Virus record (IMG/VR): IMGVR_UViG_3300027836_000010
Source of the DNA: an uncultured virus (IMG/VR IMGVR_UViG_3300027836_000010)
Taxonomy: Duplodnaviria; Heunggongvirae; Uroviricota; Caudoviricetes
DNA: 64,000 nt
Strand: one strand, 5' to 3'
The stretch's first letter is position 1. Every line of letters begins with the position of its first letter. Shown piece after piece: positions 1 through 64,000 of this stretch. The notes under the pieces were generated by a model that was not told the origin of the DNA, made no database searches, and worked only from the letters and a program-made list of their open reading frames with translations. The translations under genes and the position numbers were made by a program.

Positions 1-857
1 CAGTTCCGTCAGCACCGGCAGCGGCAGCAGTTCCGTCAGCACCGGCAGGGGCAGTTGCCGCTTTAGATCCAGTAGCAGATGCTGCCAAACAAATGGCAGG
101 TAAAAGCGCGGCTGAACTCCGAGCATTGGCAAACAATCCAAGTCTTACTGCGCTTCAAAGAAAAGCCGCTAATGCTGAATTACAAAGAATTGGTGGGGCT
201 GTAGATAATGCAGCAGGTGCCGCAGATAATGCAGCAGGTGCTGTAGATAATGCAGCAGGAGCAGGTTCTAGAGTAGCAGGTGCCGTGGATAATGCAGCAG
301 GTGCTGTAGATAATGTAGCCGCTGCCGCAGGAAAAAGTTTGTTATATAAAACAACGTATGCTCTCGGTAAGTTAGGTGGCAGATTTACTCGATTAGTTAA
401 AAATAATAAATTCTTATCATTGCTGGCGGCGTTGACTGCGCTTGGTATAGCTGTATACCTACTTGGAAAAGATGATCCAGATACTCCTCCAGGACCAGTT
501 CAACCGCAACCAGTTGTACCAGTAAATGGAAAATGTCCAGAAGGATATAAACTAAGTAAAGATGGAAAAACTTGCGAAAAAGATACAGGGCCTACACCCA
601 CTCCGGTCGTTGATCCAAAAGAAGAAGAACGTAAGCGTCAATTAGCAGAACTTGAAAAACTTCTTGCTAGATTAAACGATGGCTGGCCAACTGATCCAGA
701 AACCGCAGAAACAATCAAAGCTGCAGTTGCTATTGGTGCCAAAGCACCCGCAGGTGCTGGTGCAAGTACTGGCGCTGTTAACACGCAACCGGCAGCGCCA
801 GCGGCAGACAGAATCGGTGCCCGCACAGGTGTTAACATGTCAGCTATTGGAAGATAA
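1..857 (+). CDS. Ala/Pro-rich membrane-anchored hypothetical protein, 5'-partial
   Basis: The frame is open from the window start (VPSAPAAAAVPSAP...) into the ORF-track Met at 93. It contains AVDNAAG repeats, one hydrophobic segment (FLSLLAALTALGIAVYLL) and a CPEGY..C motif. Confidence 0.7.
   Translation, partial: VPSAPAAAAVPSAPAGAVAALDPVADAAKQMAGKSAAELRALANNPSLTALQRKAANAELQRIGGAVDNAAGAADNAAGAVDNAAGAGSRVAGAVDNAAGAVDNVAAAAGKSLLYKTTYALGKLGGRFTRLVKNNKFLSLLAALTALGIAVYLLGKDDPDTPPGPVQPQPVVPVNGKCPEGYKLSKDGKTCEKDTGPTPTPVVDPKEEERKRQLAELEKLLARLNDGWPTDPETAETIKAAVAIGAKAPAGAGASTGAVNTQPAAPAADRIGARTGVNMSAIGR
199..320 (+). repeat. Imperfect 21-bp coding tandem repeat (AVDNAAG)
   Basis: About 5 degenerate copies of gtagataatgcagcaggtgc. 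Confidence 0.8.
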
Positions 858-874
858 TCAAAGTTATCTAAAAC

Positions 875-902
875 AAATGGCAGATTTATTCTGCCATTTT
901 TT
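875..902 (+). terminator. Rho-independent terminator
   Basis: 10-bp stem AAATGGCAGA-tttat-TCTGCCATTT running into a T tract, just after the stop at 857. Confidence 0.75.
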
Positions 903-912
903 ACCTTTGAGC

Positions 913-941
913 TTTACATTCCGTGATAAGTATTGTATAAT
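913..941 (+). promoter_or_regulatory. Sigma70-type promoter
   Basis: TTTACA-N17-TATAAT upstream of an AGGAG RBS and the ORF at 964. Confidence 0.65.
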
Positions 942-963
942 AGGCTATTACTAGGAGATTTAC

Positions 964-1221
964 ATGGGTGGACGTTCATACGGCGCAGAAGAAAAAGCAA
1001 AACTCGAAAGATTAATTAAAGAAGGCTCTACAGTATTACGTGAAATTGAAGATTTATCAGAAGGCTTAAAGGATACTGTTAAAGCAGTAGCAGAAGAATT
1101 ACAAGTTAAACCTAGTGTTATCAATAAGGCTATTAAAATTGCTCACAAAGGCGATTGGTCTACTTATAATGAAGACTGGGAAGAAATTGAAGCAATTTTG
1201 GATATTACAAAAAATATCTAA
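964..1221 (+). CDS. Small dsDNA-binding protein (T4 DsbA-like)
   Basis: 85-aa helical protein (LKDTVKAVAEEL..KPSVINKAIKIAH). Its size and position next to the polymerase fit this call. Confidence 0.5.
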   Translation: MGGRSYGAEEKAKLERLIKEGSTVLREIEDLSEGLKDTVKAVAEELQVKPSVINKAIKIAHKGDWSTYNEDWEEIEAILDITKNI

Positions 1222-1243
1222 ACGTGTTATAATACAAGGGTAC

Positions 1244-1298
1244 GGCAGGCCATAATCTGCCACATTAGGTGTTTGTCAGCCAAAAATGACATATGGAG
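1244..1298 (+). promoter_or_regulatory. Twin-hairpin leader of the DNA polymerase gene (possible translational operator)
   Basis: GGCAG-gccataat-CTGCC (1244-1261) and TGTCA-gccaaaaa-TGACA (1274-1291) lie just before the GGAG RBS. An extended -10 (TGtTATAAT) is at 1225-1233. Confidence 0.5.
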
Positions 1299-1303
1299 AA
1301 TAA

Positions 1304-3970
1304 ATGAGCTATGTAGACGCATGGTTTGACCGCGAGAATGACATCATTAAAGTGGTTGAACGGAATAAAAAGGGCGAACGAGAGTTTCGCGATATACCCG
1401 TAAAGCACACGTTTTACGTTAAAGATGGAAAAGGTAAATTCCAATCTATCTACGGAGATCCTGTATCACGGATCATCTGTAAGAACACAAAAGAACTACG
1501 CAAAGAACAAGCAATCAATTCAAACAAACAAGTGTTTGAAAGTGATATTAATCCAATCTTTGTTACACTATCAGAACACTATCTAAATCAAGATGCTCCT
1601 AAACTAAACGTAGCGTTTTTCGACATTGAGGTGGACTTTGATCCTGACCGTGGCTATAGCACTCCTGAAGATGCTTTTATGCCAATTACCAGTATTGCGG
1701 TTCACCTACAATGGTTAGAAACTCTAGTATGTTTTGCTGTACCTCCAAAGACATTAACGTGGGAACAAGCGCAAGACGCTATCAAAGACTTTCCTAATAC
1801 TATGCTGTTTAAAACAGAAGGCGAAATGTTAGATGCGTTTCTTGATTTGATTCAAGATGCGGACATTCTAACTGGGTGGAACAGCGAAGGCTATGATATC
1901 CCGTACACTGTTAATCGTGTTACTAAGGTACTGAGTAAAGACGATACCCGCAGATTCTGTTTGTTTAACCAGTTTCCAAAGAAACGTGAATATGAAAAGT
2001 TTGGGCGGCAAAGTATTACTTACGACTTAGTGGGTCGTGTACATTTGGACAGTTTAGAACTGTATCGCAAGTATACATACGAAGAACGACATTCTTACCG
2101 TTTAGATGCTATTGCGGAATATGAGCTAGGTGAACGTAAAACACAATACGAAGGCACCCTGGATCAGCTCTACAACAACGATTTTAAGACATTTATCGAG
2201 TACAACAGGCAAGATACTTCGCTTTTGGACCGTTTAGACAAGAAATTGAAGTTTCTTGACTTAGCTAACACTCTAGCACACGAATGTACTGTTTTGCTAC
2301 AAACTACAATGGGCGCAGTTGCCGTTACAGAACAAGCTATTATTAACGAAGCACATCGCAGAGGATTTCAAGTTCCTAACAGAACTAAAATGGACGAGCG
2401 TGAAGATAGTCAAGCCGCAGGTGCGTATGTTGCGTATCCTAAAGAAGGTATTCATGACTGGATTGGCTCACTAGATATTAACAGTCTATATCCAAGTGCC
2501 ATTAGAGCACTGAATATGGGTCCAGAAACTATTGTTGGACAACTACGTCAAACAATGACTGACGAATATATCGAAGCGCACATGGCAAAAGGTAAAAGTT
2601 TTGCGGCGGCTTGGGAAGGCATGTTTGGTAGTTTAGAGTTTACTGCCGTAATGGAACAAGCTATTGGAACAGATATTACTATTGACTGGGAAAATGGCGA
2701 TAGTGATGTCTTAAGTGCCGCCGAAGTTTATAGACTAATTTATGAAAGCAATCAGCCCTGGATGCTTAGTGCTAACGGTACTATCTTCACTTATGAAAAA
2801 GAAGGTATTATTCCTGGCTTGTTAAAGCGTTGGTATGCTGAACGTAAAGAAATGCAGGCCAAACTTAAAGAAGCTATTAAAGCAGGTAACAAAATCGAAG
2901 AAGAGTATTGGGACAAGCGTCAGTTGGTCAAGAAGATTAACTTGAACAGTTTGTATGGTGCTATTTTGAATCCAGGTTGTAGATTCTTTGACAAGCGGAT
3001 TGGACAATCAACTACATTAACAGGTCGGCAAATTGTTAAACACATGGCTGGTAAGGTTAATGAAATTGTCACTGGCGATTACGATTACCGCGGCAAGGCA
3101 ATTATATACGGGGACACAGACTCCTGTTACTTCTCGGCATATAAAACTCTTAAGACTGAAATCGATGCTGGGCATATTCCATGGACTAAGGAAAGTGTAA
3201 TACAGTTATACGACCAAATTAGTGAAGAAGTTAACACAACTTTCCCGCAGTTTATGTTAGACACATTTCATTGTCCTAAAAGCCGTGGTGAAGTTATTAA
3301 AGCAGGTCGCGAGATTGTTGGATCAAAAAGTTTGTTTATTACTAAGAAGCGTTACGCCGTGTTGTATTACGACAAAGAAGGCAAACGTGCAGACATCGAA
3401 GATAAGCCAGGCAAAATTAAAGCTATGGGCTTAGACTTAAAGCGTAGTGATACTCCTGAATTCATTCAAAACTTTTTAAGCGATATTTTAGAAAAAGTGC
3501 TTACAGGTGCCGATGAACAAATTGTATTAGATCATATTAGCGAATTTAGATTGAAATTTAAAAGTAGACCAGGTTGGGAAAAAGGTAGTCCTAAACGTGC
3601 TAACAAGATTACAGAATATCAAGAAAAAGAAAAGAAAGCAGGTAAGGCTAATATGCCCGGACATGTCCGTGCTAGTATTAACTGGAATACTTTGAAGCGC
3701 ATGTACAATGACAAATACAGCATGGGTATTACTGACGGTGCCAAAGTTATTGTTTGTAAACTTAAACAGAATCCACTGGGCTTTACTAGTGTTGCGTATC
3801 CGGTAGACGAGTTGCGTTTGCCACAATGGTTTAAAGACTTGCCTTTCGATCATGCTGAAATGGAACAGACAATTATTGATAACAAGTTAGACAACTTAAT
3901 TGGTGTTCTAAACTGGGACGTTCGCAGTACTGAAGAAAAGAATACTTTTAATTCACTATTCGAGTTTTAA
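1304..3970 (+). CDS. DNA polymerase, family B (T4 gp43-like)
   Basis: Exonuclease motifs FDIEV, GWNSEGYD and YNRQD; polymerase motifs DINSLYP, KINLNSLYG, YGDTDS and KKRY. Confidence 0.97.
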   Translation: MSYVDAWFDRENDIIKVVERNKKGEREFRDIPVKHTFYVKDGKGKFQSIYGDPVSRIICKNTKELRKEQAINSNKQVFESDINPIFVTLSEHYLNQDAPKLNVAFFDIEVDFDPDRGYSTPEDAFMPITSIAVHLQWLETLVCFAVPPKTLTWEQAQDAIKDFPNTMLFKTEGEMLDAFLDLIQDADILTGWNSEGYDIPYTVNRVTKVLSKDDTRRFCLFNQFPKKREYEKFGRQSITYDLVGRVHLDSLELYRKYTYEERHSYRLDAIAEYELGERKTQYEGTLDQLYNNDFKTFIEYNRQDTSLLDRLDKKLKFLDLANTLAHECTVLLQTTMGAVAVTEQAIINEAHRRGFQVPNRTKMDEREDSQAAGAYVAYPKEGIHDWIGSLDINSLYPSAIRALNMGPETIVGQLRQTMTDEYIEAHMAKGKSFAAAWEGMFGSLEFTAVMEQAIGTDITIDWENGDSDVLSAAEVYRLIYESNQPWMLSANGTIFTYEKEGIIPGLLKRWYAERKEMQAKLKEAIKAGNKIEEEYWDKRQLVKKINLNSLYGAILNPGCRFFDKRIGQSTTLTGRQIVKHMAGKVNEIVTGDYDYRGKAIIYGDTDSCYFSAYKTLKTEIDAGHIPWTKESVIQLYDQISEEVNTTFPQFMLDTFHCPKSRGEVIKAGREIVGSKSLFITKKRYAVLYYDKEGKRADIEDKPGKIKAMGLDLKRSDTPEFIQNFLSDILEKVLTGADEQIVLDHISEFRLKFKSRPGWEKGSPKRANKITEYQEKEKKAGKANMPGHVRASINWNTLKRMYNDKYSMGITDGAKVIVCKLKQNPLGFTSVAYPVDELRLPQWFKDLPFDHAEMEQTIIDNKLDNLIGVLNWDVRSTEEKNTFNSLFEF

Positions 3971-3971
3971 T

Positions 3972-4742
3972 ATGAAAATACTTATCGCAGGATACGGATT
4001 TGTAGGAAAGGCAGTAGCTAATGCTTTTAAAGATAAGCACGAAGTAATTATTATCGATCCGCAATATACTACAAACGAAATAAAACAACATCACGATGCT
4101 GATGGATTGATTGTCTGTGTTAATACGCCAACTGGTGAAAACGGAATTATTGCTGAGAACATTGCTAATGTTTTAGACCAAACTCCCGTCTTTATGCCAG
4201 TATTGATTAAGAGTACAGTAACTCCAGCAGTAGTTGATGCATTTAACGAAGTGTATCCAGACCATAGCATAGTATACAGTCCAGAATTTTTAAGAGCTAA
4301 TACAGCTAACCAAGATTTTTTAAATCAAAAGTATGTTGTGTTAGGAGGCGAAGACCCAGAGTGTTTTTGGCATGAGCTATTTCAAACTACATTGCCAAAT
4401 TGTAATTTAGTTTTTAATTGTACAGCATACGAGGCTTGTTTAATCAAATATTCAACTAATTCGTTTCTTGCTCTTAAAACTAGTTTCTTTAATCAAATAT
4501 TCGATGTTTGTGTCAAGACTGGAATGGACTTTGACATAGTCAGACAAATCATAAGTCAAGACACACGCATTGGAAACGGACACACGCTAGTACCAGGGCC
4601 CGATGGCGAGCGTGGATTTGGAGGGCATTGCTTTCCAAAGGATACACAAGCATTTGTACATTGGGCTAACAAAATTGAAGCACCTGTAACATTGGTAGAA
4701 TCAGCTATCAGTTACAACAAAAAAGTAAGAAAAAACTCTTGA
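3972..4742 (+). CDS. UDP-glucose/GDP-mannose dehydrogenase family protein (short form)
   Basis: Motifs GYGFVG, IKSTV, SPEFL, KY.TN.FLA.K and the catalytic GFGGHCFPKD. It lacks the usual C-terminal domain. Confidence 0.88.
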   Translation: MKILIAGYGFVGKAVANAFKDKHEVIIIDPQYTTNEIKQHHDADGLIVCVNTPTGENGIIAENIANVLDQTPVFMPVLIKSTVTPAVVDAFNEVYPDHSIVYSPEFLRANTANQDFLNQKYVVLGGEDPECFWHELFQTTLPNCNLVFNCTAYEACLIKYSTNSFLALKTSFFNQIFDVCVKTGMDFDIVRQIISQDTRIGNGHTLVPGPDGERGFGGHCFPKDTQAFVHWANKIEAPVTLVESAISYNKKVRKNS

Positions 4743-4767
4743 CTTTAAACGAAAACCTAAATATAAT
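4739..4767 (+). promoter_or_regulatory. Sigma70-type promoter
   Basis: TTGACT-N17-TATAAT. Confidence 0.7.
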
Positions 4768-4787
4768 AGTAGAACATGGAGATTCAT

Positions 4788-5519
4788 ATGAAAGACATTT
4801 TACAAGACTTAGTAGCACATACACACGCACTGGGCTTTATCCCGCTAGTTAAAATTAGCTCGGACGGCCAGGCAACAGAAATCGAAGCAATGGCGGAAGA
4901 CCGTTCAGTTATTGTCAACGCAAAAACCAAAGCACCAGTAGAGCAGTTTACAGGCGTATTTGGTATGCCCAACTTAAACAAACTAGACATTCACTTAAAG
5001 TGTCCAGAATACAAAGAAGGCGCAAACATTAGTGTTGTCAAAGCACAACGCAATGGCGAGGAAATCCCAACAGGATTACACTTTGAAAATAAAGACGGCG
5101 ACTTTGAAAACGACTATCGTTTTATGAATACTGATATTATTAACGAGAAACTAAAATCCGTTAAGTTCAAAGGTGCCAAGTGGGATATCGAATTTGAACC
5201 ACAAGTTGCTAGTATTCAAAAATTGCGCTTTCAAGCAAACGCACACACTGAAGAATCAGTGTTTCAAGTTAAATCCGACAATGGTAACTTAGTGTTTAGT
5301 TTTGGCGACGCTAGTACACACGCAGGTGAGTTTGTATTTGAAGCAAATGTCGATGGTAAATTAAAACAAACATGGTCGTGGCCAGTCATACAAGTTATGA
5401 GTATCTTGGCATTAAGTGGTGACAAAACTGTTCGTATAGCAGATGTTGGCGCAATGCAAATTACTGTAGATAGTGGAATGGCCGAATATCATTATATTCT
5501 TCCAGCACAAAGCAAGTAA
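4788..5519 (+). CDS. Probable DNA polymerase sliding clamp (T4 gp45-like)
   Basis: About 243 aa with a two-domain beta/alpha pattern, close to the polymerase. The GGAG RBS favours the ATG at 4788. Confidence 0.6.
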   Translation: MKDILQDLVAHTHALGFIPLVKISSDGQATEIEAMAEDRSVIVNAKTKAPVEQFTGVFGMPNLNKLDIHLKCPEYKEGANISVVKAQRNGEEIPTGLHFENKDGDFENDYRFMNTDIINEKLKSVKFKGAKWDIEFEPQVASIQKLRFQANAHTEESVFQVKSDNGNLVFSFGDASTHAGEFVFEANVDGKLKQTWSWPVIQVMSILALSGDKTVRIADVGAMQITVDSGMAEYHYILPAQSK

Positions 5520-5869
5520 TGAATAGTGTACAGATATTATCTGCTTGCCTAGCATGGTTAGTTTTAATAGGGTTGGTATATCGTCATATTACCTTTACTA
5601 AAATTAAAGAATGTTATGGCATGTGGTTTACAAAGGAATACTGGACCGACTACAATACTGTAGAGTTTGCTAGTTGGGCGGCTAAGGCCGTCATCATTGT
5701 TCCTGGCTTGATATTTGGTATAAGCATTTGGTGGTTGTATTTTTTCACACTTGCAACAAGTTTAACACTTATTTGGGCTAGTGAAAAGAAACTGTTACCA
5801 ACACTTGTAGGATTTAACACTATATGGGCTTGGATTAGCTGTATGGTATTGGCACAACATTTAATATGA
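5519..5869 (+). CDS. Small integral membrane protein
   Basis: 3-4 hydrophobic, Trp-rich segments; translationally coupled to its neighbours. Confidence 0.7.
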   Translation: MNSVQILSACLAWLVLIGLVYRHITFTKIKECYGMWFTKEYWTDYNTVEFASWAAKAVIIVPGLIFGISIWWLYFFTLATSLTLIWASEKKLLPTLVGFNTIWAWISCMVLAQHLI

Positions 5870-7572
5870 ATAAAAACTTAACAGCGGCACAAAACGATTA
5901 CGCATATTTCTTGCCAGCAACGTCAGGATTTTATAGCACTTATATAGGTAAGCAACGCTACAATAACTATGTAGATCCTGCTCGCATACCTAAGAGCTTT
6001 GGGCTTCTGGGCATTGAAGCTATGAACTATTTGAATCCAAACGCGGCATTTTACTTTGACCATTGTTTGTATTCAGCGGGTCATGCTAACTTAGACTTGA
6101 CTAAACCCGATCCTAGTGAAGATATGTTTCGTAATAGAGACCGTACAACTAGTTGGGTATTAGGCGACTCTGGAGGTTTCCAGATTGGTAAAGGTGTATG
6201 GGAAGGTGAATGGAATGATCCTACTGGAGCAGAAGTAGCACAACGTATGGCTGAAGCTGTGGCCAAGGGCATTGAACTTGTTCCGCAATTACACCCAACT
6301 GGTGATCCTAAAACAGATAAGAATGGCAATACCAAGTATACTAAAATTGACCATGTTAAGATTTATCAGTCAAAGCTAGATGCGGCACAAAAGAAGCGTG
6401 AACAAGTATTAACTTGGATGGACGCACTTATGGATTACGGCATGGTACTTGATATTCCAGCATGGGTTGGACGTAGTCCAGTTGGTGCTAAGAATAGCGG
6501 CATTGCTAGTTATGAACAAGCTGTTAGTGCTACCAAGTATAACAATAACTATTTTATCAAACACCGCACTGGTGCTTGTAAATTTTTAAACGTTTTACAA
6601 GGCGAAAATCACGCACAAGCAGAAGATTGGTATCAGCAAATGAAAGACTTTTGCGATCCAACAAAATATGAAAAACCATTCAACGGTTGGGCCATGGGCG
6701 GCCAGAACATGTGTGACGTGGATCTTGTATTACGTAGATTAGTGGCATTAAAGTTCGATGGACTCCTTGAAAAGGGTCATCAAGACTGGATGCACTTCCT
6801 GGGCACCTCTAAGTTAGAGTGGGCATTGTTATTAACTGACATACAACGAGCTATTAGGAAATATCATAATGAAAACTTTACCATCTCTTTTGACTGCGCC
6901 TCACCGTTCCTTGCCACAGCAAACGGACAAATCTATGTCCAAACAGAAATCAAAGACAGAGAAAAATGGCTCTACCGCATGTTGCCGTCTCTTGATGACA
7001 AAAAGTACAGCAAAGATACAAGACTCTTTCAAGACGTAGTAGTACAGGACAAACACTTTGAATCATTTACTACTAGTCCTTTAATGGACGGTGTAGAAGT
7101 TAAAGATATTTGTATCTACGGGCCTGGCGACCTAAATAAGATAGGTAAAGAAGGCAAAACTAGTTGGGACAGTTTCACTTATGCTATTATGATGGGCCAT
7201 AATGTTTGGTTACATTTGAACAGCGTACAAGAAGCTAATCGGCAATACGATGCTGGACTATGTCCTGCTATGCTAGTAGACGAAAAGTTTGAACGTGTAT
7301 ATTTTAAAGATGTAGTAGATGCTATCTTTAGTGCGCCAGATCAAGCTACTGCTATTGCTATTATTGACGGATTCGATAAATTTTGGCAAGCTATTCCAGG
7401 TACTCGTGGTGCTACTGGTAAGAAAACAGTTAATGCTAGTACTATGTTTTCCACTCTATTTGACGAAGTGGAAGAAGATAGTGTACAATTAGAAGATGAA
7501 GTAGATTTTGATGAATCTGCAATTGGTAAACTAGATGACTTGGAAGCACAATTACATAATGACGTTACCTGA
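5866..7572 (+). CDS. dpdA: TGT-fold transglycosylase, DpdA-like (inserts 7-deazaguanine into DNA)
   Basis: TGT motifs GDSGGFQ, VLDIP, NVLQG, GWAMGG, HFLG and SFDC. It has no C-terminal CxCxxC zinc site of tRNA TGT, and it clusters with queD, folE and queE in a phage. Confidence 0.75.
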   Translation: MNKNLTAAQNDYAYFLPATSGFYSTYIGKQRYNNYVDPARIPKSFGLLGIEAMNYLNPNAAFYFDHCLYSAGHANLDLTKPDPSEDMFRNRDRTTSWVLGDSGGFQIGKGVWEGEWNDPTGAEVAQRMAEAVAKGIELVPQLHPTGDPKTDKNGNTKYTKIDHVKIYQSKLDAAQKKREQVLTWMDALMDYGMVLDIPAWVGRSPVGAKNSGIASYEQAVSATKYNNNYFIKHRTGACKFLNVLQGENHAQAEDWYQQMKDFCDPTKYEKPFNGWAMGGQNMCDVDLVLRRLVALKFDGLLEKGHQDWMHFLGTSKLEWALLLTDIQRAIRKYHNENFTISFDCASPFLATANGQIYVQTEIKDREKWLYRMLPSLDDKKYSKDTRLFQDVVVQDKHFESFTTSPLMDGVEVKDICIYGPGDLNKIGKEGKTSWDSFTYAIMMGHNVWLHLNSVQEANRQYDAGLCPAMLVDEKFERVYFKDVVDAIFSAPDQATAIAIIDGFDKFWQAIPGTRGATGKKTVNASTMFSTLFDEVEEDSVQLEDEVDFDESAIGKLDDLEAQLHNDVT

Positions 7573-7804
7573 TGAAAGATACCGAGCAGTAGTACAGACT
7601 CAAAAGTTTTTAGTTGAGATTCTGTCTACTCCTCGAGTTCCAAAAGCTATTAAAGACCGAGCAAGAAGTTGTTTGCGTCATTATCCCAGCGACTGGGATA
7701 TGAAACGTGCAGCCGATAGTGCGCCTGATGTATTCCAAGAACAAATGGAAGCAGTAACCCGTTTGTTTAAATCCTACGAGGAAAAGAAAAATGAGCAAGC
7801 GTAG
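7559..7804 (+). CDS. Small conserved phage protein (BPSL0761-like)
   Basis: Pattern MTLPDERYRAV...PRVPKAIKDRARSCLRHYP. Confidence 0.55.
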   Translation: MTLPDERYRAVVQTQKFLVEILSTPRVPKAIKDRARSCLRHYPSDWDMKRAADSAPDVFQEQMEAVTRLFKSYEEKKNEQA

Positions 7805-8675
7805 TCTAGTAATTGGCATGGGCATTGGTAACTTGTACAAAGATGTACTAACAAAACTTGGGCATGAAGTAGTTACTGTAGATATGGATCCTGCTAAAGG
7901 CGCAGACTTTATCGATGTAGCATCCGCTATTCGTAAACATTCTTGGTTTGAAACTGCTCATATATGTACTCCAAATTTTACACATAAAGAGATAGCAGAG
8001 CAAGTTGCTCCTTATGCTAAAATTGTGTTTATTGAAAAACCAGGTCTTAAAAATAGTGAAGAATGGACTAACTTAATCAAAGTGCGGCCATTTACACGTT
8101 TTATAATGGTTAAGAATAACATGTGGCGAGATAACATTGCTGAGTTAGTTGAGTTAGCACATAAGGCTAAGACTGTTAAAATACGGTGGATCAGAAAGAA
8201 TTGTATTCCTAGTCCAGGAAGTTGGTTTACTACCAAGGATTTAGCGTTTGGCGGAGTTAGTCGAGACTTAATGCCACACTTGTTAAGTTTATATGTTGCT
8301 ATGAACCCTGAATGGAAACATGAAAATGTATCCGGGCAAACTGCCATGCAGTGTTGGGAATTAAAAGATATCGAAAGTACTGAATATGGCACAGTTAATC
8401 CCACTGGCACATATAATGTCGACGACATGTGTGTAATTAATTTTGGTAATAAATGGCGGTTGGCGGCCAATTGGCGTAGTCAGGACGAAGAAGATAGTTC
8501 TATTGCGTTTGTTATGCCAGATAATAAGATAGAACGATTTGAATTAGGTTGGTGTCCAGAAGAAGCGTATCACAATATGATTGTTGATGCTATTACTAAT
8601 ATAGATAATCCCGAGTTTTGGTTAAAGCAATATGCTATTGATACTTGGATTCATGAGAGAATAGAAAAACTATGA
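7791..8675 (+). CDS. Gfo/Idh/MocA-family NAD(P) oxidoreductase
   Basis: N-terminal Rossmann motif IGMGIG, plus ICTPNFTH, IEKPG and GGVSRDLMPH. Confidence 0.8.
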   Translation: MSKRSLVIGMGIGNLYKDVLTKLGHEVVTVDMDPAKGADFIDVASAIRKHSWFETAHICTPNFTHKEIAEQVAPYAKIVFIEKPGLKNSEEWTNLIKVRPFTRFIMVKNNMWRDNIAELVELAHKAKTVKIRWIRKNCIPSPGSWFTTKDLAFGGVSRDLMPHLLSLYVAMNPEWKHENVSGQTAMQCWELKDIESTEYGTVNPTGTYNVDDMCVINFGNKWRLAANWRSQDEEDSSIAFVMPDNKIERFELGWCPEEAYHNMIVDAITNIDNPEFWLKQYAIDTWIHERIEKL

Positions 8676-9550
8676 CACGCTGTTTACAAACAACAGGGCA
8701 AGGCTACTTTGAAGAAGTAACATACGATCTTCCGCCGTTAACCGAAAATGAAATATGTGTTCGTGCTGTTATGACCGGTGTTTGTCGTAGTGATATAGAT
8801 ATGATGAATGGTGACTTTGGGCCATTACCATTACACATGCAAGGTCACGAAGGACTGGGCGAAGTAATCGGTATCGGTGCTAACATTACTGATGTGAAAT
8901 TTGGTGACTATGTTGCTACACGCGGCGAACCTGCTTACGCAGATATTTATAATGTACGAAAAGACGAGTATGTACAAGTGCCCGAAGCACATCCACGTTA
9001 TATTCTCGAACCAGTTGCTTGCGGTATTAATGCTGTAAATGTTGCCGATTGTTCAAGACAAGATAAAATACTCATTATTGGAAGTGGGTTTTTAGCGTGG
9101 GTGGCTTATCACACGTTAACCAAATTTAAACATTGCGAAAATGTAGATGTATTAGGTTCTAGTAATATTGATCTCTGGGGAGATATATTACTATTAGGAA
9201 CTACCGATAGTTATGATGTAATCATTGACTTATCTGGAAAATATGAGCTAGGCATAGACATTAACCTAAATAACAATGCTCTAATCGTCGATGCTGTTGG
9301 TAAAGCAGTAAGTAGAGAAGAAGCACAACAACAACTTTGGAAGGCTGTTACTACTATTAAGCCAAGTCCACGAAATCCAAATTTTCATCAATGTATGAAA
9401 GACGCGGTATGGATGATTGAAAACGGCTATCTAGAGGTTGATTCTTTTTGGACTAGAGGTTATAATAGAAACATAGAGTGGCAACAAGCGTTTGCGGATG
9501 GTGTGGATCGTCCGAACGGTTACAGCAGAGGTTATATTAAATGGGACTAA
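8672..9550 (+). CDS. Zinc-binding (MDR) alcohol/sugar dehydrogenase
   Basis: Motifs GVCRSD, GHEGLGEV, LEPVACG and IIGSG. Confidence 0.85.
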   Translation: MTRCLQTTGQGYFEEVTYDLPPLTENEICVRAVMTGVCRSDIDMMNGDFGPLPLHMQGHEGLGEVIGIGANITDVKFGDYVATRGEPAYADIYNVRKDEYVQVPEAHPRYILEPVACGINAVNVADCSRQDKILIIGSGFLAWVAYHTLTKFKHCENVDVLGSSNIDLWGDILLLGTTDSYDVIIDLSGKYELGIDINLNNNALIVDAVGKAVSREEAQQQLWKAVTTIKPSPRNPNFHQCMKDAVWMIENGYLEVDSFWTRGYNRNIEWQQAFADGVDRPNGYSRGYIKWD

Positions 9551-10056
9551 ACACTGAAGAACGACAAGCTGTCGTTTACTTTACAGGTTACGAGGTCGAA
9601 CATACTATTTGTCATGGTATGAAAACATTGTTTGTAGTAGGCACACCTCCTATTGAAGAAATTTTAGAAAAAGCTTCAGCAAATGGGTGCCAGCATGTCT
9701 ACTTTGGTACCAGTCAAAGTTTTAATCCAACTGCTGTCACTCAAGAACAGTATAAGCCGTGGGACGATGTTATTTTACCATTGCTTAGATCCGGGTACTG
9801 GGTTAGTTTAGATTTTGATGTTAGGCATATTGAAGGAGTTATCGAATCTGGTTATAGCGAATATGATAAATTTGTTCCTATGATTAGTGTAAAAATTCCA
9901 TATATCAAACAACTTAATTACAATGCCACACTTAAGATAGACGATATCACGTGGGGCAAGACAAATTCAGGTGTTTGGACACATCAACTAAATGAATTGA
10001 TGACTAAAGACAAGTACACACACTGGGATCAATATACACAAGATACAACATTATGA
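9541..10056 (+). CDS. Hypothetical protein in the modification cluster
   Basis: 171-aa ORF overlapping both neighbours. Confidence 0.7.
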   Translation: MGLNTEERQAVVYFTGYEVEHTICHGMKTLFVVGTPPIEEILEKASANGCQHVYFGTSQSFNPTAVTQEQYKPWDDVILPLLRSGYWVSLDFDVRHIEGVIESGYSEYDKFVPMISVKIPYIKQLNYNATLKIDDITWGKTNSGVWTHQLNELMTKDKYTHWDQYTQDTTL

Positions 10057-10442
10057 TTATTAGACAAGATCAACGACCTAACAAAATGATTTGGGTTACT
10101 TTTCGCAAAGAAGGTATTCACAAATATCCAGCCGCACTTACAGACCCAGCACTTGCTACAGGTGATGAATATGATGTAAGTTTCCTAGGATATCCGCATC
10201 GTCACATCTTCCATTTTAAAGTATGGATCGGTGTTACACACGATGATCGCGATATCGAATTTATCCAGTTTAAACGCTGGTTGGAAAAATTGTACGCAGA
10301 CGGTACAGTCCAACTAGACTACAAGAGTTGTGAGATGATGTCAGGTGATTTATATGACGCCATCTCCAATAAGTATCCAGGCCGTGAGGTTTGGATTGAG
10401 GTCTCCGAAGACGGAGAAAATGGTTCATTTATCAAATACTAA
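10053..10442 (+). CDS. queD: QueD-like 6-carboxytetrahydropterin synthase (T-fold)
   Basis: His motifs EGIH...HRHIFH, plus SCE and C-terminal VSEDGENG; sits near folE, queE and the TGT-like gene. Confidence 0.72.
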   Translation: MIIRQDQRPNKMIWVTFRKEGIHKYPAALTDPALATGDEYDVSFLGYPHRHIFHFKVWIGVTHDDRDIEFIQFKRWLEKLYADGTVQLDYKSCEMMSGDLYDAISNKYPGREVWIEVSEDGENGSFIKY

Positions 10443-10455
10443 TAAGAAGGCTAAT

Positions 10456-10719
10456 ATGGCTAAGAATTACAACGACTACTCCTATTTCGAAAATCGTGCT
10501 GATGTTGTCAAAATTTTCGACGATTTGGAATCATTCCATAACTTTTGTCGTATGGAATTGATTGAGTTTAACGAGGCGTATCTCTACAATAGAGAAAGCT
10601 GGCAGTGGCGTAATTATGAAAAAAGCACACGCCCTCGCAAGGCTTGGACAGGCGAACGCAAACCGTACCAAGGAAAAAATCCTCGGCCGCAGTATAACAA
10701 CAATAAGTCTTATAATTAA
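10456..10719 (+). CDS. Hypothetical protein
   Basis: GAAGG RBS before the ATG at 10456; basic C-terminus. Confidence 0.6.
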   Translation: MAKNYNDYSYFENRADVVKIFDDLESFHNFCRMELIEFNEAYLYNRESWQWRNYEKSTRPRKAWTGERKPYQGKNPRPQYNNNKSYN

Positions 10720-10989
10720 ATGACTATTTTTCTAGTTGATCTAGAAGCAGTTGAGACACGGTACACGGGTCAGTGGAAGACCCATGTACCTGCTCTTTTA
10801 CGAAAGGCAGGACACGATGTTCAAATTATCTCTGGCCCTGAGGATATTCCTTCAGCCACTACTCCTGGTGCTTTTCTTAATTTTGGTGGCACCAATATAT
10901 ACAAGTCTAGTCAAGTTGAGCAAATGGGCAGGCTATTTTGTAACGGATCCGTTCATTCCTATGTTAGCAATGTTGGCTGTTCTGTATAA
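10720..10989 (+). pseudogene. Truncated 5' fragment of a GT-B glycosyltransferase
   Basis: It aligns by eye with the N-terminus of 13152-14267 (LE...TRYT.QW..HVP.LL; TPGAFLNF..TN..KS.Q). Similarity ends near 10955 and the frame stops at 10989. Confidence 0.85.
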
Positions 10990-10992
10990 ATA
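10985..10992 (+). promoter_or_regulatory. T4-type late promoter
   Basis: Exact TATAAATA about 65 nt upstream of the endonuclease ATG. Confidence 0.65.
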
Positions 10993-11055
10993 AAAGTGCC
11001 AGTCGCGATGCTACCAACATCCACTGACTCTAACAGTTTATTAGGAACTATCAGC

Positions 11056-11655
11056 ATGAATATTTATAGTAATATTCCATCACCGGAATTTAAGCCAACC
11101 TGGCTTTACATCAAGCAACACAATACCACCGGATTGAAATACTTTGGCAAGACTACCAAAGACCCACAGGCCTATTTAGGTTCCGGCAAGTATTGGTTGC
11201 GACACTTAAAAGAACACAGCGAAGATATCACAACTGTTTGGTGTGAAGAATTTACTAACATAGATCAGTTAGTAGAGTTTGCCACATTCTTTAGTGAATT
11301 CCACGATATAGTTGATGCTGTAGATTCCCGGGGCAAGAAAGTATGGGCCAATATGATTCCAGAGAATGGATTAGATGGTGCTCCTGCTGGAGTCAAAATG
11401 CCCAGCACCAGTAAGTCCAATGCTATCCATAAGAAAGGTATAACACCTTGGAACAAGGGCAAGGCAACTGGACCTGCTCCTCATATAGCAGAATCCAACA
11501 AGCGTAGGAAAGGCGTGCCTTCTGGTAGATTGGGTGTTTCAACTTCTCTAAAAGGAACACCGCAACCTGTTATTGTTTGCCCTCACTGTGACAAGCAAGG
11601 TGGAGTTAGTGGAATGAAAAGATATCACTTTGATAACTGTAAGGAAAAGAAATGA
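11056..11655 (+). CDS. Free-standing GIY-YIG-like (Seg-type) homing endonuclease
   Basis: N-terminal WLYIKQH..TGLKYFGKT...YLGSG.YW, NUMOD3-like PWNKGK segments and a C-terminal CPHC...H...C zinc ribbon. Confidence 0.8.
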   Translation: MNIYSNIPSPEFKPTWLYIKQHNTTGLKYFGKTTKDPQAYLGSGKYWLRHLKEHSEDITTVWCEEFTNIDQLVEFATFFSEFHDIVDAVDSRGKKVWANMIPENGLDGAPAGVKMPSTSKSNAIHKKGITPWNKGKATGPAPHIAESNKRRKGVPSGRLGVSTSLKGTPQPVIVCPHCDKQGGVSGMKRYHFDNCKEKK

Positions 11656-11915
11656 ACGAACGAATTCAACAACTTGCTGAACAGGCTGGCTATCAAAAAG
11701 ATTCGTTTGGTGTTGGTCATTGGGATATGCCAGAGTGTAAAAAGTTCGCCGAGTTGATTGTGAAGGAATGTATCAACCGTGAAGAATTGCTGGGTGCCAT
11801 TGCCCGAGGTTGGTGTAGTGAAAAGAACTCACACAAAACTATGGATCCAGATTTGGCATTGGCCATATTTGATGAAGTAGAACGACAGATTAAACAACAG
11901 TTTGGAGTTGAATAA
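11652..11915 (+). CDS. Small phage hypothetical protein (MNERI...KFAELIV...FGVE type)
   Basis: ATGA-coupled ORF with a sequence pattern common among phage small proteins. Confidence 0.7.
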   Translation: MNERIQQLAEQAGYQKDSFGVGHWDMPECKKFAELIVKECINREELLGAIARGWCSEKNSHKTMDPDLALAIFDEVERQIKQQFGVE

Positions 11916-12076
11916 TGGGATGGCGATATGAAGTTAATGTATGGGATAACGCAGTCGATGGGCCTTACTATTGGCTACAGATTTACGCTGGCCCTAGCAT
12001 AATCCAAGCCATCTACAACATGTGGTGGGCAAAACGCAATGGCTGGAAATGTATTAAACTGGAGTATAGACCGTGA
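11915..12076 (+). CDS. 53-aa hypothetical protein (below the ORF-track cutoff)
   Basis: MGWRYEVNVWD...KCIKLEYRP; TAATG-coupled upstream, GTGA-coupled downstream, with a GGAG RBS. Confidence 0.6.
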   Translation: MGWRYEVNVWDNAVDGPYYWLQIYAGPSIIQAIYNMWWAKRNGWKCIKLEYRP

Positions 12077-12321
12077 GAGTAGAATTTCATCAAGGTGTGC
12101 CTGAAGGTTGTACCGAATGGTTAAACCAACATGTAGGCAAGGGCAATATGACCGGCCTTGTTGACAACTACGATTATGCCTGGTTCTACCGGCGTGAGCG
12201 TGTTTATCCGCAACCACATGAAGCATTTGATCCTCGTGACTTGGGACCAAAATATGTGCCCACTATCACAGTGAAAGATCCCAAGTTGGCAACATGGTTT
12301 GCGTTGAGGTGGAGTTCATGA
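12073..12321 (+). CDS. Small protein ending WFALRWSS (unit 1)
   Basis: GTG start with a GGAG RBS; ends in the 25-bp junction repeat. Confidence 0.7.
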   Translation: MRVEFHQGVPEGCTEWLNQHVGKGNMTGLVDNYDYAWFYRRERVYPQPHEAFDPRDLGPKYVPTITVKDPKLATWFALRWSS

Positions 12322-12521
12322 ACAAGGTAGAAAAAACATCATATCCAGGTTGGAATAAGTTTCCTGTTTATCAATGTAGGCGGACCGATGACTGGCATGA
12401 AATCAGTTCTTGGATGTATAAGAATGGGTGTGATCCGTTTTTGTTAAGTTCGGGTGGTACTGGATACATATTTCAAGTAAGAGAAAACTTTGCGTGGTTT
12501 GCGTTGAGGTGGAGTTCATGA
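12318..12521 (+). CDS. Small protein ending WFALRWSS (unit 2)
   Basis: The start ATG lies inside the repeat (ATGA overlap), with a GAGGTGG RBS. Confidence 0.7.
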   Translation: MNKVEKTSYPGWNKFPVYQCRRTDDWHEISSWMYKNGCDPFLLSSGGTGYIFQVRENFAWFALRWSS

Positions 12522-12733
12522 GAGTTCTAAAGAAAGAACTATGGCCACACAAGGTAGCAGTCAATGTGGAAGGACCAACACCCGAAAAGATTGACGATAT
12601 TGAAGCATGGCTTGGCGAACACTATGGGGCTTTTAAAAGTCGGTGGAATGCTGTCTATCACCATAACGGAACAGACTATTATTTCCGTCAAGGTCGGGAT
12701 GCTACTATGTTTGCGTTGAGGTGGAGTTCATGA
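12518..12733 (+). CDS. Small protein ending MFALRWSS (unit 3)
   Basis: The start ATG lies inside the repeat. Confidence 0.7.
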   Translation: MRVLKKELWPHKVAVNVEGPTPEKIDDIEAWLGEHYGAFKSRWNAVYHHNGTDYYFRQGRDATMFALRWSS

Positions 12734-13086
12734 GTAGTTCGGAAATCAAAGGTCTATTCTTCTTGCCGTCGGGCAGATACATACCAATGGGTCTCAACAT
12801 CTGGCAACAACTTTGGTGGCGGTTCGTGCCCGGAGTTGTGGTCAATGTAAAGTGGCCCAAAGGGTGGGTAGTGCTTCATGAAGCACCCGATGGATCATGT
12901 GTATCCACAGAGTCAGCGGATCCAAATGATCACTATCGTCCTTGGATGGAACAGCATGTTGGTCGGCAAGGTCGAGACTGGAACTGGGGCATGGCAGATA
13001 GAGATGCCACTGACAACAGGTTAACCATAAAGATTAGACAGAAATATGCCAAGTATGCTACAATAGCGGCAATACAGTGGAGTTGA
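12730..13086 (+). CDS. Small protein ending AAIQWS (unit 4)
   Basis: Starts inside the third repeat; its end keeps the GTGGAGTT core. Confidence 0.7.
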   Translation: MSSSEIKGLFFLPSGRYIPMGLNIWQQLWWRFVPGVVVNVKWPKGWVVLHEAPDGSCVSTESADPNDHYRPWMEQHVGRQGRDWNWGMADRDATDNRLTIKIRQKYAKYATIAAIQWS

Positions 13087-13104
13087 AGAATGAGCAAAAT
13101 ATAT

Positions 13105-13133
13105 TTGACCTATACCCCACTTTACTATATAAT
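13105..13133 (+). promoter_or_regulatory. Sigma70-type promoter for the intact glycosyltransferase
   Basis: TTGACC-N17-TATAAT, followed by an AGGAG RBS and a TTG start. Confidence 0.7.
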
Positions 13134-13151
13134 GTAGTATAGGAGACAATT

Positions 13152-14267
13152 TTGAAATCAACAATATGGATATTCTCACTGGAGCCCATTTCTACACGCT
13201 ACACTGAACAGTGGCACAGTCATGTGCCCCTACTACTTAAGAACAAGTTAGGCGACAGGTTTAATGTGGTTCAGGTAGATGGCATTCAGAAGAACAGCCA
13301 ACTGACTCCGGGTGCGTTCTTAAACTTTTCTGATACTAACTATTGGAAGAGTGCTCAAATGTGTGCGTTCTTGGAACAGCACAATCAAGGCAAGACCAGT
13401 CCCAACGATCACTTTATCTTTACAGATGCGTGGAACCCCACAGTGATCCAACTGAAATATATGTCAGATCTATTAGGCTTCAACTGGACTTTACACGGCC
13501 TATGGCATGCTGGCAGTTATGACCCACAAGACTTCTTAGGTCGCCTTGTTGGCAATAAACCTTGGGTAAGACACGCTGAGAAGAGTTTTTATCATTCGTT
13601 CGATTATAACTACTTTGCTACACAGTTTCATATTGAAATGTTTTTTACTAATCTCTTACAAGACGGCCCAGTTAGTGAAAATCCTTGGTATGAAGAAGAC
13701 CTGGCGGAATTACGTGCTGGCATACTTACAAATAAAATTGTACGCACAGGCTGGCCAATGGAGTATATGAATGATATCTTGCTCCCGTATAAAGGAATGC
13801 CCAAGCGTGATCTCATCTTGTTTCCACATCGCATTGCTCCAGAAAAGCAAGTTGAAATCTTCCGTGATTTAAAAGAACATTTGCCGCAATATGAATTTGT
13901 AGTATGTCAGGATCAACAACTGACTAAGAACGAATATCACAATTTGTTAGGTGAAGCTAAGTTAGTGTTCAGTGCTAACTTGCAAGAAACGCTCGGCATT
14001 AGTTGTTATGAAGGAGCAGTTGTAGGCGCTGTTCCTATGGTTCCGGATAGACTTAGTTACTCTGAAATGTATTACGATACTTTCAAATACCCTAGCGAGT
14101 GGACTGAGAGTTTTGACTCTTATCTAAAATATCGTAATAACCTGTGTTTTGCTATCATGCAACATATGGATCATTACTCTACCCGGATACCAAGTATACA
14201 CAAACAAGCAAAGGATTTACATGACAATTTCTTCAGCGCAACTGGATTGCTTGACAATATCAAGTGA
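13152..14267 (+). CDS. GT-B fold (group 1-like) glycosyltransferase
   Basis: FPHRIAPEKQ and the EX7E motif QETLGISCYEG, followed by PMVPDRLSYSEMY. Confidence 0.8.
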   Translation: MKSTIWIFSLEPISTRYTEQWHSHVPLLLKNKLGDRFNVVQVDGIQKNSQLTPGAFLNFSDTNYWKSAQMCAFLEQHNQGKTSPNDHFIFTDAWNPTVIQLKYMSDLLGFNWTLHGLWHAGSYDPQDFLGRLVGNKPWVRHAEKSFYHSFDYNYFATQFHIEMFFTNLLQDGPVSENPWYEEDLAELRAGILTNKIVRTGWPMEYMNDILLPYKGMPKRDLILFPHRIAPEKQVEIFRDLKEHLPQYEFVVCQDQQLTKNEYHNLLGEAKLVFSANLQETLGISCYEGAVVGAVPMVPDRLSYSEMYYDTFKYPSEWTESFDSYLKYRNNLCFAIMQHMDHYSTRIPSIHKQAKDLHDNFFSATGLLDNIK

Positions 14268-14658
14268 TATTGGAATAATAGCACAAGATGTTGATACTAT
14301 TTTATCTGATACAATTACACTAACTAGCGGTACTGGTAGTAGTTACTATTATACCGGCGCTGGCGTTGGCGGCAGTACAGGAACTATTACTATTTCCGGA
14401 GCAGGTGCTAGCGGCACCAGTTATACGATTGGTGGAGCAGGATCTGGAGGGTTTGCCGGTATTACCGCACAGAATATTAGCACCTTTAATTGGAATTTAA
14501 ACGAAGAGTTTGTTAACTGTCTTCCGGATCTTGAAAGAGTTAAAAAAATGTGCGAAGAATATCCCGGTTTGAAAATAGCCTACGAAAAATTTGTTACAAC
14601 TTATAAACTAGTAAGAGATGATTATGATACTCCAAAAGATAAAAGACCTAAGCCTTAA
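14221..14658 (+). CDS. Hypothetical protein with a Gly/Thr-rich N-terminus
   Basis: ORF with a helical C-terminus (MCEEYPGLKIAYEKF). Confidence 0.6.
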   Translation: MTISSAQLDCLTISSDIGIIAQDVDTILSDTITLTSGTGSSYYYTGAGVGGSTGTITISGAGASGTSYTIGGAGSGGFAGITAQNISTFNWNLNEEFVNCLPDLERVKKMCEEYPGLKIAYEKFVTTYKLVRDDYDTPKDKRPKP

Positions 14659-15082
14659 CTGGTTAGAGCGTCATGATCGCAAACGCATTATTATGGATCG
14701 ACAATGTAACGAGCCATTGCTAACTCGTTACTATTTGTTTTTAAAAGATCGTAAGACATTTCCATTCAACATATTCTTACACAAGTTTCATAAAGGCGAT
14801 CCCGGAGATGTACATGATCATCCGTGGCCGTACTTTACACTAATACTAGCAGGTGGTTACTACGAATGGGTACTTAGTGGTAATTGTGAAGTACGTAAAT
14901 GGCGTGGGCCTGGACATTTTAGATTTTGTAGTGCTAACAGCTATCACCGTATTGAATTAAAAGAAGGTGTTACGCCCTGGACCTTGTTTATGCCCGGGCC
15001 ACAAACAAGAGAATGGGGATTCCTTGTTGATAATAAATGGATTCATAATGACAACTATCTTGAAGAACGTAAAAACAGTTAA
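14618..15082 (+). CDS. Cupin-fold protein
   Basis: Metal-binding cupin pattern HDHPW...GGYYE...HRIEL...WTLF. Confidence 0.65.
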   Translation: MIMILQKIKDLSLNWLERHDRKRIIMDRQCNEPLLTRYYLFLKDRKTFPFNIFLHKFHKGDPGDVHDHPWPYFTLILAGGYYEWVLSGNCEVRKWRGPGHFRFCSANSYHRIELKEGVTPWTLFMPGPQTREWGFLVDNKWIHNDNYLEERKNS

Positions 15083-15467
15083 CAATATTGGCCCTGGATA
15101 TGGTGCTGTGCCTACTATTTCTACTGCTCCGTTAACTATTGGGCAAGTTTACACAACCAACAGTACCGCTGGCCAGTTTTTAACAAGTGCTACTAACGGA
15201 ACAAATTGGGCAAATTCAAATGACAACGTAATGATTGTTAAACAAGATCCTGCTAGTTTAGAAGTTAAAGGTCGAATGATCATTAACGGTGTTGACTTAG
15301 AAGAACGGTTAAAGACAATCGAACGAGTATTGACTATTCCCGAAAGAGATGTTAAACTAGAAGCTAAACATCCAAAGCTAAAGAAACTGTATGATGAATA
15401 CATTGCGGCGTTGGGTAAGTATAGAACATTTGAAGCAATTAAAGGAGAAGAAAATGGAACTACATGA
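15048..15467 (+). CDS. Hypothetical protein
   Basis: Thr-rich N-terminus and a helical C-terminus (HPKLKKLYDEY). Confidence 0.6.
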   Translation: MTTILKNVKTVNNIGPGYGAVPTISTAPLTIGQVYTTNSTAGQFLTSATNGTNWANSNDNVMIVKQDPASLEVKGRMIINGVDLEERLKTIERVLTIPERDVKLEAKHPKLKKLYDEYIAALGKYRTFEAIKGEENGTT

Positions 15468-15684
15468 ATCAGTTGCGCATACTCGCAGAGAAATGACTAT
15501 TAAAGAAAGCGAAGGTTTTCGTGTACGTGTAACAAAACACGAAGTGATTAATCCTAAGGGACTGTTTAGTCTTGATATTATTCAAGAAAGTTTGAAAGAC
15601 GGTAAAGTAATCGATAGTCAAACATACAATTTCTTTATGACTAAAGATGAGTTACAAACACTGGCGCACGGATTAACTTTATAA
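15454..15684 (+). CDS. Hypothetical protein
   Basis: AGGAG RBS before MELHES. Confidence 0.6.
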   Translation: MELHESVAHTRREMTIKESEGFRVRVTKHEVINPKGLFSLDIIQESLKDGKVIDSQTYNFFMTKDELQTLAHGLTL

Positions 15685-15905
15685 TGACTGATGATCAATT
15701 ACAAGAGTTATACGACAAATATCTCGATTTTACTGTTAGTATGATTGCTGACAGTAATACATTGTCGGTTGCCGCTATCATGATGGCCCAGGCACTTAGC
15801 ATTTACAAAACTGCTATGAATGACGAAGAATACAATGCAATGGTCGATAATATTTCAGCAAGTCGAGACCAAGTTAAACAGTTTACAGGGCCGTCATTAC
15901 AATGA
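15684..15905 (+). CDS. Hypothetical protein
   Basis: Translationally coupled ORF. Confidence 0.6.
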   Translation: MTDDQLQELYDKYLDFTVSMIADSNTLSVAAIMMAQALSIYKTAMNDEEYNAMVDNISASRDQVKQFTGPSLQ

Positions 15906-16420
15906 AAAAGATTTATTATACATGGCAACAGATAGAAGGTGCCTGTTTAGATATTGCTCGACAGATTAATAATAGCAACTGGCGACCTAATTATATTGTA
16001 GGTATTACTCGTGGTGGGCTTGTTCCAGCAGTATTGCTAAGTCAATATTTAGAAGTTCCTATGAAGTCATTAGACGTAAGTTTACGAGACGGCGGAGATT
16101 GTGTAAGCAACTGCGGTATGTCTGAAGATGCCTTTGGCTATAACGCATCTGAACTAGGCGACCCGCTTTGTCAAAATATCCTCATTGTTGATGACATCAA
16201 TGATCAAGGTTCTACTATTTCTTGGATTAAGCAGGACTGGCAATCTAGTTGTTTGCCTAACGATGCTCGCTGGGAGCATGTATGGGGACAGAATGTACGC
16301 TTTGCTACACTTACTAACAATCTAAGTAGCAAGGAAGATGTTGACTATTCAGTATGGGAAGTTAACAAAGCAGAAGAAGATTGTTGGTTAGTTTATCCTT
16401 GGGAGGATTTTTGGAAATGA
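15902..16420 (+). CDS. Type I purine phosphoribosyltransferase (xanthine/guanine PRT-like)
   Basis: GITRGGLVPA, the PRPP-binding motif ILIVDDINDQGST and a C-terminal WLVYPWE. Confidence 0.85.
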   Translation: MKKIYYTWQQIEGACLDIARQINNSNWRPNYIVGITRGGLVPAVLLSQYLEVPMKSLDVSLRDGGDCVSNCGMSEDAFGYNASELGDPLCQNILIVDDINDQGSTISWIKQDWQSSCLPNDARWEHVWGQNVRFATLTNNLSSKEDVDYSVWEVNKAEEDCWLVYPWEDFWK

Positions 16421-16614
16421 TGACATCATTAATTAAACTTATTTTTGGAATTACGTTGATATTGTTAGTAATTGTATTTGGGCCATTACTTGGTATCTGG
16501 TCGCTTAATACACTATTCCCAGTGTTAGCAATTCCATATACGTGGCAAACTTGGGCCGCCTACTTCTTAATTTTTGGCAGTTTAACCGGTTTACGCTTTG
16601 GATCTAAAAAATGA
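16417..16614 (+). CDS. Small membrane protein
   Basis: Two hydrophobic segments. Confidence 0.55.
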   Translation: MMTSLIKLIFGITLILLVIVFGPLLGIWSLNTLFPVLAIPYTWQTWAAYFLIFGSLTGLRFGSKK

Positions 16615-16766
16615 GTGAGTTAACTATCGAAGATCTTAAAGAGCGCATTGAAAAAATTAAGCAAGACTTAGTTGATCAATCTGGTCGAAAGTATGAAGTA
16701 CTAATGGAGTATAAATCGTACTTGGAAGACGAACTGGAAATGTTAAAGCGTGAACAAAGACAATAA
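16611..16766 (+). CDS. 51-aa coiled-coil hypothetical protein
   Basis: MSELTIEDLKERIEK...; fills a gap in the gene run and is ATGA-coupled. Confidence 0.55.
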   Translation: MSELTIEDLKERIEKIKQDLVDQSGRKYEVLMEYKSYLEDELEMLKREQRQ

Positions 16767-16956
16767 TACTGTTACAGTAGTATGGGATAACCAGAATGGA
16801 TTCTGGTGGAACGAAACTTGTGCTATGGTATTAGAAGTATTTGGCTTGCCGGGTGATAGGTATGAATCAAAACCCGATCACGATTATATGAGTTTTAATT
16901 TTAAAAATCAAAAGGATGCTGATCTATGCCGAATACTTCTTTCCGAGAGACTATAA
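16750..16956 (+). CDS. Hypothetical protein
   Basis: ORF in the operon. Confidence 0.55.
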   Translation: MNKDNNTVTVVWDNQNGFWWNETCAMVLEVFGLPGDRYESKPDHDYMSFNFKNQKDADLCRILLSERL

Positions 16957-17150
16957 AAATAGCAGTAGCTATCATTGTATTTCTAATAGTAGTACCTATA
17001 TTATTTTTAGTACTACCTAAAAAATCAGACGGTGTTTGGATTAATTGCGGACTTTCCGAAATTAGTCCAGATTTCACAAATGAAATGCGCGAAGCGTGTA
17101 GGCAAGCTAGAATAAAAAATATTCAAAACGATATACAAAAACCTAAATAA
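16926..17150 (+). CDS. Small membrane-anchored protein
   Basis: One hydrophobic helix and two Cys residues. Confidence 0.55.
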   Translation: MPNTSFRETIKIAVAIIVFLIVVPILFLVLPKKSDGVWINCGLSEISPDFTNEMREACRQARIKNIQNDIQKPK

Positions 17151-17201
17151 GAGTGTATAATAAACATATGGCAATACCTCTGCCTTAACATAGGAAAATT
17201 A

Positions 17202-18035
17202 ATGACAAACGAATTTAAACCAGATCCGACAATGAACGCTCCTGACCCTCGAGAGTTTATTGAGGACAAATACGAGCCATTAGGCAAGCCCGTATATATT
17301 AAAAAAGAAACAGCACTTGACGCAATGGCAGGTGATGGCGGATATCAAGAAGCATACCTAGGCGATCATCTTCGCTTTAAAATGAAACGTGAAGGTAAAC
17401 GGTTTTGGGCTGGCGATAATATTAGCGACTTCTTGCACGAAGGCGATAAAGAAAAACTAATCGATGAAGCAACAGAAGCATTTGAAACTGTACTAGATCG
17501 ATTACTTATTGATCGTGAAAATGATCCTAATAGTCAAGGCACAGCACGTAGACTTGCCAAGATGTACTTTAATGAAATAATGGCAGGTAGATATGAACAA
17601 GCACCAGACGCAACAGCGTTCCCAAATGATACAGAGGACCGTTACGAAGGTATGTTGGTTGTTCGTAGCGAGCTTCGCAGTATGTGTAGCCATCATCACC
17701 AACCCGTTGCTGGCGTTGCTTATATTGGTATTATTGCGGCTCAGAAACTCATCGGACTTAGCAAGTATACAAGGATCGCTCAGTGGTGTGCCCGTCGAGG
17801 TACTCTCCAGGAGGAACTTTGCAATGACATTGCTAGGGAAATCCAAAAAGCTACAGGAGCAACAGACTTAGGTGTATACATTCAAGCAACACATGGTTGT
17901 TGTGAGAATAGAGGCATTATGGCTCATAGTTCATTAACACAGACTACTGTGTTAAAAGGTGCGTTTAAAGATGACCATGGTACAAAGAAAGAGTTTTTTG
18001 ACAACATTAAACTACAGCAGGAATATTCAAGATGA
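17202..18035 (+). CDS. folE: GTP cyclohydrolase I
   Basis: Motifs TARRLAKMY, SMCSHH, GLSK, LQEEL and HGCCENRG. Confidence 0.93.
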   Translation: MTNEFKPDPTMNAPDPREFIEDKYEPLGKPVYIKKETALDAMAGDGGYQEAYLGDHLRFKMKREGKRFWAGDNISDFLHEGDKEKLIDEATEAFETVLDRLLIDRENDPNSQGTARRLAKMYFNEIMAGRYEQAPDATAFPNDTEDRYEGMLVVRSELRSMCSHHHQPVAGVAYIGIIAAQKLIGLSKYTRIAQWCARRGTLQEELCNDIAREIQKATGATDLGVYIQATHGCCENRGIMAHSSLTQTTVLKGAFKDDHGTKKEFFDNIKLQQEYSR

Positions 18036-18424
18036 TAGTTACACAACCGCCTGCTGAAGGTATAATGAAAACAAACGACTGGGGAGATAGTCGAGTTTAT
18101 CGAATTGCTTGTAACTGCGGTGATGAAAATCACAATCATAACATGTGGGTCGAAGCAGACGATTGCGATATCATTGTAACCATTTATACTACGGGCAAAA
18201 CAAACTATTGGTCTAAGACACGCTGGTATCATATTTGGACATTGTTAACTAAAGGATATGTTGATACAGAGTCAAGTGTTCATTTGAATCGACAACAGGC
18301 ACTTAACTACGCAGAAACATTGAAAAGCGCCATACACGATGTCGAAGTCTTTCGTAATAATAGACAAAACAAAGAAGAACGTGCTATAGTAAAAAAAATG
18401 GCAAATGAACAGGATTGTATATGA
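18032..18424 (+). CDS. Hypothetical protein
   Basis: Coupled ORF with a CNC..H motif. Confidence 0.6.
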   Translation: MIVTQPPAEGIMKTNDWGDSRVYRIACNCGDENHNHNMWVEADDCDIIVTIYTTGKTNYWSKTRWYHIWTLLTKGYVDTESSVHLNRQQALNYAETLKSAIHDVEVFRNNRQNKEERAIVKKMANEQDCI

Positions 18425-18651
18425 ACACTGCAAAACAACTAACAGACGAACTTATCTATCGTATGAAAACTACTGACCTAAATAAGTTTGAAATTAAACG
18501 TGAAGTAGGCGAGAATTGGTTACCACAAGGTACAGTACCGTTTGATCTGTATGCTAGTAAAGGTGTTGCTACTTTTACGGTATGGGCGGAATCAATTCAA
18601 GATGCGGAGCATCAAGTAAGTCAGTTTTTAGAAAGAGATGAAGATGAGTAA
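18421..18651 (+). CDS. Hypothetical protein
   Basis: Translationally coupled ORF. Confidence 0.55.
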   Translation: MNTAKQLTDELIYRMKTTDLNKFEIKREVGENWLPQGTVPFDLYASKGVATFTVWAESIQDAEHQVSQFLERDEDE

Positions 18652-19498
18652 AATTAAAATAGCGGAACTGTTTTACAGTATCCAAGGTGAAGGACGCTAC
18701 ATGGGCGTCCCGTCTGTGTTTCTACGGACATTTGGTTGTAACTTCAAATGTGCTGGGTTTGGTATGCCACGCGATACAATTAGTATTGAAGCAGATGACA
18801 TTGCTTACACCCACGCAAACATTGAGTCTTTTCAAAAATATGAAGAGCTTCCGTTGGTAAGTACAGGGTGCGACAGTTATGCTAGTTGGCATCCTGCGTT
18901 TAAGGATCTAAGTCCAATGCTTACTAGTGAAGCTATTGCTGATCGTATTATGGAAATTCTTCCGCAAGATCATTGGAAAGATGAACACTTGGTTATTACA
19001 GGCGGTGAGCCTTTACTAGGTTGGCAACGTGCTTATCCAGACTTAATTAATAATACTAAGATGCGCGACTTAAAAGAGATCACATTTGAAACAAATGGTA
19101 CTCAACGTCTTACACCAGAGTTTAAAGGCTTCCTAGCTAAATGGAATAGTGTAGTGGGTAGAGAACTTACATTTAGTGTAAGTGCTAAACTTCCATGCAG
19201 TGGCGAAAAGTGGGAGGAGGCAATCCTTCCAGAAGTAGTTTGCGAGTACGAAGAAGTTGGCACAGCATACTTGAAGTTTGTTATTGCTACAGAACAAGAC
19301 TTTGCTGACGCAGAGTGTGCTATTGCCGCTTATCGTACAGCAGGGTTTAAAGGACACGTATATCTAATGCCAGTGGGTGGTGTAGAAAGTGTCTACGCAA
19401 TGAATAATAAAAATGTAGCATTGTTGGCTATGAAAAACGGACTACGTTATAGTGACCGTTTACAAGTGCCGTTATTTAAAAATGAGTGGGGTACATAA
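18638..19498 (+). CDS. queE: 7-carboxy-7-deazaguanine synthase (radical SAM)
   Basis: Motifs ELFYSIQGEG, FLRTFGCNFKC...GCD, ITGGEPLL, FETNG and LKFV. Confidence 0.9.
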   Translation: MKMSKIKIAELFYSIQGEGRYMGVPSVFLRTFGCNFKCAGFGMPRDTISIEADDIAYTHANIESFQKYEELPLVSTGCDSYASWHPAFKDLSPMLTSEAIADRIMEILPQDHWKDEHLVITGGEPLLGWQRAYPDLINNTKMRDLKEITFETNGTQRLTPEFKGFLAKWNSVVGRELTFSVSAKLPCSGEKWEEAILPEVVCEYEEVGTAYLKFVIATEQDFADAECAIAAYRTAGFKGHVYLMPVGGVESVYAMNNKNVALLAMKNGLRYSDRLQVPLFKNEWGT

Positions 19499-19905
19499 TG
19501 AAACAATTTATTAGAAAACTGTTTGGCATTGATAAATTGCTTGCTGAAAAAGAGCAAGCACAATTAGAAACTGCCAAAGCTAAACAAGAAGAAGAACAAG
19601 CTAAACTAACTCCTAAAGAAAGAGCAACCGCTCGAGGAGAACCATGGGTCGATGTTCTTCAAACACATGTTAACAAAGATAACATTAGAAATGGTTTTTT
19701 TGAACTTGATTGGAATAACGAATTTGTCTCACAATTAAAACAAGCAGGTTACGGATTCGATGAAGATCCTGAAGAAGAAATTGTAGATCGATGGTTCCGT
19801 GATTTGGCGAGAAACATGCTAACCGAAGACGGATTAGATTCATCCAGAGGTGCCGGTTACATTAACGTAAGTCGATTACCTAACGGCAGAGCACAAGTAG
19901 AATGA
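19498..19905 (+). CDS. Hypothetical protein
   Basis: ORF in the operon (GFFELDWN). Confidence 0.6.
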   Translation: MKQFIRKLFGIDKLLAEKEQAQLETAKAKQEEEQAKLTPKERATARGEPWVDVLQTHVNKDNIRNGFFELDWNNEFVSQLKQAGYGFDEDPEEEIVDRWFRDLARNMLTEDGLDSSRGAGYINVSRLPNGRAQVE

Positions 19906-20486
19906 AAATTGTCGACTCAAATGAATACATTGACAAATACGATTGGTCGTCACTTATTAAACAAGACGATGCAAACCAATTAAAAACTGTTGCTAAAGAA
20001 ATTATCGATTCAGGAAACTATTTTAAAAATAGTCCTAAGTATCAAACTATGGAAAATTTATTTGCTCGCCCCGAGCCAGTATTCCTTAAAATGAGACAAA
20101 GTTTTATCTATAGTTGTTTTATGTTCCTTGGAAGAGAAGTACGCATTAAGAACATAATGAGCTGGGTGTTTATGACTAACCAACAAGGGCAAGCAGACGA
20201 AGATAAAAGCAACTTATGGCATAATCATCATGTTAGCGATAACAATGGAACTACCGATACTGTCAGCGGTATATTTTATGTTCATATTCCAAAAGATGTC
20301 ACTAATTATAATACAGCAGGAACAGAATTTGCGTTAGCCTATCCAAATTTCGATGACACCACGTTTGTAACACCAAAAGAATTGACTTGGATCATATATC
20401 CTAGTAAACTATGGCATAGGCCCGGGATATCAGACTCTGATGATTACCGGTTTGTATTTGCGGCAGACATGGAATATTATAAATGA
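19902..20486 (+). CDS. Putative 2OG-Fe(II) oxygenase-like protein
   Basis: Double-stranded beta-helix pattern WHNH...SGIFYVHIP...GTEF...YPSKLWH.P...R. Confidence 0.6.
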   Translation: MKIVDSNEYIDKYDWSSLIKQDDANQLKTVAKEIIDSGNYFKNSPKYQTMENLFARPEPVFLKMRQSFIYSCFMFLGREVRIKNIMSWVFMTNQQGQADEDKSNLWHNHHVSDNNGTTDTVSGIFYVHIPKDVTNYNTAGTEFALAYPNFDDTTFVTPKELTWIIYPSKLWHRPGISDSDDYRFVFAADMEYYK

Positions 20487-21511
20487 CTTACATTTTAGTT
20501 GATACAGCTAATACATTCTTTCGTGCTAGACACGTTGTTCAAGGTGCGGCTGAGATTAAACTTGGCATGGCATTCCACATTACATTTAACAGTATCAAGA
20601 AAGCATGGCAAGACTTTGAAGGTAAACATGTTGTGTTCTGCCTCGAGGGTCGCTCATGGCGTAAGGATTTTTATAAGCCTTATAAAGCTAACAGACAAGA
20701 AACTCGTGCGGCTATGACACAACGAGAACAGGATGAAGACAAATTGTTCTGGGAAGCATTTGACGAGTTTAAGAAGTTTGTTACAGAGAAGACAAATTGT
20801 ACAATATTACAGCATCCTAGATTGGAAGCAGATGACTTAATAGCAGGGTTTGTACAAACACACCCAGATGCTAAACACGTTATTATTTCAACAGATGGCG
20901 ACTTCGCACAACTTATTGCTCCTAATGTAAGTCAGTATAACGGTGTCCAAGAACATCATATTACATACGAAGGAATTTTTGATGCCAAAGGCAAACGTGT
21001 TAAAGATAAAAAGACCGGGGAGGATAAAGCAGTTCCAGACCCAGAATGGCTCTTATTCGAAAAATGTATGCGTGGTGATACCAGTGATAATGTCTTCTCG
21101 GCGTATCCAGGTGTGCGTACTAAAGGTTCTAAAAACAAAGTTGGTCTTACTGAAGCGTTCGAAGATCGTAACAGCAAAGGATTTTCGTGGAACAATCTCA
21201 TGTTGCAGAGATGGGTTGACCACAATGGGCAAGAACACAGAGTACTAGACGATTACTTGCGTAATGTACACTTATGCGACCTAACAGCACAGCCTGACGA
21301 TATTAAACAATGTATTCGTGAAACAATCGCAACAAATGCGATTCCTAAAACTGTAGATCAAGTAGGTATTAGAATGTTAAAATTTTGTAATGCTTGGGAT
21401 ATGAAAAAGATTGCTGATAATATCCAATCTTACGCAGAACCGTTTCAAGCAAAATATCCGCATACAAAAGCGGCCATTGGTTTATTTGAGGAAAGCGTAA
21501 ATGAGGTGTGA
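20483..21511 (+). CDS. RNase H / 5'-3' exonuclease (T4 rnh-like)
   Basis: Motifs ILVD, YKANR, EADDLI, STDGDFAQL and GDTSDNV. Confidence 0.9.
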   Translation: MTYILVDTANTFFRARHVVQGAAEIKLGMAFHITFNSIKKAWQDFEGKHVVFCLEGRSWRKDFYKPYKANRQETRAAMTQREQDEDKLFWEAFDEFKKFVTEKTNCTILQHPRLEADDLIAGFVQTHPDAKHVIISTDGDFAQLIAPNVSQYNGVQEHHITYEGIFDAKGKRVKDKKTGEDKAVPDPEWLLFEKCMRGDTSDNVFSAYPGVRTKGSKNKVGLTEAFEDRNSKGFSWNNLMLQRWVDHNGQEHRVLDDYLRNVHLCDLTAQPDDIKQCIRETIATNAIPKTVDQVGIRMLKFCNAWDMKKIADNIQSYAEPFQAKYPHTKAAIGLFEESVNEV

Positions 21512-21642
21512 CACTTGTGGCGAAGAAATCAAAACAAACTGTGATTATAGGCAAGGACGTTGCCCGCATCGCATGCCTATGTTAACAGATTATCATTTTA
21601 GATTTTATAACTTAAAAGAATTTATTAAAGGACTTTTCAAAC

Positions 21643-22164
21643 GTGGCTAATGTATATCTAATCAAACCCATTCATAAGAAAAGCATCTGCTGGCACATAG
21701 AACTGTTCCGAGACAATTCTGACGGTTCTACTAGTTGGGTTAATATTGAAGATCACTATCGCTGGGGACAAGGCTTTATCGAAGCAGACATGGATTGTAA
21801 CTTGCCGTATGAGGGTGATACTCAAGCATATTGTAAAAACGATTGCGGTTGGGGCTCAGAACTTGAAGATGGCGTTGCCTGCTACTTTGAATACAGCGAT
21901 GATTTCACAGACGAACAAAAAGAAGCGTTTGAAACATCATATCACGAAGGCGGAGCAGGTTGGTTATTTGACGGCGAACATGATTGGCAAGTTGAAGACG
22001 ATTATCTGACCATTGACGCTCCGTATCAAATTAGTCTATGCGATGAAGACGGAACAGTAGTTGAAGAAAACGTTAAACTAAAACCCAGGCCTGATCCCAA
22101 TACAAGCTGGCCGTGGAGTGTAGATAATCCTAAGCCTGATAGTGAAGGCGGAGAAGCAGACTAA
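21643..22164 (+). CDS. Acidic hypothetical protein
   Basis: 173-aa ORF. Confidence 0.6.
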   Translation: MANVYLIKPIHKKSICWHIELFRDNSDGSTSWVNIEDHYRWGQGFIEADMDCNLPYEGDTQAYCKNDCGWGSELEDGVACYFEYSDDFTDEQKEAFETSYHEGGAGWLFDGEHDWQVEDDYLTIDAPYQISLCDEDGTVVEENVKLKPRPDPNTSWPWSVDNPKPDSEGGEAD

Positions 22165-22712
22165 TGTTAGTTTCAGAATGTGAATATAAAGAAACATGTC
22201 CTAATAAGACAGATAATTGTGAGGTAATAACTATGACAGAGATACACGCAAAGCCAATCGTAGATGGCAAATTTTGGATAGTAGAAAAAGATGGAAATAA
22301 GATTGCTACTTTACATAAAAAAGAAAATAATCGTTTTGTATTAAGTAGCACCAACGGCGAAGTAATGTTTAATAAAAAAGAAGATTTACAAAAAGAGTTT
22401 GGGAATGATTTCTTTTTGAAAAATAATAAAGTTAAAGTTACAGCGTCTGAACCGCATGAATGTCACGGTTACCCAACTAGTTGTAAACCATATAATGCCA
22501 TGTACGATGTTCAACACAAATTACCATTGTTTACAAAAAGTAATGCTAGTAAGAGTTTGTACTGCGCTGGACACTATGTTATTAAATTTAATAAAGGATG
22601 GGTTAAAAGCTTCTGTCCTAAACTTATTACCATTGAACGTAATCCTTACAAGGGCCCGTTCAAGAGCAAAATTGAAATGAAGGTAGTGTTAGTCAATGCA
22701 AAATCAGATTAA
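22164..22712 (+). CDS. Hypothetical protein
   Basis: ORF in the operon; the true start may be the Met at 22233, which has a GAGG RBS. Confidence 0.65.
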   Translation: MLVSECEYKETCPNKTDNCEVITMTEIHAKPIVDGKFWIVEKDGNKIATLHKKENNRFVLSSTNGEVMFNKKEDLQKEFGNDFFLKNNKVKVTASEPHECHGYPTSCKPYNAMYDVQHKLPLFTKSNASKSLYCAGHYVIKFNKGWVKSFCPKLITIERNPYKGPFKSKIEMKVVLVNAKSD

Positions 22713-22944
22713 TTTAACACCAGTTACACAGTTTATACAAACTGTTAGATCCGCAGAAGCAAGCCAATCTAGAGAAGTTAAGCTATCTATACAACAAGCA
22801 AGAGCATTAATTTTGACACTGGCTGAAATTCAAGATAAACTGTTACAAGACTACGAAACCATGTTTAATCAGCTTAAACAAAGCGTAGACACTGAAGTAA
22901 TTACGGTTGCTATGGACGGCGGAGGCTTCGAAACCCCTAAATAA
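22696..22944 (+). CDS. Hypothetical protein
   Basis: ORF in the operon. Confidence 0.6.
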   Translation: MQNQINLTPVTQFIQTVRSAEASQSREVKLSIQQARALILTLAEIQDKLLQDYETMFNQLKQSVDTEVITVAMDGGGFETPK

Positions 22945-22983
22945 GAGATAAATATATGCGTAGTTAATTGGAGACTAGTTGTA

Positions 22984-23268
22984 ATGAGCAGACCTAAACC
23001 GCGTATATTATTAGAATTTACTAATAAAAAAACATATAAGGCCGAACAAATATTAGAGGCCGAAGCAATCTGGGCGGTCTTTTACAAGAACGAACCTTTC
23101 AATCTAAAAAGTTTCAATAGTCTTACCAGTTATCCAGGCCCTAAATATAAAAAAGTATCATTTAGTAATCCTGGCCACGCACATAATCTTGCTAAAAAAT
23201 TAAACCTTACATTTGGTACAGAAGACTTTCAAGTTGTCAAATTGACTTCTGGCACTATTGTAAAATGA
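22984..23268 (+). CDS. Basic hypothetical protein
   Basis: GGAG RBS, with GATAAATA upstream at 22947-22954. Confidence 0.65.
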   Translation: MSRPKPRILLEFTNKKTYKAEQILEAEAIWAVFYKNEPFNLKSFNSLTSYPGPKYKKVSFSNPGHAHNLAKKLNLTFGTEDFQVVKLTSGTIVK

Positions 23269-23672
23269 TTGCGCGAGATGTATTAACCAAAATATTTCTC
23301 CAGCAATGGGGCAAAAGTACAGACCCTGCTAATGTTAGCATGTACTCAAGAACTTGGTGGCAATCAAATCGAGTAAACAAACAAGATGCTTTTCGATTGA
23401 GCGATAAAGGTTATGAATTTTTGGTTTCGGAATTGGATCTAAAAGAGTATGAGATTCCATTTACCGAGCCAATCGAATTAAGTCCGCAAACAATTATCTT
23501 TTTGGAAAGATATATTGATTGCCCGTACTATCTCACAAACCAAAGTGTTACTGTATTTTCTGAGAAAAAGAGTTTTGAGCTATTTTTATTCTCTGATGAT
23601 ATACGTAAATTTGGACTCATAAAGGCCATGAACGAACGCCAAAAAGAACTGGATAGCAAAGAATCTAGTTGA
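23265..23672 (+). CDS. Hypothetical protein
   Basis: Translationally coupled ORF. Confidence 0.6.
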   Translation: MIARDVLTKIFLQQWGKSTDPANVSMYSRTWWQSNRVNKQDAFRLSDKGYEFLVSELDLKEYEIPFTEPIELSPQTIIFLERYIDCPYYLTNQSVTVFSEKKSFELFLFSDDIRKFGLIKAMNERQKELDSKESS

Positions 23673-23697
23673 CAGTTTCCGCTTATGACGCTATAAT
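23669..23697 (+). promoter_or_regulatory. Consensus sigma70 promoter
   Basis: Perfect TTGACA-N17-TATAAT. Confidence 0.85.
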
Positions 23698-23750
23698 ACA
23701 TACATAGCGCAACAATTTTAAACCCAGCAAACTTAGAGATAGGAAATATT

Positions 23751-24839
23751 ATGAGCGAGATTCTTAGCCGCACAGTAGGCCCAACAAACGCAAAAAAATC
23801 CCTGCGTAAGGCCTTTAAAAACAAACGTCCAATTTTCCTATGGGGTCCTCCCGGAATTGGTAAATCCGACATTATTAAACAACTTGGTACTGAACTCGAT
23901 GCTCATGTAATCGACGTTCGTCTTTCACTTTGGGAACCTACAGACATTAAAGGTATTCCTTACTTTGACTCAAACTCAAATAAAATGGTTTGGGCTCCTC
24001 CTAGCGAATTGCCAGATGCTGAAATGGCAAAACAGCACAAGACTATTATCCTGTTCATGGACGAAATGAACAGTGCCGCTCCTAGCGTACAAGCCGCGGC
24101 TTATCAGCTAGTTCTTAACCGTCGTGTTGGTACTTACCAACTTCCAGACAATGTTGTTATGGTAGCGGCAGGTAACCGTGAAACTGACAAAGGTGTTACA
24201 TATCGTATGCCTGCTCCGTTGGCTAATCGTTTTGTTCACTTGGAAATGACATGCGATTGGGAAGATTGGCAAGATTGGGCAGTTGAAAACAAAGTCCACA
24301 AGGACGTTGTTGGCTTTTTGACTTTCTCTAAGAAAGACCTGTACGACTTCGATCCTAAATCGGCTAGCCGTGCGTTTGCTACTCCACGTAGCTGGTCCTT
24401 TGTTAGCGAATTGCTTGTTGACAATGACTGCGATGAGTCTACTCTTACTGACTTGACATCCGGCGCTATTGGCGAAGGACTTGCTATTAAGTTTATGGCG
24501 CACCGTAAACACTCTAGCAAAATGCCTAACCCTACAGACATCTTGCTTGGCTCGGTAAAGAAAATGGACTCGAAAGAAATTTCAGCACAATATTCTTTGG
24601 TAGTATCTTTGTGCTATGAGTTGAAAGATGCTTGCGATAAAAATGTTAAAAATTGGAATACCCAAGTTAACAACTTCTTCCAATTTATGATGGATAATTT
24701 CGAAACAGAATTGGTTATTATGGGAACTAAATTGGCTTTGAGCACTTACAAGTTGCCATTGGATCCAGACGAAATTGCTTGTTTTGATGCGTTCCACGCT
24801 AAGTTTGGTAAGTATATTGCACAGGCTACTGAAAAGTAA
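23751..24839 (+). CDS. MoxR-like AAA+ ATPase
   Basis: Walker A GPPGIGKS, Walker B LFMDE, and AAGNR, LANRF, TPRSW. Confidence 0.9.
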   Translation: MSEILSRTVGPTNAKKSLRKAFKNKRPIFLWGPPGIGKSDIIKQLGTELDAHVIDVRLSLWEPTDIKGIPYFDSNSNKMVWAPPSELPDAEMAKQHKTIILFMDEMNSAAPSVQAAAYQLVLNRRVGTYQLPDNVVMVAAGNRETDKGVTYRMPAPLANRFVHLEMTCDWEDWQDWAVENKVHKDVVGFLTFSKKDLYDFDPKSASRAFATPRSWSFVSELLVDNDCDESTLTDLTSGAIGEGLAIKFMAHRKHSSKMPNPTDILLGSVKKMDSKEISAQYSLVVSLCYELKDACDKNVKNWNTQVNNFFQFMMDNFETELVIMGTKLALSTYKLPLDPDEIACFDAFHAKFGKYIAQATEK

Positions 24840-24843
24840 TAAG

Positions 24844-24872
24844 TTGACAGGACCTTCGGGTCCTGTTATAAT
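24844..24872 (+). promoter_or_regulatory. Consensus sigma70 promoter whose spacer is a UUCG hairpin
   Basis: TTGACA-N17-TATAAT, with ACAGGACC-TTCG-GGTCCTGT at 24847-24866. Confidence 0.8.
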
Positions 24873-24901
24873 ATATACATACTGAAACATTAGGAGCAGA
24901 G

Positions 24902-26086
24902 ATGGCACACGCAGATCCAATTATTGATAAAATTATTGTAGCACGAGTAGGGTTGCTACTTCGTCATCCGTTTTTTGGCAACCTTGCTACACGAATGGGA
25001 ATTAAAGAAGCAGACGACTGGCTTCCTACTGCCGCAACAGACGGTCGTAACATTTATTTTAATCGCGAATTTTTTACACCTCTTACTGTTAAACAAGTAG
25101 AGTTTGTTATTGCTCACGAAATTTTGCATGCTGTTTTTGACCACATGAGCAGACGTGAAGGCCGTGATCCAAAAGTGTTTAACATTGCCTGCGACTATGC
25201 TGTTAACGGACAAATTGTGCGAGATCGTATTGGCGATTATAATTTGCCCGACATTAAAATCTTCCACGATCCTAAATATTACGGCTGGAGTGCTGAACAA
25301 GTCTACGACGAAATTTACGAAAAATACGACGAAGAACAATTGGCCGCGTTGGGTCAAATGTTAGATGAACACTTGGATCCAGAAAATGGTGGCGGTAATG
25401 GCCAGCCAAAATATACTAAAGAACAGTTAAAAGAAATTCGTGACGAGATGCGTGAAGCAGTAATGCAAGCCGCGCAAGCCGCTGGTGCCGGTAATGTTCC
25501 AGCTAGTATCGCACGTATGATTAAAGAATTGACTGAACCTAAAATGAACTGGCGTGAAATGTTGCGTCAGCAAATTCAAAGTACTATTAAGAATGACTAT
25601 ACATTTATGCGTCCTAACCGCAAGGGCTGGCACATGAGTGCTATTTTGCCAGGTACTAATTATGATGAAACAATTGATATTTGCGTAGCAATTGATATGT
25701 CAGGCTCTATCGGTGACGAACAAGCTAAAGACTTTTTATCAGAAATTAAAGGCATTATGGAAGAGTACAAGGAGTTTAAAATTAAACTTTGGTGCTTTGA
25801 TACTAGCATTTATAATGAACAAGACTTTGACGGTTATAACATGGACGAGTTCATGGACTATGAACCAATGGGCGGTGGCGGTACTGACTTTGATGTTAAC
25901 TACGAGTATATGAAAGAAAATAACATTACTCCTAAAAAGTTTATCATGTTTACAGACGGTTATCCATACGGTTCGTGGGGTGATGAAAACTATTGCGATA
26001 GTTTGTTTATTATCCACGGTAATAACACTATTATTCCTCCTTGGGGCGAACATGCTTATTACGAAGAATCTAAGGTACGGGCGTAA
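24902..26086 (+). CDS. HExxH metallopeptidase-like plus VWA domain protein (MoxR partner)
   Basis: TAATDG and HEILH; MIDAS motif DMSGS; GGGGTDF and FTDG. Confidence 0.85.
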   Translation: MAHADPIIDKIIVARVGLLLRHPFFGNLATRMGIKEADDWLPTAATDGRNIYFNREFFTPLTVKQVEFVIAHEILHAVFDHMSRREGRDPKVFNIACDYAVNGQIVRDRIGDYNLPDIKIFHDPKYYGWSAEQVYDEIYEKYDEEQLAALGQMLDEHLDPENGGGNGQPKYTKEQLKEIRDEMREAVMQAAQAAGAGNVPASIARMIKELTEPKMNWREMLRQQIQSTIKNDYTFMRPNRKGWHMSAILPGTNYDETIDICVAIDMSGSIGDEQAKDFLSEIKGIMEEYKEFKIKLWCFDTSIYNEQDFDGYNMDEFMDYEPMGGGGTDFDVNYEYMKENNITPKKFIMFTDGYPYGSWGDENYCDSLFIIHGNNTIIPPWGEHAYYEESKVRA

Positions 26087-26373
26087 TGGCATTAAAGAAC
26101 GGTAAGCCAAATCCGCTTAATTATTTTGGAATCCGGAGGGCAGAATTTGCCGCTCCGCATTTCAAATACACAACTATAGAAAAATACAATCCAGCACTAC
26201 TTAAAAATTTAGATACCTGGATTAAACACAATCTCAACAGTAGATATTTTATAGGGCAAGGATTAGCCCTTGATAATACCAACACTATCGTGTATACTAC
26301 ACGTATAGGCTTTGAAAGTGAAAAAGAGTTAAGTTTTTTCACAATTGCCTGTCCGCATTTACAAACGAGATAA
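26086..26373 (+). CDS. Hypothetical protein
   Basis: Translationally coupled ORF. Confidence 0.6.
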   Translation: MALKNGKPNPLNYFGIRRAEFAAPHFKYTTIEKYNPALLKNLDTWIKHNLNSRYFIGQGLALDNTNTIVYTTRIGFESEKELSFFTIACPHLQTR

Positions 26374-26404
26374 ATTAATAGCATACTTTAACTAAGGAGA
26401 TACC

Positions 26405-26641
26405 ATGACTGAACAAGTTGAAAAACAAGAAGAAGCACAAGCGCCGGAAGCTCAAAAATCCGAAGCAAACGAACTAACTATTAACGATTTAAATGCGATG
26501 AAAGTTATCATCGATATCGCTAGCTCACGCGGCGCATTTAAACCAAACGAAATGACTGTCGTAGGTCAAACTTATACTAAATTATCAACATTTTTAGACC
26601 AAGTAGCCAAGCAAGCAGAAGCGACTAAAACAGGAGCATAA
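26405..26641 (+). CDS. Hypothetical protein
   Basis: Strong AAGGAG RBS. Confidence 0.65.
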   Translation: MTEQVEKQEEAQAPEAQKSEANELTINDLNAMKVIIDIASSRGAFKPNEMTVVGQTYTKLSTFLDQVAKQAEATKTGA

Positions 26642-26643
26642 TT

Positions 26644-27282
26644 ATGCAATCACTAAAACACGTAGGCAGAATGAAAGGTTCAAATAAGAAAGTTCTTATT
26701 GCGTACCGTACATTGCCTGGAGACGCTTATAGCTGTCTTGTAGTACCAACAGAAAATTTGCCAGATGAACTACATAATGCCATTATTAATTTGGTGGAAA
26801 GTTCTACTGCTCAAGAAGCATATGAATTCGCTGAAGCACTAGATAGAACACAATTTCCAGACGGTAGTCGCATGTTGCCACATTTACATGTATCTGGCAG
26901 ACTAATTAAGGTTGGCACAGAACAAGTCGAGATGACTCCATCTGTTAACGCATCAATTTTATTGTCTGAACTCAATCAAATAATTGCCGAACAACGCGGA
27001 ATTGCTGTTGACGATTTGCACATTAAGCCAGGAAGTAACGATAAATCTCAAGTAGTAGAAGTTGCTCAAGTGAATAGTGTTCCTACGAAAAGTGACGATG
27101 CTAGCAAAACAACATCAGCAAGCGTAAATGAAACTGCTCAAGAAGTAACATCTTTTGATAATGCTGAAGCTGAAGCAAAACACTATCGTAGCCAAGCAGA
27201 TAAATTAGCAAAACAAGCGGCTGAATTCCGTAGAAAAGCTGAAGAATTAGCACCAACGGCCAAGCGACCAACGACTAAATGA
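26644..27282 (+). CDS. Hypothetical protein with a C-terminal coiled coil
   Basis: 212-aa ORF with an RBS. Confidence 0.65.
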   Translation: MQSLKHVGRMKGSNKKVLIAYRTLPGDAYSCLVVPTENLPDELHNAIINLVESSTAQEAYEFAEALDRTQFPDGSRMLPHLHVSGRLIKVGTEQVEMTPSVNASILLSELNQIIAEQRGIAVDDLHIKPGSNDKSQVVEVAQVNSVPTKSDDASKTTSASVNETAQEVTSFDNAEAEAKHYRSQADKLAKQAAEFRRKAEELAPTAKRPTTK

Positions 27283-27599
27283 TCGCTAAGGGAAGGCTAC
27301 TTCCCAAGGAAGTCATCGAGTGTTGGCCAGAAGTATTTGGAGAGGTAAAACTCCGTGTGTTACCACTTAGGTATCTCCATGCTGTATTGATCACATTTAA
27401 AGATGGTAAGACTTGGGAAATAAAAGTAACACAAGTAACTCAACGTAAAGGTTGGGACTCTTTCGAAGAGTCCCTATCTGAACTTTTTAAAACCTACGAA
27501 CGTAGGATTGTCGATGTCGATTTTAAACTTGATACAGATCGAATTAAGAAAGATATCGAAAAAGGAACCCAACAATTTTTAAAGAAAAGAAAATTATAA
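27279..27599 (+). CDS. Hypothetical protein
   Basis: Translationally coupled ORF. Confidence 0.6.
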   Translation: MIAKGRLLPKEVIECWPEVFGEVKLRVLPLRYLHAVLITFKDGKTWEIKVTQVTQRKGWDSFEESLSELFKTYERRIVDVDFKLDTDRIKKDIEKGTQQFLKKRKL

Positions 27600-28268
27600 A
27601 TGAATGTTAAACTATTGTCATATAGTCAACCAACAGGCGAATTTAGAGACATGGGCATCGCAGATGCGCAGGAACTTATTGCGTATTGCGCCCGTGTATC
27701 CAACCCAAGCAACCAACTCAACACAGAGACAAGCGACAAGCTCATCCGGTACTTGGTCAAACACCAACACTGGAGCCCACTCGAAATGGTTTCAGCCTGT
27801 ATCGAAATTACCACAACTCGAGACATTGCCCGTCAAATCTTGCGGCATAGAAGTTTCAGTTTCCAAGAATTCTCTCAACGCTATGCTGACCCAACTAAAG
27901 ATATGGCGTTTGTTACAAGAGAAGCTAGACTTCAAGATACAAAAAATAGACAAAACAGTATCGCAACAAATGATACAGAGCTACAAGCATGGTGGGATGC
28001 TAAACAGAAGTTTATCATTGAACAAGCACAATCAATCTATTCCGAAGCTATCGCTAAGGGCATAGCTAAAGAACAAGCTCGTGCTGTATTGCCAGAAGGT
28101 CTTACAGAAAGTCGATTATATATGAATGGTACACTACGTAGCTGGATTCACTTTATTGAATTACGTAGTGCTAATGGCACACAACTAGAACATCAAGAAG
28201 TTGCTATTGCATGTGCTAAGGTGATAGCTGAGATCTTTCCGCTAGCCAACGAGCTTCTAGCCAACTAA
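27600..28268 (+). CDS. thyX: FAD-dependent thymidylate synthase
   Basis: HWSPLE, the ThyX signature RHRSFSFQEFSQRY, and EQARAVLP. Confidence 0.95.
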   Translation: MNVKLLSYSQPTGEFRDMGIADAQELIAYCARVSNPSNQLNTETSDKLIRYLVKHQHWSPLEMVSACIEITTTRDIARQILRHRSFSFQEFSQRYADPTKDMAFVTREARLQDTKNRQNSIATNDTELQAWWDAKQKFIIEQAQSIYSEAIAKGIAKEQARAVLPEGLTESRLYMNGTLRSWIHFIELRSANGTQLEHQEVAIACAKVIAEIFPLANELLAN

Positions 28269-28896
28269 AATCATTTATCTTATCTAATGCCTCTTTATTA
28301 GAGGCATTTTTTTGGCCGTATGTTTGTCCAGCGAGTGCGCCTAAGTAAGCATAATACCCATATGGAACCGCATCATTTATCGTACACCATACACTTAGCC
28401 TTGATAACGCTTCTTCGTTTCCGTTTACTACTAGTTTACAACATTCTCTAAAAGCACTGCGCCAAGTGCTAAATGGATCAGTATTAAACGCTGTAATGTT
28501 ACTAATCTCTTCCATTGCTTTGAATCTAGCACTAATGTTCATTGTCATGTCAGTACTAGTAACATCCATATCAATAGTTAATTTTTTTGGCAATAGCTTA
28601 ACGCCACCATATCCGTATTCTAATCCGTTTACAGGATTACGACTACGCCAAACATGTACAATATCGTGTTCTTCTTTTGTTACTTCGTAATTAAAATTAA
28701 ATGTGTCTAATACAATAGCATCAGCATCTACTACCCAGAACATGGGAGTAAAACTTCTTTTTGCGGCTGCTATATGAGCTTGATGTATTCCTTTAATTCC
28801 GTTAACATGTTTTGCTAATGGAAATCGTGCTTTTAGCCGAAGGAAATTATCGTTAGCATTAGGTTCATTGTAACTGATAAAAATAATATCAAACAC
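28216..28896 (-). CDS. GT-A-like putative glycosyltransferase
   Basis: DIIFISYNE...AH..AA...FWVVDAD (DxD), GYGGVKL and WRSAFRE. Confidence 0.6.
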   Translation of the reverse strand: MFDIIFISYNEPNANDNFLRLKARFPLAKHVNGIKGIHQAHIAAAKRSFTPMFWVVDADAIVLDTFNFNYEVTKEEHDIVHVWRSRNPVNGLEYGYGGVKLLPKKLTIDMDVTSTDMTMNISARFKAMEEISNITAFNTDPFSTWRSAFRECCKLVVNGNEEALSRLSVWCTINDAVPYGYYAYLGALAGQTYGQKNASNKEALDKINDFSWLEARWLAERSQLSP

Positions 28897-29791
28897 GGTT
28901 ACGAACTATCCTTGGTGTATTATGATAAACTCGTTTAAATAATCGACTACCCGCTGAATCATAATTTGCTATTTCAAGTTTACATTTGTTACGAAGTTCA
29001 TCACCGTAAAAATTAATTTGTTTTGTTTTTTCTTCTTCGGTAGCATTTTCGTAATGTTCGTTCCAATAATTTGTTAACCATTCAAAATCACGTACATTAG
29101 CATAATCCCAGTCTGTACAATTAATCAATGCAGCGCCTTCCCTCGCACCTAGTATACTATAAATGCCGTTTTCTACGTCGGCACCGACACTACACCAAAT
29201 TAATAATCTATCATAATTTTGCCACCATATTTTTTGTAAATTATCTACCTTGGTTCCTTGATCCAATGACATCTTAACACCTTCACGGAATCCTGCTCTC
29301 CATGCTTGGAACGGGCTAGCGGTTACAATACTTTCGCTGTAGTTCTCGTTGAACTGATAGTATCGATCATCAAAGCAAAACTCAACTTTGCCCTTTTCGT
29401 CTGTAGGATCTGAGTTTTCATGTGTACGCATATTGTTAACAAATTTACGTGTCCATAACTTTAGTCCACCATTGCCGTACATAAGTCCGTTAACCGCAAC
29501 TCTGCCACACCAACTAAAAACATTTTCACTAGTGAGTCTGAGAGCGTCCAGGTCAATTTCTACTTCTAAGAACTTTGGATCAACTATATTATCAGCATCC
29601 ACGGTAACAAAATATTCAGTTTCGCTTTGGGCGGCGCAGGCCTTGTGTGCGGCATCACTACCTTTTACTCCATGTACACGTTTTGCCCATGGCACTTTTG
29701 CCAATAAGTCGGCATAATTTTTTTCTGCGTTGGGCTCATCGTAACTTAAAAATACAATGTCCTGTTCAATAATTTTTATAATATTACTCAT
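28889..29791 (-). CDS. GT-A-like putative glycosyltransferase (paralog of 28216-28896)
   Basis: DIVFLSYDEP...AHKACA...FVTVDAD, YGNGGLKL and AWRAGFREG. Confidence 0.6.
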   Translation of the reverse strand: MSNIIKIIEQDIVFLSYDEPNAEKNYADLLAKVPWAKRVHGVKGSDAAHKACAAQSETEYFVTVDADNIVDPKFLEVEIDLDALRLTSENVFSWCGRVAVNGLMYGNGGLKLWTRKFVNNMRTHENSDPTDEKGKVEFCFDDRYYQFNENYSESIVTASPFQAWRAGFREGVKMSLDQGTKVDNLQKIWWQNYDRLLIWCSVGADVENGIYSILGAREGAALINCTDWDYANVRDFEWLTNYWNEHYENATEEEKTKQINFYGDELRNKCKLEIANYDSAGSRLFKRVYHNTPRIVRNRV

Positions 29792-30377
29792 GTATAATCC
29801 TTAATCCGTATGTTTTAAAAACTAACTTCGAAGATATTGATACCTTATCCGAATGTTGTTCAAAATTTGTTGTAAACGGAACTGATAGTTTTTCTGAAGA
29901 CATTAAATCAATTGTTTCAACAAATATAGTTCTAACTAAAAAATCAAAATCTGTTTCTAATGTAACAAAGAATACTAGTTTAGGTGCTAGTAGACTATCA
30001 CTATAAACTACTTTAATGGCTGGACTTAGACTAAAATCCCAACATCTATCCTTACCGTTCCATACTACCTGACATTCAGCTTTGTCGTTTACTTCTGTTA
30101 TCCATTCAAACAGGCTATTTTTAAAAATATAACCCTGATCAGTATTTGGAATTATTGCTAATTTTAAAGTACCGTCTAATTGTCGTTTATAACTAACAAC
30201 ATAATCTTTCATAGACCACGAGCCATCTATTATTTTTTCTACTTCGTCAAACGTAGTTTCAATGCCGTGCTCATATCTATCATCTTTCTCGTTACCAACT
30301 GAGATTAATGCGCCAGTTTTCCTGTCATAATAGACATAGTATTTAGGCGTTAGATCAAGTTGTTTCTTTTTTGCCAT
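29784..30377 (-). CDS. Hypothetical protein
   Basis: ORF in the operon. Confidence 0.6.
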   Translation of the reverse strand: MAKKKQLDLTPKYYVYYDRKTGALISVGNEKDDRYEHGIETTFDEVEKIIDGSWSMKDYVVSYKRQLDGTLKLAIIPNTDQGYIFKNSLFEWITEVNDKAECQVVWNGKDRCWDFSLSPAIKVVYSDSLLAPKLVFFVTLETDFDFLVRTIFVETIDLMSSEKLSVPFTTNFEQHSDKVSISSKLVFKTYGLRIIHE

Positions 30378-31233
30378 TGGCTATTCCTTCTAACCGTGCT
30401 ATTATTTTTTTTGATAAAAAACTTTTTTCAACATAGTGAAATAATTTTGGTTGTTTAATGTTGCCAACTACTAGCTCGCCGCGGCTGTTTAATAAAAACG
30501 GAACAGCGTCTTGCCAACTAGAATGTACCATGTCCCAACCTTGTATGCTAGTTTTCATATGTACAAATTCCATAGGGTTAACCGCATCCATGACACTATC
30601 ATATTGCCCAGTAATTTCAACGGCAATTGCTGTAGCTAAATCCATGCTTAACCAATCCTGGTACCAAACACTAGCAAATTTATTATAAGACCACTCCCAG
30701 TTATTACATACGAATTCTAAGGTTTTATAAAATTCAAATGCTTTAGTTGATTTTTTAAAATAATGACACGCAAAGTACGGGCTGGTTAATTTATTTTCAA
30801 GAAATACTCGCCTATGAATTAGATCTTTCTTAACTACTTCAAGTTTATGATTTTTAATTCTATTACAAAATTTAATGTCGTGATCTTTTAAATAATCCCA
30901 CCAGTTACTTATATCGTCTAAAAATAACATGTCTGCGTCAAGTACAATTGTTTCTTCATATGGGCTTACATGAATAAATTTCCAACGATGTTCCGCTTTA
31001 TACTTAGATTCTACAACTTCCGTTGACCAAGGTATTGGGATTATATTGTCAAAAATATACTGATATTTTTTAGGTACGTTGTCGTTAGTTATAATGCTGA
31101 CAGAAGTAACCGTTGTTTGACTATGTTTAATGCTTAACGCTAGAGCGTATGCTTGTTGAACATAGTTACATGATTTACTATTTTCCGCAAAAATTAAAAA
31201 TCCTTTAGACACCAATACCTCCATCAATAGCAC
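30355..31233 (-). CDS. GT8-like putative glycosyltransferase
   Basis: AYALALSIK...SPYEETIVLDADM (DxD). Confidence 0.6.
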   Translation of the reverse strand: MLLMEVLVSKGFLIFAENSKSCNYVQQAYALALSIKHSQTTVTSVSIITNDNVPKKYQYIFDNIIPIPWSTEVVESKYKAEHRWKFIHVSPYEETIVLDADMLFLDDISNWWDYLKDHDIKFCNRIKNHKLEVVKKDLIHRRVFLENKLTSPYFACHYFKKSTKAFEFYKTLEFVCNNWEWSYNKFASVWYQDWLSMDLATAIAVEITGQYDSVMDAVNPMEFVHMKTSIQGWDMVHSSWQDAVPFLLNSRGELVVGNIKQPKLFHYVEKSFLSKKIIARLEGIANGKKETT

Positions 31234-32050
31234 GAGCTAAACTTGCTTTATTCATAACATGTATGTCTATTCCAGTTGTTTTTGCTGCAATATATTCGCC
31301 GCGGCAACCTTCTTTTTCTACTAAAAATTTCATGCTAGTATCAGTATGCTCGACTAATATATCTCTATCTAAAATATAAGTCATTGTACCAGGAAGCTCA
31401 ACAGCAAAGCCACCGTTAATTTTATTATTCATTAAATGAATAGCAATACTAAATGCGTAATCATTTCTAAATGTAATCGTATCTATTCCGTACAACATCC
31501 TAAAATATAACCAATTTATTTTAACATAAGATACTAAATCAAATAACGCCCGTGTAACTAAATTTTTTTCAAATATAAAAACAGTTGCCCAATAAAAAGG
31601 AATACTGTACGAGTTTAATCTTTCAAAACTACTAGTATTGCGCCAGTTAGCTAAGTCCATACTTTTCTGATAAATCTGAAACGGCGTGTCTCTTTCAAAG
31701 GCAAGACTTAGAACATTTGAATTAAGAATATAATCACTATCTAGTACTAGTGTTTTATCGTAAGGCGTAATATCAAACGCACGAAAACGAGATAAATTTT
31801 TCCACTCTAAACTTTTAAAGTCTAGACTACCGTCGTAAAATAATTTATGATTTGTAGATTCTGTTGTGATATCAATAATTTGATCAAACGGGTGATCTGG
31901 ATACATTTTTAGTAACCAATCTTTACTGTCAGTTGCTATACTAACTGGAATGTTTAAAAAATGTTTTACACGGTCTGCGGCAAATACCGCTAGTTTAACA
32001 TAGTCGACACTTGTGTTGTTATGGGCAAAGATTAATGCACCCTTGGTCAT
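31205..32050 (-). CDS. GT8-like putative glycosyltransferase (paralog of 30355-31233)
   Basis: TPYDKTLVLDSDY and FRNDYAFSIA. Confidence 0.6.
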   Translation of the reverse strand: MTKGALIFAHNNTSVDYVKLAVFAADRVKHFLNIPVSIATDSKDWLLKMYPDHPFDQIIDITTESTNHKLFYDGSLDFKSLEWKNLSRFRAFDITPYDKTLVLDSDYILNSNVLSLAFERDTPFQIYQKSMDLANWRNTSSFERLNSYSIPFYWATVFIFEKNLVTRALFDLVSYVKINWLYFRMLYGIDTITFRNDYAFSIAIHLMNNKINGGFAVELPGTMTYILDRDILVEHTDTSMKFLVEKEGCRGEYIAAKTTGIDIHVMNKASLARAIDGGIGV

Positions 32051-32397
32051 AGTGCCACAATGTCTTCGATTTTTCGTTGGCTTGCTAAGTGAGCAAACTT
32101 AACTGAATATTCGTTAATAGAGTTCATGTACAACAATAGAATTTTATCAAAAAATTCCTGTACGTCAGTTATTACGATTGGAAACTTGTTAACGTCGATG
32201 AATGGTACATCGTGCGTGTAACCCAAGTCTAATACAGATTTAGTAAAATTAACTAATTCTGGGCCGATCTTAAATGTACCACCGTTTTCGTAGTAGACTA
32301 ACTTTTGATTAAATTCTTCTAAAACTATTCTTCTTTGATTTGCTAGTGTTGCCATGCGGTTAGCAATGGCAAATGCTTTCTCAATTCTTTCGTCCAT
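32047..32397 (-). CDS. Hypothetical protein
   Basis: GGAG RBS; first gene of the glycosyltransferase operon. Confidence 0.6.
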   Translation of the reverse strand: MDERIEKAFAIANRMATLANQRRIVLEEFNQKLVYYENGGTFKIGPELVNFTKSVLDLGYTHDVPFIDVNKFPIVITDVQEFFDKILLLYMNSINEYSVKFAHLASQRKIEDIVAL

Positions 32398-32417
32398 AAG
32401 ATAACTCCGTAGTATAC

Positions 32418-32446
32418 ATAGTACACTACAATAGTTATCTTGTCAA
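32418..32446 (-). promoter_or_regulatory. Sigma70-type promoter for the glycosyltransferase operon
   Basis: TTGACA-N17-TACTAT on the minus strand. Confidence 0.55.
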
Positions 32447-32464
32447 GACTTTTAGAAAGATATT

Positions 32465-33415
32465 TTAGGCTAGACCTGTTGAACTAGCACTTGGAATTGG
32501 GCGGGAAACATTGGCCCCAGAAGCACGATAAACTTGTACATCACTAGTTAAAGTACCGTCAACGTTCTCGTCAATACCAAACCCTGGATCTGGAAAACTT
32601 AGTGGTTGGCCAGAATCATCACCCCAGTGAATTGTAAGATATAAAATACGTCTATCGCTAGTGCTATTTACTCTAGCATAGATATAGTATTTGTTAGGAG
32701 CATACGCACCAGCAGGAGCATCTTTTTCAAAAATTAACTCATCACTTGTGCCAACTTCATAGAAACCGTTAGTGCCTAAGTAGTCACCGGTGCCTGTACA
32801 AGAAACTCCAGTATAATTAAATTTAATAGTACCCATGTTAGACAATATAGTTGTCCACGTAACGTTCTTAGTACCAGCAGAGCCGCCTGAGCGGGCAGAG
32901 CTAAATTCAATTTGGCCGCCAGTATTGAAGAAGTAGCGGGCTTCATCAGCAGTAGTCCAAGTAACAACTATCGTTTGACGAATCGTTCCATTCCATGCTG
33001 TTGTTCTAAGTTGCTGACTAACAAGATTTGCTAAGGTTGCTTGGCTAGCGGGAGGAGGTGCTGTAAGTCGATTTGTTTCGCAATCAGCAGCCATTTCTGC
33101 GTATGCGGCTCTCCAAGATTCTTTAACTTGTTTTGCTACTGTTGGTTGTGGTAAATTAGTGCCTGATACATATCCTACATCCTCAGGAGCTGAAGAACCA
33201 ATAGTTATACCTGTTTGATGTTGGCGGCAACGTATAATATCGTCACGCAGATTATTCCATTGATTTACGGTAATTTTATCGTACTGGCCAACTTGACTGC
33301 TAGCAAGAGTTTGCCCGTAGCCAGTAGTGCCTGATCCTGATCCCATAATAGTAGCAATTTTTGATTGTATCGCATTATAATCGCTTGCTATAATTAGTGT
33401 ATTTGCGCCTGGCAT
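32465..33415 (-). CDS. Putative virion/tail structural protein
   Basis: Gly/Thr-rich (GYGQ...RYFFNTGG); lies in the tail gene block with TATAAATA upstream. Confidence 0.6.
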   Translation of the reverse strand: MPGANTLIIASDYNAIQSKIATIMGSGSGTTGYGQTLASSQVGQYDKITVNQWNNLRDDIIRCRQHQTGITIGSSAPEDVGYVSGTNLPQPTVAKQVKESWRAAYAEMAADCETNRLTAPPPASQATLANLVSQQLRTTAWNGTIRQTIVVTWTTADEARYFFNTGGQIEFSSARSGGSAGTKNVTWTTILSNMGTIKFNYTGVSCTGTGDYLGTNGFYEVGTSDELIFEKDAPAGAYAPNKYYIYARVNSTSDRRILYLTIHWGDDSGQPLSFPDPGFGIDENVDGTLTSDVQVYRASGANVSRPIPSASSTGLA

Positions 33416-33441
33416 TTAATGTATCCTTAATTTACTCAAAA

Positions 33442-33449
33442 TATTTATA
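33442..33449 (-). promoter_or_regulatory. T4-type late promoter
   Basis: TATAAATA on the minus strand, 27 nt before the ATG at 33415. Confidence 0.6.
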
Positions 33450-33451
33450 CA

Positions 33452-34975
33452 TTAAAGTATAACGCACTCTACAAGTTTGATGCCTGTATCACTACTAGAC
33501 TCTAATGCTATAGCAAATACGCCGCTAGCATGTGGAACTGCTGTTACCGCACATCCATCATTTGAAGCAATTAACTCGTCGCCTTTTTTAACGCTTCCAA
33601 TAACTTTAACTGGAATACGTCCTTTCAATGCTACTACGGTACCGCCTTCTAAATCTTTATTCATCAAGTATGCTGGACTTGCGCTTACTGCTCCAAGAGC
33701 ACGTTTCCCCCAAGTACTAGCGGTAACTTCTGCTTCGCCGCCGACCATCATAACTGTACCAACTTCATAGTCGGCATCAGCCAAATACATTTCTGCTAAG
33801 TCAGCGTAGTTGGCAGCAAGTGCTGTACCAATAAAATAAGTTGCTCTTAATGATCCTGCTCCTAATGTGCCGCCTGGATAGCCGCCACTTGCTGGGTCTG
33901 TACTACCTGTTCTAACAGCAATAGTACCACTACTGGCTGCTGAACTTGCTGTTCTATAATCGTCTGCAGCAACGTACAATGAATCTGATTTAGTCGATGT
34001 TCCAGAAAAAGTTACAGCATTGATAGTTTTAAATCTATAAGATCCAGATCCAATATCTGTGGAATTATCAGTGCCCGGAAGGATATTGTTACCAACTAGT
34101 TGGAAAGGAGTATTTTTAGTTTCATCAAGCGCAGTTGTTTGAAATCTGATAGTATCGCCGATATCATTTAATACGGTAGGCTTAGATTGGGCTCCGATGA
34201 ATACACGAAGTATATGAGCTTCACCTACTCTAAAACCAGAGTTTGAAAAATCAACAGTTGTATCAAAAACTGCGCTACCCTTTTGTACAAAGTCAGCTGC
34301 AGCAATACCACCTAAACGTTCTGAATTTGTAGCAGTTCCCCAGAAACGATCATCGGATGTCGTTACGCCATTGCTAGCACCAGTAGTAGTTGTATATGCT
34401 AATGTAATACCTTTCTGAATGATCGAGAAACCTGTAATAGCATTTGTATTAGGATCTAATGTAAACGTTCCGTCGGCACTAACAATAAACTTAGTATCAC
34501 CGTCAACTACTGATTCTATAATAGCATGTGTAGCACCAAGTGTATCACGCACACTACGTGAGCGCATTTGTGTAGTTTGACTGCCAGCAACTCCTTGTGG
34601 GCCAACTAATATATAAGTAGCGCCGTCCCAAGTATATAGTTGTTTATTGGTAGTATCCCACCAGAAATCACCAATTGTTAAGCCTGTAGGAGCGGATGTG
34701 CCAACTTCGGCGCCGCCTGTTGTACGAAATTTAGCGCCATCGTAAAACTTTAATTTACTATTACCACTATCATACCATAACTGACCGCCTAACGGCTTTG
34801 GTGGCTGAGTAGTATTTGCAAAGTTTTCTAGCAAATATAAGAAGTTTTCGTTCTGGACTTCCCCATAGCCAGCGTAGTTTTTACCGATTAGTTTTAAATC
34901 AGTGGTGCTGTCAATAGTACCATCAGCAACTGTGGCTATTACTTGTCCGTTATATCTATTAATGGTATATGGCAT
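33452..34975 (-). CDS. Tail fibre/spike protein with a C-terminal autocleaving-chaperone-like domain
   Basis: N-terminal baseplate-anchor domain shared with its neighbours; C-terminal YADLAEMY...VALKGRIPVKV..GD.L. Confidence 0.7.
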   Translation of the reverse strand: MPYTINRYNGQVIATVADGTIDSTTDLKLIGKNYAGYGEVQNENFLYLLENFANTTQPPKPLGGQLWYDSGNSKLKFYDGAKFRTTGGAEVGTSAPTGLTIGDFWWDTTNKQLYTWDGATYILVGPQGVAGSQTTQMRSRSVRDTLGATHAIIESVVDGDTKFIVSADGTFTLDPNTNAITGFSIIQKGITLAYTTTTGASNGVTTSDDRFWGTATNSERLGGIAAADFVQKGSAVFDTTVDFSNSGFRVGEAHILRVFIGAQSKPTVLNDIGDTIRFQTTALDETKNTPFQLVGNNILPGTDNSTDIGSGSYRFKTINAVTFSGTSTKSDSLYVAADDYRTASSAASSGTIAVRTGSTDPASGGYPGGTLGAGSLRATYFIGTALAANYADLAEMYLADADYEVGTVMMVGGEAEVTASTWGKRALGAVSASPAYLMNKDLEGGTVVALKGRIPVKVIGSVKKGDELIASNDGCAVTAVPHASGVFAIALESSSDTGIKLVECVIL

Positions 34976-35018
34976 TTCGCTCGTTCCTTATTCTTTGTAT
35001 TTATGCTATTTTGACTAG

Positions 35019-36713
35019 TTAGGTTATATCGCCCTGGTAAGACCAGTTAGGATAAACCCGTTTAAATTCTAAAAATCTTGCTACATCTGGACAATATACT
35101 CGTAATAATGTATTTTCTTCGTGTTCGCCAATTTGAAAGATTTTGTTTAGTATTGTGGATGCAAACGTAGTCTCTGATAAGACTCCAAGATTTGCTGTAA
35201 ATCCAAGCGGAGCTTTGCCAACTTTCCAATTTACGTAAGCAATAGGAGCGGCATCCTTATCATTTAGCGTTGTTGTTGGCGCATTAGCACTGTCAACTTC
35301 GTACAATAAGTTTATAATTTTAGACGAGCTAACATTTAAAACACCGGTGCCTTTAGGAGTAATTACAATATCTCCGTTAGCAATACCTACGTTAGAAAAA
35401 CTAATAACATTACTATTAATATCGATGTTATCAACTTTTAGTTGTACTAATTGGCCAATGCTAGTTAAACCAGGAGCATTAGTAACAGTTAAACCTAATT
35501 CTGTCTGACTTAATACTTCAAATGTACCTATTTTAAATACTTTAGTAGCGGCCACTCCAAAATTTTGATTTGATTGCCATTCATCTAATGTTGTATTCCA
35601 AAGGATAGTCTTGTCGACGTCTAATCCTGCTTCTAATAATATTCCGCCGCCGTCGGCTGTAGTATTATTTGGATTTGTTGTTTTGCCTAAATTAATAATG
35701 ATATCTTCAACGTTAATTTCAACGTTGTTAATTGAAGTAATATTACCCTCAACTACTAAGTTTTCTCGAATACGCACACTACCATTAACGTCCAGTGTAG
35801 CGGTTGGTGTGTCGGTATAAATTCCAGTCCATTCATTGGCTGCATTAATAAAGAAACTAGGTAGTATACCATTAGCATTAAAATTTCGAATACTAAAGTT
35901 TTGATTAATAATATTTGAATTAATTTGAAGAGCATTATCGGCAATAGTAACTTCATTGTTCTGACTGCCACCTAATACTAAGGCTTGATTATTTAAAATT
36001 CTAATAGTTCCGTTAGCAATTGTATATCCGTCAATAGGATCTACTGCTAAGAAACTTTCTGCTGTTTTAGCGGACCCGTCTTGGGCAATTAAACTATCTG
36101 CTTGGCTTGCTGGAACTTTAAATCTAACAGCCGAATACGCACTAGTAAAACCGACATTAATAGACAACCCTGTAAATCCCGGTATAGTTTCAAGTAATGT
36201 AAATGTGCTGTTACTAAAAATTCCTAATAATACTTGCCCAACATATAAAAAGATTATAGTATGGTTGATGTTGTTTGAATCTACAACATCGACAACTTGG
36301 AATCCACTGATACCCTGCTGTGCTGTATATGCTGGGCCGGCTAATAAATTACTGTTACCGTCATTAAAATACATTTGACGACGAAGAGTGTCAATCCATA
36401 TATCGCCTGCCGCTATGCTACTAGGAATTGAATCAGAAACAATTGTTCCGCCGGACACTTTAAATCCATTACCGTCATATACTTTTAAACGACCTTCGGC
36501 AGTATCATACCATAGTTGGCCTTCTAAAGGTTTATTGGGTTGACTAGTATTGGCAAAATTTTCTAATATTTTAATAAAATTTTCATTAAACAATTCACCA
36601 TAAGTACTGGCATTTTTTCCTACTAATGTTACATCGGTTGTTATTTGGTCAATAGTACCGTCAACTACTTCTGTTAAAACGGATCCGTCTGTTTTATTAA
36701 TAATATAGCTCAT
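35019..36713 (-). CDS. Tail fibre / baseplate-associated protein
   Basis: The same N-terminal domain (GKN..YGE..ENF..LENFA...GQLWYD), followed by beta-rich repeats. Confidence 0.65.
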   Translation of the reverse strand: MSYIINKTDGSVLTEVVDGTIDQITTDVTLVGKNASTYGELFNENFIKILENFANTSQPNKPLEGQLWYDTAEGRLKVYDGNGFKVSGGTIVSDSIPSSIAAGDIWIDTLRRQMYFNDGNSNLLAGPAYTAQQGISGFQVVDVVDSNNINHTIIFLYVGQVLLGIFSNSTFTLLETIPGFTGLSINVGFTSAYSAVRFKVPASQADSLIAQDGSAKTAESFLAVDPIDGYTIANGTIRILNNQALVLGGSQNNEVTIADNALQINSNIINQNFSIRNFNANGILPSFFINAANEWTGIYTDTPTATLDVNGSVRIRENLVVEGNITSINNVEINVEDIIINLGKTTNPNNTTADGGGILLEAGLDVDKTILWNTTLDEWQSNQNFGVAATKVFKIGTFEVLSQTELGLTVTNAPGLTSIGQLVQLKVDNIDINSNVISFSNVGIANGDIVITPKGTGVLNVSSSKIINLLYEVDSANAPTTTLNDKDAAPIAYVNWKVGKAPLGFTANLGVLSETTFASTILNKIFQIGEHEENTLLRVYCPDVARFLEFKRVYPNWSYQGDIT

Positions 36714-38869
36714 TATATGACCCCAGTAAAGATAATGTAGTTAATGGTTATGTATGGATTCATAGAATTAAATGGCTGGCCTGTTAATGTTGAAATCATA
36801 TTTCCGCTGTTTCTTAATCCGCTTCCAGTACTAGAAACTGGCATACCAAGTCCAGGATCGGCTGCGGTATCTGCTCCTGCGCCGGGCAGACCTGCGGCGT
36901 AGTATTGTGCGTTGCCGCTGTTTAAATTGTGTTTATGATCTGGAACATTAGTAATATCTAAAGTAATATATTCTCTACTACCAGAATTGCCAGTGCCTGC
37001 GCCGAGTGTATCGGCAACAATATCTGTTACACGGTTAGCACTGCCTCCGCCTGCTGGAATTAAAACTGTTGGGTCAGCGGCATCCGGAACTGTTCTAGCA
37101 TTGTCCATGTTGTCGCGGCCTAATGGGAATCTACCCCGATAGTCTGGAAGCGCAAATGTAGCTTTGCCAATTAACTGACTTGGGGTTCTGTAAGTATAAC
37201 CAAGTATTCCAAATAGTTCAGAAAAATCGCCAATTCTTACTTCAGATCCGTCGCAAAATAAGTATCCAGCTGGTGGTGAAGTGCCCGCATACTGAATAAC
37301 AGCGCCAATTGGAACTGTTGGAATATTTTGTATAAATGTTTGTTTAGATACTTGTCTTAAACCAGTTCCTGATCTATATACTAGTAGTGTATCAGTTATA
37401 AATGAATCAGTAGTCGTTGTTTTATTAGCAATTAAATTTTGATTGACAGATGTTTGAAATATTTGATAACCACTTGGACTATCTACCTGTGGTGTTTGAC
37501 CGTCAAATATAATATCAGTAGTACTGTCTAAATCGCCACGAATTCGAAAATAAGTTGGACTTGCTAACTTGGCAGCTGATCCGCTAATGTTTCCAGCTAA
37601 TGAACCAGTAAACGATCCGTTGAACGCTCCGACAAACGATTGAGCATATATATTTCTAAAACGTCTAGTAGCTGTTCCTAAATCATATAAGTCTGTAGCA
37701 TCGTCACTCGAAGGTTGAATAACTGTTCCAGCTACTGGATCTCCTAGACTATCTACGTTAAGAAAATGTATACCACCATTAATACTAACGTCACCGCCAA
37801 ATTGCGATTGCTTATTAACAGACAATCCACCATTTGTTTGTATAGATCCTTGCCCTAGTACTGCGGCATCAGTAGTTCCTAATACAACTAAATCGCCATC
37901 AGTCGAAATTTTTCCAGCAACATCTAAGGATATGCCATTAGCGGCTACGCCTTTGCCAACTGCTACACTACCGGTAGCATCTAAATGAAGTCCGGTAACT
38001 GTTGTGCCGGCATTGTTTAATTTGAATCTAATATAGTTTCCGCTAGTCTTAGAACTTAATGAAGTGCTACTTTCGTCAGTAGTAATACTAAAACTTAAAT
38101 CACTACCAATACCTATACCGCCACTGTTTCTAACGTTTAACGGAAAGTTTGTAGTACTGGCTTCGTCTTTTCTTAAGAAGCTCGATGCTGATACCACATT
38201 GCCATTAACGACTAATGCGTCGGCTTTTTCTGCTGTGCCCCAAATCTTTGTTGGAGTAGTAGTGCTTGTAGCATCAATTGTACTAAGGTTAAGGCCTTGG
38301 CCAATTGAAGCAAAACCTAGTAATGTAGTTTTTGGTGTAAATGCCGCTTTGCTGATAATAGCAATTCTGCTGTTTTCAGAATACATGGTAATAACATTGT
38401 GGTCAATGTTAGATGTATCTGTAATTGTTTCAACGTCAGGACCTGTACGCAAGCCTGAACTGTATTGTGGGCCAATTAATAACCAGTTTGATCCTGAATA
38501 AACATATAATTGTTGATTGGCAGTATCTACCCATAAGTCGCCATTTAAACTGCTGGATACTGCGGGCACTGAGTCAGCTTTTTTAACTGTTCCAGCCGGA
38601 GTCCAGCTAGTGCCGTCGAATACTTTTAATAAGTTTACGCCGGCGCTGTTGTCATACCATAGTTGTCCTTGTACAGGATTACTAGGTGCTGTATTCCTAG
38701 CGAAATTTTCTAATAGATGTAAGAAATTTTCGGCCATTACTGGCGCATAACCAGCATAGTTTTTACCAGGAAATACTAAACTAGTTTCCTGATTAAGACT
38801 TTGATCTGCAACTGTTAAACTTGGTTTGGCAGGGTTTGTAGTTTCAGTAAATTTTACTTGATATGGCAT
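36713..38869 (-). CDS. Short tail fibre-like protein with a tail-collar domain
   Basis: Shared N-terminal domain; collar motif PIGAVIQYAGTSPPAGYLFCDG...FALPDYRGRFP...H.H...NPYITINYII. Confidence 0.8.
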   Translation of the reverse strand: MPYQVKFTETTNPAKPSLTVADQSLNQETSLVFPGKNYAGYAPVMAENFLHLLENFARNTAPSNPVQGQLWYDNSAGVNLLKVFDGTSWTPAGTVKKADSVPAVSSSLNGDLWVDTANQQLYVYSGSNWLLIGPQYSSGLRTGPDVETITDTSNIDHNVITMYSENSRIAIISKAAFTPKTTLLGFASIGQGLNLSTIDATSTTTPTKIWGTAEKADALVVNGNVVSASSFLRKDEASTTNFPLNVRNSGGIGIGSDLSFSITTDESSTSLSSKTSGNYIRFKLNNAGTTVTGLHLDATGSVAVGKGVAANGISLDVAGKISTDGDLVVLGTTDAAVLGQGSIQTNGGLSVNKQSQFGGDVSINGGIHFLNVDSLGDPVAGTVIQPSSDDATDLYDLGTATRRFRNIYAQSFVGAFNGSFTGSLAGNISGSAAKLASPTYFRIRGDLDSTTDIIFDGQTPQVDSPSGYQIFQTSVNQNLIANKTTTTDSFITDTLLVYRSGTGLRQVSKQTFIQNIPTVPIGAVIQYAGTSPPAGYLFCDGSEVRIGDFSELFGILGYTYRTPSQLIGKATFALPDYRGRFPLGRDNMDNARTVPDAADPTVLIPAGGGSANRVTDIVADTLGAGTGNSGSREYITLDITNVPDHKHNLNSGNAQYYAAGLPGAGADTAADPGLGMPVSSTGSGLRNSGNMISTLTGQPFNSMNPYITINYIIFTGVI

Positions 38870-38872
38870 CTG

Positions 38873-39481
38873 TTAAACTCCCGCTAGGCCGGTTAAGCTC
38901 TGAATACGCACAGTATAATCAATTTGAATTAATCTGTTGAGTGATTTTTGTACAGGATGGAAAATAACATGAGTTAACAACAAACTTTGCCCTGTAGTAC
39001 TATAAGATTTTAATCCTAATTCATCGAAAATGTAACTACTGTTTAAATCGTTAGCATTGTCAAATGCTTGTTGTCCACTTGGCTCGCCGTAGTCTAGTAG
39101 GCAAGTAATGAATACATCAGTGTAATTTGTGCCAGTTACGTGTCGAGTTTCAATAAAGTTACGAGTTGGGTCTGTATTGTTACTACTACGGTCATCAACT
39201 ACTTTACTATATGTTTGGTTATATAAACTAGCATTAGAGCCTGTTGAGTTGGCTGTCAAATAGGTAATAATACCAGTTGGATCAACTGCTGTGCCACCGT
39301 TGCCAAATGCCATTTCGTAAATAAATCCCTGGCCTGAATTAGCTAAACTTTGTGCTAAGGCTATACTAATGTTTTCGTAGTGGATAGCATTGCGCTTATT
39401 GATAAACACTTCACCCGTTTCTGGGTTATGAATCTTAATGTGTCCTTCAATATGAACGCCAGTTGTTTCTTTACTCTGCAT
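38873..39481 (-). CDS. Putative baseplate/tail structural protein
   Basis: Located in the structural block; FDELGL...THVIFHPVQKS. Confidence 0.55.
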   Translation of the reverse strand: MQSKETTGVHIEGHIKIHNPETGEVFINKRNAIHYENISIALAQSLANSGQGFIYEMAFGNGGTAVDPTGIITYLTANSTGSNASLYNQTYSKVVDDRSSNNTDPTRNFIETRHVTGTNYTDVFITCLLDYGEPSGQQAFDNANDLNSSYIFDELGLKSYSTTGQSLLLTHVIFHPVQKSLNRLIQIDYTVRIQSLTGLAGV

Positions 39482-39533
39482 AGTAGTCTCTCTTTATTCT
39501 ATATTTAGCTGAATTCATTATGTGCTAGTTTAA

Positions 39534-42500
39534 TTAATCCCACGATCCGCCCATTGCTTGCCAAGCACCGTCTGTAAAGATCAACATGTTTATGTCTCCA
39601 GTAGTAAATGGATAGTGCTCAAGGGTTGTGTATTGGTTACCAGCAACACGGGCATTAGCAACAATCACTGTGGCATTGTTGGTGCCAGTCTGTCTAACCA
39701 AGTGCATGACTTGTCCTTCCGCACCGTCTGCCAATGTATAGTAACCAGTAGTTAACTTATTAACAGATTTTGTCAGATCCAATTCTGTAGGAGTTGCTTG
39801 TACTACTCCATTAACTGTAATGGTGATTGTAGTACCTGCTGTGCCGCCGACGTCTCCGCTGTCAACTGTGCCCAACACATCGTTAACTGTTGCGGTGCCA
39901 CTGACGTTGGTAAATCCGTTAATAACGCCACCAAATACCACAACGGATAATGTTACCCCAGTTAGTGTAAACGGACCATATGTGCCATCAGTTAGTCCGC
40001 TTAACACAGAACTGGGAGTTAATCCAGTAACTACTCCAGTAGTTGTTGGTAGGATTACGCCAGTCTTAGCCACTGTGCCGGCTACTACTCGTGTTATTGC
40101 TCCTGGCAATGTTGTTGAACCGTCGTTGCCAAATCTCCAAACATTATTGGTTGTGTTAGGAGTGGTTATTTCAATACCACCATCAGTTGTGGTGCGAACA
40201 TTGTGATCATCGGTGCCCAAGAAGATACTGGTTTCAGCCAAGTTGCCTGTGGTCAAGTGTAGGTGATGCTCACTGTCAAATGTAGGTGCGTCAGCGTTGA
40301 TTAAGCCTGATTCAACTCCTAAACTTGCAGGGTCATAGTTATGGTCTTCAGGTGATACACGCAGAGTAAATTCATAGTCGTCACTGTCTATGACAATATT
40401 AATTTGCCCGGTATTGTCCGTTATAGTTACTGTGCCAAAATCTGAATCACCTATGCCAACACCTTCTGGGTTGATCCACCAGTAGAGCGTTTGGCCACTA
40501 TAAGTGGTTGAATATATAGTAAAAGTAAGAGTATCGCCAACTATACCAGTGTTATTATTATAATTTATCTCTATGCCGTTATCAGTGTAAGTATAGGATC
40601 CGCCGCCCTTGATCACCAACTTCTGACTGGCAACATCCGGGCTTGCTGGAGTAAGTTGAATTGTAGGATTGCTGGTAACATATCCTTCTGTGATAGTACC
40701 ACCTGCTGGTAATGTTACTGTGCCAGTATTGCCCAGAGTAACTGAATACAAACCGTTAACCAAACTGTTGTTACCGCCAGGTGCTGTGTATAGTGTACCT
40801 ATAAGGAAGGCGCTGACTTCTGTTCCAATAGTAACTGAGTCAGGCTCGACAGTTAACGCATTGTCTGAGTCAGTTAGATCGGCGTTGACTACTCCAATAT
40901 CACTGGCTGTGCCGTTGAGTGTGCCGCTGAGGTTTGCGGCTGTAACACTCCAAGGGCCTACTGCGAATACATTGCCTGTGTCTGAAATTTGTAGCACAGC
41001 GGCATAAGCCTGCTGGTCAAAACTACCAAATCCACCAGCCAGTGCCACATAACCCTGTCTAACTGCTATGTTGCTGCCACCACTTTCTGGGCCAAAAAAC
41101 GAACCAGCAAATGTCCAACTATCAGTGTTTTCAATAAATCGTTGCCATTCTACTAGGCCATCAAGACTGTATTTGGCCACTACCCAAGTAAACGTTGACG
41201 TAACATCATCACCATTAACACCTGATATATAAAGTTTGTCATCAGGTCCAACTACTATACTGGTAGCGGTTGAAACGCAATCGCCTGTTACACGACGGCT
41301 CCATTGTTTAACACCTGTGCTGTCAAATTTAACCAAGGCTATACCAATGTCTCCGCCTTCGATATCAAATTGTCCGCAAATGTAGATATTACCATTGCTG
41401 TCGATGTCAGCATCTGCTCCTGAGCAGTCATAGTCCGCGTCAAACTGTATGGCTTTTTGCCAAGCAATAGTTCCGTTGGCAGCATACTTGACCACTACCA
41501 TGCGATCGGACATGTCTTCACCCGTAGTTGTTCCTACTCTAACTTCCATGTTAGTGGAACCTGATCCTAACTGACTAGCATTAAAGGTAACAAGCAAGTC
41601 GCCCTCGTAGCGATTGCCAGCTGTATCAACAATGTTGCTAAATGTAGGAACGCCGCCAGCAAAGGTAACATCATAAGTTAAACCTCCCTGAGTTGCTCCT
41701 AGTATATCAGTAGTCCAGTCTGGATCGCTAGCAGGAGTGGCAGTTAGAGTAACAATCGTGCGATATGGTTCTGGATAATTAAGATTATCCACTGAACCAA
41801 CAGCCACTATCTCACCAGCGGGACCCACTGCCATACCATAGGCCTGTTCGTTAGTCTGACCGTCTAATTTTCTTGTCCATGTAACATTACCGTTGGTTTT
41901 GTCAATCTTAGTAACGGTTAGATAACTATCAGTTCCGTTGTTAGCATATCCAACCATAACGGGATTGCCAGTGGAGTCTACATCAACTACAGCACTTGAA
42001 CTGGCAAAGCCAAAATCATAAATTTTACTCCACGCTACGCTACCGTCGAGGCTGTCAATTTTAGTCAAGGTGGATACGTCATAGGTGTAAACGTCTCCGC
42101 CAGTTTGTCCAGCGACATAAATCCAACCATCCGCATTGTCCACGGCCAAGCCCCAACCGTCTGTTTCAAGATCGTCGGCAAATCTTGCTGTCCATATTTT
42201 AGTACCAGTGTCAGTATACTTGCCCACTGAGAAATATCTGCTGTCAGGTCCAATTCCGCCAGTTTGAAGATGGCTGAACAGAGCAATAACATTGCCGTCA
42301 CTGTCATATTCTACGCTGGTTGCGATTTGTGGGAAATCTTCTGTAGGAGCGTCCGACACAAATGTCTGTACCCAGATGTTGGGATCACTGCTAGTGCCAC
42401 CACCGCTTATAGTAATACCAACTAGGCCGGGTTCTATTTCTGTAATAGTGCCGTTGATTAAAATCTCTGTGACATTTTCAATGCTAGTGCTGGTGCCGTT

Positions 42501-42998
42501 ACCCACAGTTAATGAACCACCACCGCCACTATCTAACTCAACAAGATTGGCTTGAATTTTAGGACGATATGGAATCTGTGTCCAATTGTTAAGATTGAAT
42601 TGCGCAAAAGGAGTAGGAGTTGTGGTAGCCCACATGTTGCCTGCTTCTACACGAGTCTTGTCAGCGGCCGCAAACACACCTACTGATTCAACATTAATTG
42701 ATTCAATTTGGCCATCGTCTAGTTCGTCTACACTGTAAGTGGCCGCAACATAAAAATTACTGGCGGTGTCACCGTCATCAACTAGATACAAGTATTCAGC
42801 GTTGTCAATAACTGTGACAGCACCTTCATCGTCACCAAACGTATCTGGATTGGCGCCATCACGTTCATCAACTTCTTCTACTTTGAAAGTAGCCGCTCTA
42901 GTAACTCCAGGAATAACAACACCGTTGCTACCTGCTTGTAAATCAACACCACCAATAGTTAATGTTGAACTTTGTATTTCGAATGGTTTATTTGCCAT
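39534..42998 (-). CDS. Large beta-propeller-containing virion-associated protein
   Basis: Repeated blades (D.DGN.Y..G...K.D..G...W.R); acidic and Gly/Thr-rich. Confidence 0.65.
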   Translation of the reverse strand: MANKPFEIQSSTLTIGGVDLQAGSNGVVIPGVTRAATFKVEEVDERDGANPDTFGDDEGAVTVIDNAEYLYLVDDGDTASNFYVAATYSVDELDDGQIESINVESVGVFAAADKTRVEAGNMWATTTPTPFAQFNLNNWTQIPYRPKIQANLVELDSGGGGSLTVGNGTSTSIENVTEILINGTITEIEPGLVGITISGGGTSSDPNIWVQTFVSDAPTEDFPQIATSVEYDSDGNVIALFSHLQTGGIGPDSRYFSVGKYTDTGTKIWTARFADDLETDGWGLAVDNADGWIYVAGQTGGDVYTYDVSTLTKIDSLDGSVAWSKIYDFGFASSSAVVDVDSTGNPVMVGYANNGTDSYLTVTKIDKTNGNVTWTRKLDGQTNEQAYGMAVGPAGEIVAVGSVDNLNYPEPYRTIVTLTATPASDPDWTTDILGATQGGLTYDVTFAGGVPTFSNIVDTAGNRYEGDLLVTFNASQLGSGSTNMEVRVGTTTGEDMSDRMVVVKYAANGTIAWQKAIQFDADYDCSGADADIDSNGNIYICGQFDIEGGDIGIALVKFDSTGVKQWSRRVTGDCVSTATSIVVGPDDKLYISGVNGDDVTSTFTWVVAKYSLDGLVEWQRFIENTDSWTFAGSFFGPESGGSNIAVRQGYVALAGGFGSFDQQAYAAVLQISDTGNVFAVGPWSVTAANLSGTLNGTASDIGVVNADLTDSDNALTVEPDSVTIGTEVSAFLIGTLYTAPGGNNSLVNGLYSVTLGNTGTVTLPAGGTITEGYVTSNPTIQLTPASPDVASQKLVIKGGGSYTYTDNGIEINYNNNTGIVGDTLTFTIYSTTYSGQTLYWWINPEGVGIGDSDFGTVTITDNTGQINIVIDSDDYEFTLRVSPEDHNYDPASLGVESGLINADAPTFDSEHHLHLTTGNLAETSIFLGTDDHNVRTTTDGGIEITTPNTTNNVWRFGNDGSTTLPGAITRVVAGTVAKTGVILPTTTGVVTGLTPSSVLSGLTDGTYGPFTLTGVTLSVVVFGGVINGFTNVSGTATVNDVLGTVDSGDVGGTAGTTITITVNGVVQATPTELDLTKSVNKLTTGYYTLADGAEGQVMHLVRQTGTNNATVIVANARVAGNQYTTLEHYPFTTGDINMLIFTDGAWQAMGGSWD

Positions 42999-43016
42999 GG
43001 TCTTTCGCTTCCTATT

Positions 43017-44045
43017 TTATGGTTGTGTTCCGTACAATTCGGTAACTTGTGTTCTTATGTTAATGTTGTCAACACCTGTCGGAGTTGCTTTAATGTTAAA
43101 CGTTTGTGTTGCTAAAATATAATCGCTTGATATTGTAAATAACGGCCCGGCTCCTGTATAAACAACACCGTATACTGAGGTGTAGATAATATTAGCATTT
43201 TCGTCTATAGTTCCAATAATTTCACATGCTTGTGATTCATATCCGTTGACAATTTTTTCGGCAAACACAAACATCTTAACAGCACGTACACCGTCAATTT
43301 TAGAACCAGAATAAATCGTAGTAGCAACAGCAGAAACCACTGGAGAAATGTAACTATCACTAATATACACTCCGTCTGAAGGCAATTGTATTTTACCTGT
43401 TGATGTAAGTGCTAAAGAATGTACGCCGTTGTTTAGAGCTGTGACATTAGAAATTTGTAAATCTGCGCTTAGTACACCGTCGTTTATGGTTAGTCTGCTA
43501 CCAACTTTGACGCCGCCTAGTATCGAGGCAGAAGATGTTGGCAACGAGAATTGGTTAGTGACACTTAACACTCCGCTGTTCATACTCAGGCCGCTGCCGA
43601 CTTTGACGCCGCCTAGCACCTGAGCTGTAGCAATTGGTAAAGTGTAGGCTCCAGGATTGGCATTTAAGGTGCCGTCTGATTCTACATTTAATCCTTCACC
43701 AACCTTAATACCACCTAAGATATTTGTGTTAGCTCTAGGTAAACTGTACACAGGAGCACTTAATACACCGTTGTTAATTGAAACGCCAGTTCCTATTTTA
43801 ACAACGCCTGCTTCTAAACTACTAGCAGTCTTAGCAGAAACTAGTACTTCGCCGTAGCTACTGCTTACAACAACTCCGTTGCCAGCAGTAATTTTAGAAA
43901 CTATCTCTAAAGGTGCTCCGTTAGTGCCACCTAATAAAGTGTATAATTCTGTAAAATTATCATTAATTTTTTGGGCGCCAGTTCTGATAGCATCGCCAGT
44001 GCCATCGTTTATAACCAAACCAACGTTAATTACTTGCTTTGCCAT
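43017..44045 (-). CDS. Fibre protein with a T4 gp9/gp10-like N-terminus
   Basis: MAKQVINVG..NDGTGD.IR....KINDNF.ELY, followed by 3-4 LP.A....LGGVKVG repeats. Confidence 0.7.
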   Translation of the reverse strand: MAKQVINVGLVINDGTGDAIRTGAQKINDNFTELYTLLGGTNGAPLEIVSKITAGNGVVVSSSYGEVLVSAKTASSLEAGVVKIGTGVSINNGVLSAPVYSLPRANTNILGGIKVGEGLNVESDGTLNANPGAYTLPIATAQVLGGVKVGSGLSMNSGVLSVTNQFSLPTSSASILGGVKVGSRLTINDGVLSADLQISNVTALNNGVHSLALTSTGKIQLPSDGVYISDSYISPVVSAVATTIYSGSKIDGVRAVKMFVFAEKIVNGYESQACEIIGTIDENANIIYTSVYGVVYTGAGPLFTISSDYILATQTFNIKATPTGVDNINIRTQVTELYGTQP

Positions 44046-44048
44046 GTT

Positions 44049-47000
44049 TTATCCTTGATCCCACGTTCCAATTGTGCTGTCGTATGTGCCGGCTTCGCTA
44101 TCAAAATTATTTGGTATTCCGGCAGTGTTCTCATATTTACCAATATTTGCGTACCAAATGGCCGGTGCGGCTTTGAGGAATCTAGCAATTTTACTGTCAT
44201 CTTCAAGAACACTTGTTGTAGAATCCCACGGCGTTAGTGTGCGCTTAACTACAGTAACACGAGTTCCGAACTCAAGTTTATTAGTTAATACTAGCTGTTT
44301 ACTCTCACCGTCTACTGTAAATTCTGCCGGTAAACTAACATTACCCTCTGGGCTTTCTGGATGTATGTTTACGTTATGAACTGCGTAAGGCTTTTTCTTT
44401 AAACGAATATTACCAACAAAGAATGTCCATTTAGCCGTGTCAGTAGTAAACACAGCAGAGCTAGTATGTTCTACAACACAACGATAAGTGTAACTGCCGA
44501 CCTCAACAATATCATCTACTTTGTAGATAACAGTTGAACTCCAAGGCACACTTGAATAGCCGCCAACAAACACTTCAATGTCCGATGGCCAAGAAGTTGT
44601 TACATTACTTGCATTAGTTTCCTCATATAACCCTGGGACAAATGATAACGGTACTATGTTAGTGCCGTCAGATTTAACCTGATCAATTGTACTTGTTTCA
44701 ATGTACGGAATTGTTTCGCTTGCGCCAATGTCTTGTACATACGAACCTAATTTATGAACACGACTTACTCCAGTACCCAAAGTACCTCTACGCAACTGCC
44801 CCATAGTCCAAGTTGTTACAGCATTTAATCCTGTTCCAACAGTTTGAGATGTTAGAGTAAAGAACTCAATACGCTCGCCTCGAATTTCAATAATACCAGG
44901 CTTGTTGTTTGGTATACTAGGAGCATCAAAGTTACTAGCGTCTTCAACCTTGATAGTAATATCGTTATACTTTAAATCATTAACAAGTCTAGTTCTCTTG
45001 TTGGCATTTAAACGTTTGTAGTGTGTTCTGTTTAACATGTCTTTAAATTGCATGTAAGAAATTCCACTAGTTAGTACAGCACTACCGTAGGTAATAATTG
45101 TAAATTCATCAGCAGGATCTGGGTACAACGCTAATTTAATACTTTGTCTATCTTCGTTTAATTTAAAGTCAACGCTTGGTGTTAGTAAAGAACCATTCTT
45201 AATAACCCACACATAGTTGTCGTCAATAACGGATCTATCTAGCTTAATTGTGCCGCCTGCTAAGTTTCTATAATCGTAAAATGCCGGAGTATCAACCGTC
45301 AATACTAAATCGCTAGTAGTTTTAACAGCAGTACGTTGGATATTTAGAATGTCATGTTTATAAGAACTAATAACTTCAATCAATTGATTGCTGTCATAAG
45401 ATTGTGTAAACTCAATGCGGGCAGGTGTAAGAAGTGTTTTTGGAACATAGGTATATTCTTGTCCTTGACTAACGCTAATAATTAATTCTTTATTCAAATA
45501 TCTTGAGCGAATACTTTGATTAATCTTAACAGTAATACCAGAGATATCAACAATATAATCAACTCCAGATTGTAGCAAATTACCATCGGCATACACTACA
45601 ATATCTACAATAGATAATGAGTATGGAAGGAACTTTGCTGGGTCAACTGCGTAATTAACTCGTGTACCAGCTATAGTATAGAAACTTTGATTAGGACCTT
45701 TAAGTATTCGTTGGTCAACTCTTACTAGCATTTTTGATTCTACTGGTAAACTGTCGCCAACTTCATATTGTAAATCGTACAAGTCCGAACCGTTGCCTTG
45801 GAATCGTTGAGTCTTAGTAATAGAATATGTCTGCTCGTTGCCGCTAACAATGACATAATTAATCAATGAGCCGGCTGTTGGGGGAATACTAAAGAACAAG
45901 CCAAATCTATCAGCACTATCATAACTAGCATCAGTTCTAAATAATTCAGGAGTTCCAGGTTCAGCAGGAAGTCCGTTAACATAAACAAGATACGTTGCGC
46001 TAGGTACCCATGGCGCCTTAGTAATGAATTCAGTAGTTGAACCATCACCTATAAAATAATCTAAATCTAGTATACCAGAACCATTAAATCCAAAACTAAA
46101 AATTGAAACTAATTTACCTGCTGCCGGAGCAGTATTAAAATTAACAAGTCGATTTTTATAATCAATAGTGTAATCGTCTGTTAGTGTTTGAATCTCAGAT
46201 AATGATGACAATATTCCATCTATATCACGTTGCCCTTCTGTAAATTTAACAATCACTGCGGTTGGGCTATTTGGTTGCTGTGTAATTACAAACGAAGTAG
46301 TTACTCCGTCAGCAATGTAACTATCAACTTTAATGTTGGCGCTACCACTGCTTGGTCTGTCATATATTTTGATAGCAACAGCGTCAACAACTTGTCCTGG
46401 TACAACTTCTTCCGTAGCGGGACTTGTCGTTGGCGTTACAAATCCGTCACCGTCAACAATAATGTCGTCTGCGGCTAATCCAGTAGCACTTAATAAGTTA
46501 GTTGCTAAAAAACTGCCGCCACTTAAAGAAGTGTCATAATCTGCTTCTTGAGGACTAACTGCTCCGTCGCTAGAACTCTTGCGCCAGATAAATTTATCAC
46601 CATCACCAACAGTAAATGTTCCTGGCACACTAAACGTTTTGTATGTAGGATCAATTAACGAATCAGGAACCCCATCAGAAATGATTGTTTGCATAATTGC
46701 GCTGTCATTTTGTATTGGAGGTAAACTATCATATAACGCCTGTGCGGCAGTTACTTCTAATTGCTTAGTTGCTCTATTAGTTGCGTTAGTTGCTAAATTG
46801 TTATCAATAGTGGCTAAATCGTCTGTTGATGTAGCAATTGCATCCTCTGCAGCTGGAATAGAAGTATTAGTTAAGATATTAAGTTGACTTACAATTCCAG
46901 GGTACAGTGGGTTTGACGGCGACATACCAGCTAAAATAATGTTCAGCGAATTTAATTCTAATTGTAATGTGTATAACTGATTATTTAAATCTGCCAAATT

Positions 47001-50000
47001 ATTTTCTTCAGTTAACTTACTATCTTGTAACTGACTATAAGTGTTAACTAGCACTGCTAATTGTGTTTCTTTAGTTTCTAAATCTAGTTTCGCGGCGCCG
47101 GTAGTAACAAAATTATCGTCATCTAAACGCACAGGATCTATAAACGCAGTAATATCAATAGTGCTTCCTACTGGTATAGGGTCAACTAGTACAACTGTGC
47201 CGTTAGGATTAATTGTACAATCAGTTGGGTCTACTAATACTCTACTAAACTTAATAATTTGAGATGGTTTAGAATTTTTAAATAAGATTTGATCTAATTT
47301 AACTTGTTTTGTCGTTGTATTAATTTCAAGAACTTTTGTATTCAATCCAAACGTACTAACAACAGAGTAAGTCATTGAGCCTGTTGCTGTCATCAATACA
47401 AAATTGGCGCCCCCGTTTACTAAACTTACAGTAATAGTGTTGCCAACTATTGATTTAATGTAGTAACCAGTTACTTGTAAATTTCCAAAGCCTGTACCTC
47501 TAAATTTGATAAATTCTCCCACTACTAATCCAGTAGTAGAACTTAGTGTAATTCTATTTGTTCCCGCAGTTGTAGCAGTAGCAATACCTGACGGCTCAAT
47601 AGTTGTTACAATGTCTCCAAGTTTAATGCCTGTGACGCTAGCCATTTTAATAACGCTTGAACCAGATACATTAGGCGATACTATTCCATCAAGTGTTAAA
47701 TTAGTAGTTACTGTTACTGTTGGTGGATAAATGTCGTTGACATTAAAATTATAAACAGTACTGAACCCGTCAGCGGAATATATATCAGAATTTTTACTAG
47801 AGTAGTAAACGTTCATTTTAGAGCCTGCCGCTGGTACGTAAGGCAAAGTGAAGCTGTGCGTATTTGCAGCTACCGTTACAATGTAATCGTCAAAGGTAGA
47901 ATCAAAGCTAGCCCACTTGTCAGCGTAATAAGGCACACTATCCCAACCAGACGATATATCAAAGTTTAAACCATGGACGCTAACACCACCGTAGTCAACG
48001 CCTGTCATTAGTTGAGCTAAGTCTTTGCCTAACTCGCCGGTTGCCGGATCATAATAGTGTTGTATTCTATCGGCAGCATCTAACATTGACCAGTCTTTAA
48101 TATAAGTTACACTAATTGATATATTCGATGACGGAGCAACATCAAATGTAATTGCGCCTGAATAACTTGTATATCCTCGAGATGTCGATTTAATTGTGCT
48201 GAATGTATAATTTGAACGTAAAGTTTCAACATTGTTGATTAATACTTTAGACTCGCCAATTGTTACTCCACTAGCTTTTAACTCGCCAACTCTTACATCT
48301 GGTACCCATTTTAACGGAAACTGTAAACGGCTACCAGTGCCAGTAAATGTCTCGGTTACTGTTAAATTGGTAACAAGATAATTCTGACTTATTCTGTCAA
48401 ACTTGATTTTAACTTTATTGTTCCTAACAACTCCGTTGCCAATAATAGCTACCGCACGAGCCGGTGTTCCTGTAGCAGATAGGCCGCCATCAATTATTAC
48501 TTTTGGAGCTGATAGGTATCTAGAGCCATTTGTTAATAAAACAATTCGATTAACTCTACCATTGGTAATAAATGCTCGGGCAGTCGTTCCAGTGCCGGAA
48601 TTGCTAATAAATCTAACTGTTGGTGACGTTAGATATCCACTACCACCGTCAACAATTTCTAAAGAGGTTACTGAATAACCCGCAGTATCATACCAATGTT
48701 TCCAAGGGTATTCGGTAATTTTGCTATTATCCGCCGTAATAATTCCGTTGTTAACACCAGTATTAATTGGTGATAGTATTCCATTTTCATACACTACAGG
48801 AATATCAAAGTCAGTTGTTGATAAGCTGGCACTGTCAAGTTTATCATACGCACTTATGTACTCACGAATTTTTGTTCTGTACGGTTTAACTTCATCAATA
48901 TAATCTTCAAAGTTTGACAAATTATCATTGTTGTAAGTTACTTTTTGTTTTAATTCTCCAACACTGTGATGTGCTTTCACAAAACTTGTTTTAAAGATCC
49001 AATCAATATAGTTCTGTTCGCTGAATGCGTAACGCACACTAGCAAAGAATAAATTTAAATATTCTTGTTTAAAGGTATCAGTTAAAATATTATTCTTTAA
49101 TGTATCGAGGATAATGCGTAATTCAGCCGACGCACTATTATCGAATATAGACGAATCGTATAAGGAAGCATCAAAACCATATTGACTATTACTAAAGTCA
49201 TACAAGTTAGAGGCAAATTGTAATGTACCATTTTGTCTAGCTACAACTTTGTAGCTCTGTGTCCAATCGATACTACTAGAGTCAGCATATTTTTCAAGAA
49301 TCATCCAAGTTCCAAGACTTGTTGTTCTTACTTTTACTAATTGATTAATTGTAGGAGTTATTGAATTAAGTTCTATTAACGAATTAATTGAATAATCAAC
49401 CGATGTAAATTCATTATATCCGACAGCATACCAATCAATATAGTTCCAGTACTTTCTTACATCGTAAGATTGACTTTGTACTCTTGACCAAACTTGTGTC
49501 GTAGGCTCATACGCATAAATGCTCCAGGCGTTAGCAACGGAATCACTATGTATCAATACACTATAATTTCTTACTGTAATAATTGTATTGTCATCGTAAC
49601 CGTAGCCTGAAGAAATTATAGTTGCGCCAGTTATTCTGCCGCGAATATCTAAAGTGGCTCTTAATCGCGCACCTGTGCCCGTGCCCGTAATAGTAAAGTA
49701 CGGAGCTACTATATATCCACTTCCTCTATTAATGAGGTTAACCCCTGTGATTCTACCATCAACAATAATCGGTGTTATTGACGGTTTATCAAATGTACCA
49801 ATATTAGCAAAACGCAATTCAGCATCAGAGTCTAACGTACTATCATATAGCCCGGTAAGAGTCGAAGGCTCTGTTTCAAATGAATCAAGTGTTGAAATAT
49901 TTTTATTTTCAACAATTAGTTTATCTTTCAACACACGGTTTGTTTGCTCAATGAATTGCTTTAATGCTTCAAAGCGATTGATAAACATTCCCTGGCGTGG

Positions 50001-53000
50001 TCGATTTTCAACGCCGTATTTTAACTTAGCCGGTAGGCCAGGATCGGGAACAACTCGACCGTCAATATCCTTTCCGCATAAACTGTCAAACCACTTACGT
50101 TCAATAGGGGTTGGTAAAGTTGTTTCACTACTATTATTAATAACTTTCCATTCGCTGTGAATGTTTTTATCAGTATACGGACTAGTCCAATAATCAATAG
50201 ACAGCACTATACTTGTATCTTCTAATAAAGATTTTACGTTTACTAAACTAAAACTATTGCTACCAGTTAGAGCAAGATATCTGTATCCGTATCCACGCGG
50301 GTTTTCAATTAAGTCAACAACGTCTTGAGCTGATAGTTTTCTACTAGGTATGTTAGGAATTGTTTTCTTATTTTTAACCCAGTAATAATATGTATTTTTA
50401 AATGTTTTACTAATATTATCGTATTTACGAACAATAGAATACGTACTATTACCGTACAAACTTGTTCCGCTGACTCCGACAACAATCCCATCTTCAGTAT
50501 CTGCTAGATTATTCCAAGCATCTGGCGTTAATTTAGTTTCAACCCATTCGTATACATCAATACTTGCGCCTGGGAATATTGTATTCCAATTACTGTTTCT
50601 ATAGATTAAACTTTCATCATGGCTGTCAATAAATTTAGCGGTTCTTAAATCCCACCACAGTGTGCCTACATACGGTTTAGTCCAGGCCATGCCGTCATCA
50701 ACATTTACTTCGCTAGTTCCAGAACTATATGTTGCTGGGTCGTAGAATGTTTTATATTTTATTTCTTGGTCAGCAATGCCAGGAATCTTTCCTTGAGTAG
50801 GATCAATTACATCAAGATATGTAACAAGTTTGTTAGTATCTTTATTGTACAAGAATGCACGTTTAATTTTCTTTAAATCAATTCTACCATTTTCCTTGTG
50901 TAGGATAGACCAACTTAAAGTGCCAGTTGGTTTATTGTAAGAAAATAACTTACCTGACTGGTATCCTTGGTCTATTGCGTTAGGAGCACTAACTAAAATT
51001 TGTGTTGCTCCTACTGCCAATCCTTTACAATATCCAGTTGAATTATCATTGCTGTTTAAAAGACTTTCTGCGTATACCCATTTAGTAGAATACAAGTCGT
51101 AAATATCAATTCTTCCACTATCTTCATCTTTGTCTTTGAAGGAAGTTAAACCGTTATCAAACGTTGTTGAGTAGGTATCAAATTGTGTGCTAACAAAGTT
51201 ATCGGCGCCTTGACTATACACTACTATAGTCTCTGCGTTGTTCATAAAATGGATCTTAGTTCCAAAGAATAATGCTATTTCTGGTTTAATATTACGTAGG
51301 TTTTGATGGAACTCATAACCATTAGCAGTACGTGTATATACAGCAACGTTACCTTGGTCAAGGGCTTCGCCGTCGCTGTATATAGACGATATTGCTAGGT
51401 ACTGTCCGTCATTAGATACTGCTACAGCAGATCCAAACTTAGGATCAACGCCCGGAATATTCCAGAACGGAGTATATTGGTTTGATTGAGTTTGTTTATA
51501 AACATATACACGAGCTGTTAAATTGCCGGATCCAGGAGCGGCAATTACTAAGGTAGAACTATCTTCACTTACGGCCATTGCCTGACCAAACTGATTATCT
51601 ACTTCAATAAAACTATTAGCTAAATCGTATGTCCAAGAGGTAACTGTAAATTCAATTACTCCGCTTGGTTCTGAATCTGGCGCGGCATCGATAGTAATAG
51701 ATCGTGTAGTAGCGTCAATTGCTGCAACATACTGATTACTTTCAAAACCAGTTCCTCTCAAGTACATCCCAATCTCGATACCTGATGTGTTCGAAACAAC
51801 AATTTTAGTACCGCTACTTCCAATAGGATTATATGCTGAGGATGCTTTTACTGCAGTCAAATAGGTTAATCTATAAACTGCGCTTTGTCCTGTTACAAAT
51901 AAACAATTATCACCAAATACTAAATTTGAACCAAATTGTTCATTTTCTGCTGGGGCCGGACTCAGTATTGTGTCAACTAGACTAAAGATATTATTGTTAT
52001 CTTTTTGGTATATAGACACAACACCTTGTTTGTTTAGTGTACTGTTTGTACCAGTAGAATCTACCGGAATGTACGAAATTAAAGTCCAGAACGTTTTAGC
52101 AGTTCCTGCTACAGCTACACTGGCAATTGGGCCGGTAGTAGCGCCGTTAACAATGGAAACTACCCGCATGGTTAAATTGTTAACAGGAGCTGAGCCACCT
52201 AAGTTGCTGCCGTTAATTACCAGGGTATCACCTACAGAATAATTAGTTCCTTGATTTACAATAACTACATTGTAACTAGAACCGTTGGCAGTAACATTAA
52301 AAATTGCGCCTGCGCCTGGGCTAGTTTCAGTTGAAGTAACAGACGGTAAGTTTGTATAATTTACTATTGTAGTTAAAGGATCTTTATTAGTTGCAACACT
52401 GATTGCTCTATACGGATTACCGTTACGCACTACTATTATGCCAATTCCGTAAGTAGATATTGAATTCCAATTGCCGGCAAACTTACTTGCTACATTGTTA
52501 GCTAGAGGCGTACCTACAGCCATCCACTGGCTATCCGATGATATTGCTAATACATCGCCTGTTAGAGAATCAGATGTTGGATTATACAGTCCGTCATTTT
52601 TAGAAATAAATGGTGCTGTTATAGTTTGGCGCTGTAACCAAGGAGCAGATGGACCTGTTTTATCGTATACAATAATTTCTCCGAAATTATTTGAAACAGC
52701 AGAAATTGTGCCGTTGGGATTAATTAATACATTTCTACCATAGCCAGTGCCGCTAGTAGGAGATGAGTTTACAATTTCTGTTAAATTGTAAACTGGTTTA
52801 TATTGCCAAGTAGCCCACTTGCCATCGCCGCAGTCATCTGTCCATAATAATTCATTATTATTTACAACCACAGGGTAAGCATCATCAATTGATGTAAATC
52901 GTTGCGATACAAATCTTGCTAATGTGACTCTGTCCTGATCTGAGAATACTCGCGGCTGTGATTTAAATGTAGCACTAACTACTATCTTTGTTGAGTTAAC

Positions 53001-56000
53001 TGAAATAACTTTGTAAAATCCAGTATAATCACTTGCTTGATCAATACCAATTATATCTCCCGCTAAAACATTTTTAACATTATCAGCTAAGGTTATTACT
53101 AAACCAGTAATTCCAAATTCCAAATTCTTAACAACAGCATTTAAATTTGTATATCTATAGACATTCCAACTCGGGCCCTCAAAGCCGACCCAGACATAAT
53201 TTCCTTCGAGGAAATTAGACACATCAGTAGATAGCACATCGTCTATTGTTTTTAATGTAAATTTAACATCGCTAGATCGAACGTAGCCAGGTGTTCTTAA
53301 ATAAGGAACGTAATTAGCTAACGTAGGAAACGGATTATTGTTGTAACCTAGTGGTTTTAAATACACATCATTCGGTGTCTGTCTAGATATAAAATCTGTT
53401 TCACCGGATGTTAACTGATTAACTAACTCGAATCCTTGAGGATTACTTTTAACTTCGGCTTCGTCGATAATAAATTCAATATTTTCAAAGGCTTGGTTGG
53501 CGCCATATTGACCAACACGCAATGCCCACTCTTCGTAAAAGGTAATACTTTCTTGGCCGTCGGCACTTAATACATCGAATAGTTTATTAAGAACATTCTT
53601 TGTTCCTTTTTCAACAATCATACCCTGATAGAATTTAAACTCGCTTACATCGTCTTGAATAATATTGCTTAAATACTGGCGTTTTTGATAGCCAATTAAA
53701 TGCTGAGCCACTTCTTGTTGGCTAGCATCGAAGTTGTCGCTATCTAAACTATAGAAATCTGTAAATTGTGTTGCCTTGTAAGTCCAGTTAGGTAATAATT
53801 TTGCCTCTGGTTTATTATCAATTTTTACCCAGTCCGAAGGAACAAACGATTGAGTTCCGGCAATAAATGTTTTAGCGGTATAATAAAATTGTTTATACTT
53901 GACAATATCCCCTAACGCATAATCTTCCCAACTTGTCCACTCCTGTACTTTTGCTTGGTCAAATATAAAGCCAGGCACATTAAAATCGCCCTTCCAATCA
54001 GTACTAATGTAACCAGATACTTTAATTCGTTCCTGACGATATCCACTTGTTGGTTGATAGATGGTATCATTAAATAATGTTGTATTTTTTAATACAACAA
54101 TTTGTTCTTTTTGTACAAGATAAAATGTAGCACCGTATATGCCATCATCTATTGGCGAATAACTTACTGTATTATCTTCTCTGTAATTTTGTAGGAAATT
54201 AGGTGGTAATTGTGTGCCATCAACTTTAGATATTTCATATCCGTTAAACGGGTTACGGATATCATCTACTACACATAACGGTGTGGCGAATGTTAGTTTG
54301 CCGGCAGCTGGACTTAAACTAATTACACTACTGCCCACCGTGCTTAAACCATCTAACTTAGCATAATCTTCATCAATAAAAATATCCGATGGTTCAGAAT
54401 TTCTAATAGCTTGATAGTAGTCGCCGTTATATCGAACAATAGAACCCAGTGTTACTGGTTGGTTTTGTACCCAATCTTCCCACGAATCTTCGCCTGCGCT
54501 CCAGTTTTGTGTGGTCCAGAATAAAAATTCTTTAGCACTAGTTTCCCAGTTAGTAATCGATCCTAGCTCAGTGTTATAGTCATCAAACACAAAACCTTGA
54601 TCTTTTAACCATTCTCCGTATCCAATTAAGAAATCAACAACCTCCTGTACTGTTCTAAACTTAGTGCCATAAGGAACTGTAATAGGAGTAGTTTTGTCCC
54701 AGCCTTGTCTTATAAATGCGTCCAAGCCACCGACAATCGGCAGCTTTGGTAACAAGTCATAATATACCGGATTAAACACGTCTGTTGTAGTATGTAATGT
54801 TTTTACTCGGTAGTATCTATTTGAGAATGCCACAATTTTGCCTGCGGCAAACTGTGAACGGGTTGCCCATACTATGTAGCTTTCTGAAATTCCGCCAACG
54901 TTAATCGATGTACCAGTTTTTGTATATTCATAATATTTAAAAAATGGTTGTATTAAACTATATCCCTTAACTCCCCAACCGTCATTAAACTTAGTAATTA
55001 TAACTGCGCTATACGTAATTTTCTTAACAGGACTAGAACTATTAAGAATAATTTCGTAGTCTTCTGCTGGAACAAATACACTACCAGATGTTAATGGAGT
55101 TTTACTATCCAATAATAAATTAAATTTTTCTTTGCTGGTGAATCCACCAATACGATGACTTAGTCGCGGAACAATATTTTTTAAATCATAAGAGTATTGC
55201 TGATAAGATTTTAAGTTATCACTTAAAATATAATCTACCAGATAGTTAATAATGCCAGAAGTTTTTACATTTGTTGTACTTGAGTAAATGCTTGGCAAAA
55301 TAATATCTGATGGTTTAATTCTAAGGCCTGTATCTTTATAAATTAATTGATTAGCTAAATTTCTAACTATGCGAGATCTATCTAGTAATGTACCAAATGT
55401 TCTACTTGGCTGTAACAACATAAATGTGATTAACATACTAAATGGGTAGTGACTGCTACGTCTCCATGACGACTCGACTGGGCTCACATCGCCAAACACA
55501 AAGTCGCCAGCTGTTGTATTTGTAATTACTCCGCTAGTTAATCCAGCTAATAGTGGACTAATTACATTACCAGATTCGTCTACAGGAATGCGATTTTTTA
55601 AATATGGTCTTACATATTTTTTAAGTTGTACAGGCGGTTTGCCTGGCTCTCGAACTAAGCCTTCTGATAAATCACTCCACATGACAAGGTTATCGCTAGT
55701 GTACGGAGCAGGGCCGTACAGTGATTGCCACCATGTTGGTTCTTCTGTAAATCCTAGCATTTCCCAAGGACACAAATTTGGTCGATCAGTATCTAGCATC
55801 CAACGATATATACCTTTCCAATAACCAGGTAACGGACTTGCTCCGTCCGGAGTTGCTAAATTTTTATAATTAAATGTTAAACTATTCTCTGAGTCATAAC
55901 TTAACGGTTTCGTAAAATCCCTATCAATTAAGTTTACCCACTTATAAAAATTAAACGCAAGCACTTCGTTAAACTCGGTTAACGAATAAACATTAGCTCT

Positions 56001-59000
56001 GTTGTACGCTGGCACTAGATCGTTAATATCAAAAATATCAGGATTATAGTCAATTTTAATGTTATTATAGATACGTTTTTCTAATTCTAAAATTAAATCA
56101 TCTCTATAATCGCCGTAGGATAAAATCTGGCTACCGTCGTGGCATTGAATCATTGTACGAGGAGTTACTAGGCTAGTATCTAAATAAATTTTAGGTTCAT
56201 ACTTTGGCCAAATTCCTAACTTAGTAGGAGTTTGCGGCACAAAACAGCCGTTAGTATTTTCAAACTCGTATATTGTAATAATATCATCGTTAACAATACT
56301 AGCAGATATAATAACGAATCCCTGGGCATCAAATGTATAATCTTTCTTATACAATAATTGATTGCCATTTAAGTAAACTAATACTGCTTGGTTAGACAAT
56401 GTATCTAAATTAAATGTATTTGTCAACGGGTAAGATTTAATTCTATAATCAATAACTGTTAACTCGTTGCGAATACTTCCGCTAAACGGAACCATATCAC
56501 TAAAATAGTACGGGAATGTTTTTGGTTTATCTTTATTAATTTCTTGTAAAACAGCATTTACATAATCAACAGGCTCGGCTGTTAACCCTAGCGAAGTCGC
56601 AGTAGTTATGAAATTTTTCTTAAAACGATTGTAATCTTCTCGAGATTTTTCAATAGCTCGTATAACATTGTTTGTTTCAGTGGTTATATGATATAACGAT
56701 AAACTTACCGGGCCGCTGTGCTGTACAAAACGTGTTCCGTATGGAGTAATATTTCCTAAGTCTCGAATGTTCTCATGGTCTTGATCATATATTTGATTAC
56801 CAAGAATTAATGTGTTAGAAGACTCTGAAGATACATCGAGACCCGGTGGAATGTTCTCAATAATGCTGCCAACGTGATCAATAACTTCGCCTAGCGTAAA
56901 ATCTCCAATCTCATCGTTCAGTGGATTATTTTGTAAATTATTAGGTATTTCATAATAACCATTACTATTAATTGCTTGTTTAGCATAGGATTTAATAGTT
57001 AAAATATCGCTAGTTGTAATGTCAGTCACTAACACTACTTTTTTGTAATACGCACCGTCAACTACTGACCACTTGGTTATATCAAGTCGTAAACCGTTGA
57101 TATAAACCTTAACTACTAGGTCTGTTAAGTTGTTAATGTCTTCATATACATCAATGTCAAAGTTGTTTACTTTGTTTGAGCCTTTATAGATTCTTACAGC
57201 AGCCTGTACTGTATTCGTTATAGCAAGCTGCCAGCCGTTAACGTATAGTAATTCTCTGTTAGGTAACGTTTTGCTAAGATATCCAACATTTGTATTTTTA
57301 GATACAATTTCAGAACCACTCTTATATTGGAATGAATCTGTAGCAATATTAAAATTAAAAACAATATCGCCTACGTTGTTTATATTTTTGTACGAAAGAG
57401 GAAAACCTAATACCGAATCATTAACGCCTGAGCCAATTTTATAGGAAAATAATTTAGTACCAGTAAATGTAGAACCGTCGTATACTTCGTTATTCCCATA
57501 GCTCACGCCATTATCATCTACAATATCAAATAATGGAGCTTGGTTAACTGTACGTTTTTGTTGGGCGGATTTCCACTCTACTCCGTTATACCAGTACATT
57601 AGTCCTTGATTTTGCAATCCTTGTTTTACAAGTACTACTTGATCTTTAGGTGACGCTCCTTGATCAACTAAATGAATCCGGCGGACTCCGTCTAAAATTA
57701 GAAAATCAACTTTATAAATTCTATTTTTAACTCGAATGTCAGTATCGTTAACAAATAGTATTCGCTGGCCTTGGGCCACATCAATCCCGTCAATGTTATA
57801 ACCAAACTGTCCTTCTACGTTTGACATAACATCTAAGGTATAACTATCAATCAAGTCAATGTTGTCAGATGCCTCAGTACCAAAATTGAATAGGCGAATG
57901 TTAGCTTCAAATTCTATAATTGGTCTAACAGCACGAGCTGTTTGGTCATAACTTGGAACTTTGTTGTTATACGTTGCGCTATCTTCAATTACATCTTTAT
58001 GAAACCATCTATTATATCGACTCCACGGATTATGATCAAACCCACCTCTGTTAATTACTACATAGTCTTTTACGCCGGCAAAAGTTGTAGCATCACTCCA
58101 TGGCAGGCTGTCAAAAGGCGTAGTATCAAATAATATAGCTTCCGACTCAGTATACGAACTTACTAATTCTAATATTGATTCGTGAATAAGCTGTATAGAA
58201 GTGCCTACTCCTTCAACGTAGTATTGGCCCGATTGATAACTTTCTGGCAATACCCGGCCAACAAAAGACACTTTCATTCCGTTACTTAACGAGGTTCCGT
58301 CTGGTAACACATAATTGGTTTTACCAATAACATCGGCAGTGACGTTAAGTGAAGAATTAGTATCAATAGATAATATTTGAAATACTCCTCCAAGATTAAC
58401 ATCAGTTTCACTAACATAAAATAATATGTCAGGACTGTTAAAAGGAATAGTAAATTCAATAACTCCTAATTCAACAGCATGTCCAGTTATTTGCGGGATT
58501 TCATATCTGTTAGTAGTGCCTAATGTGCGCTTTGTTTTAATACTAAACGGATTACCAGGACTGTTAATTTCAAATTTATATGTCTGACCCCTGTATAATT
58601 TTATACTAGGATTTTGTAAAACACTTGTTATATTTGGTTGGAACACATACGTATTATTATCGAGTTCTGCCTGGATGCTAATAGTGTATGTACTAGTAAC
58701 TTCTTGTTGTTGTCCTGCTATCTTAATTACGTCAGGGCCGTAAGGTAACCAATAGTAATTTTGAAAGTTAACAAACTTATCCCAATCAATGTGCGGATCC
58801 CATGAATAAAATTCTTGAGAATTTATGCGGGCATGGTTAGATGTGTTTGATCCAAACACAGATAATTGATTAATATAATCTTGATAATCTTTAAAAAATG
58901 TAGTATTACCTAAATCATCTTTAATAGTCAAACCAGGTTCTAACTGATAATTCTGTCTTACAGTATTGGCAGCTTCTATAAAAATGTCGGCGCCGGTTGA

Positions 59001-59174
59001 TGACTTAGCATTTTGTCGGCCGATGTATCCGTTAATTTTTTTAACAGTACCAGGTTGTATTAATTGATCAACAGTGGCTTGTAAAAACTTTTTATTAGCA
59101 TCTGTTCTATAGTATTTAGGTAATAGATTTGCGCTAATTGACTTGTCGCCGCTTGGATTGATTTTATCCGCCAT
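44049..59174 (-). CDS. Giant 5041-aa baseplate wedge/structural protein
   Basis: Uninterrupted 15-kb ORF downstream of the gp6-like gene. It contains beta-propeller repeats, carbohydrate-binding-like W...Y..GDIV modules, GSGY repeats and VKPYRTK. Confidence 0.75.
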   Translation of the reverse strand: MADKINPSGDKSISANLLPKYYRTDANKKFLQATVDQLIQPGTVKKINGYIGRQNAKSSTGADIFIEAANTVRQNYQLEPGLTIKDDLGNTTFFKDYQDYINQLSVFGSNTSNHARINSQEFYSWDPHIDWDKFVNFQNYYWLPYGPDVIKIAGQQQEVTSTYTISIQAELDNNTYVFQPNITSVLQNPSIKLYRGQTYKFEINSPGNPFSIKTKRTLGTTNRYEIPQITGHAVELGVIEFTIPFNSPDILFYVSETDVNLGGVFQILSIDTNSSLNVTADVIGKTNYVLPDGTSLSNGMKVSFVGRVLPESYQSGQYYVEGVGTSIQLIHESILELVSSYTESEAILFDTTPFDSLPWSDATTFAGVKDYVVINRGGFDHNPWSRYNRWFHKDVIEDSATYNNKVPSYDQTARAVRPIIEFEANIRLFNFGTEASDNIDLIDSYTLDVMSNVEGQFGYNIDGIDVAQGQRILFVNDTDIRVKNRIYKVDFLILDGVRRIHLVDQGASPKDQVVLVKQGLQNQGLMYWYNGVEWKSAQQKRTVNQAPLFDIVDDNGVSYGNNEVYDGSTFTGTKLFSYKIGSGVNDSVLGFPLSYKNINNVGDIVFNFNIATDSFQYKSGSEIVSKNTNVGYLSKTLPNRELLYVNGWQLAITNTVQAAVRIYKGSNKVNNFDIDVYEDINNLTDLVVKVYINGLRLDITKWSVVDGAYYKKVVLVTDITTSDILTIKSYAKQAINSNGYYEIPNNLQNNPLNDEIGDFTLGEVIDHVGSIIENIPPGLDVSSESSNTLILGNQIYDQDHENIRDLGNITPYGTRFVQHSGPVSLSLYHITTETNNVIRAIEKSREDYNRFKKNFITTATSLGLTAEPVDYVNAVLQEINKDKPKTFPYYFSDMVPFSGSIRNELTVIDYRIKSYPLTNTFNLDTLSNQAVLVYLNGNQLLYKKDYTFDAQGFVIISASIVNDDIITIYEFENTNGCFVPQTPTKLGIWPKYEPKIYLDTSLVTPRTMIQCHDGSQILSYGDYRDDLILELEKRIYNNIKIDYNPDIFDINDLVPAYNRANVYSLTEFNEVLAFNFYKWVNLIDRDFTKPLSYDSENSLTFNYKNLATPDGASPLPGYWKGIYRWMLDTDRPNLCPWEMLGFTEEPTWWQSLYGPAPYTSDNLVMWSDLSEGLVREPGKPPVQLKKYVRPYLKNRIPVDESGNVISPLLAGLTSGVITNTTAGDFVFGDVSPVESSWRRSSHYPFSMLITFMLLQPSRTFGTLLDRSRIVRNLANQLIYKDTGLRIKPSDIILPSIYSSTTNVKTSGIINYLVDYILSDNLKSYQQYSYDLKNIVPRLSHRIGGFTSKEKFNLLLDSKTPLTSGSVFVPAEDYEIILNSSSPVKKITYSAVIITKFNDGWGVKGYSLIQPFFKYYEYTKTGTSINVGGISESYIVWATRSQFAAGKIVAFSNRYYRVKTLHTTTDVFNPVYYDLLPKLPIVGGLDAFIRQGWDKTTPITVPYGTKFRTVQEVVDFLIGYGEWLKDQGFVFDDYNTELGSITNWETSAKEFLFWTTQNWSAGEDSWEDWVQNQPVTLGSIVRYNGDYYQAIRNSEPSDIFIDEDYAKLDGLSTVGSSVISLSPAAGKLTFATPLCVVDDIRNPFNGYEISKVDGTQLPPNFLQNYREDNTVSYSPIDDGIYGATFYLVQKEQIVVLKNTTLFNDTIYQPTSGYRQERIKVSGYISTDWKGDFNVPGFIFDQAKVQEWTSWEDYALGDIVKYKQFYYTAKTFIAGTQSFVPSDWVKIDNKPEAKLLPNWTYKATQFTDFYSLDSDNFDASQQEVAQHLIGYQKRQYLSNIIQDDVSEFKFYQGMIVEKGTKNVLNKLFDVLSADGQESITFYEEWALRVGQYGANQAFENIEFIIDEAEVKSNPQGFELVNQLTSGETDFISRQTPNDVYLKPLGYNNNPFPTLANYVPYLRTPGYVRSSDVKFTLKTIDDVLSTDVSNFLEGNYVWVGFEGPSWNVYRYTNLNAVVKNLEFGITGLVITLADNVKNVLAGDIIGIDQASDYTGFYKVISVNSTKIVVSATFKSQPRVFSDQDRVTLARFVSQRFTSIDDAYPVVVNNNELLWTDDCGDGKWATWQYKPVYNLTEIVNSSPTSGTGYGRNVLINPNGTISAVSNNFGEIIVYDKTGPSAPWLQRQTITAPFISKNDGLYNPTSDSLTGDVLAISSDSQWMAVGTPLANNVASKFAGNWNSISTYGIGIIVVRNGNPYRAISVATNKDPLTTIVNYTNLPSVTSTETSPGAGAIFNVTANGSSYNVVIVNQGTNYSVGDTLVINGSNLGGSAPVNNLTMRVVSIVNGATTGPIASVAVAGTAKTFWTLISYIPVDSTGTNSTLNKQGVVSIYQKDNNNIFSLVDTILSPAPAENEQFGSNLVFGDNCLFVTGQSAVYRLTYLTAVKASSAYNPIGSSGTKIVVSNTSGIEIGMYLRGTGFESNQYVAAIDATTRSITIDAAPDSEPSGVIEFTVTSWTYDLANSFIEVDNQFGQAMAVSEDSSTLVIAAPGSGNLTARVYVYKQTQSNQYTPFWNIPGVDPKFGSAVAVSNDGQYLAISSIYSDGEALDQGNVAVYTRTANGYEFHQNLRNIKPEIALFFGTKIHFMNNAETIVVYSQGADNFVSTQFDTYSTTFDNGLTSFKDKDEDSGRIDIYDLYSTKWVYAESLLNSNDNSTGYCKGLAVGATQILVSAPNAIDQGYQSGKLFSYNKPTGTLSWSILHKENGRIDLKKIKRAFLYNKDTNKLVTYLDVIDPTQGKIPGIADQEIKYKTFYDPATYSSGTSEVNVDDGMAWTKPYVGTLWWDLRTAKFIDSHDESLIYRNSNWNTIFPGASIDVYEWVETKLTPDAWNNLADTEDGIVVGVSGTSLYGNSTYSIVRKYDNISKTFKNTYYYWVKNKKTIPNIPSRKLSAQDVVDLIENPRGYGYRYLALTGSNSFSLVNVKSLLEDTSIVLSIDYWTSPYTDKNIHSEWKVINNSSETTLPTPIERKWFDSLCGKDIDGRVVPDPGLPAKLKYGVENRPRQGMFINRFEALKQFIEQTNRVLKDKLIVENKNISTLDSFETEPSTLTGLYDSTLDSDAELRFANIGTFDKPSITPIIVDGRITGVNLINRGSGYIVAPYFTITGTGTGARLRATLDIRGRITGATIISSGYGYDDNTIITVRNYSVLIHSDSVANAWSIYAYEPTTQVWSRVQSQSYDVRKYWNYIDWYAVGYNEFTSVDYSINSLIELNSITPTINQLVKVRTTSLGTWMILEKYADSSSIDWTQSYKVVARQNGTLQFASNLYDFSNSQYGFDASLYDSSIFDNSASAELRIILDTLKNNILTDTFKQEYLNLFFASVRYAFSEQNYIDWIFKTSFVKAHHSVGELKQKVTYNNDNLSNFEDYIDEVKPYRTKIREYISAYDKLDSASLSTTDFDIPVVYENGILSPINTGVNNGIITADNSKITEYPWKHWYDTAGYSVTSLEIVDGGSGYLTSPTVRFISNSGTGTTARAFITNGRVNRIVLLTNGSRYLSAPKVIIDGGLSATGTPARAVAIIGNGVVRNNKVKIKFDRISQNYLVTNLTVTETFTGTGSRLQFPLKWVPDVRVGELKASGVTIGESKVLINNVETLRSNYTFSTIKSTSRGYTSYSGAITFDVAPSSNISISVTYIKDWSMLDAADRIQHYYDPATGELGKDLAQLMTGVDYGGVSVHGLNFDISSGWDSVPYYADKWASFDSTFDDYIVTVAANTHSFTLPYVPAAGSKMNVYYSSKNSDIYSADGFSTVYNFNVNDIYPPTVTVTTNLTLDGIVSPNVSGSSVIKMASVTGIKLGDIVTTIEPSGIATATTAGTNRITLSSTTGLVVGEFIKFRGTGFGNLQVTGYYIKSIVGNTITVSLVNGGANFVLMTATGSMTYSVVSTFGLNTKVLEINTTTKQVKLDQILFKNSKPSQIIKFSRVLVDPTDCTINPNGTVVLVDPIPVGSTIDITAFIDPVRLDDDNFVTTGAAKLDLETKETQLAVLVNTYSQLQDSKLTEENNLADLNNQLYTLQLELNSLNIILAGMSPSNPLYPGIVSQLNILTNTSIPAAEDAIATSTDDLATIDNNLATNATNRATKQLEVTAAQALYDSLPPIQNDSAIMQTIISDGVPDSLIDPTYKTFSVPGTFTVGDGDKFIWRKSSSDGAVSPQEADYDTSLSGGSFLATNLLSATGLAADDIIVDGDGFVTPTTSPATEEVVPGQVVDAVAIKIYDRPSSGSANIKVDSYIADGVTTSFVITQQPNSPTAVIVKFTEGQRDIDGILSSLSEIQTLTDDYTIDYKNRLVNFNTAPAAGKLVSIFSFGFNGSGILDLDYFIGDGSTTEFITKAPWVPSATYLVYVNGLPAEPGTPELFRTDASYDSADRFGLFFSIPPTAGSLINYVIVSGNEQTYSITKTQRFQGNGSDLYDLQYEVGDSLPVESKMLVRVDQRILKGPNQSFYTIAGTRVNYAVDPAKFLPYSLSIVDIVVYADGNLLQSGVDYIVDISGITVKINQSIRSRYLNKELIISVSQGQEYTYVPKTLLTPARIEFTQSYDSNQLIEVISSYKHDILNIQRTAVKTTSDLVLTVDTPAFYDYRNLAGGTIKLDRSVIDDNYVWVIKNGSLLTPSVDFKLNEDRQSIKLALYPDPADEFTIITYGSAVLTSGISYMQFKDMLNRTHYKRLNANKRTRLVNDLKYNDITIKVEDASNFDAPSIPNNKPGIIEIRGERIEFFTLTSQTVGTGLNAVTTWTMGQLRRGTLGTGVSRVHKLGSYVQDIGASETIPYIETSTIDQVKSDGTNIVPLSFVPGLYEETNASNVTTSWPSDIEVFVGGYSSVPWSSTVIYKVDDIVEVGSYTYRCVVEHTSSAVFTTDTAKWTFFVGNIRLKKKPYAVHNVNIHPESPEGNVSLPAEFTVDGESKQLVLTNKLEFGTRVTVVKRTLTPWDSTTSVLEDDSKIARFLKAAPAIWYANIGKYENTAGIPNNFDSEAGTYDSTIGTWDQG

Positions 59175-62100
59175 TGTTTGCTCCGTATGTAGAACTTGTA
59201 ATTTGTTGTGTAGACGAAACTGTAGACTCAGCTGTAGTTCCTGCTATCGATTTAATGTTTGTCGCTGTGATGCCTGAAATAATTTCAATATCATCGACTG
59301 TTGCTCCGTTAGCAAACAATTGATCACTGCCTGATTTAATTTCAAATAGACTACCAAAACTTAGGCCGCCAAGTCTAGGAACAATAACAAAGCTAGAAAT
59401 ATCAGGACTTAGTTGTGTTACAACATAAGTCGATAATTCCGTAAAATAAAATGTATCGCCAAAATCCCAATTTTCTAAAGCAAAAAATTCTTCAATAGCA
59501 GTTATAACTCTTGTTTTAATATCGTTGTCGCTGATAACTTTATTAGGATTCTTAATAACTTTAAAACTAGCTTGAACATCAGGAGTGGCTGCTGGCCCGA
59601 ATAGAATTTTATAATTTACTGGATGATATACAATTTCATCGCTGATTGATTTAATTAAATTCAATTGGTCTGCTACTAAATCATAAAGTTCGCTAGAGCT
59701 AGGTGGTAAGGGCTTAGACGAAATTGCGCCTGAAATCCACTGTCTAAACAAAATATCGTAAGATTTAGTTAAAACATAAATGTCAATAATATTACTTACA
59801 CCAGGATCGATGCGTGTTTCGTAGTCAGCATTGTGTATGTATTGAAACTTGATATTGTCGCGGCCCGCATGGATCTTGTAATCTAGTGTTGGGACAAATG
59901 GATTCTGCAAAGCAGTGTCTAATTTAACTACTGTTTTTGTATTGATAAAATAAAAATATTGTCCGTTAGGGTATTGTGATAAGCTACCAACAGATGCTTT
60001 ACTATATTTTATTAACACAGTACCGCTAGTATTATCAGCATATTGATAATCGTCCTGACCTTGACTTATTGTATATTTTGCAAAAATTTTATATTTGTTC
60101 TGTAATACAACACTGTTAGTTTCTGTGACGCTAGCCGGTGCTACAATATTTAAAAATAGTTCTGGATCGTCAACAATGTCATTATAATCTGAATCAGCAA
60201 ATGTTACTACTAATTTCTTAGTATCAACATATCCATCTAATCCAACATATTCGCTAACAATATCCCAAGGCTGATCTATTGTAAAGGGTAATGTGCTGTC
60301 TGGCTTAGTATTAATGCTCAACACGTTGATTGAATCTTTGATCATAGAATTGGATTTGCTATCGTAAATATTATTACTGCTGTCAAAATAGAATCTGATT
60401 TGTTTATCACTTTCAAAAATATAACGTTGAACACGGCTTGTTACTGTGTAAAATTCATTATCTGTTGTAAACAATAACAACCAACTAGCATCTTGTTTTA
60501 AATTAGTTTGGTCGCCTTGTTTACCTAAACTAAACTGGTTTGAAATATCTAAATTTAATTCAAATACAATTGTCCAAATTTGGTTAATTGCATCGTATCG
60601 TAGACCAAATGGCTTGTTAGCAGATATTAAATCAATCATGGTAGTAATAACACTACTATCGATTACTGTTCTCCACTTAGGAATAATTTGCGAAATGATT
60701 GCTCCGGATGGCACTACACGATTTAATGTAACTGGGCCAAACCCAGTGTCTAGCACGCCAGTATTAGCCGCTGTGCCATCGTCAATAACACTTACCACTT
60801 CAGCCCATATAGTTGTTACTGCTCCTGGAGTTGTATCAGCTCCAAGTAATAAAACATTGCCGTTTAACGTATCGAAGTAGCGGCCTGCGGGTGCTACAAA
60901 TTTAACTAAGCATCCTGCTTTAAAATATTTTAAATCTGTTGCTGTATACGAACCAACTTTATAAACAGTGTTGCCGTCGGCTGATACTACGGTACCGGTT
61001 GACGCAGTACTATCTGAGGTAACATTACGCCAAAGAATATCTAAGCTAGCAGTAACAAAATTAATGTACTGACTATAATAAAAGTTTCTTAAATTTATAT
61101 CTTTTAAAATATCAAATATATTATTATAAATTACGCCCTCGATATCTGTTTTATTCTGGTATGAAAACCGCAGTGAATTTTCATATTCTTCAGTATATAA
61201 AACACCGTCGTCAGCAAACAACGTAGTGCTACTGGATTTGCCTGTAGGGTCTGATAAATCAAAATAACGACTAATCCCAGAGCTAGTTCTATTGACTGCT
61301 TTGATTTTTGAAATTTGTGTACTGGCACTTAGTGGACTAATGTTATAGTCCTCTCCAGTAATCATACGATTTTGTGTATAGTATGTTTGCGGTGCGTTAA
61401 CTTTAATACTATCGCTGGTTTCAGTAGATCCAGCATTAGATACACTACTAGCTAACGCCATAGTTACTGTTAAGTTTTCTAGTTGGCCTGCCGCAGATGT
61501 GTAAGGAATACTGATGCTAACATTTCTAATATCCTGTGTATTAATAGAATAGTCTAGTCCGTTGGCAATACGATAATAGGTACGGAATGTTCCTAATGGC
61601 AAATTGCCAAACGTTCCGTCACTAAATTGCAAACTAATAGCATCGTTAGTTCTTGTAATGATGCTAAAAATATTTTTAATGTTTTTGTTTAAACTGTTAT
61701 AGATAATATTATTTGCTTCAAGATTAGAAACACTGGTCCACATTTCGCTTTCAATACCGTCTTGGTCTAACTTATAAAGCCACACATCATCATTGTTAAT
61801 ATTTTCTGCGTCAATATCTATTGACTCATTACTACTTGGTTGACTAATTGTAAACGAACCAGTTTGTAACGACCCTTGAACAAATCGCATAAAGAATCCC
61901 GAGCCGGCACTGCTTGCTCCGCGGCCGTCATCACGATAAATGTAAGAAATTGTATTATTGTTTTTAGGAGCTTCTTCGTAGATATAACCTTGACCGTTGA
62001 ACGTAGTGCTTACTACTTCAAAATCCATAGGGCGGCCAGCAACAGTCTTAGTAAACCCAAACACTGGTACTCCAGTTTCGATATTTTTAAATCTGTATTG

Positions 62101-62655
62101 TTCGGTTGGAATTCCGTAAATGTCTGCTGAATCCACTGGGTTGCCAAACTGTTGTGTTTTAGCCATGGCGGCATTTATTATTTTAATAAACTGGTCGTAC
62201 CAGTTGACATTGCTAGGGTCGTTCCAGTTGATAACCTGACCTGACATGTTTCTGCCGTTACTGTCAATAACACTTTCAGTAGTTTGTATGGTTGTAAATT
62301 TTAATAAACCGCTAGCACTAACTGTACGTTTAGCATTATAGGATAACATACGGGCTAAACGCAATACAGATTCGCGGCGAGATGCTAGTTCTAAGAAGTT
62401 GTCTCGGGCATTTAAGTCAACGCGGAAAGCTATGCTTTGGCCCAAGAACGCAATAAGATCAATTAGGGCAAGGTATTCGCTAGACTCGATGTAATCATTA
62501 AAATCTTCAGGATAATTTTGACGTATATAGTCAAGCATTGTACGGCGTAAATTCTCAAAGTCGTAGCTTTGAAAATCCGCATTTCGGAAGCTCTGATATA
62601 TTTTTTTCCAATCTTCGCTTACTAGTAATCTGTTTTGTCTAGTTGTTATACTCAT
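59164..62655 (-). CDS. Baseplate wedge subunit (T4 gp6-like)
   Basis: DFENLR...FNDYIESS...ARMLSYN and QNRMITGEDY. Confidence 0.8.
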   Translation of the reverse strand: MSITTRQNRLLVSEDWKKIYQSFRNADFQSYDFENLRRTMLDYIRQNYPEDFNDYIESSEYLALIDLIAFLGQSIAFRVDLNARDNFLELASRRESVLRLARMLSYNAKRTVSASGLLKFTTIQTTESVIDSNGRNMSGQVINWNDPSNVNWYDQFIKIINAAMAKTQQFGNPVDSADIYGIPTEQYRFKNIETGVPVFGFTKTVAGRPMDFEVVSTTFNGQGYIYEEAPKNNNTISYIYRDDGRGASSAGSGFFMRFVQGSLQTGSFTISQPSSNESIDIDAENINNDDVWLYKLDQDGIESEMWTSVSNLEANNIIYNSLNKNIKNIFSIITRTNDAISLQFSDGTFGNLPLGTFRTYYRIANGLDYSINTQDIRNVSISIPYTSAAGQLENLTVTMALASSVSNAGSTETSDSIKVNAPQTYYTQNRMITGEDYNISPLSASTQISKIKAVNRTSSGISRYFDLSDPTGKSSSTTLFADDGVLYTEEYENSLRFSYQNKTDIEGVIYNNIFDILKDINLRNFYYSQYINFVTASLDILWRNVTSDSTASTGTVVSADGNTVYKVGSYTATDLKYFKAGCLVKFVAPAGRYFDTLNGNVLLLGADTTPGAVTTIWAEVVSVIDDGTAANTGVLDTGFGPVTLNRVVPSGAIISQIIPKWRTVIDSSVITTMIDLISANKPFGLRYDAINQIWTIVFELNLDISNQFSLGKQGDQTNLKQDASWLLLFTTDNEFYTVTSRVQRYIFESDKQIRFYFDSSNNIYDSKSNSMIKDSINVLSINTKPDSTLPFTIDQPWDIVSEYVGLDGYVDTKKLVVTFADSDYNDIVDDPELFLNIVAPASVTETNSVVLQNKYKIFAKYTISQGQDDYQYADNTSGTVLIKYSKASVGSLSQYPNGQYFYFINTKTVVKLDTALQNPFVPTLDYKIHAGRDNIKFQYIHNADYETRIDPGVSNIIDIYVLTKSYDILFRQWISGAISSKPLPPSSSELYDLVADQLNLIKSISDEIVYHPVNYKILFGPAATPDVQASFKVIKNPNKVISDNDIKTRVITAIEEFFALENWDFGDTFYFTELSTYVVTQLSPDISSFVIVPRLGGLSFGSLFEIKSGSDQLFANGATVDDIEIISGITATNIKSIAGTTAESTVSSTQQITSSTYGANNGG

Positions 62656-62703
62656 GATTTGTCCTATATAACTATATTTATCGAACAGAATTATCTGGGT
62701 AGT

Positions 62704-63147
62704 TTATCCTAGCAATAAGCCGGCTGACTGGTCGAATTGTAAACGCATTGATTGCGATATGTTATAAGGCAAGTATGTTAATAAACACTCAATTTGTATG
62801 CCTGATTCGTAAGAAGTAACTAACACTTGGCTAGCACTGACTCGCGGATCATAGTTTATTATTTCGTTAACGTTATCTGTGATAATGTTTTTAAGCTCCT
62901 CTGTTAAAGGCTCAAATAGTAAATCCCAGATAACCGTGCCAAAAGTTGGGTTCATTAAACGCTCACCTTGTCGTATATGAAAGTGATTTAATAAGTCCTG
63001 CTGGATCAACTGAAAATCATATAGACTAAAATGCTCAGTATCGCCGCTTACGCTACTAAATCCTTTGTAGGTTTTAGGGATAATTTTTCCGTTATTAATA
63101 TTTGGTTTTAATACTATCTTGTTGTATAGTTGTGAGTTTGAGCTCAT
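62704..63147 (-). CDS. Baseplate wedge subunit (T4 gp25-like)
   Basis: GERLMNPTFG..IWDLLFEP...YDPRV. Confidence 0.88.
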   Translation of the reverse strand: MSSNSQLYNKIVLKPNINNGKIIPKTYKGFSSVSGDTEHFSLYDFQLIQQDLLNHFHIRQGERLMNPTFGTVIWDLLFEPLTEELKNIITDNVNEIINYDPRVSASQVLVTSYESGIQIECLLTYLPYNISQSMRLQFDQSAGLLLG

Positions 63148-63998
63148 GCGTTGTTTGCTCCTTCTTCTGGTTCTGGTGGGAGATACTTGTCAAACGTATC
63201 TGTAATTAGCGAGTACTTTTTCCAAGAAGCCGGGAGCGGGATCGCAGTAGCCGTATCTCTATCTGTCTTGGAAGGTATAAAACTCTGTGGGTCTAAATTT
63301 TCATGGTGCGGCCATGGTTCATGCATTGGTGCCCGCATTAAAATAGAGTCAATAGTAGCTCCTTCTTCTGCTGGTATTGCTATTGTTTGTAATGCTATTA
63401 CTGCTTCAGCCGCAGCCGTTGAACTATTCATATAAATTTTCCCAGCAGTTTCTCGATGGGTAACTTTACTGTTGATATGCGAGGTTCCGCCGCTAGTAAT
63501 TTTTGTATCAAGTACAGCTATGATTTCAACATTGTTACCTTCCGCATGAAATTTTTCGCCGGCTTTTAAATTAATGTTTCTAACTGCTTCTAAATTTATG
63601 TCTCTACCAGCAAGGATATTTAAATCATTTTTAGTATGAATGCTGATACTATCTTCGGCAAAAATATCAATTTTACCGTTACTGGTTAATTCAATCCATG
63701 TTGTACCTTTAGAATTACCAATGTAAATTAAATCTTCACTATTGTGTAATAAAATTTGATGGCCCGTTCTAGTACGAAGACGAATTAATTCATTATGTGG
63801 AATCGTAGTATCACCATCAGTTTCTTTTTGTTCAATACTAGCATATTCAGGAGGCCCTTCGCCTGCTGGCTTTTTACGAAGAAATTGATCATCTCCGTCG
63901 TCCATTACAAATGTGCTTCCGCCCAGCCTACTAACTGGCATATTTGATTTTTTATTTTTAGGGCCAATTTGGCCTCGTTTGCCTTTCTTATCAGTTAT
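63144..63998 (-). CDS. Baseplate hub/spike (gp5/VgrG-like), 5'-partial
   Basis: RTRTGHQILL, then beta-helix-like repeats; the frame is open to the window edge. Confidence 0.7.
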   Translation of the reverse strand: MTDKKGKRGQIGPKNKKSNMPVSRLGGSTFVMDDGDDQFLRKKPAGEGPPEYASIEQKETDGDTTIPHNELIRLRTRTGHQILLHNSEDLIYIGNSKGTTWIELTSNGKIDIFAEDSISIHTKNDLNILAGRDINLEAVRNINLKAGEKFHAEGNNVEIIAVLDTKITSGGTSHINSKVTHRETAGKIYMNSSTAAAEAVIALQTIAIPAEEGATIDSILMRAPMHEPWPHHENLDPQSFIPSKTDRDTATAIPLPASWKKYSLITDTFDKYLPPEPEEGANNA

Positions 63999-64000
63999 AC

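Follow-up and report, generated by a model that had tools for sequence, protein, structure and literature searches.

How does a phage gene come to have two beginnings? The question is raised by a 64,000-nucleotide stretch of an uncultured Caudoviricetes virus (hereafter the window), in which the start of a GT-B glycosyltransferase (GT) gene is followed by a nuclease gene, a run of small ORFs and then a complete GT gene. A first-pass annotation of the letters alone proposed that a mobile nuclease cassette had decapitated the resident gene and may have left a chimeric GT, and alignment to element-free relatives (carrier L241 against L032, below) agrees with it. It is now confirmed that this cassette occurs in freshwater phages, with the 5' third of the GT gene foreign and the old start left behind as a stub. 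The element occupies 2.5 kb of the GT gene, from 10960 to ~13492, and the features of the locus are:

10053–10442 (+): context, a protein of T-fold type carrying LxxxHRH; the ORF that follows the GT of phage ACP17 is 55% identical
10720–10989 (+): 89-codon stub ORF of the resident GT (type A), match to intact genes ending at 10959
10960–10984 (+): left tail of the element, with four junction variants in carriers
10985–10992 (+): TATAAATA, which we take to be a T4-type late-promoter match, overlapping the stub stop codon and invariant in 7/7 aligned carriers
10998–11028 (+): bulged hairpin of 11 pairs in the nuclease leader
11056–11655 (+): predicted GIY-YIG-fold endonuclease, 199 aa, with a Cys/His finger at its C-terminus
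11652–11915 (+): cargo 1, 87 aa, MNER...FGVE small phage protein family
11915–12076 (+): cargo 2, 53 aa, phrog_10015
12073–12321 (+): cargo 3, 82 aa, a 27-nt repeat (12295–12321) at its end
12318–12521 (+): cargo 4, 67 aa, the repeat (12495–12521) at its end
12518–12733 (+): cargo 5, 71 aa, the repeat (12707–12733) at its end
12730–13086 (+): cargo 6, 118 aa
13105–13145 (+): element-borne sigma70-type promoter-like site (13105–13133) and RBS (AGGAG, 13141–13145)
13152–13492 (+): incoming type-B GT module, codons 1–113, covering roughly the initial half of the N-terminal Rossmann domain
13493–13590 (+): crossover zone, HGLWHAGSYDPQDFLGR, to which the crossover is bounded in the window genome, which has no empty allele of its own
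13493–14267 (+): GT-B remainder of resident type (A lineage), by sequence comparison
17202–19498 (+): context, FolE (17202–18035) and a QueE-like radical SAM gene (18638–19498), 7-deazaguanine pathway

The nuclease gene and six cargo ORFs (together 11652–13086) lie between the stub and the full GT, as first annotated, and the full GT ORF (13152–14267) has a TTG start. The resident match, which that annotation had lost after ~79 codons, ends here at 10959, codon 80. Over its first 79 residues the stub is up to 96% identical to intact GTs, and it is 46% identical (32/69) to the downstream GT, whose N-terminus had been described as homologous but divergent on the strength of motifs that are indeed present. 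The stub is likely the left homology arm of the element.

The chimera is proved by a near-isogenic pair. For 3858 nt upstream, as far as GT codon 82, carrier L241 and element-free L032 share 99.97% identity; it stops at GT nt 245 and returns from codon 111, after which there are 4 mismatches in 772 nt. Within the gap 84 resident bases are missing from L241, a diverged counterpart being present in the B module, and the crossovers fall exactly at the two edges of homology. A second pair, L023 and L056 (97% flank), presents a 15-codon stub, no nuclease, a cargo remnant and a B start, before L023 goes back to L056 sequence further along the GT gene. Both pairs thus display the free-standing homing-element trait of presence or absence at one site in close relatives, with converted flanks. 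In the window, homology to resident alleles begins at 13493, at the HGLWHAGS motif where the crossover had been predicted; the A-type motif is absent from the 77.7-kb genome piece.

The same boundary is evident across the family. In 111 A and 16 B proteins, 32 columns diagnostic of type lie in positions 1–112 (one of them the start column) and 0 in 115–371. A and B separate with a support of 1.00 in the N-part tree, B is scattered among A in the C-part tree, and an AU test on the C-part rejected a single B clade (p 3e-45, 24/127 rows), with groups named from the N-part after the first C-part tree had been viewed. Such separate trees of the two halves had been proposed as a check, and the halves do differ in ancestry, the A/B split being confined to the N-part. 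None of the three findings named beforehand as fatal to the cassette reading (no uninterrupted relative, one ancestry for both halves, a chimeric assembly) was encountered.

The element is faithful to its site. Close relatives of the nuclease (77–96% identical) were present at 6 of 80 nuclease loci, all six following a GT stub; the remaining 74 loci had no GT match (0/74), nor did any of the 111 intact A loci have such a nuclease. All 17 metagenome leader matches were at the GT site, and both these and the close relatives were located in divergent backbones, as in L160, with a nuclease 93% identical and flanking genes at 37–46%. The same B module is found with no fewer than four left junctions and three nuclease types. 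Twelve of the 16 distinct full-length B genes are without this nuclease: nuclease-like ORFs of other kinds accompany some, others retain just a stub, and a pattern search showed no stub in six. Stubs are as short as 6–16 codons in L003, L009, L023, L244 and L245, and the stub frame is open in most carriers. By eye, the ORFs of L244/L245 look HNH-like and that of L009 GIY-YIG-like; an HMM search of these ORFs gave no nuclease match. B is rare, the B query having returned 59 pattern-matching stretches, of which ~17 were B-type, whereas the A query gave an estimated 1200, a rough comparison in which the queries used different patterns; one genome-contig match (L321) duplicates L238. The dN/dS values were 0.05–0.11 for the nuclease (5 pairs) and 0.03–0.13 for the type-B module (6 pairs). 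These comparisons establish a fixed site, a lost segment, a chimera, horizontal spread, variable cargo, and purifying selection on nuclease and module.

The proposal that the new 5' end restores function fits the full-length chimeric GT and fails at six loci of one lineage (L125, L296, L298, L301, L304 and L305), where the incoming GT match breaks at codon 30. In L305 no GT remainder lies within 2.7 kb after the break, and a search with DNA past the broken B copy returned only the same short contig.

A promoter and RBS of its own had been ascribed to the new GT, and both TTGACC-17-TATAAT and AGGAG are in place. Of 26 such sites in 7 kb, the former ranks in the top two (11/12), and it is kept in other carriers; with 19.7 sites in shuffled sequence, the number of sites does not by itself exceed chance. 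Nor is TATAAATA enriched in the genome piece (6 sites against ~12 expected); three of the other five sites lie directly before ORFs. The leader hairpin has compensatory changes in 9 of its 11 pairs and no G-U pairs among 15 selected leaders.

The annotation had called the nuclease GIY-YIG-like, and the fold and hairpin motifs bear this out. LYI (17–19) and YFG (29–31) sit on a beta hairpin (strands 15–22 and 28–33), and among 42 sequences L17 and Y29 are invariant, with Y18, I19 and G31 in at least 90%. The top structural match was the I-TevI catalytic domain (Z 7.3 and rmsd 2.9 over 81 residues, with the next row at 4.9), with Endo II, Slx1 and UvrC ranking after it, and Foldseek gave the same top match weakly (E 0.41). 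The part that did not stand is the active site: the superfamily has a conserved central Arg (PMC1564403), and none is found among the invariant or near-invariant columns of the 42 sequences, nor is there a conserved Glu on helix 69–82, the usual place of the metal-binding Glu, a role that invariant N99 and E103 may supply. Pfam GIY-YIG matched 4 of the 42 family members weakly and the window protein not at all, PHROG matches were weak only, and a PDB sequence search was blank or at chance level. The models therefore suggest a GIY-YIG fold with a non-canonical active site, rather than a canonical member of the superfamily.

How, then, does the element move? Very probably, in our estimation, the cassette enters one fixed GT site, drops ~84 bases and fuses a foreign 5' third, with a predicted promoter, to the resident 3' part, and likely spreads by the nuclease cutting the resident allele, to which cutting the incoming version would be resistant. 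During co-infection, late-expressed nuclease would break the resident allele within type-A codons ~87–110, from FTDAWHPG to IPV, a predicted break region in which fixed bases distinguish A from B. With the donor as template, repair would rely on two homology arms, the stub on the left and the HGLWHAGS motif on the right, and would copy whatever lies between, cargo included. The new promoter and RBS would give back one full-length enzyme, after which the stub, and later the nuclease, could decay, and cargo ORFs would be gained and lost through recombination at their shared RBS-bearing ends.

The alternative with most in its favour is that the B N-terminus was selected for the benefit of the phage, via another acceptor or sugar that counters host defences, and was moved by ordinary recombination with nucleases hitch-hiking. 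B does persist without this nuclease at 12 of 16 loci under purifying selection, it occurs with three unrelated nuclease-like genes, and B-like motif variants exist in cultured phages, PA5oct and ACP17 having a B-like and Phosso an A-like motif; yet plain allele exchange would leave no stub, need no new promoter and not keep the nuclease at dN/dS under 0.11, and the exact coincidence of the L241 crossovers with the homology edges and the rarity of B (~17 against the rough 1200) also make it unlikely. Less likely again is that the nuclease homes but cuts at a distant site, in which case the GT swap would be a frozen accident, made in a single insertion and co-converted. In T4, the cuts of free-standing nucleases lie hundreds to thousands of bases away from the nuclease gene (PMC2988022), but in L241 only the 84-nt zone is converted, between identical flanks, so a distant site has no room, and one B module is shared by no fewer than four left junctions and three nuclease types.

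Highly improbable is a split gene or intron, with stub and downstream ORF spliced or acting as two subunits like MobA/Aeh1 mobE. Such cases are known in T4-like phages and the stub frame is open in most carriers, but the downstream ORF is full length and its model folds as a whole GT-B (pLDDT 90), five relatives retain stubs of just 6–16 codons, and the nuclease is a separate ORF outside any intron or intein, Rfam having no match for the leader hairpin nor, at E up to 1, anywhere in 10400–14400. Could two strains have been joined in assembly? Many related alleles are present in the sample, and none of the run contigs reaches from one end of the stretch to the other, yet the same arrangement recurs in independent contigs that differ in backbone and cargo. 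The possibility is next to nil, being refuted by L002, L159, L163, L310 and L312; L002 and L159 independently hold the entire arrangement, which is thus not an assembly artefact. Run X1, which is perhaps where the sequence came from, has zero-difference contigs over 10876–11666 and 13041–13644, and X2, from another study, one over 13254–13586.

Among known systems, homing with the loss of a segment recalls MobA of T4-like phages, where, as described in its preprint (bioRxiv 10.1101/2022.08.31.505936), 55–75 nt are deleted, an element-borne homologous region with the cut site is put in, and the nuclease is later exchanged for other families or lost. The fixed coding-gene site and the replacement of a short deletion (84 nt in L241) by a homologous region are alike. 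MobA, however, leaves the topoisomerase as two polypeptides, both needed, that have short extensions, and it involves a ribosomal bypass, whereas here 113 codons, promoter and RBS yield one whole protein, a disposable stub and variable cargo. The element works like MobA and is not a MobA member, having one full-length ORF and relatives with stubs of 6–16 codons. The fungal mitochondrial hybrids (Allomyces atp6; Glomus atp6, atp9, cox2 and nad3), in the account of PMC3630166, also join an endonuclease to a foreign gene end in one expressed hybrid gene, and their displaced native end matches relatives, as the stub here (up to 96% to A genes) does and the B module (46%) does not. Those hybrids replace the 3' end (C-terminus) in mitochondrial DNA and keep the host promoter; here, in a phage and with cargo, it is the N-terminus that is replaced, and the element must therefore bring expression signals. 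T4 Seg genes, as portrayed in PMC2988022, share the free-standing GIY-YIG-type gene, late promoter and flank co-conversion, but are intergenic and cut at a distance, while this element lies inside its predicted target gene, part of which is duplicated. HEG islands likewise have nucleases at the borders of exchanged DNA, cargo and interchangeability at a locus; they carry whole genes between two nucleases, and partial-gene replacement is not described in the available portion of PMC10448857.

What is new is the rescue of a whole gene by a 5' third and promoter with reshuffling cargo, with T4 MobA and the fungal hybrids as precedents; the literature, with subscription journals thinly covered, yielded no phage element described as exchanging the 5' third of a gene and bringing a promoter. 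A homing nuclease can thus enter its own target gene without an intron by carrying a working, diverged spare start, and natural empty/filled pairs limit the predicted cut to fewer than 84 bases. The element also carries cargo between phages with neighbouring genes ~40% identical and exchanges half-domains of an enzyme linked to DNA modification; gene trees and annotations of the GT family will be misled by it.

The full GT is modelled as two Rossmann domains, and the model has 276 PDB matches (E up to 0.001), with glycogen synthase, BshA and MshA at the top; Pfam, PHROGs and NCBIfam gave no significant match. From its gene context it may be a DNA-modifying glycosyltransferase. The GT has FolE, QueE and a DpdL-like gene, as the product of 10053–10442 can be read, around it in the window and also in ACP17, PA5oct and Phosso. 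The 568-aa gene at 5866–7572 may be TGT/DpdA-like, going by a DSGGFQ motif; a pairwise comparison with the ACP17 neighbour gave E 0.086. FolE, QueE and a DpdL-like gene also feature in the DpdL/DpdA3 7-deazaguanine systems (PMC10516641), the main text of which has no occurrence of ‘glycosyl’. The suggestion that the swap could change modification chemistry found no support: within the swapped part, A and B share 30 invariant residues, and the chemistry is most likely unchanged. We give little credence to a bolder idea, a gene drive for phage DNA chemistry in which several unrelated nucleases would compete for one GT site of the 7-deazaguanine pathway, force in an alternative acceptor-binding half-domain and switch genome modification, the cassette being also a mobile small-gene array.

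Some smaller observations remain. A seemingly conserved +1-frame ORF over the stub (10751–10993) is a by-product, because 109 of the 111 intact A genes also have that frame open. A long hairpin hiding the RBS is tentative at most in the window, its folding z of −1.1 being no better than shuffles (−3.2 in L163). The inner stem of the leader resembles the A-type FTDAWHP codons; that it is an operator is only a weak lead, because similar stems are present in leaders at other sites. GC, also proposed as a check, is slightly raised in the insert (0.42–0.48 against 0.35–0.44), and one run X2 contig skips cargo 4 and 5.

The phage contig spans 77.7 kb, with the window as its first 64 kb, and near-identical DNA was found mostly in freshwater metagenomes. 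The parts that the first-pass annotation had described at the glycosyltransferase (GT) gene (a stub, a nuclease ORF, six further ORFs, a promoter-like site, an RBS and a full GT) were all present as it had stated. Together with a hairpin and the surrounding pathway genes, they lie as follows:

5866-9550 and 14618-19498, cluster of pathway genes on both sides of the GT: a gene we take to be TGT-like from a motif, Gfo/Idh/MocA oxidoreductase, zinc dehydrogenase, cupin, phosphoribosyltransferase, FolE, QueE
10720-10989, GT stub, 89 codons
10998-11028, bulged hairpin, directly behind the TATAAATA site and ahead of the nuclease start
11056-11655, nuclease ORF, 199 aa
11652-13086, six short cargo ORFs
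upstream of the full GT, promoter-like site TTGACC-17-TATAAT and RBS
13152-14267, full GT, 371 codons

The stub was 87-96% identical to GT starts in the best 80 viral loci and 46% identical, over 69 residues, to the full GT, and its homology to intact GT genes ended at 10959. A chimeric assembly, the objection raised with the original proposal, is ruled out, since independent contigs show the identical layout. The promoter module (13089-13136) can also be read as a 15-codon mini-ORF starting MSKIYL and resembling some resident (A-type) GT starts, which may be chance or a remnant of a cargo start.

The clearest proof that the full GT is a chimera is a natural pair, L241 (the same contig as L159), which has the element, and L032, which does not. 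The two are 99.97% identical across the 3858 nt that end at GT base 245, and identity resumes at L032 codon 111, with 4 mismatches over the following 772 nt; the 84 resident nt missing in L241 code for the DHFVFTDAWHPG to IPV segment. Because L161 retains resident sequence up to about codon 87, the predicted cut zone narrows to codons 87-110. Among 127 distinct full-length GTs (111 with A-type starts and 16 with incoming, B-type starts), the 32 A/B diagnostic columns all fell within positions 1-112, with 115-371 free of them, and identity between the window GT and the A-type L018 was 46% for residues 1-113 and 81% further on. Trees of the two halves, proposed as a check at the outset, bore out the chimera: A and B stood apart in the N-part tree only and were intermingled in the C-part tree, where a single B clade was rejected (p 3e-45, 24 rows). 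Resident alleles from read sets meet the window sequence at 13493, matching the predicted crossover, which in the window genome lies somewhere from 13493 to ~13590. In L160 (5886-6263), the B module is a mosaic of ~22 element-type codons followed by a diverged B variant.

The element is real, mobile and well resolved, and homing is probably the mechanism of its spread. Nuclease relatives at 77-96% identity occurred at 6 of 80 loci, each time preceded by a GT stub; there was no GT match at the remaining 74 nuclease loci, and a close nuclease turned up at none of the 111 intact A loci. The exact leader was found at 17 metagenome loci, several of them duplicates of viral contigs, and every one was at the GT site; the stub is visible in 16, and the other starts just before the same junction. 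Carrier backbones are far apart (L160, for example, matches at 93% identity in the nuclease and at 37-46% in the upstream genes), and purifying selection acts on nuclease and B module alike. Later stages are visible: L023, whose flank is 97% identical to intact L056, has a 15-codon stub, cargo and a B start with no nuclease. In L009, L244 and L245 the B start comes with a different nuclease-like ORF, labelled so by eye, on the reverse strand. Each of these unrelated ORFs (L244 and L245, 5022-5951, minus; L009, 4969-5916, minus) has a short A stub on one side and a B-type GT on the other, and the late-promoter context in L244 and L245 is that of the window element. Counting against this reading, the window-type nuclease was missing from 12 of the 16 full-length B genes; L251 and L252, with no stub and a distant C-part, may for those reasons be native B lineage. 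In L001, L238 and L240 a B-type GT with an element-type RBS was seen away from the usual gene neighbourhood.

A structure model of the nuclease, built on a 42-sequence alignment (N-domain pLDDT above 90), best matched the I-TevI catalytic domain, then other GIY-YIG proteins. The family keeps the tyrosine motifs, with N99 and E103 invariant, and the alignment contained no conserved central Arg, a residue listed among the defining GIY-YIG features (PMC1564403). We class the protein as one with a GIY-YIG fold and a non-canonical site. NUMOD3 was found in 30 of the 42 members; L303 (617-1333) and L312 (4073-4669) share stub and leader, with nucleases at 56% overall, and the different, NUMOD3-rich C-terminal half in L303 suggests a DNA-binding domain swap at one site.

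The TATAAATA site overlaps the stop codon of the stub, and many members of this nuclease family (besides the window, L164, L173, L174, L176, L182, L190, L193, L214, L215, L220, L224, L228 and L250) have a conserved bulged hairpin between a TAAATA site and the nuclease start. In 15 leaders chosen by eye out of 40 plus window, 9 of 11 pairs covaried, with 44 double changes and no G-U pairs, and no Rfam family matched. Such strong covariation without G-U pairs suggests that the hairpin might act as DNA.

Cargo differed in each carrier and ranged from 226 to 1437 nt across those measured; family searches found no function for it. A 27-nt repeat forms the end of three window cargo ORFs and contains the RBS and start of the next gene, and in a contig from X2, a read run of another study, precisely the two ORFs between repeats are missing. 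Instead of small ORFs, L163 (5641-7306) carries as cargo one ORF that looks ATPase-like, from a P-loop motif spotted by eye, plus another whose repeats are of nuclease type. Rescue of the GT is either not universal or lies beyond contig ends, since the B copy breaks at codon 30 in six loci of one lineage (L125, L296, L298, L301, L304, L305). In L305 (1376-4154) the broken GT precedes an array of ~ten small ORFs, mostly of the MNER...HFGVEE family (cargo-1 paralogues), with no GT remainder within the following 2.7 kb.

The MobA element resembles ours in removing 55-75 nt of resident sequence and bringing in a homologous stretch to replace it, but the gene it enters ends up split (bioRxiv 10.1101/2022.08.31.505936). 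Fungal mitochondrial elements bring a foreign 3' end (PMC3630166); the window element mirrors them at the 5' end, occurs in a phage, and adds promoter and cargo. T4 Seg nuclease genes are intergenic (PMC2988022), whereas this element sits inside the GT gene. A literature search, with subscription journals mostly outside its coverage, found no report of a phage element combining 5'-end gene replacement, promoter and cargo.

The window GT is a GT-B enzyme, and its neighbours include FolE, QueE and a DpdL-like gene, a similar setting being found in cultured phages. Roughly half of the N-terminal domain, which in GT-B enzymes is the acceptor side, is exchanged by the swap. The changed modification chemistry suggested in the first-pass annotation is possible and not supported, 30 positions of the swapped part being invariant across A and B. 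Elsewhere in the genome contig, C1, are ORFs that may encode a T4 gp55-type late sigma factor (68208-69065) and another GIY-YIG-type protein (72845-73279), and a 5041-aa ORF lies on the minus strand of the window (44049-59174) amid structural-looking genes.
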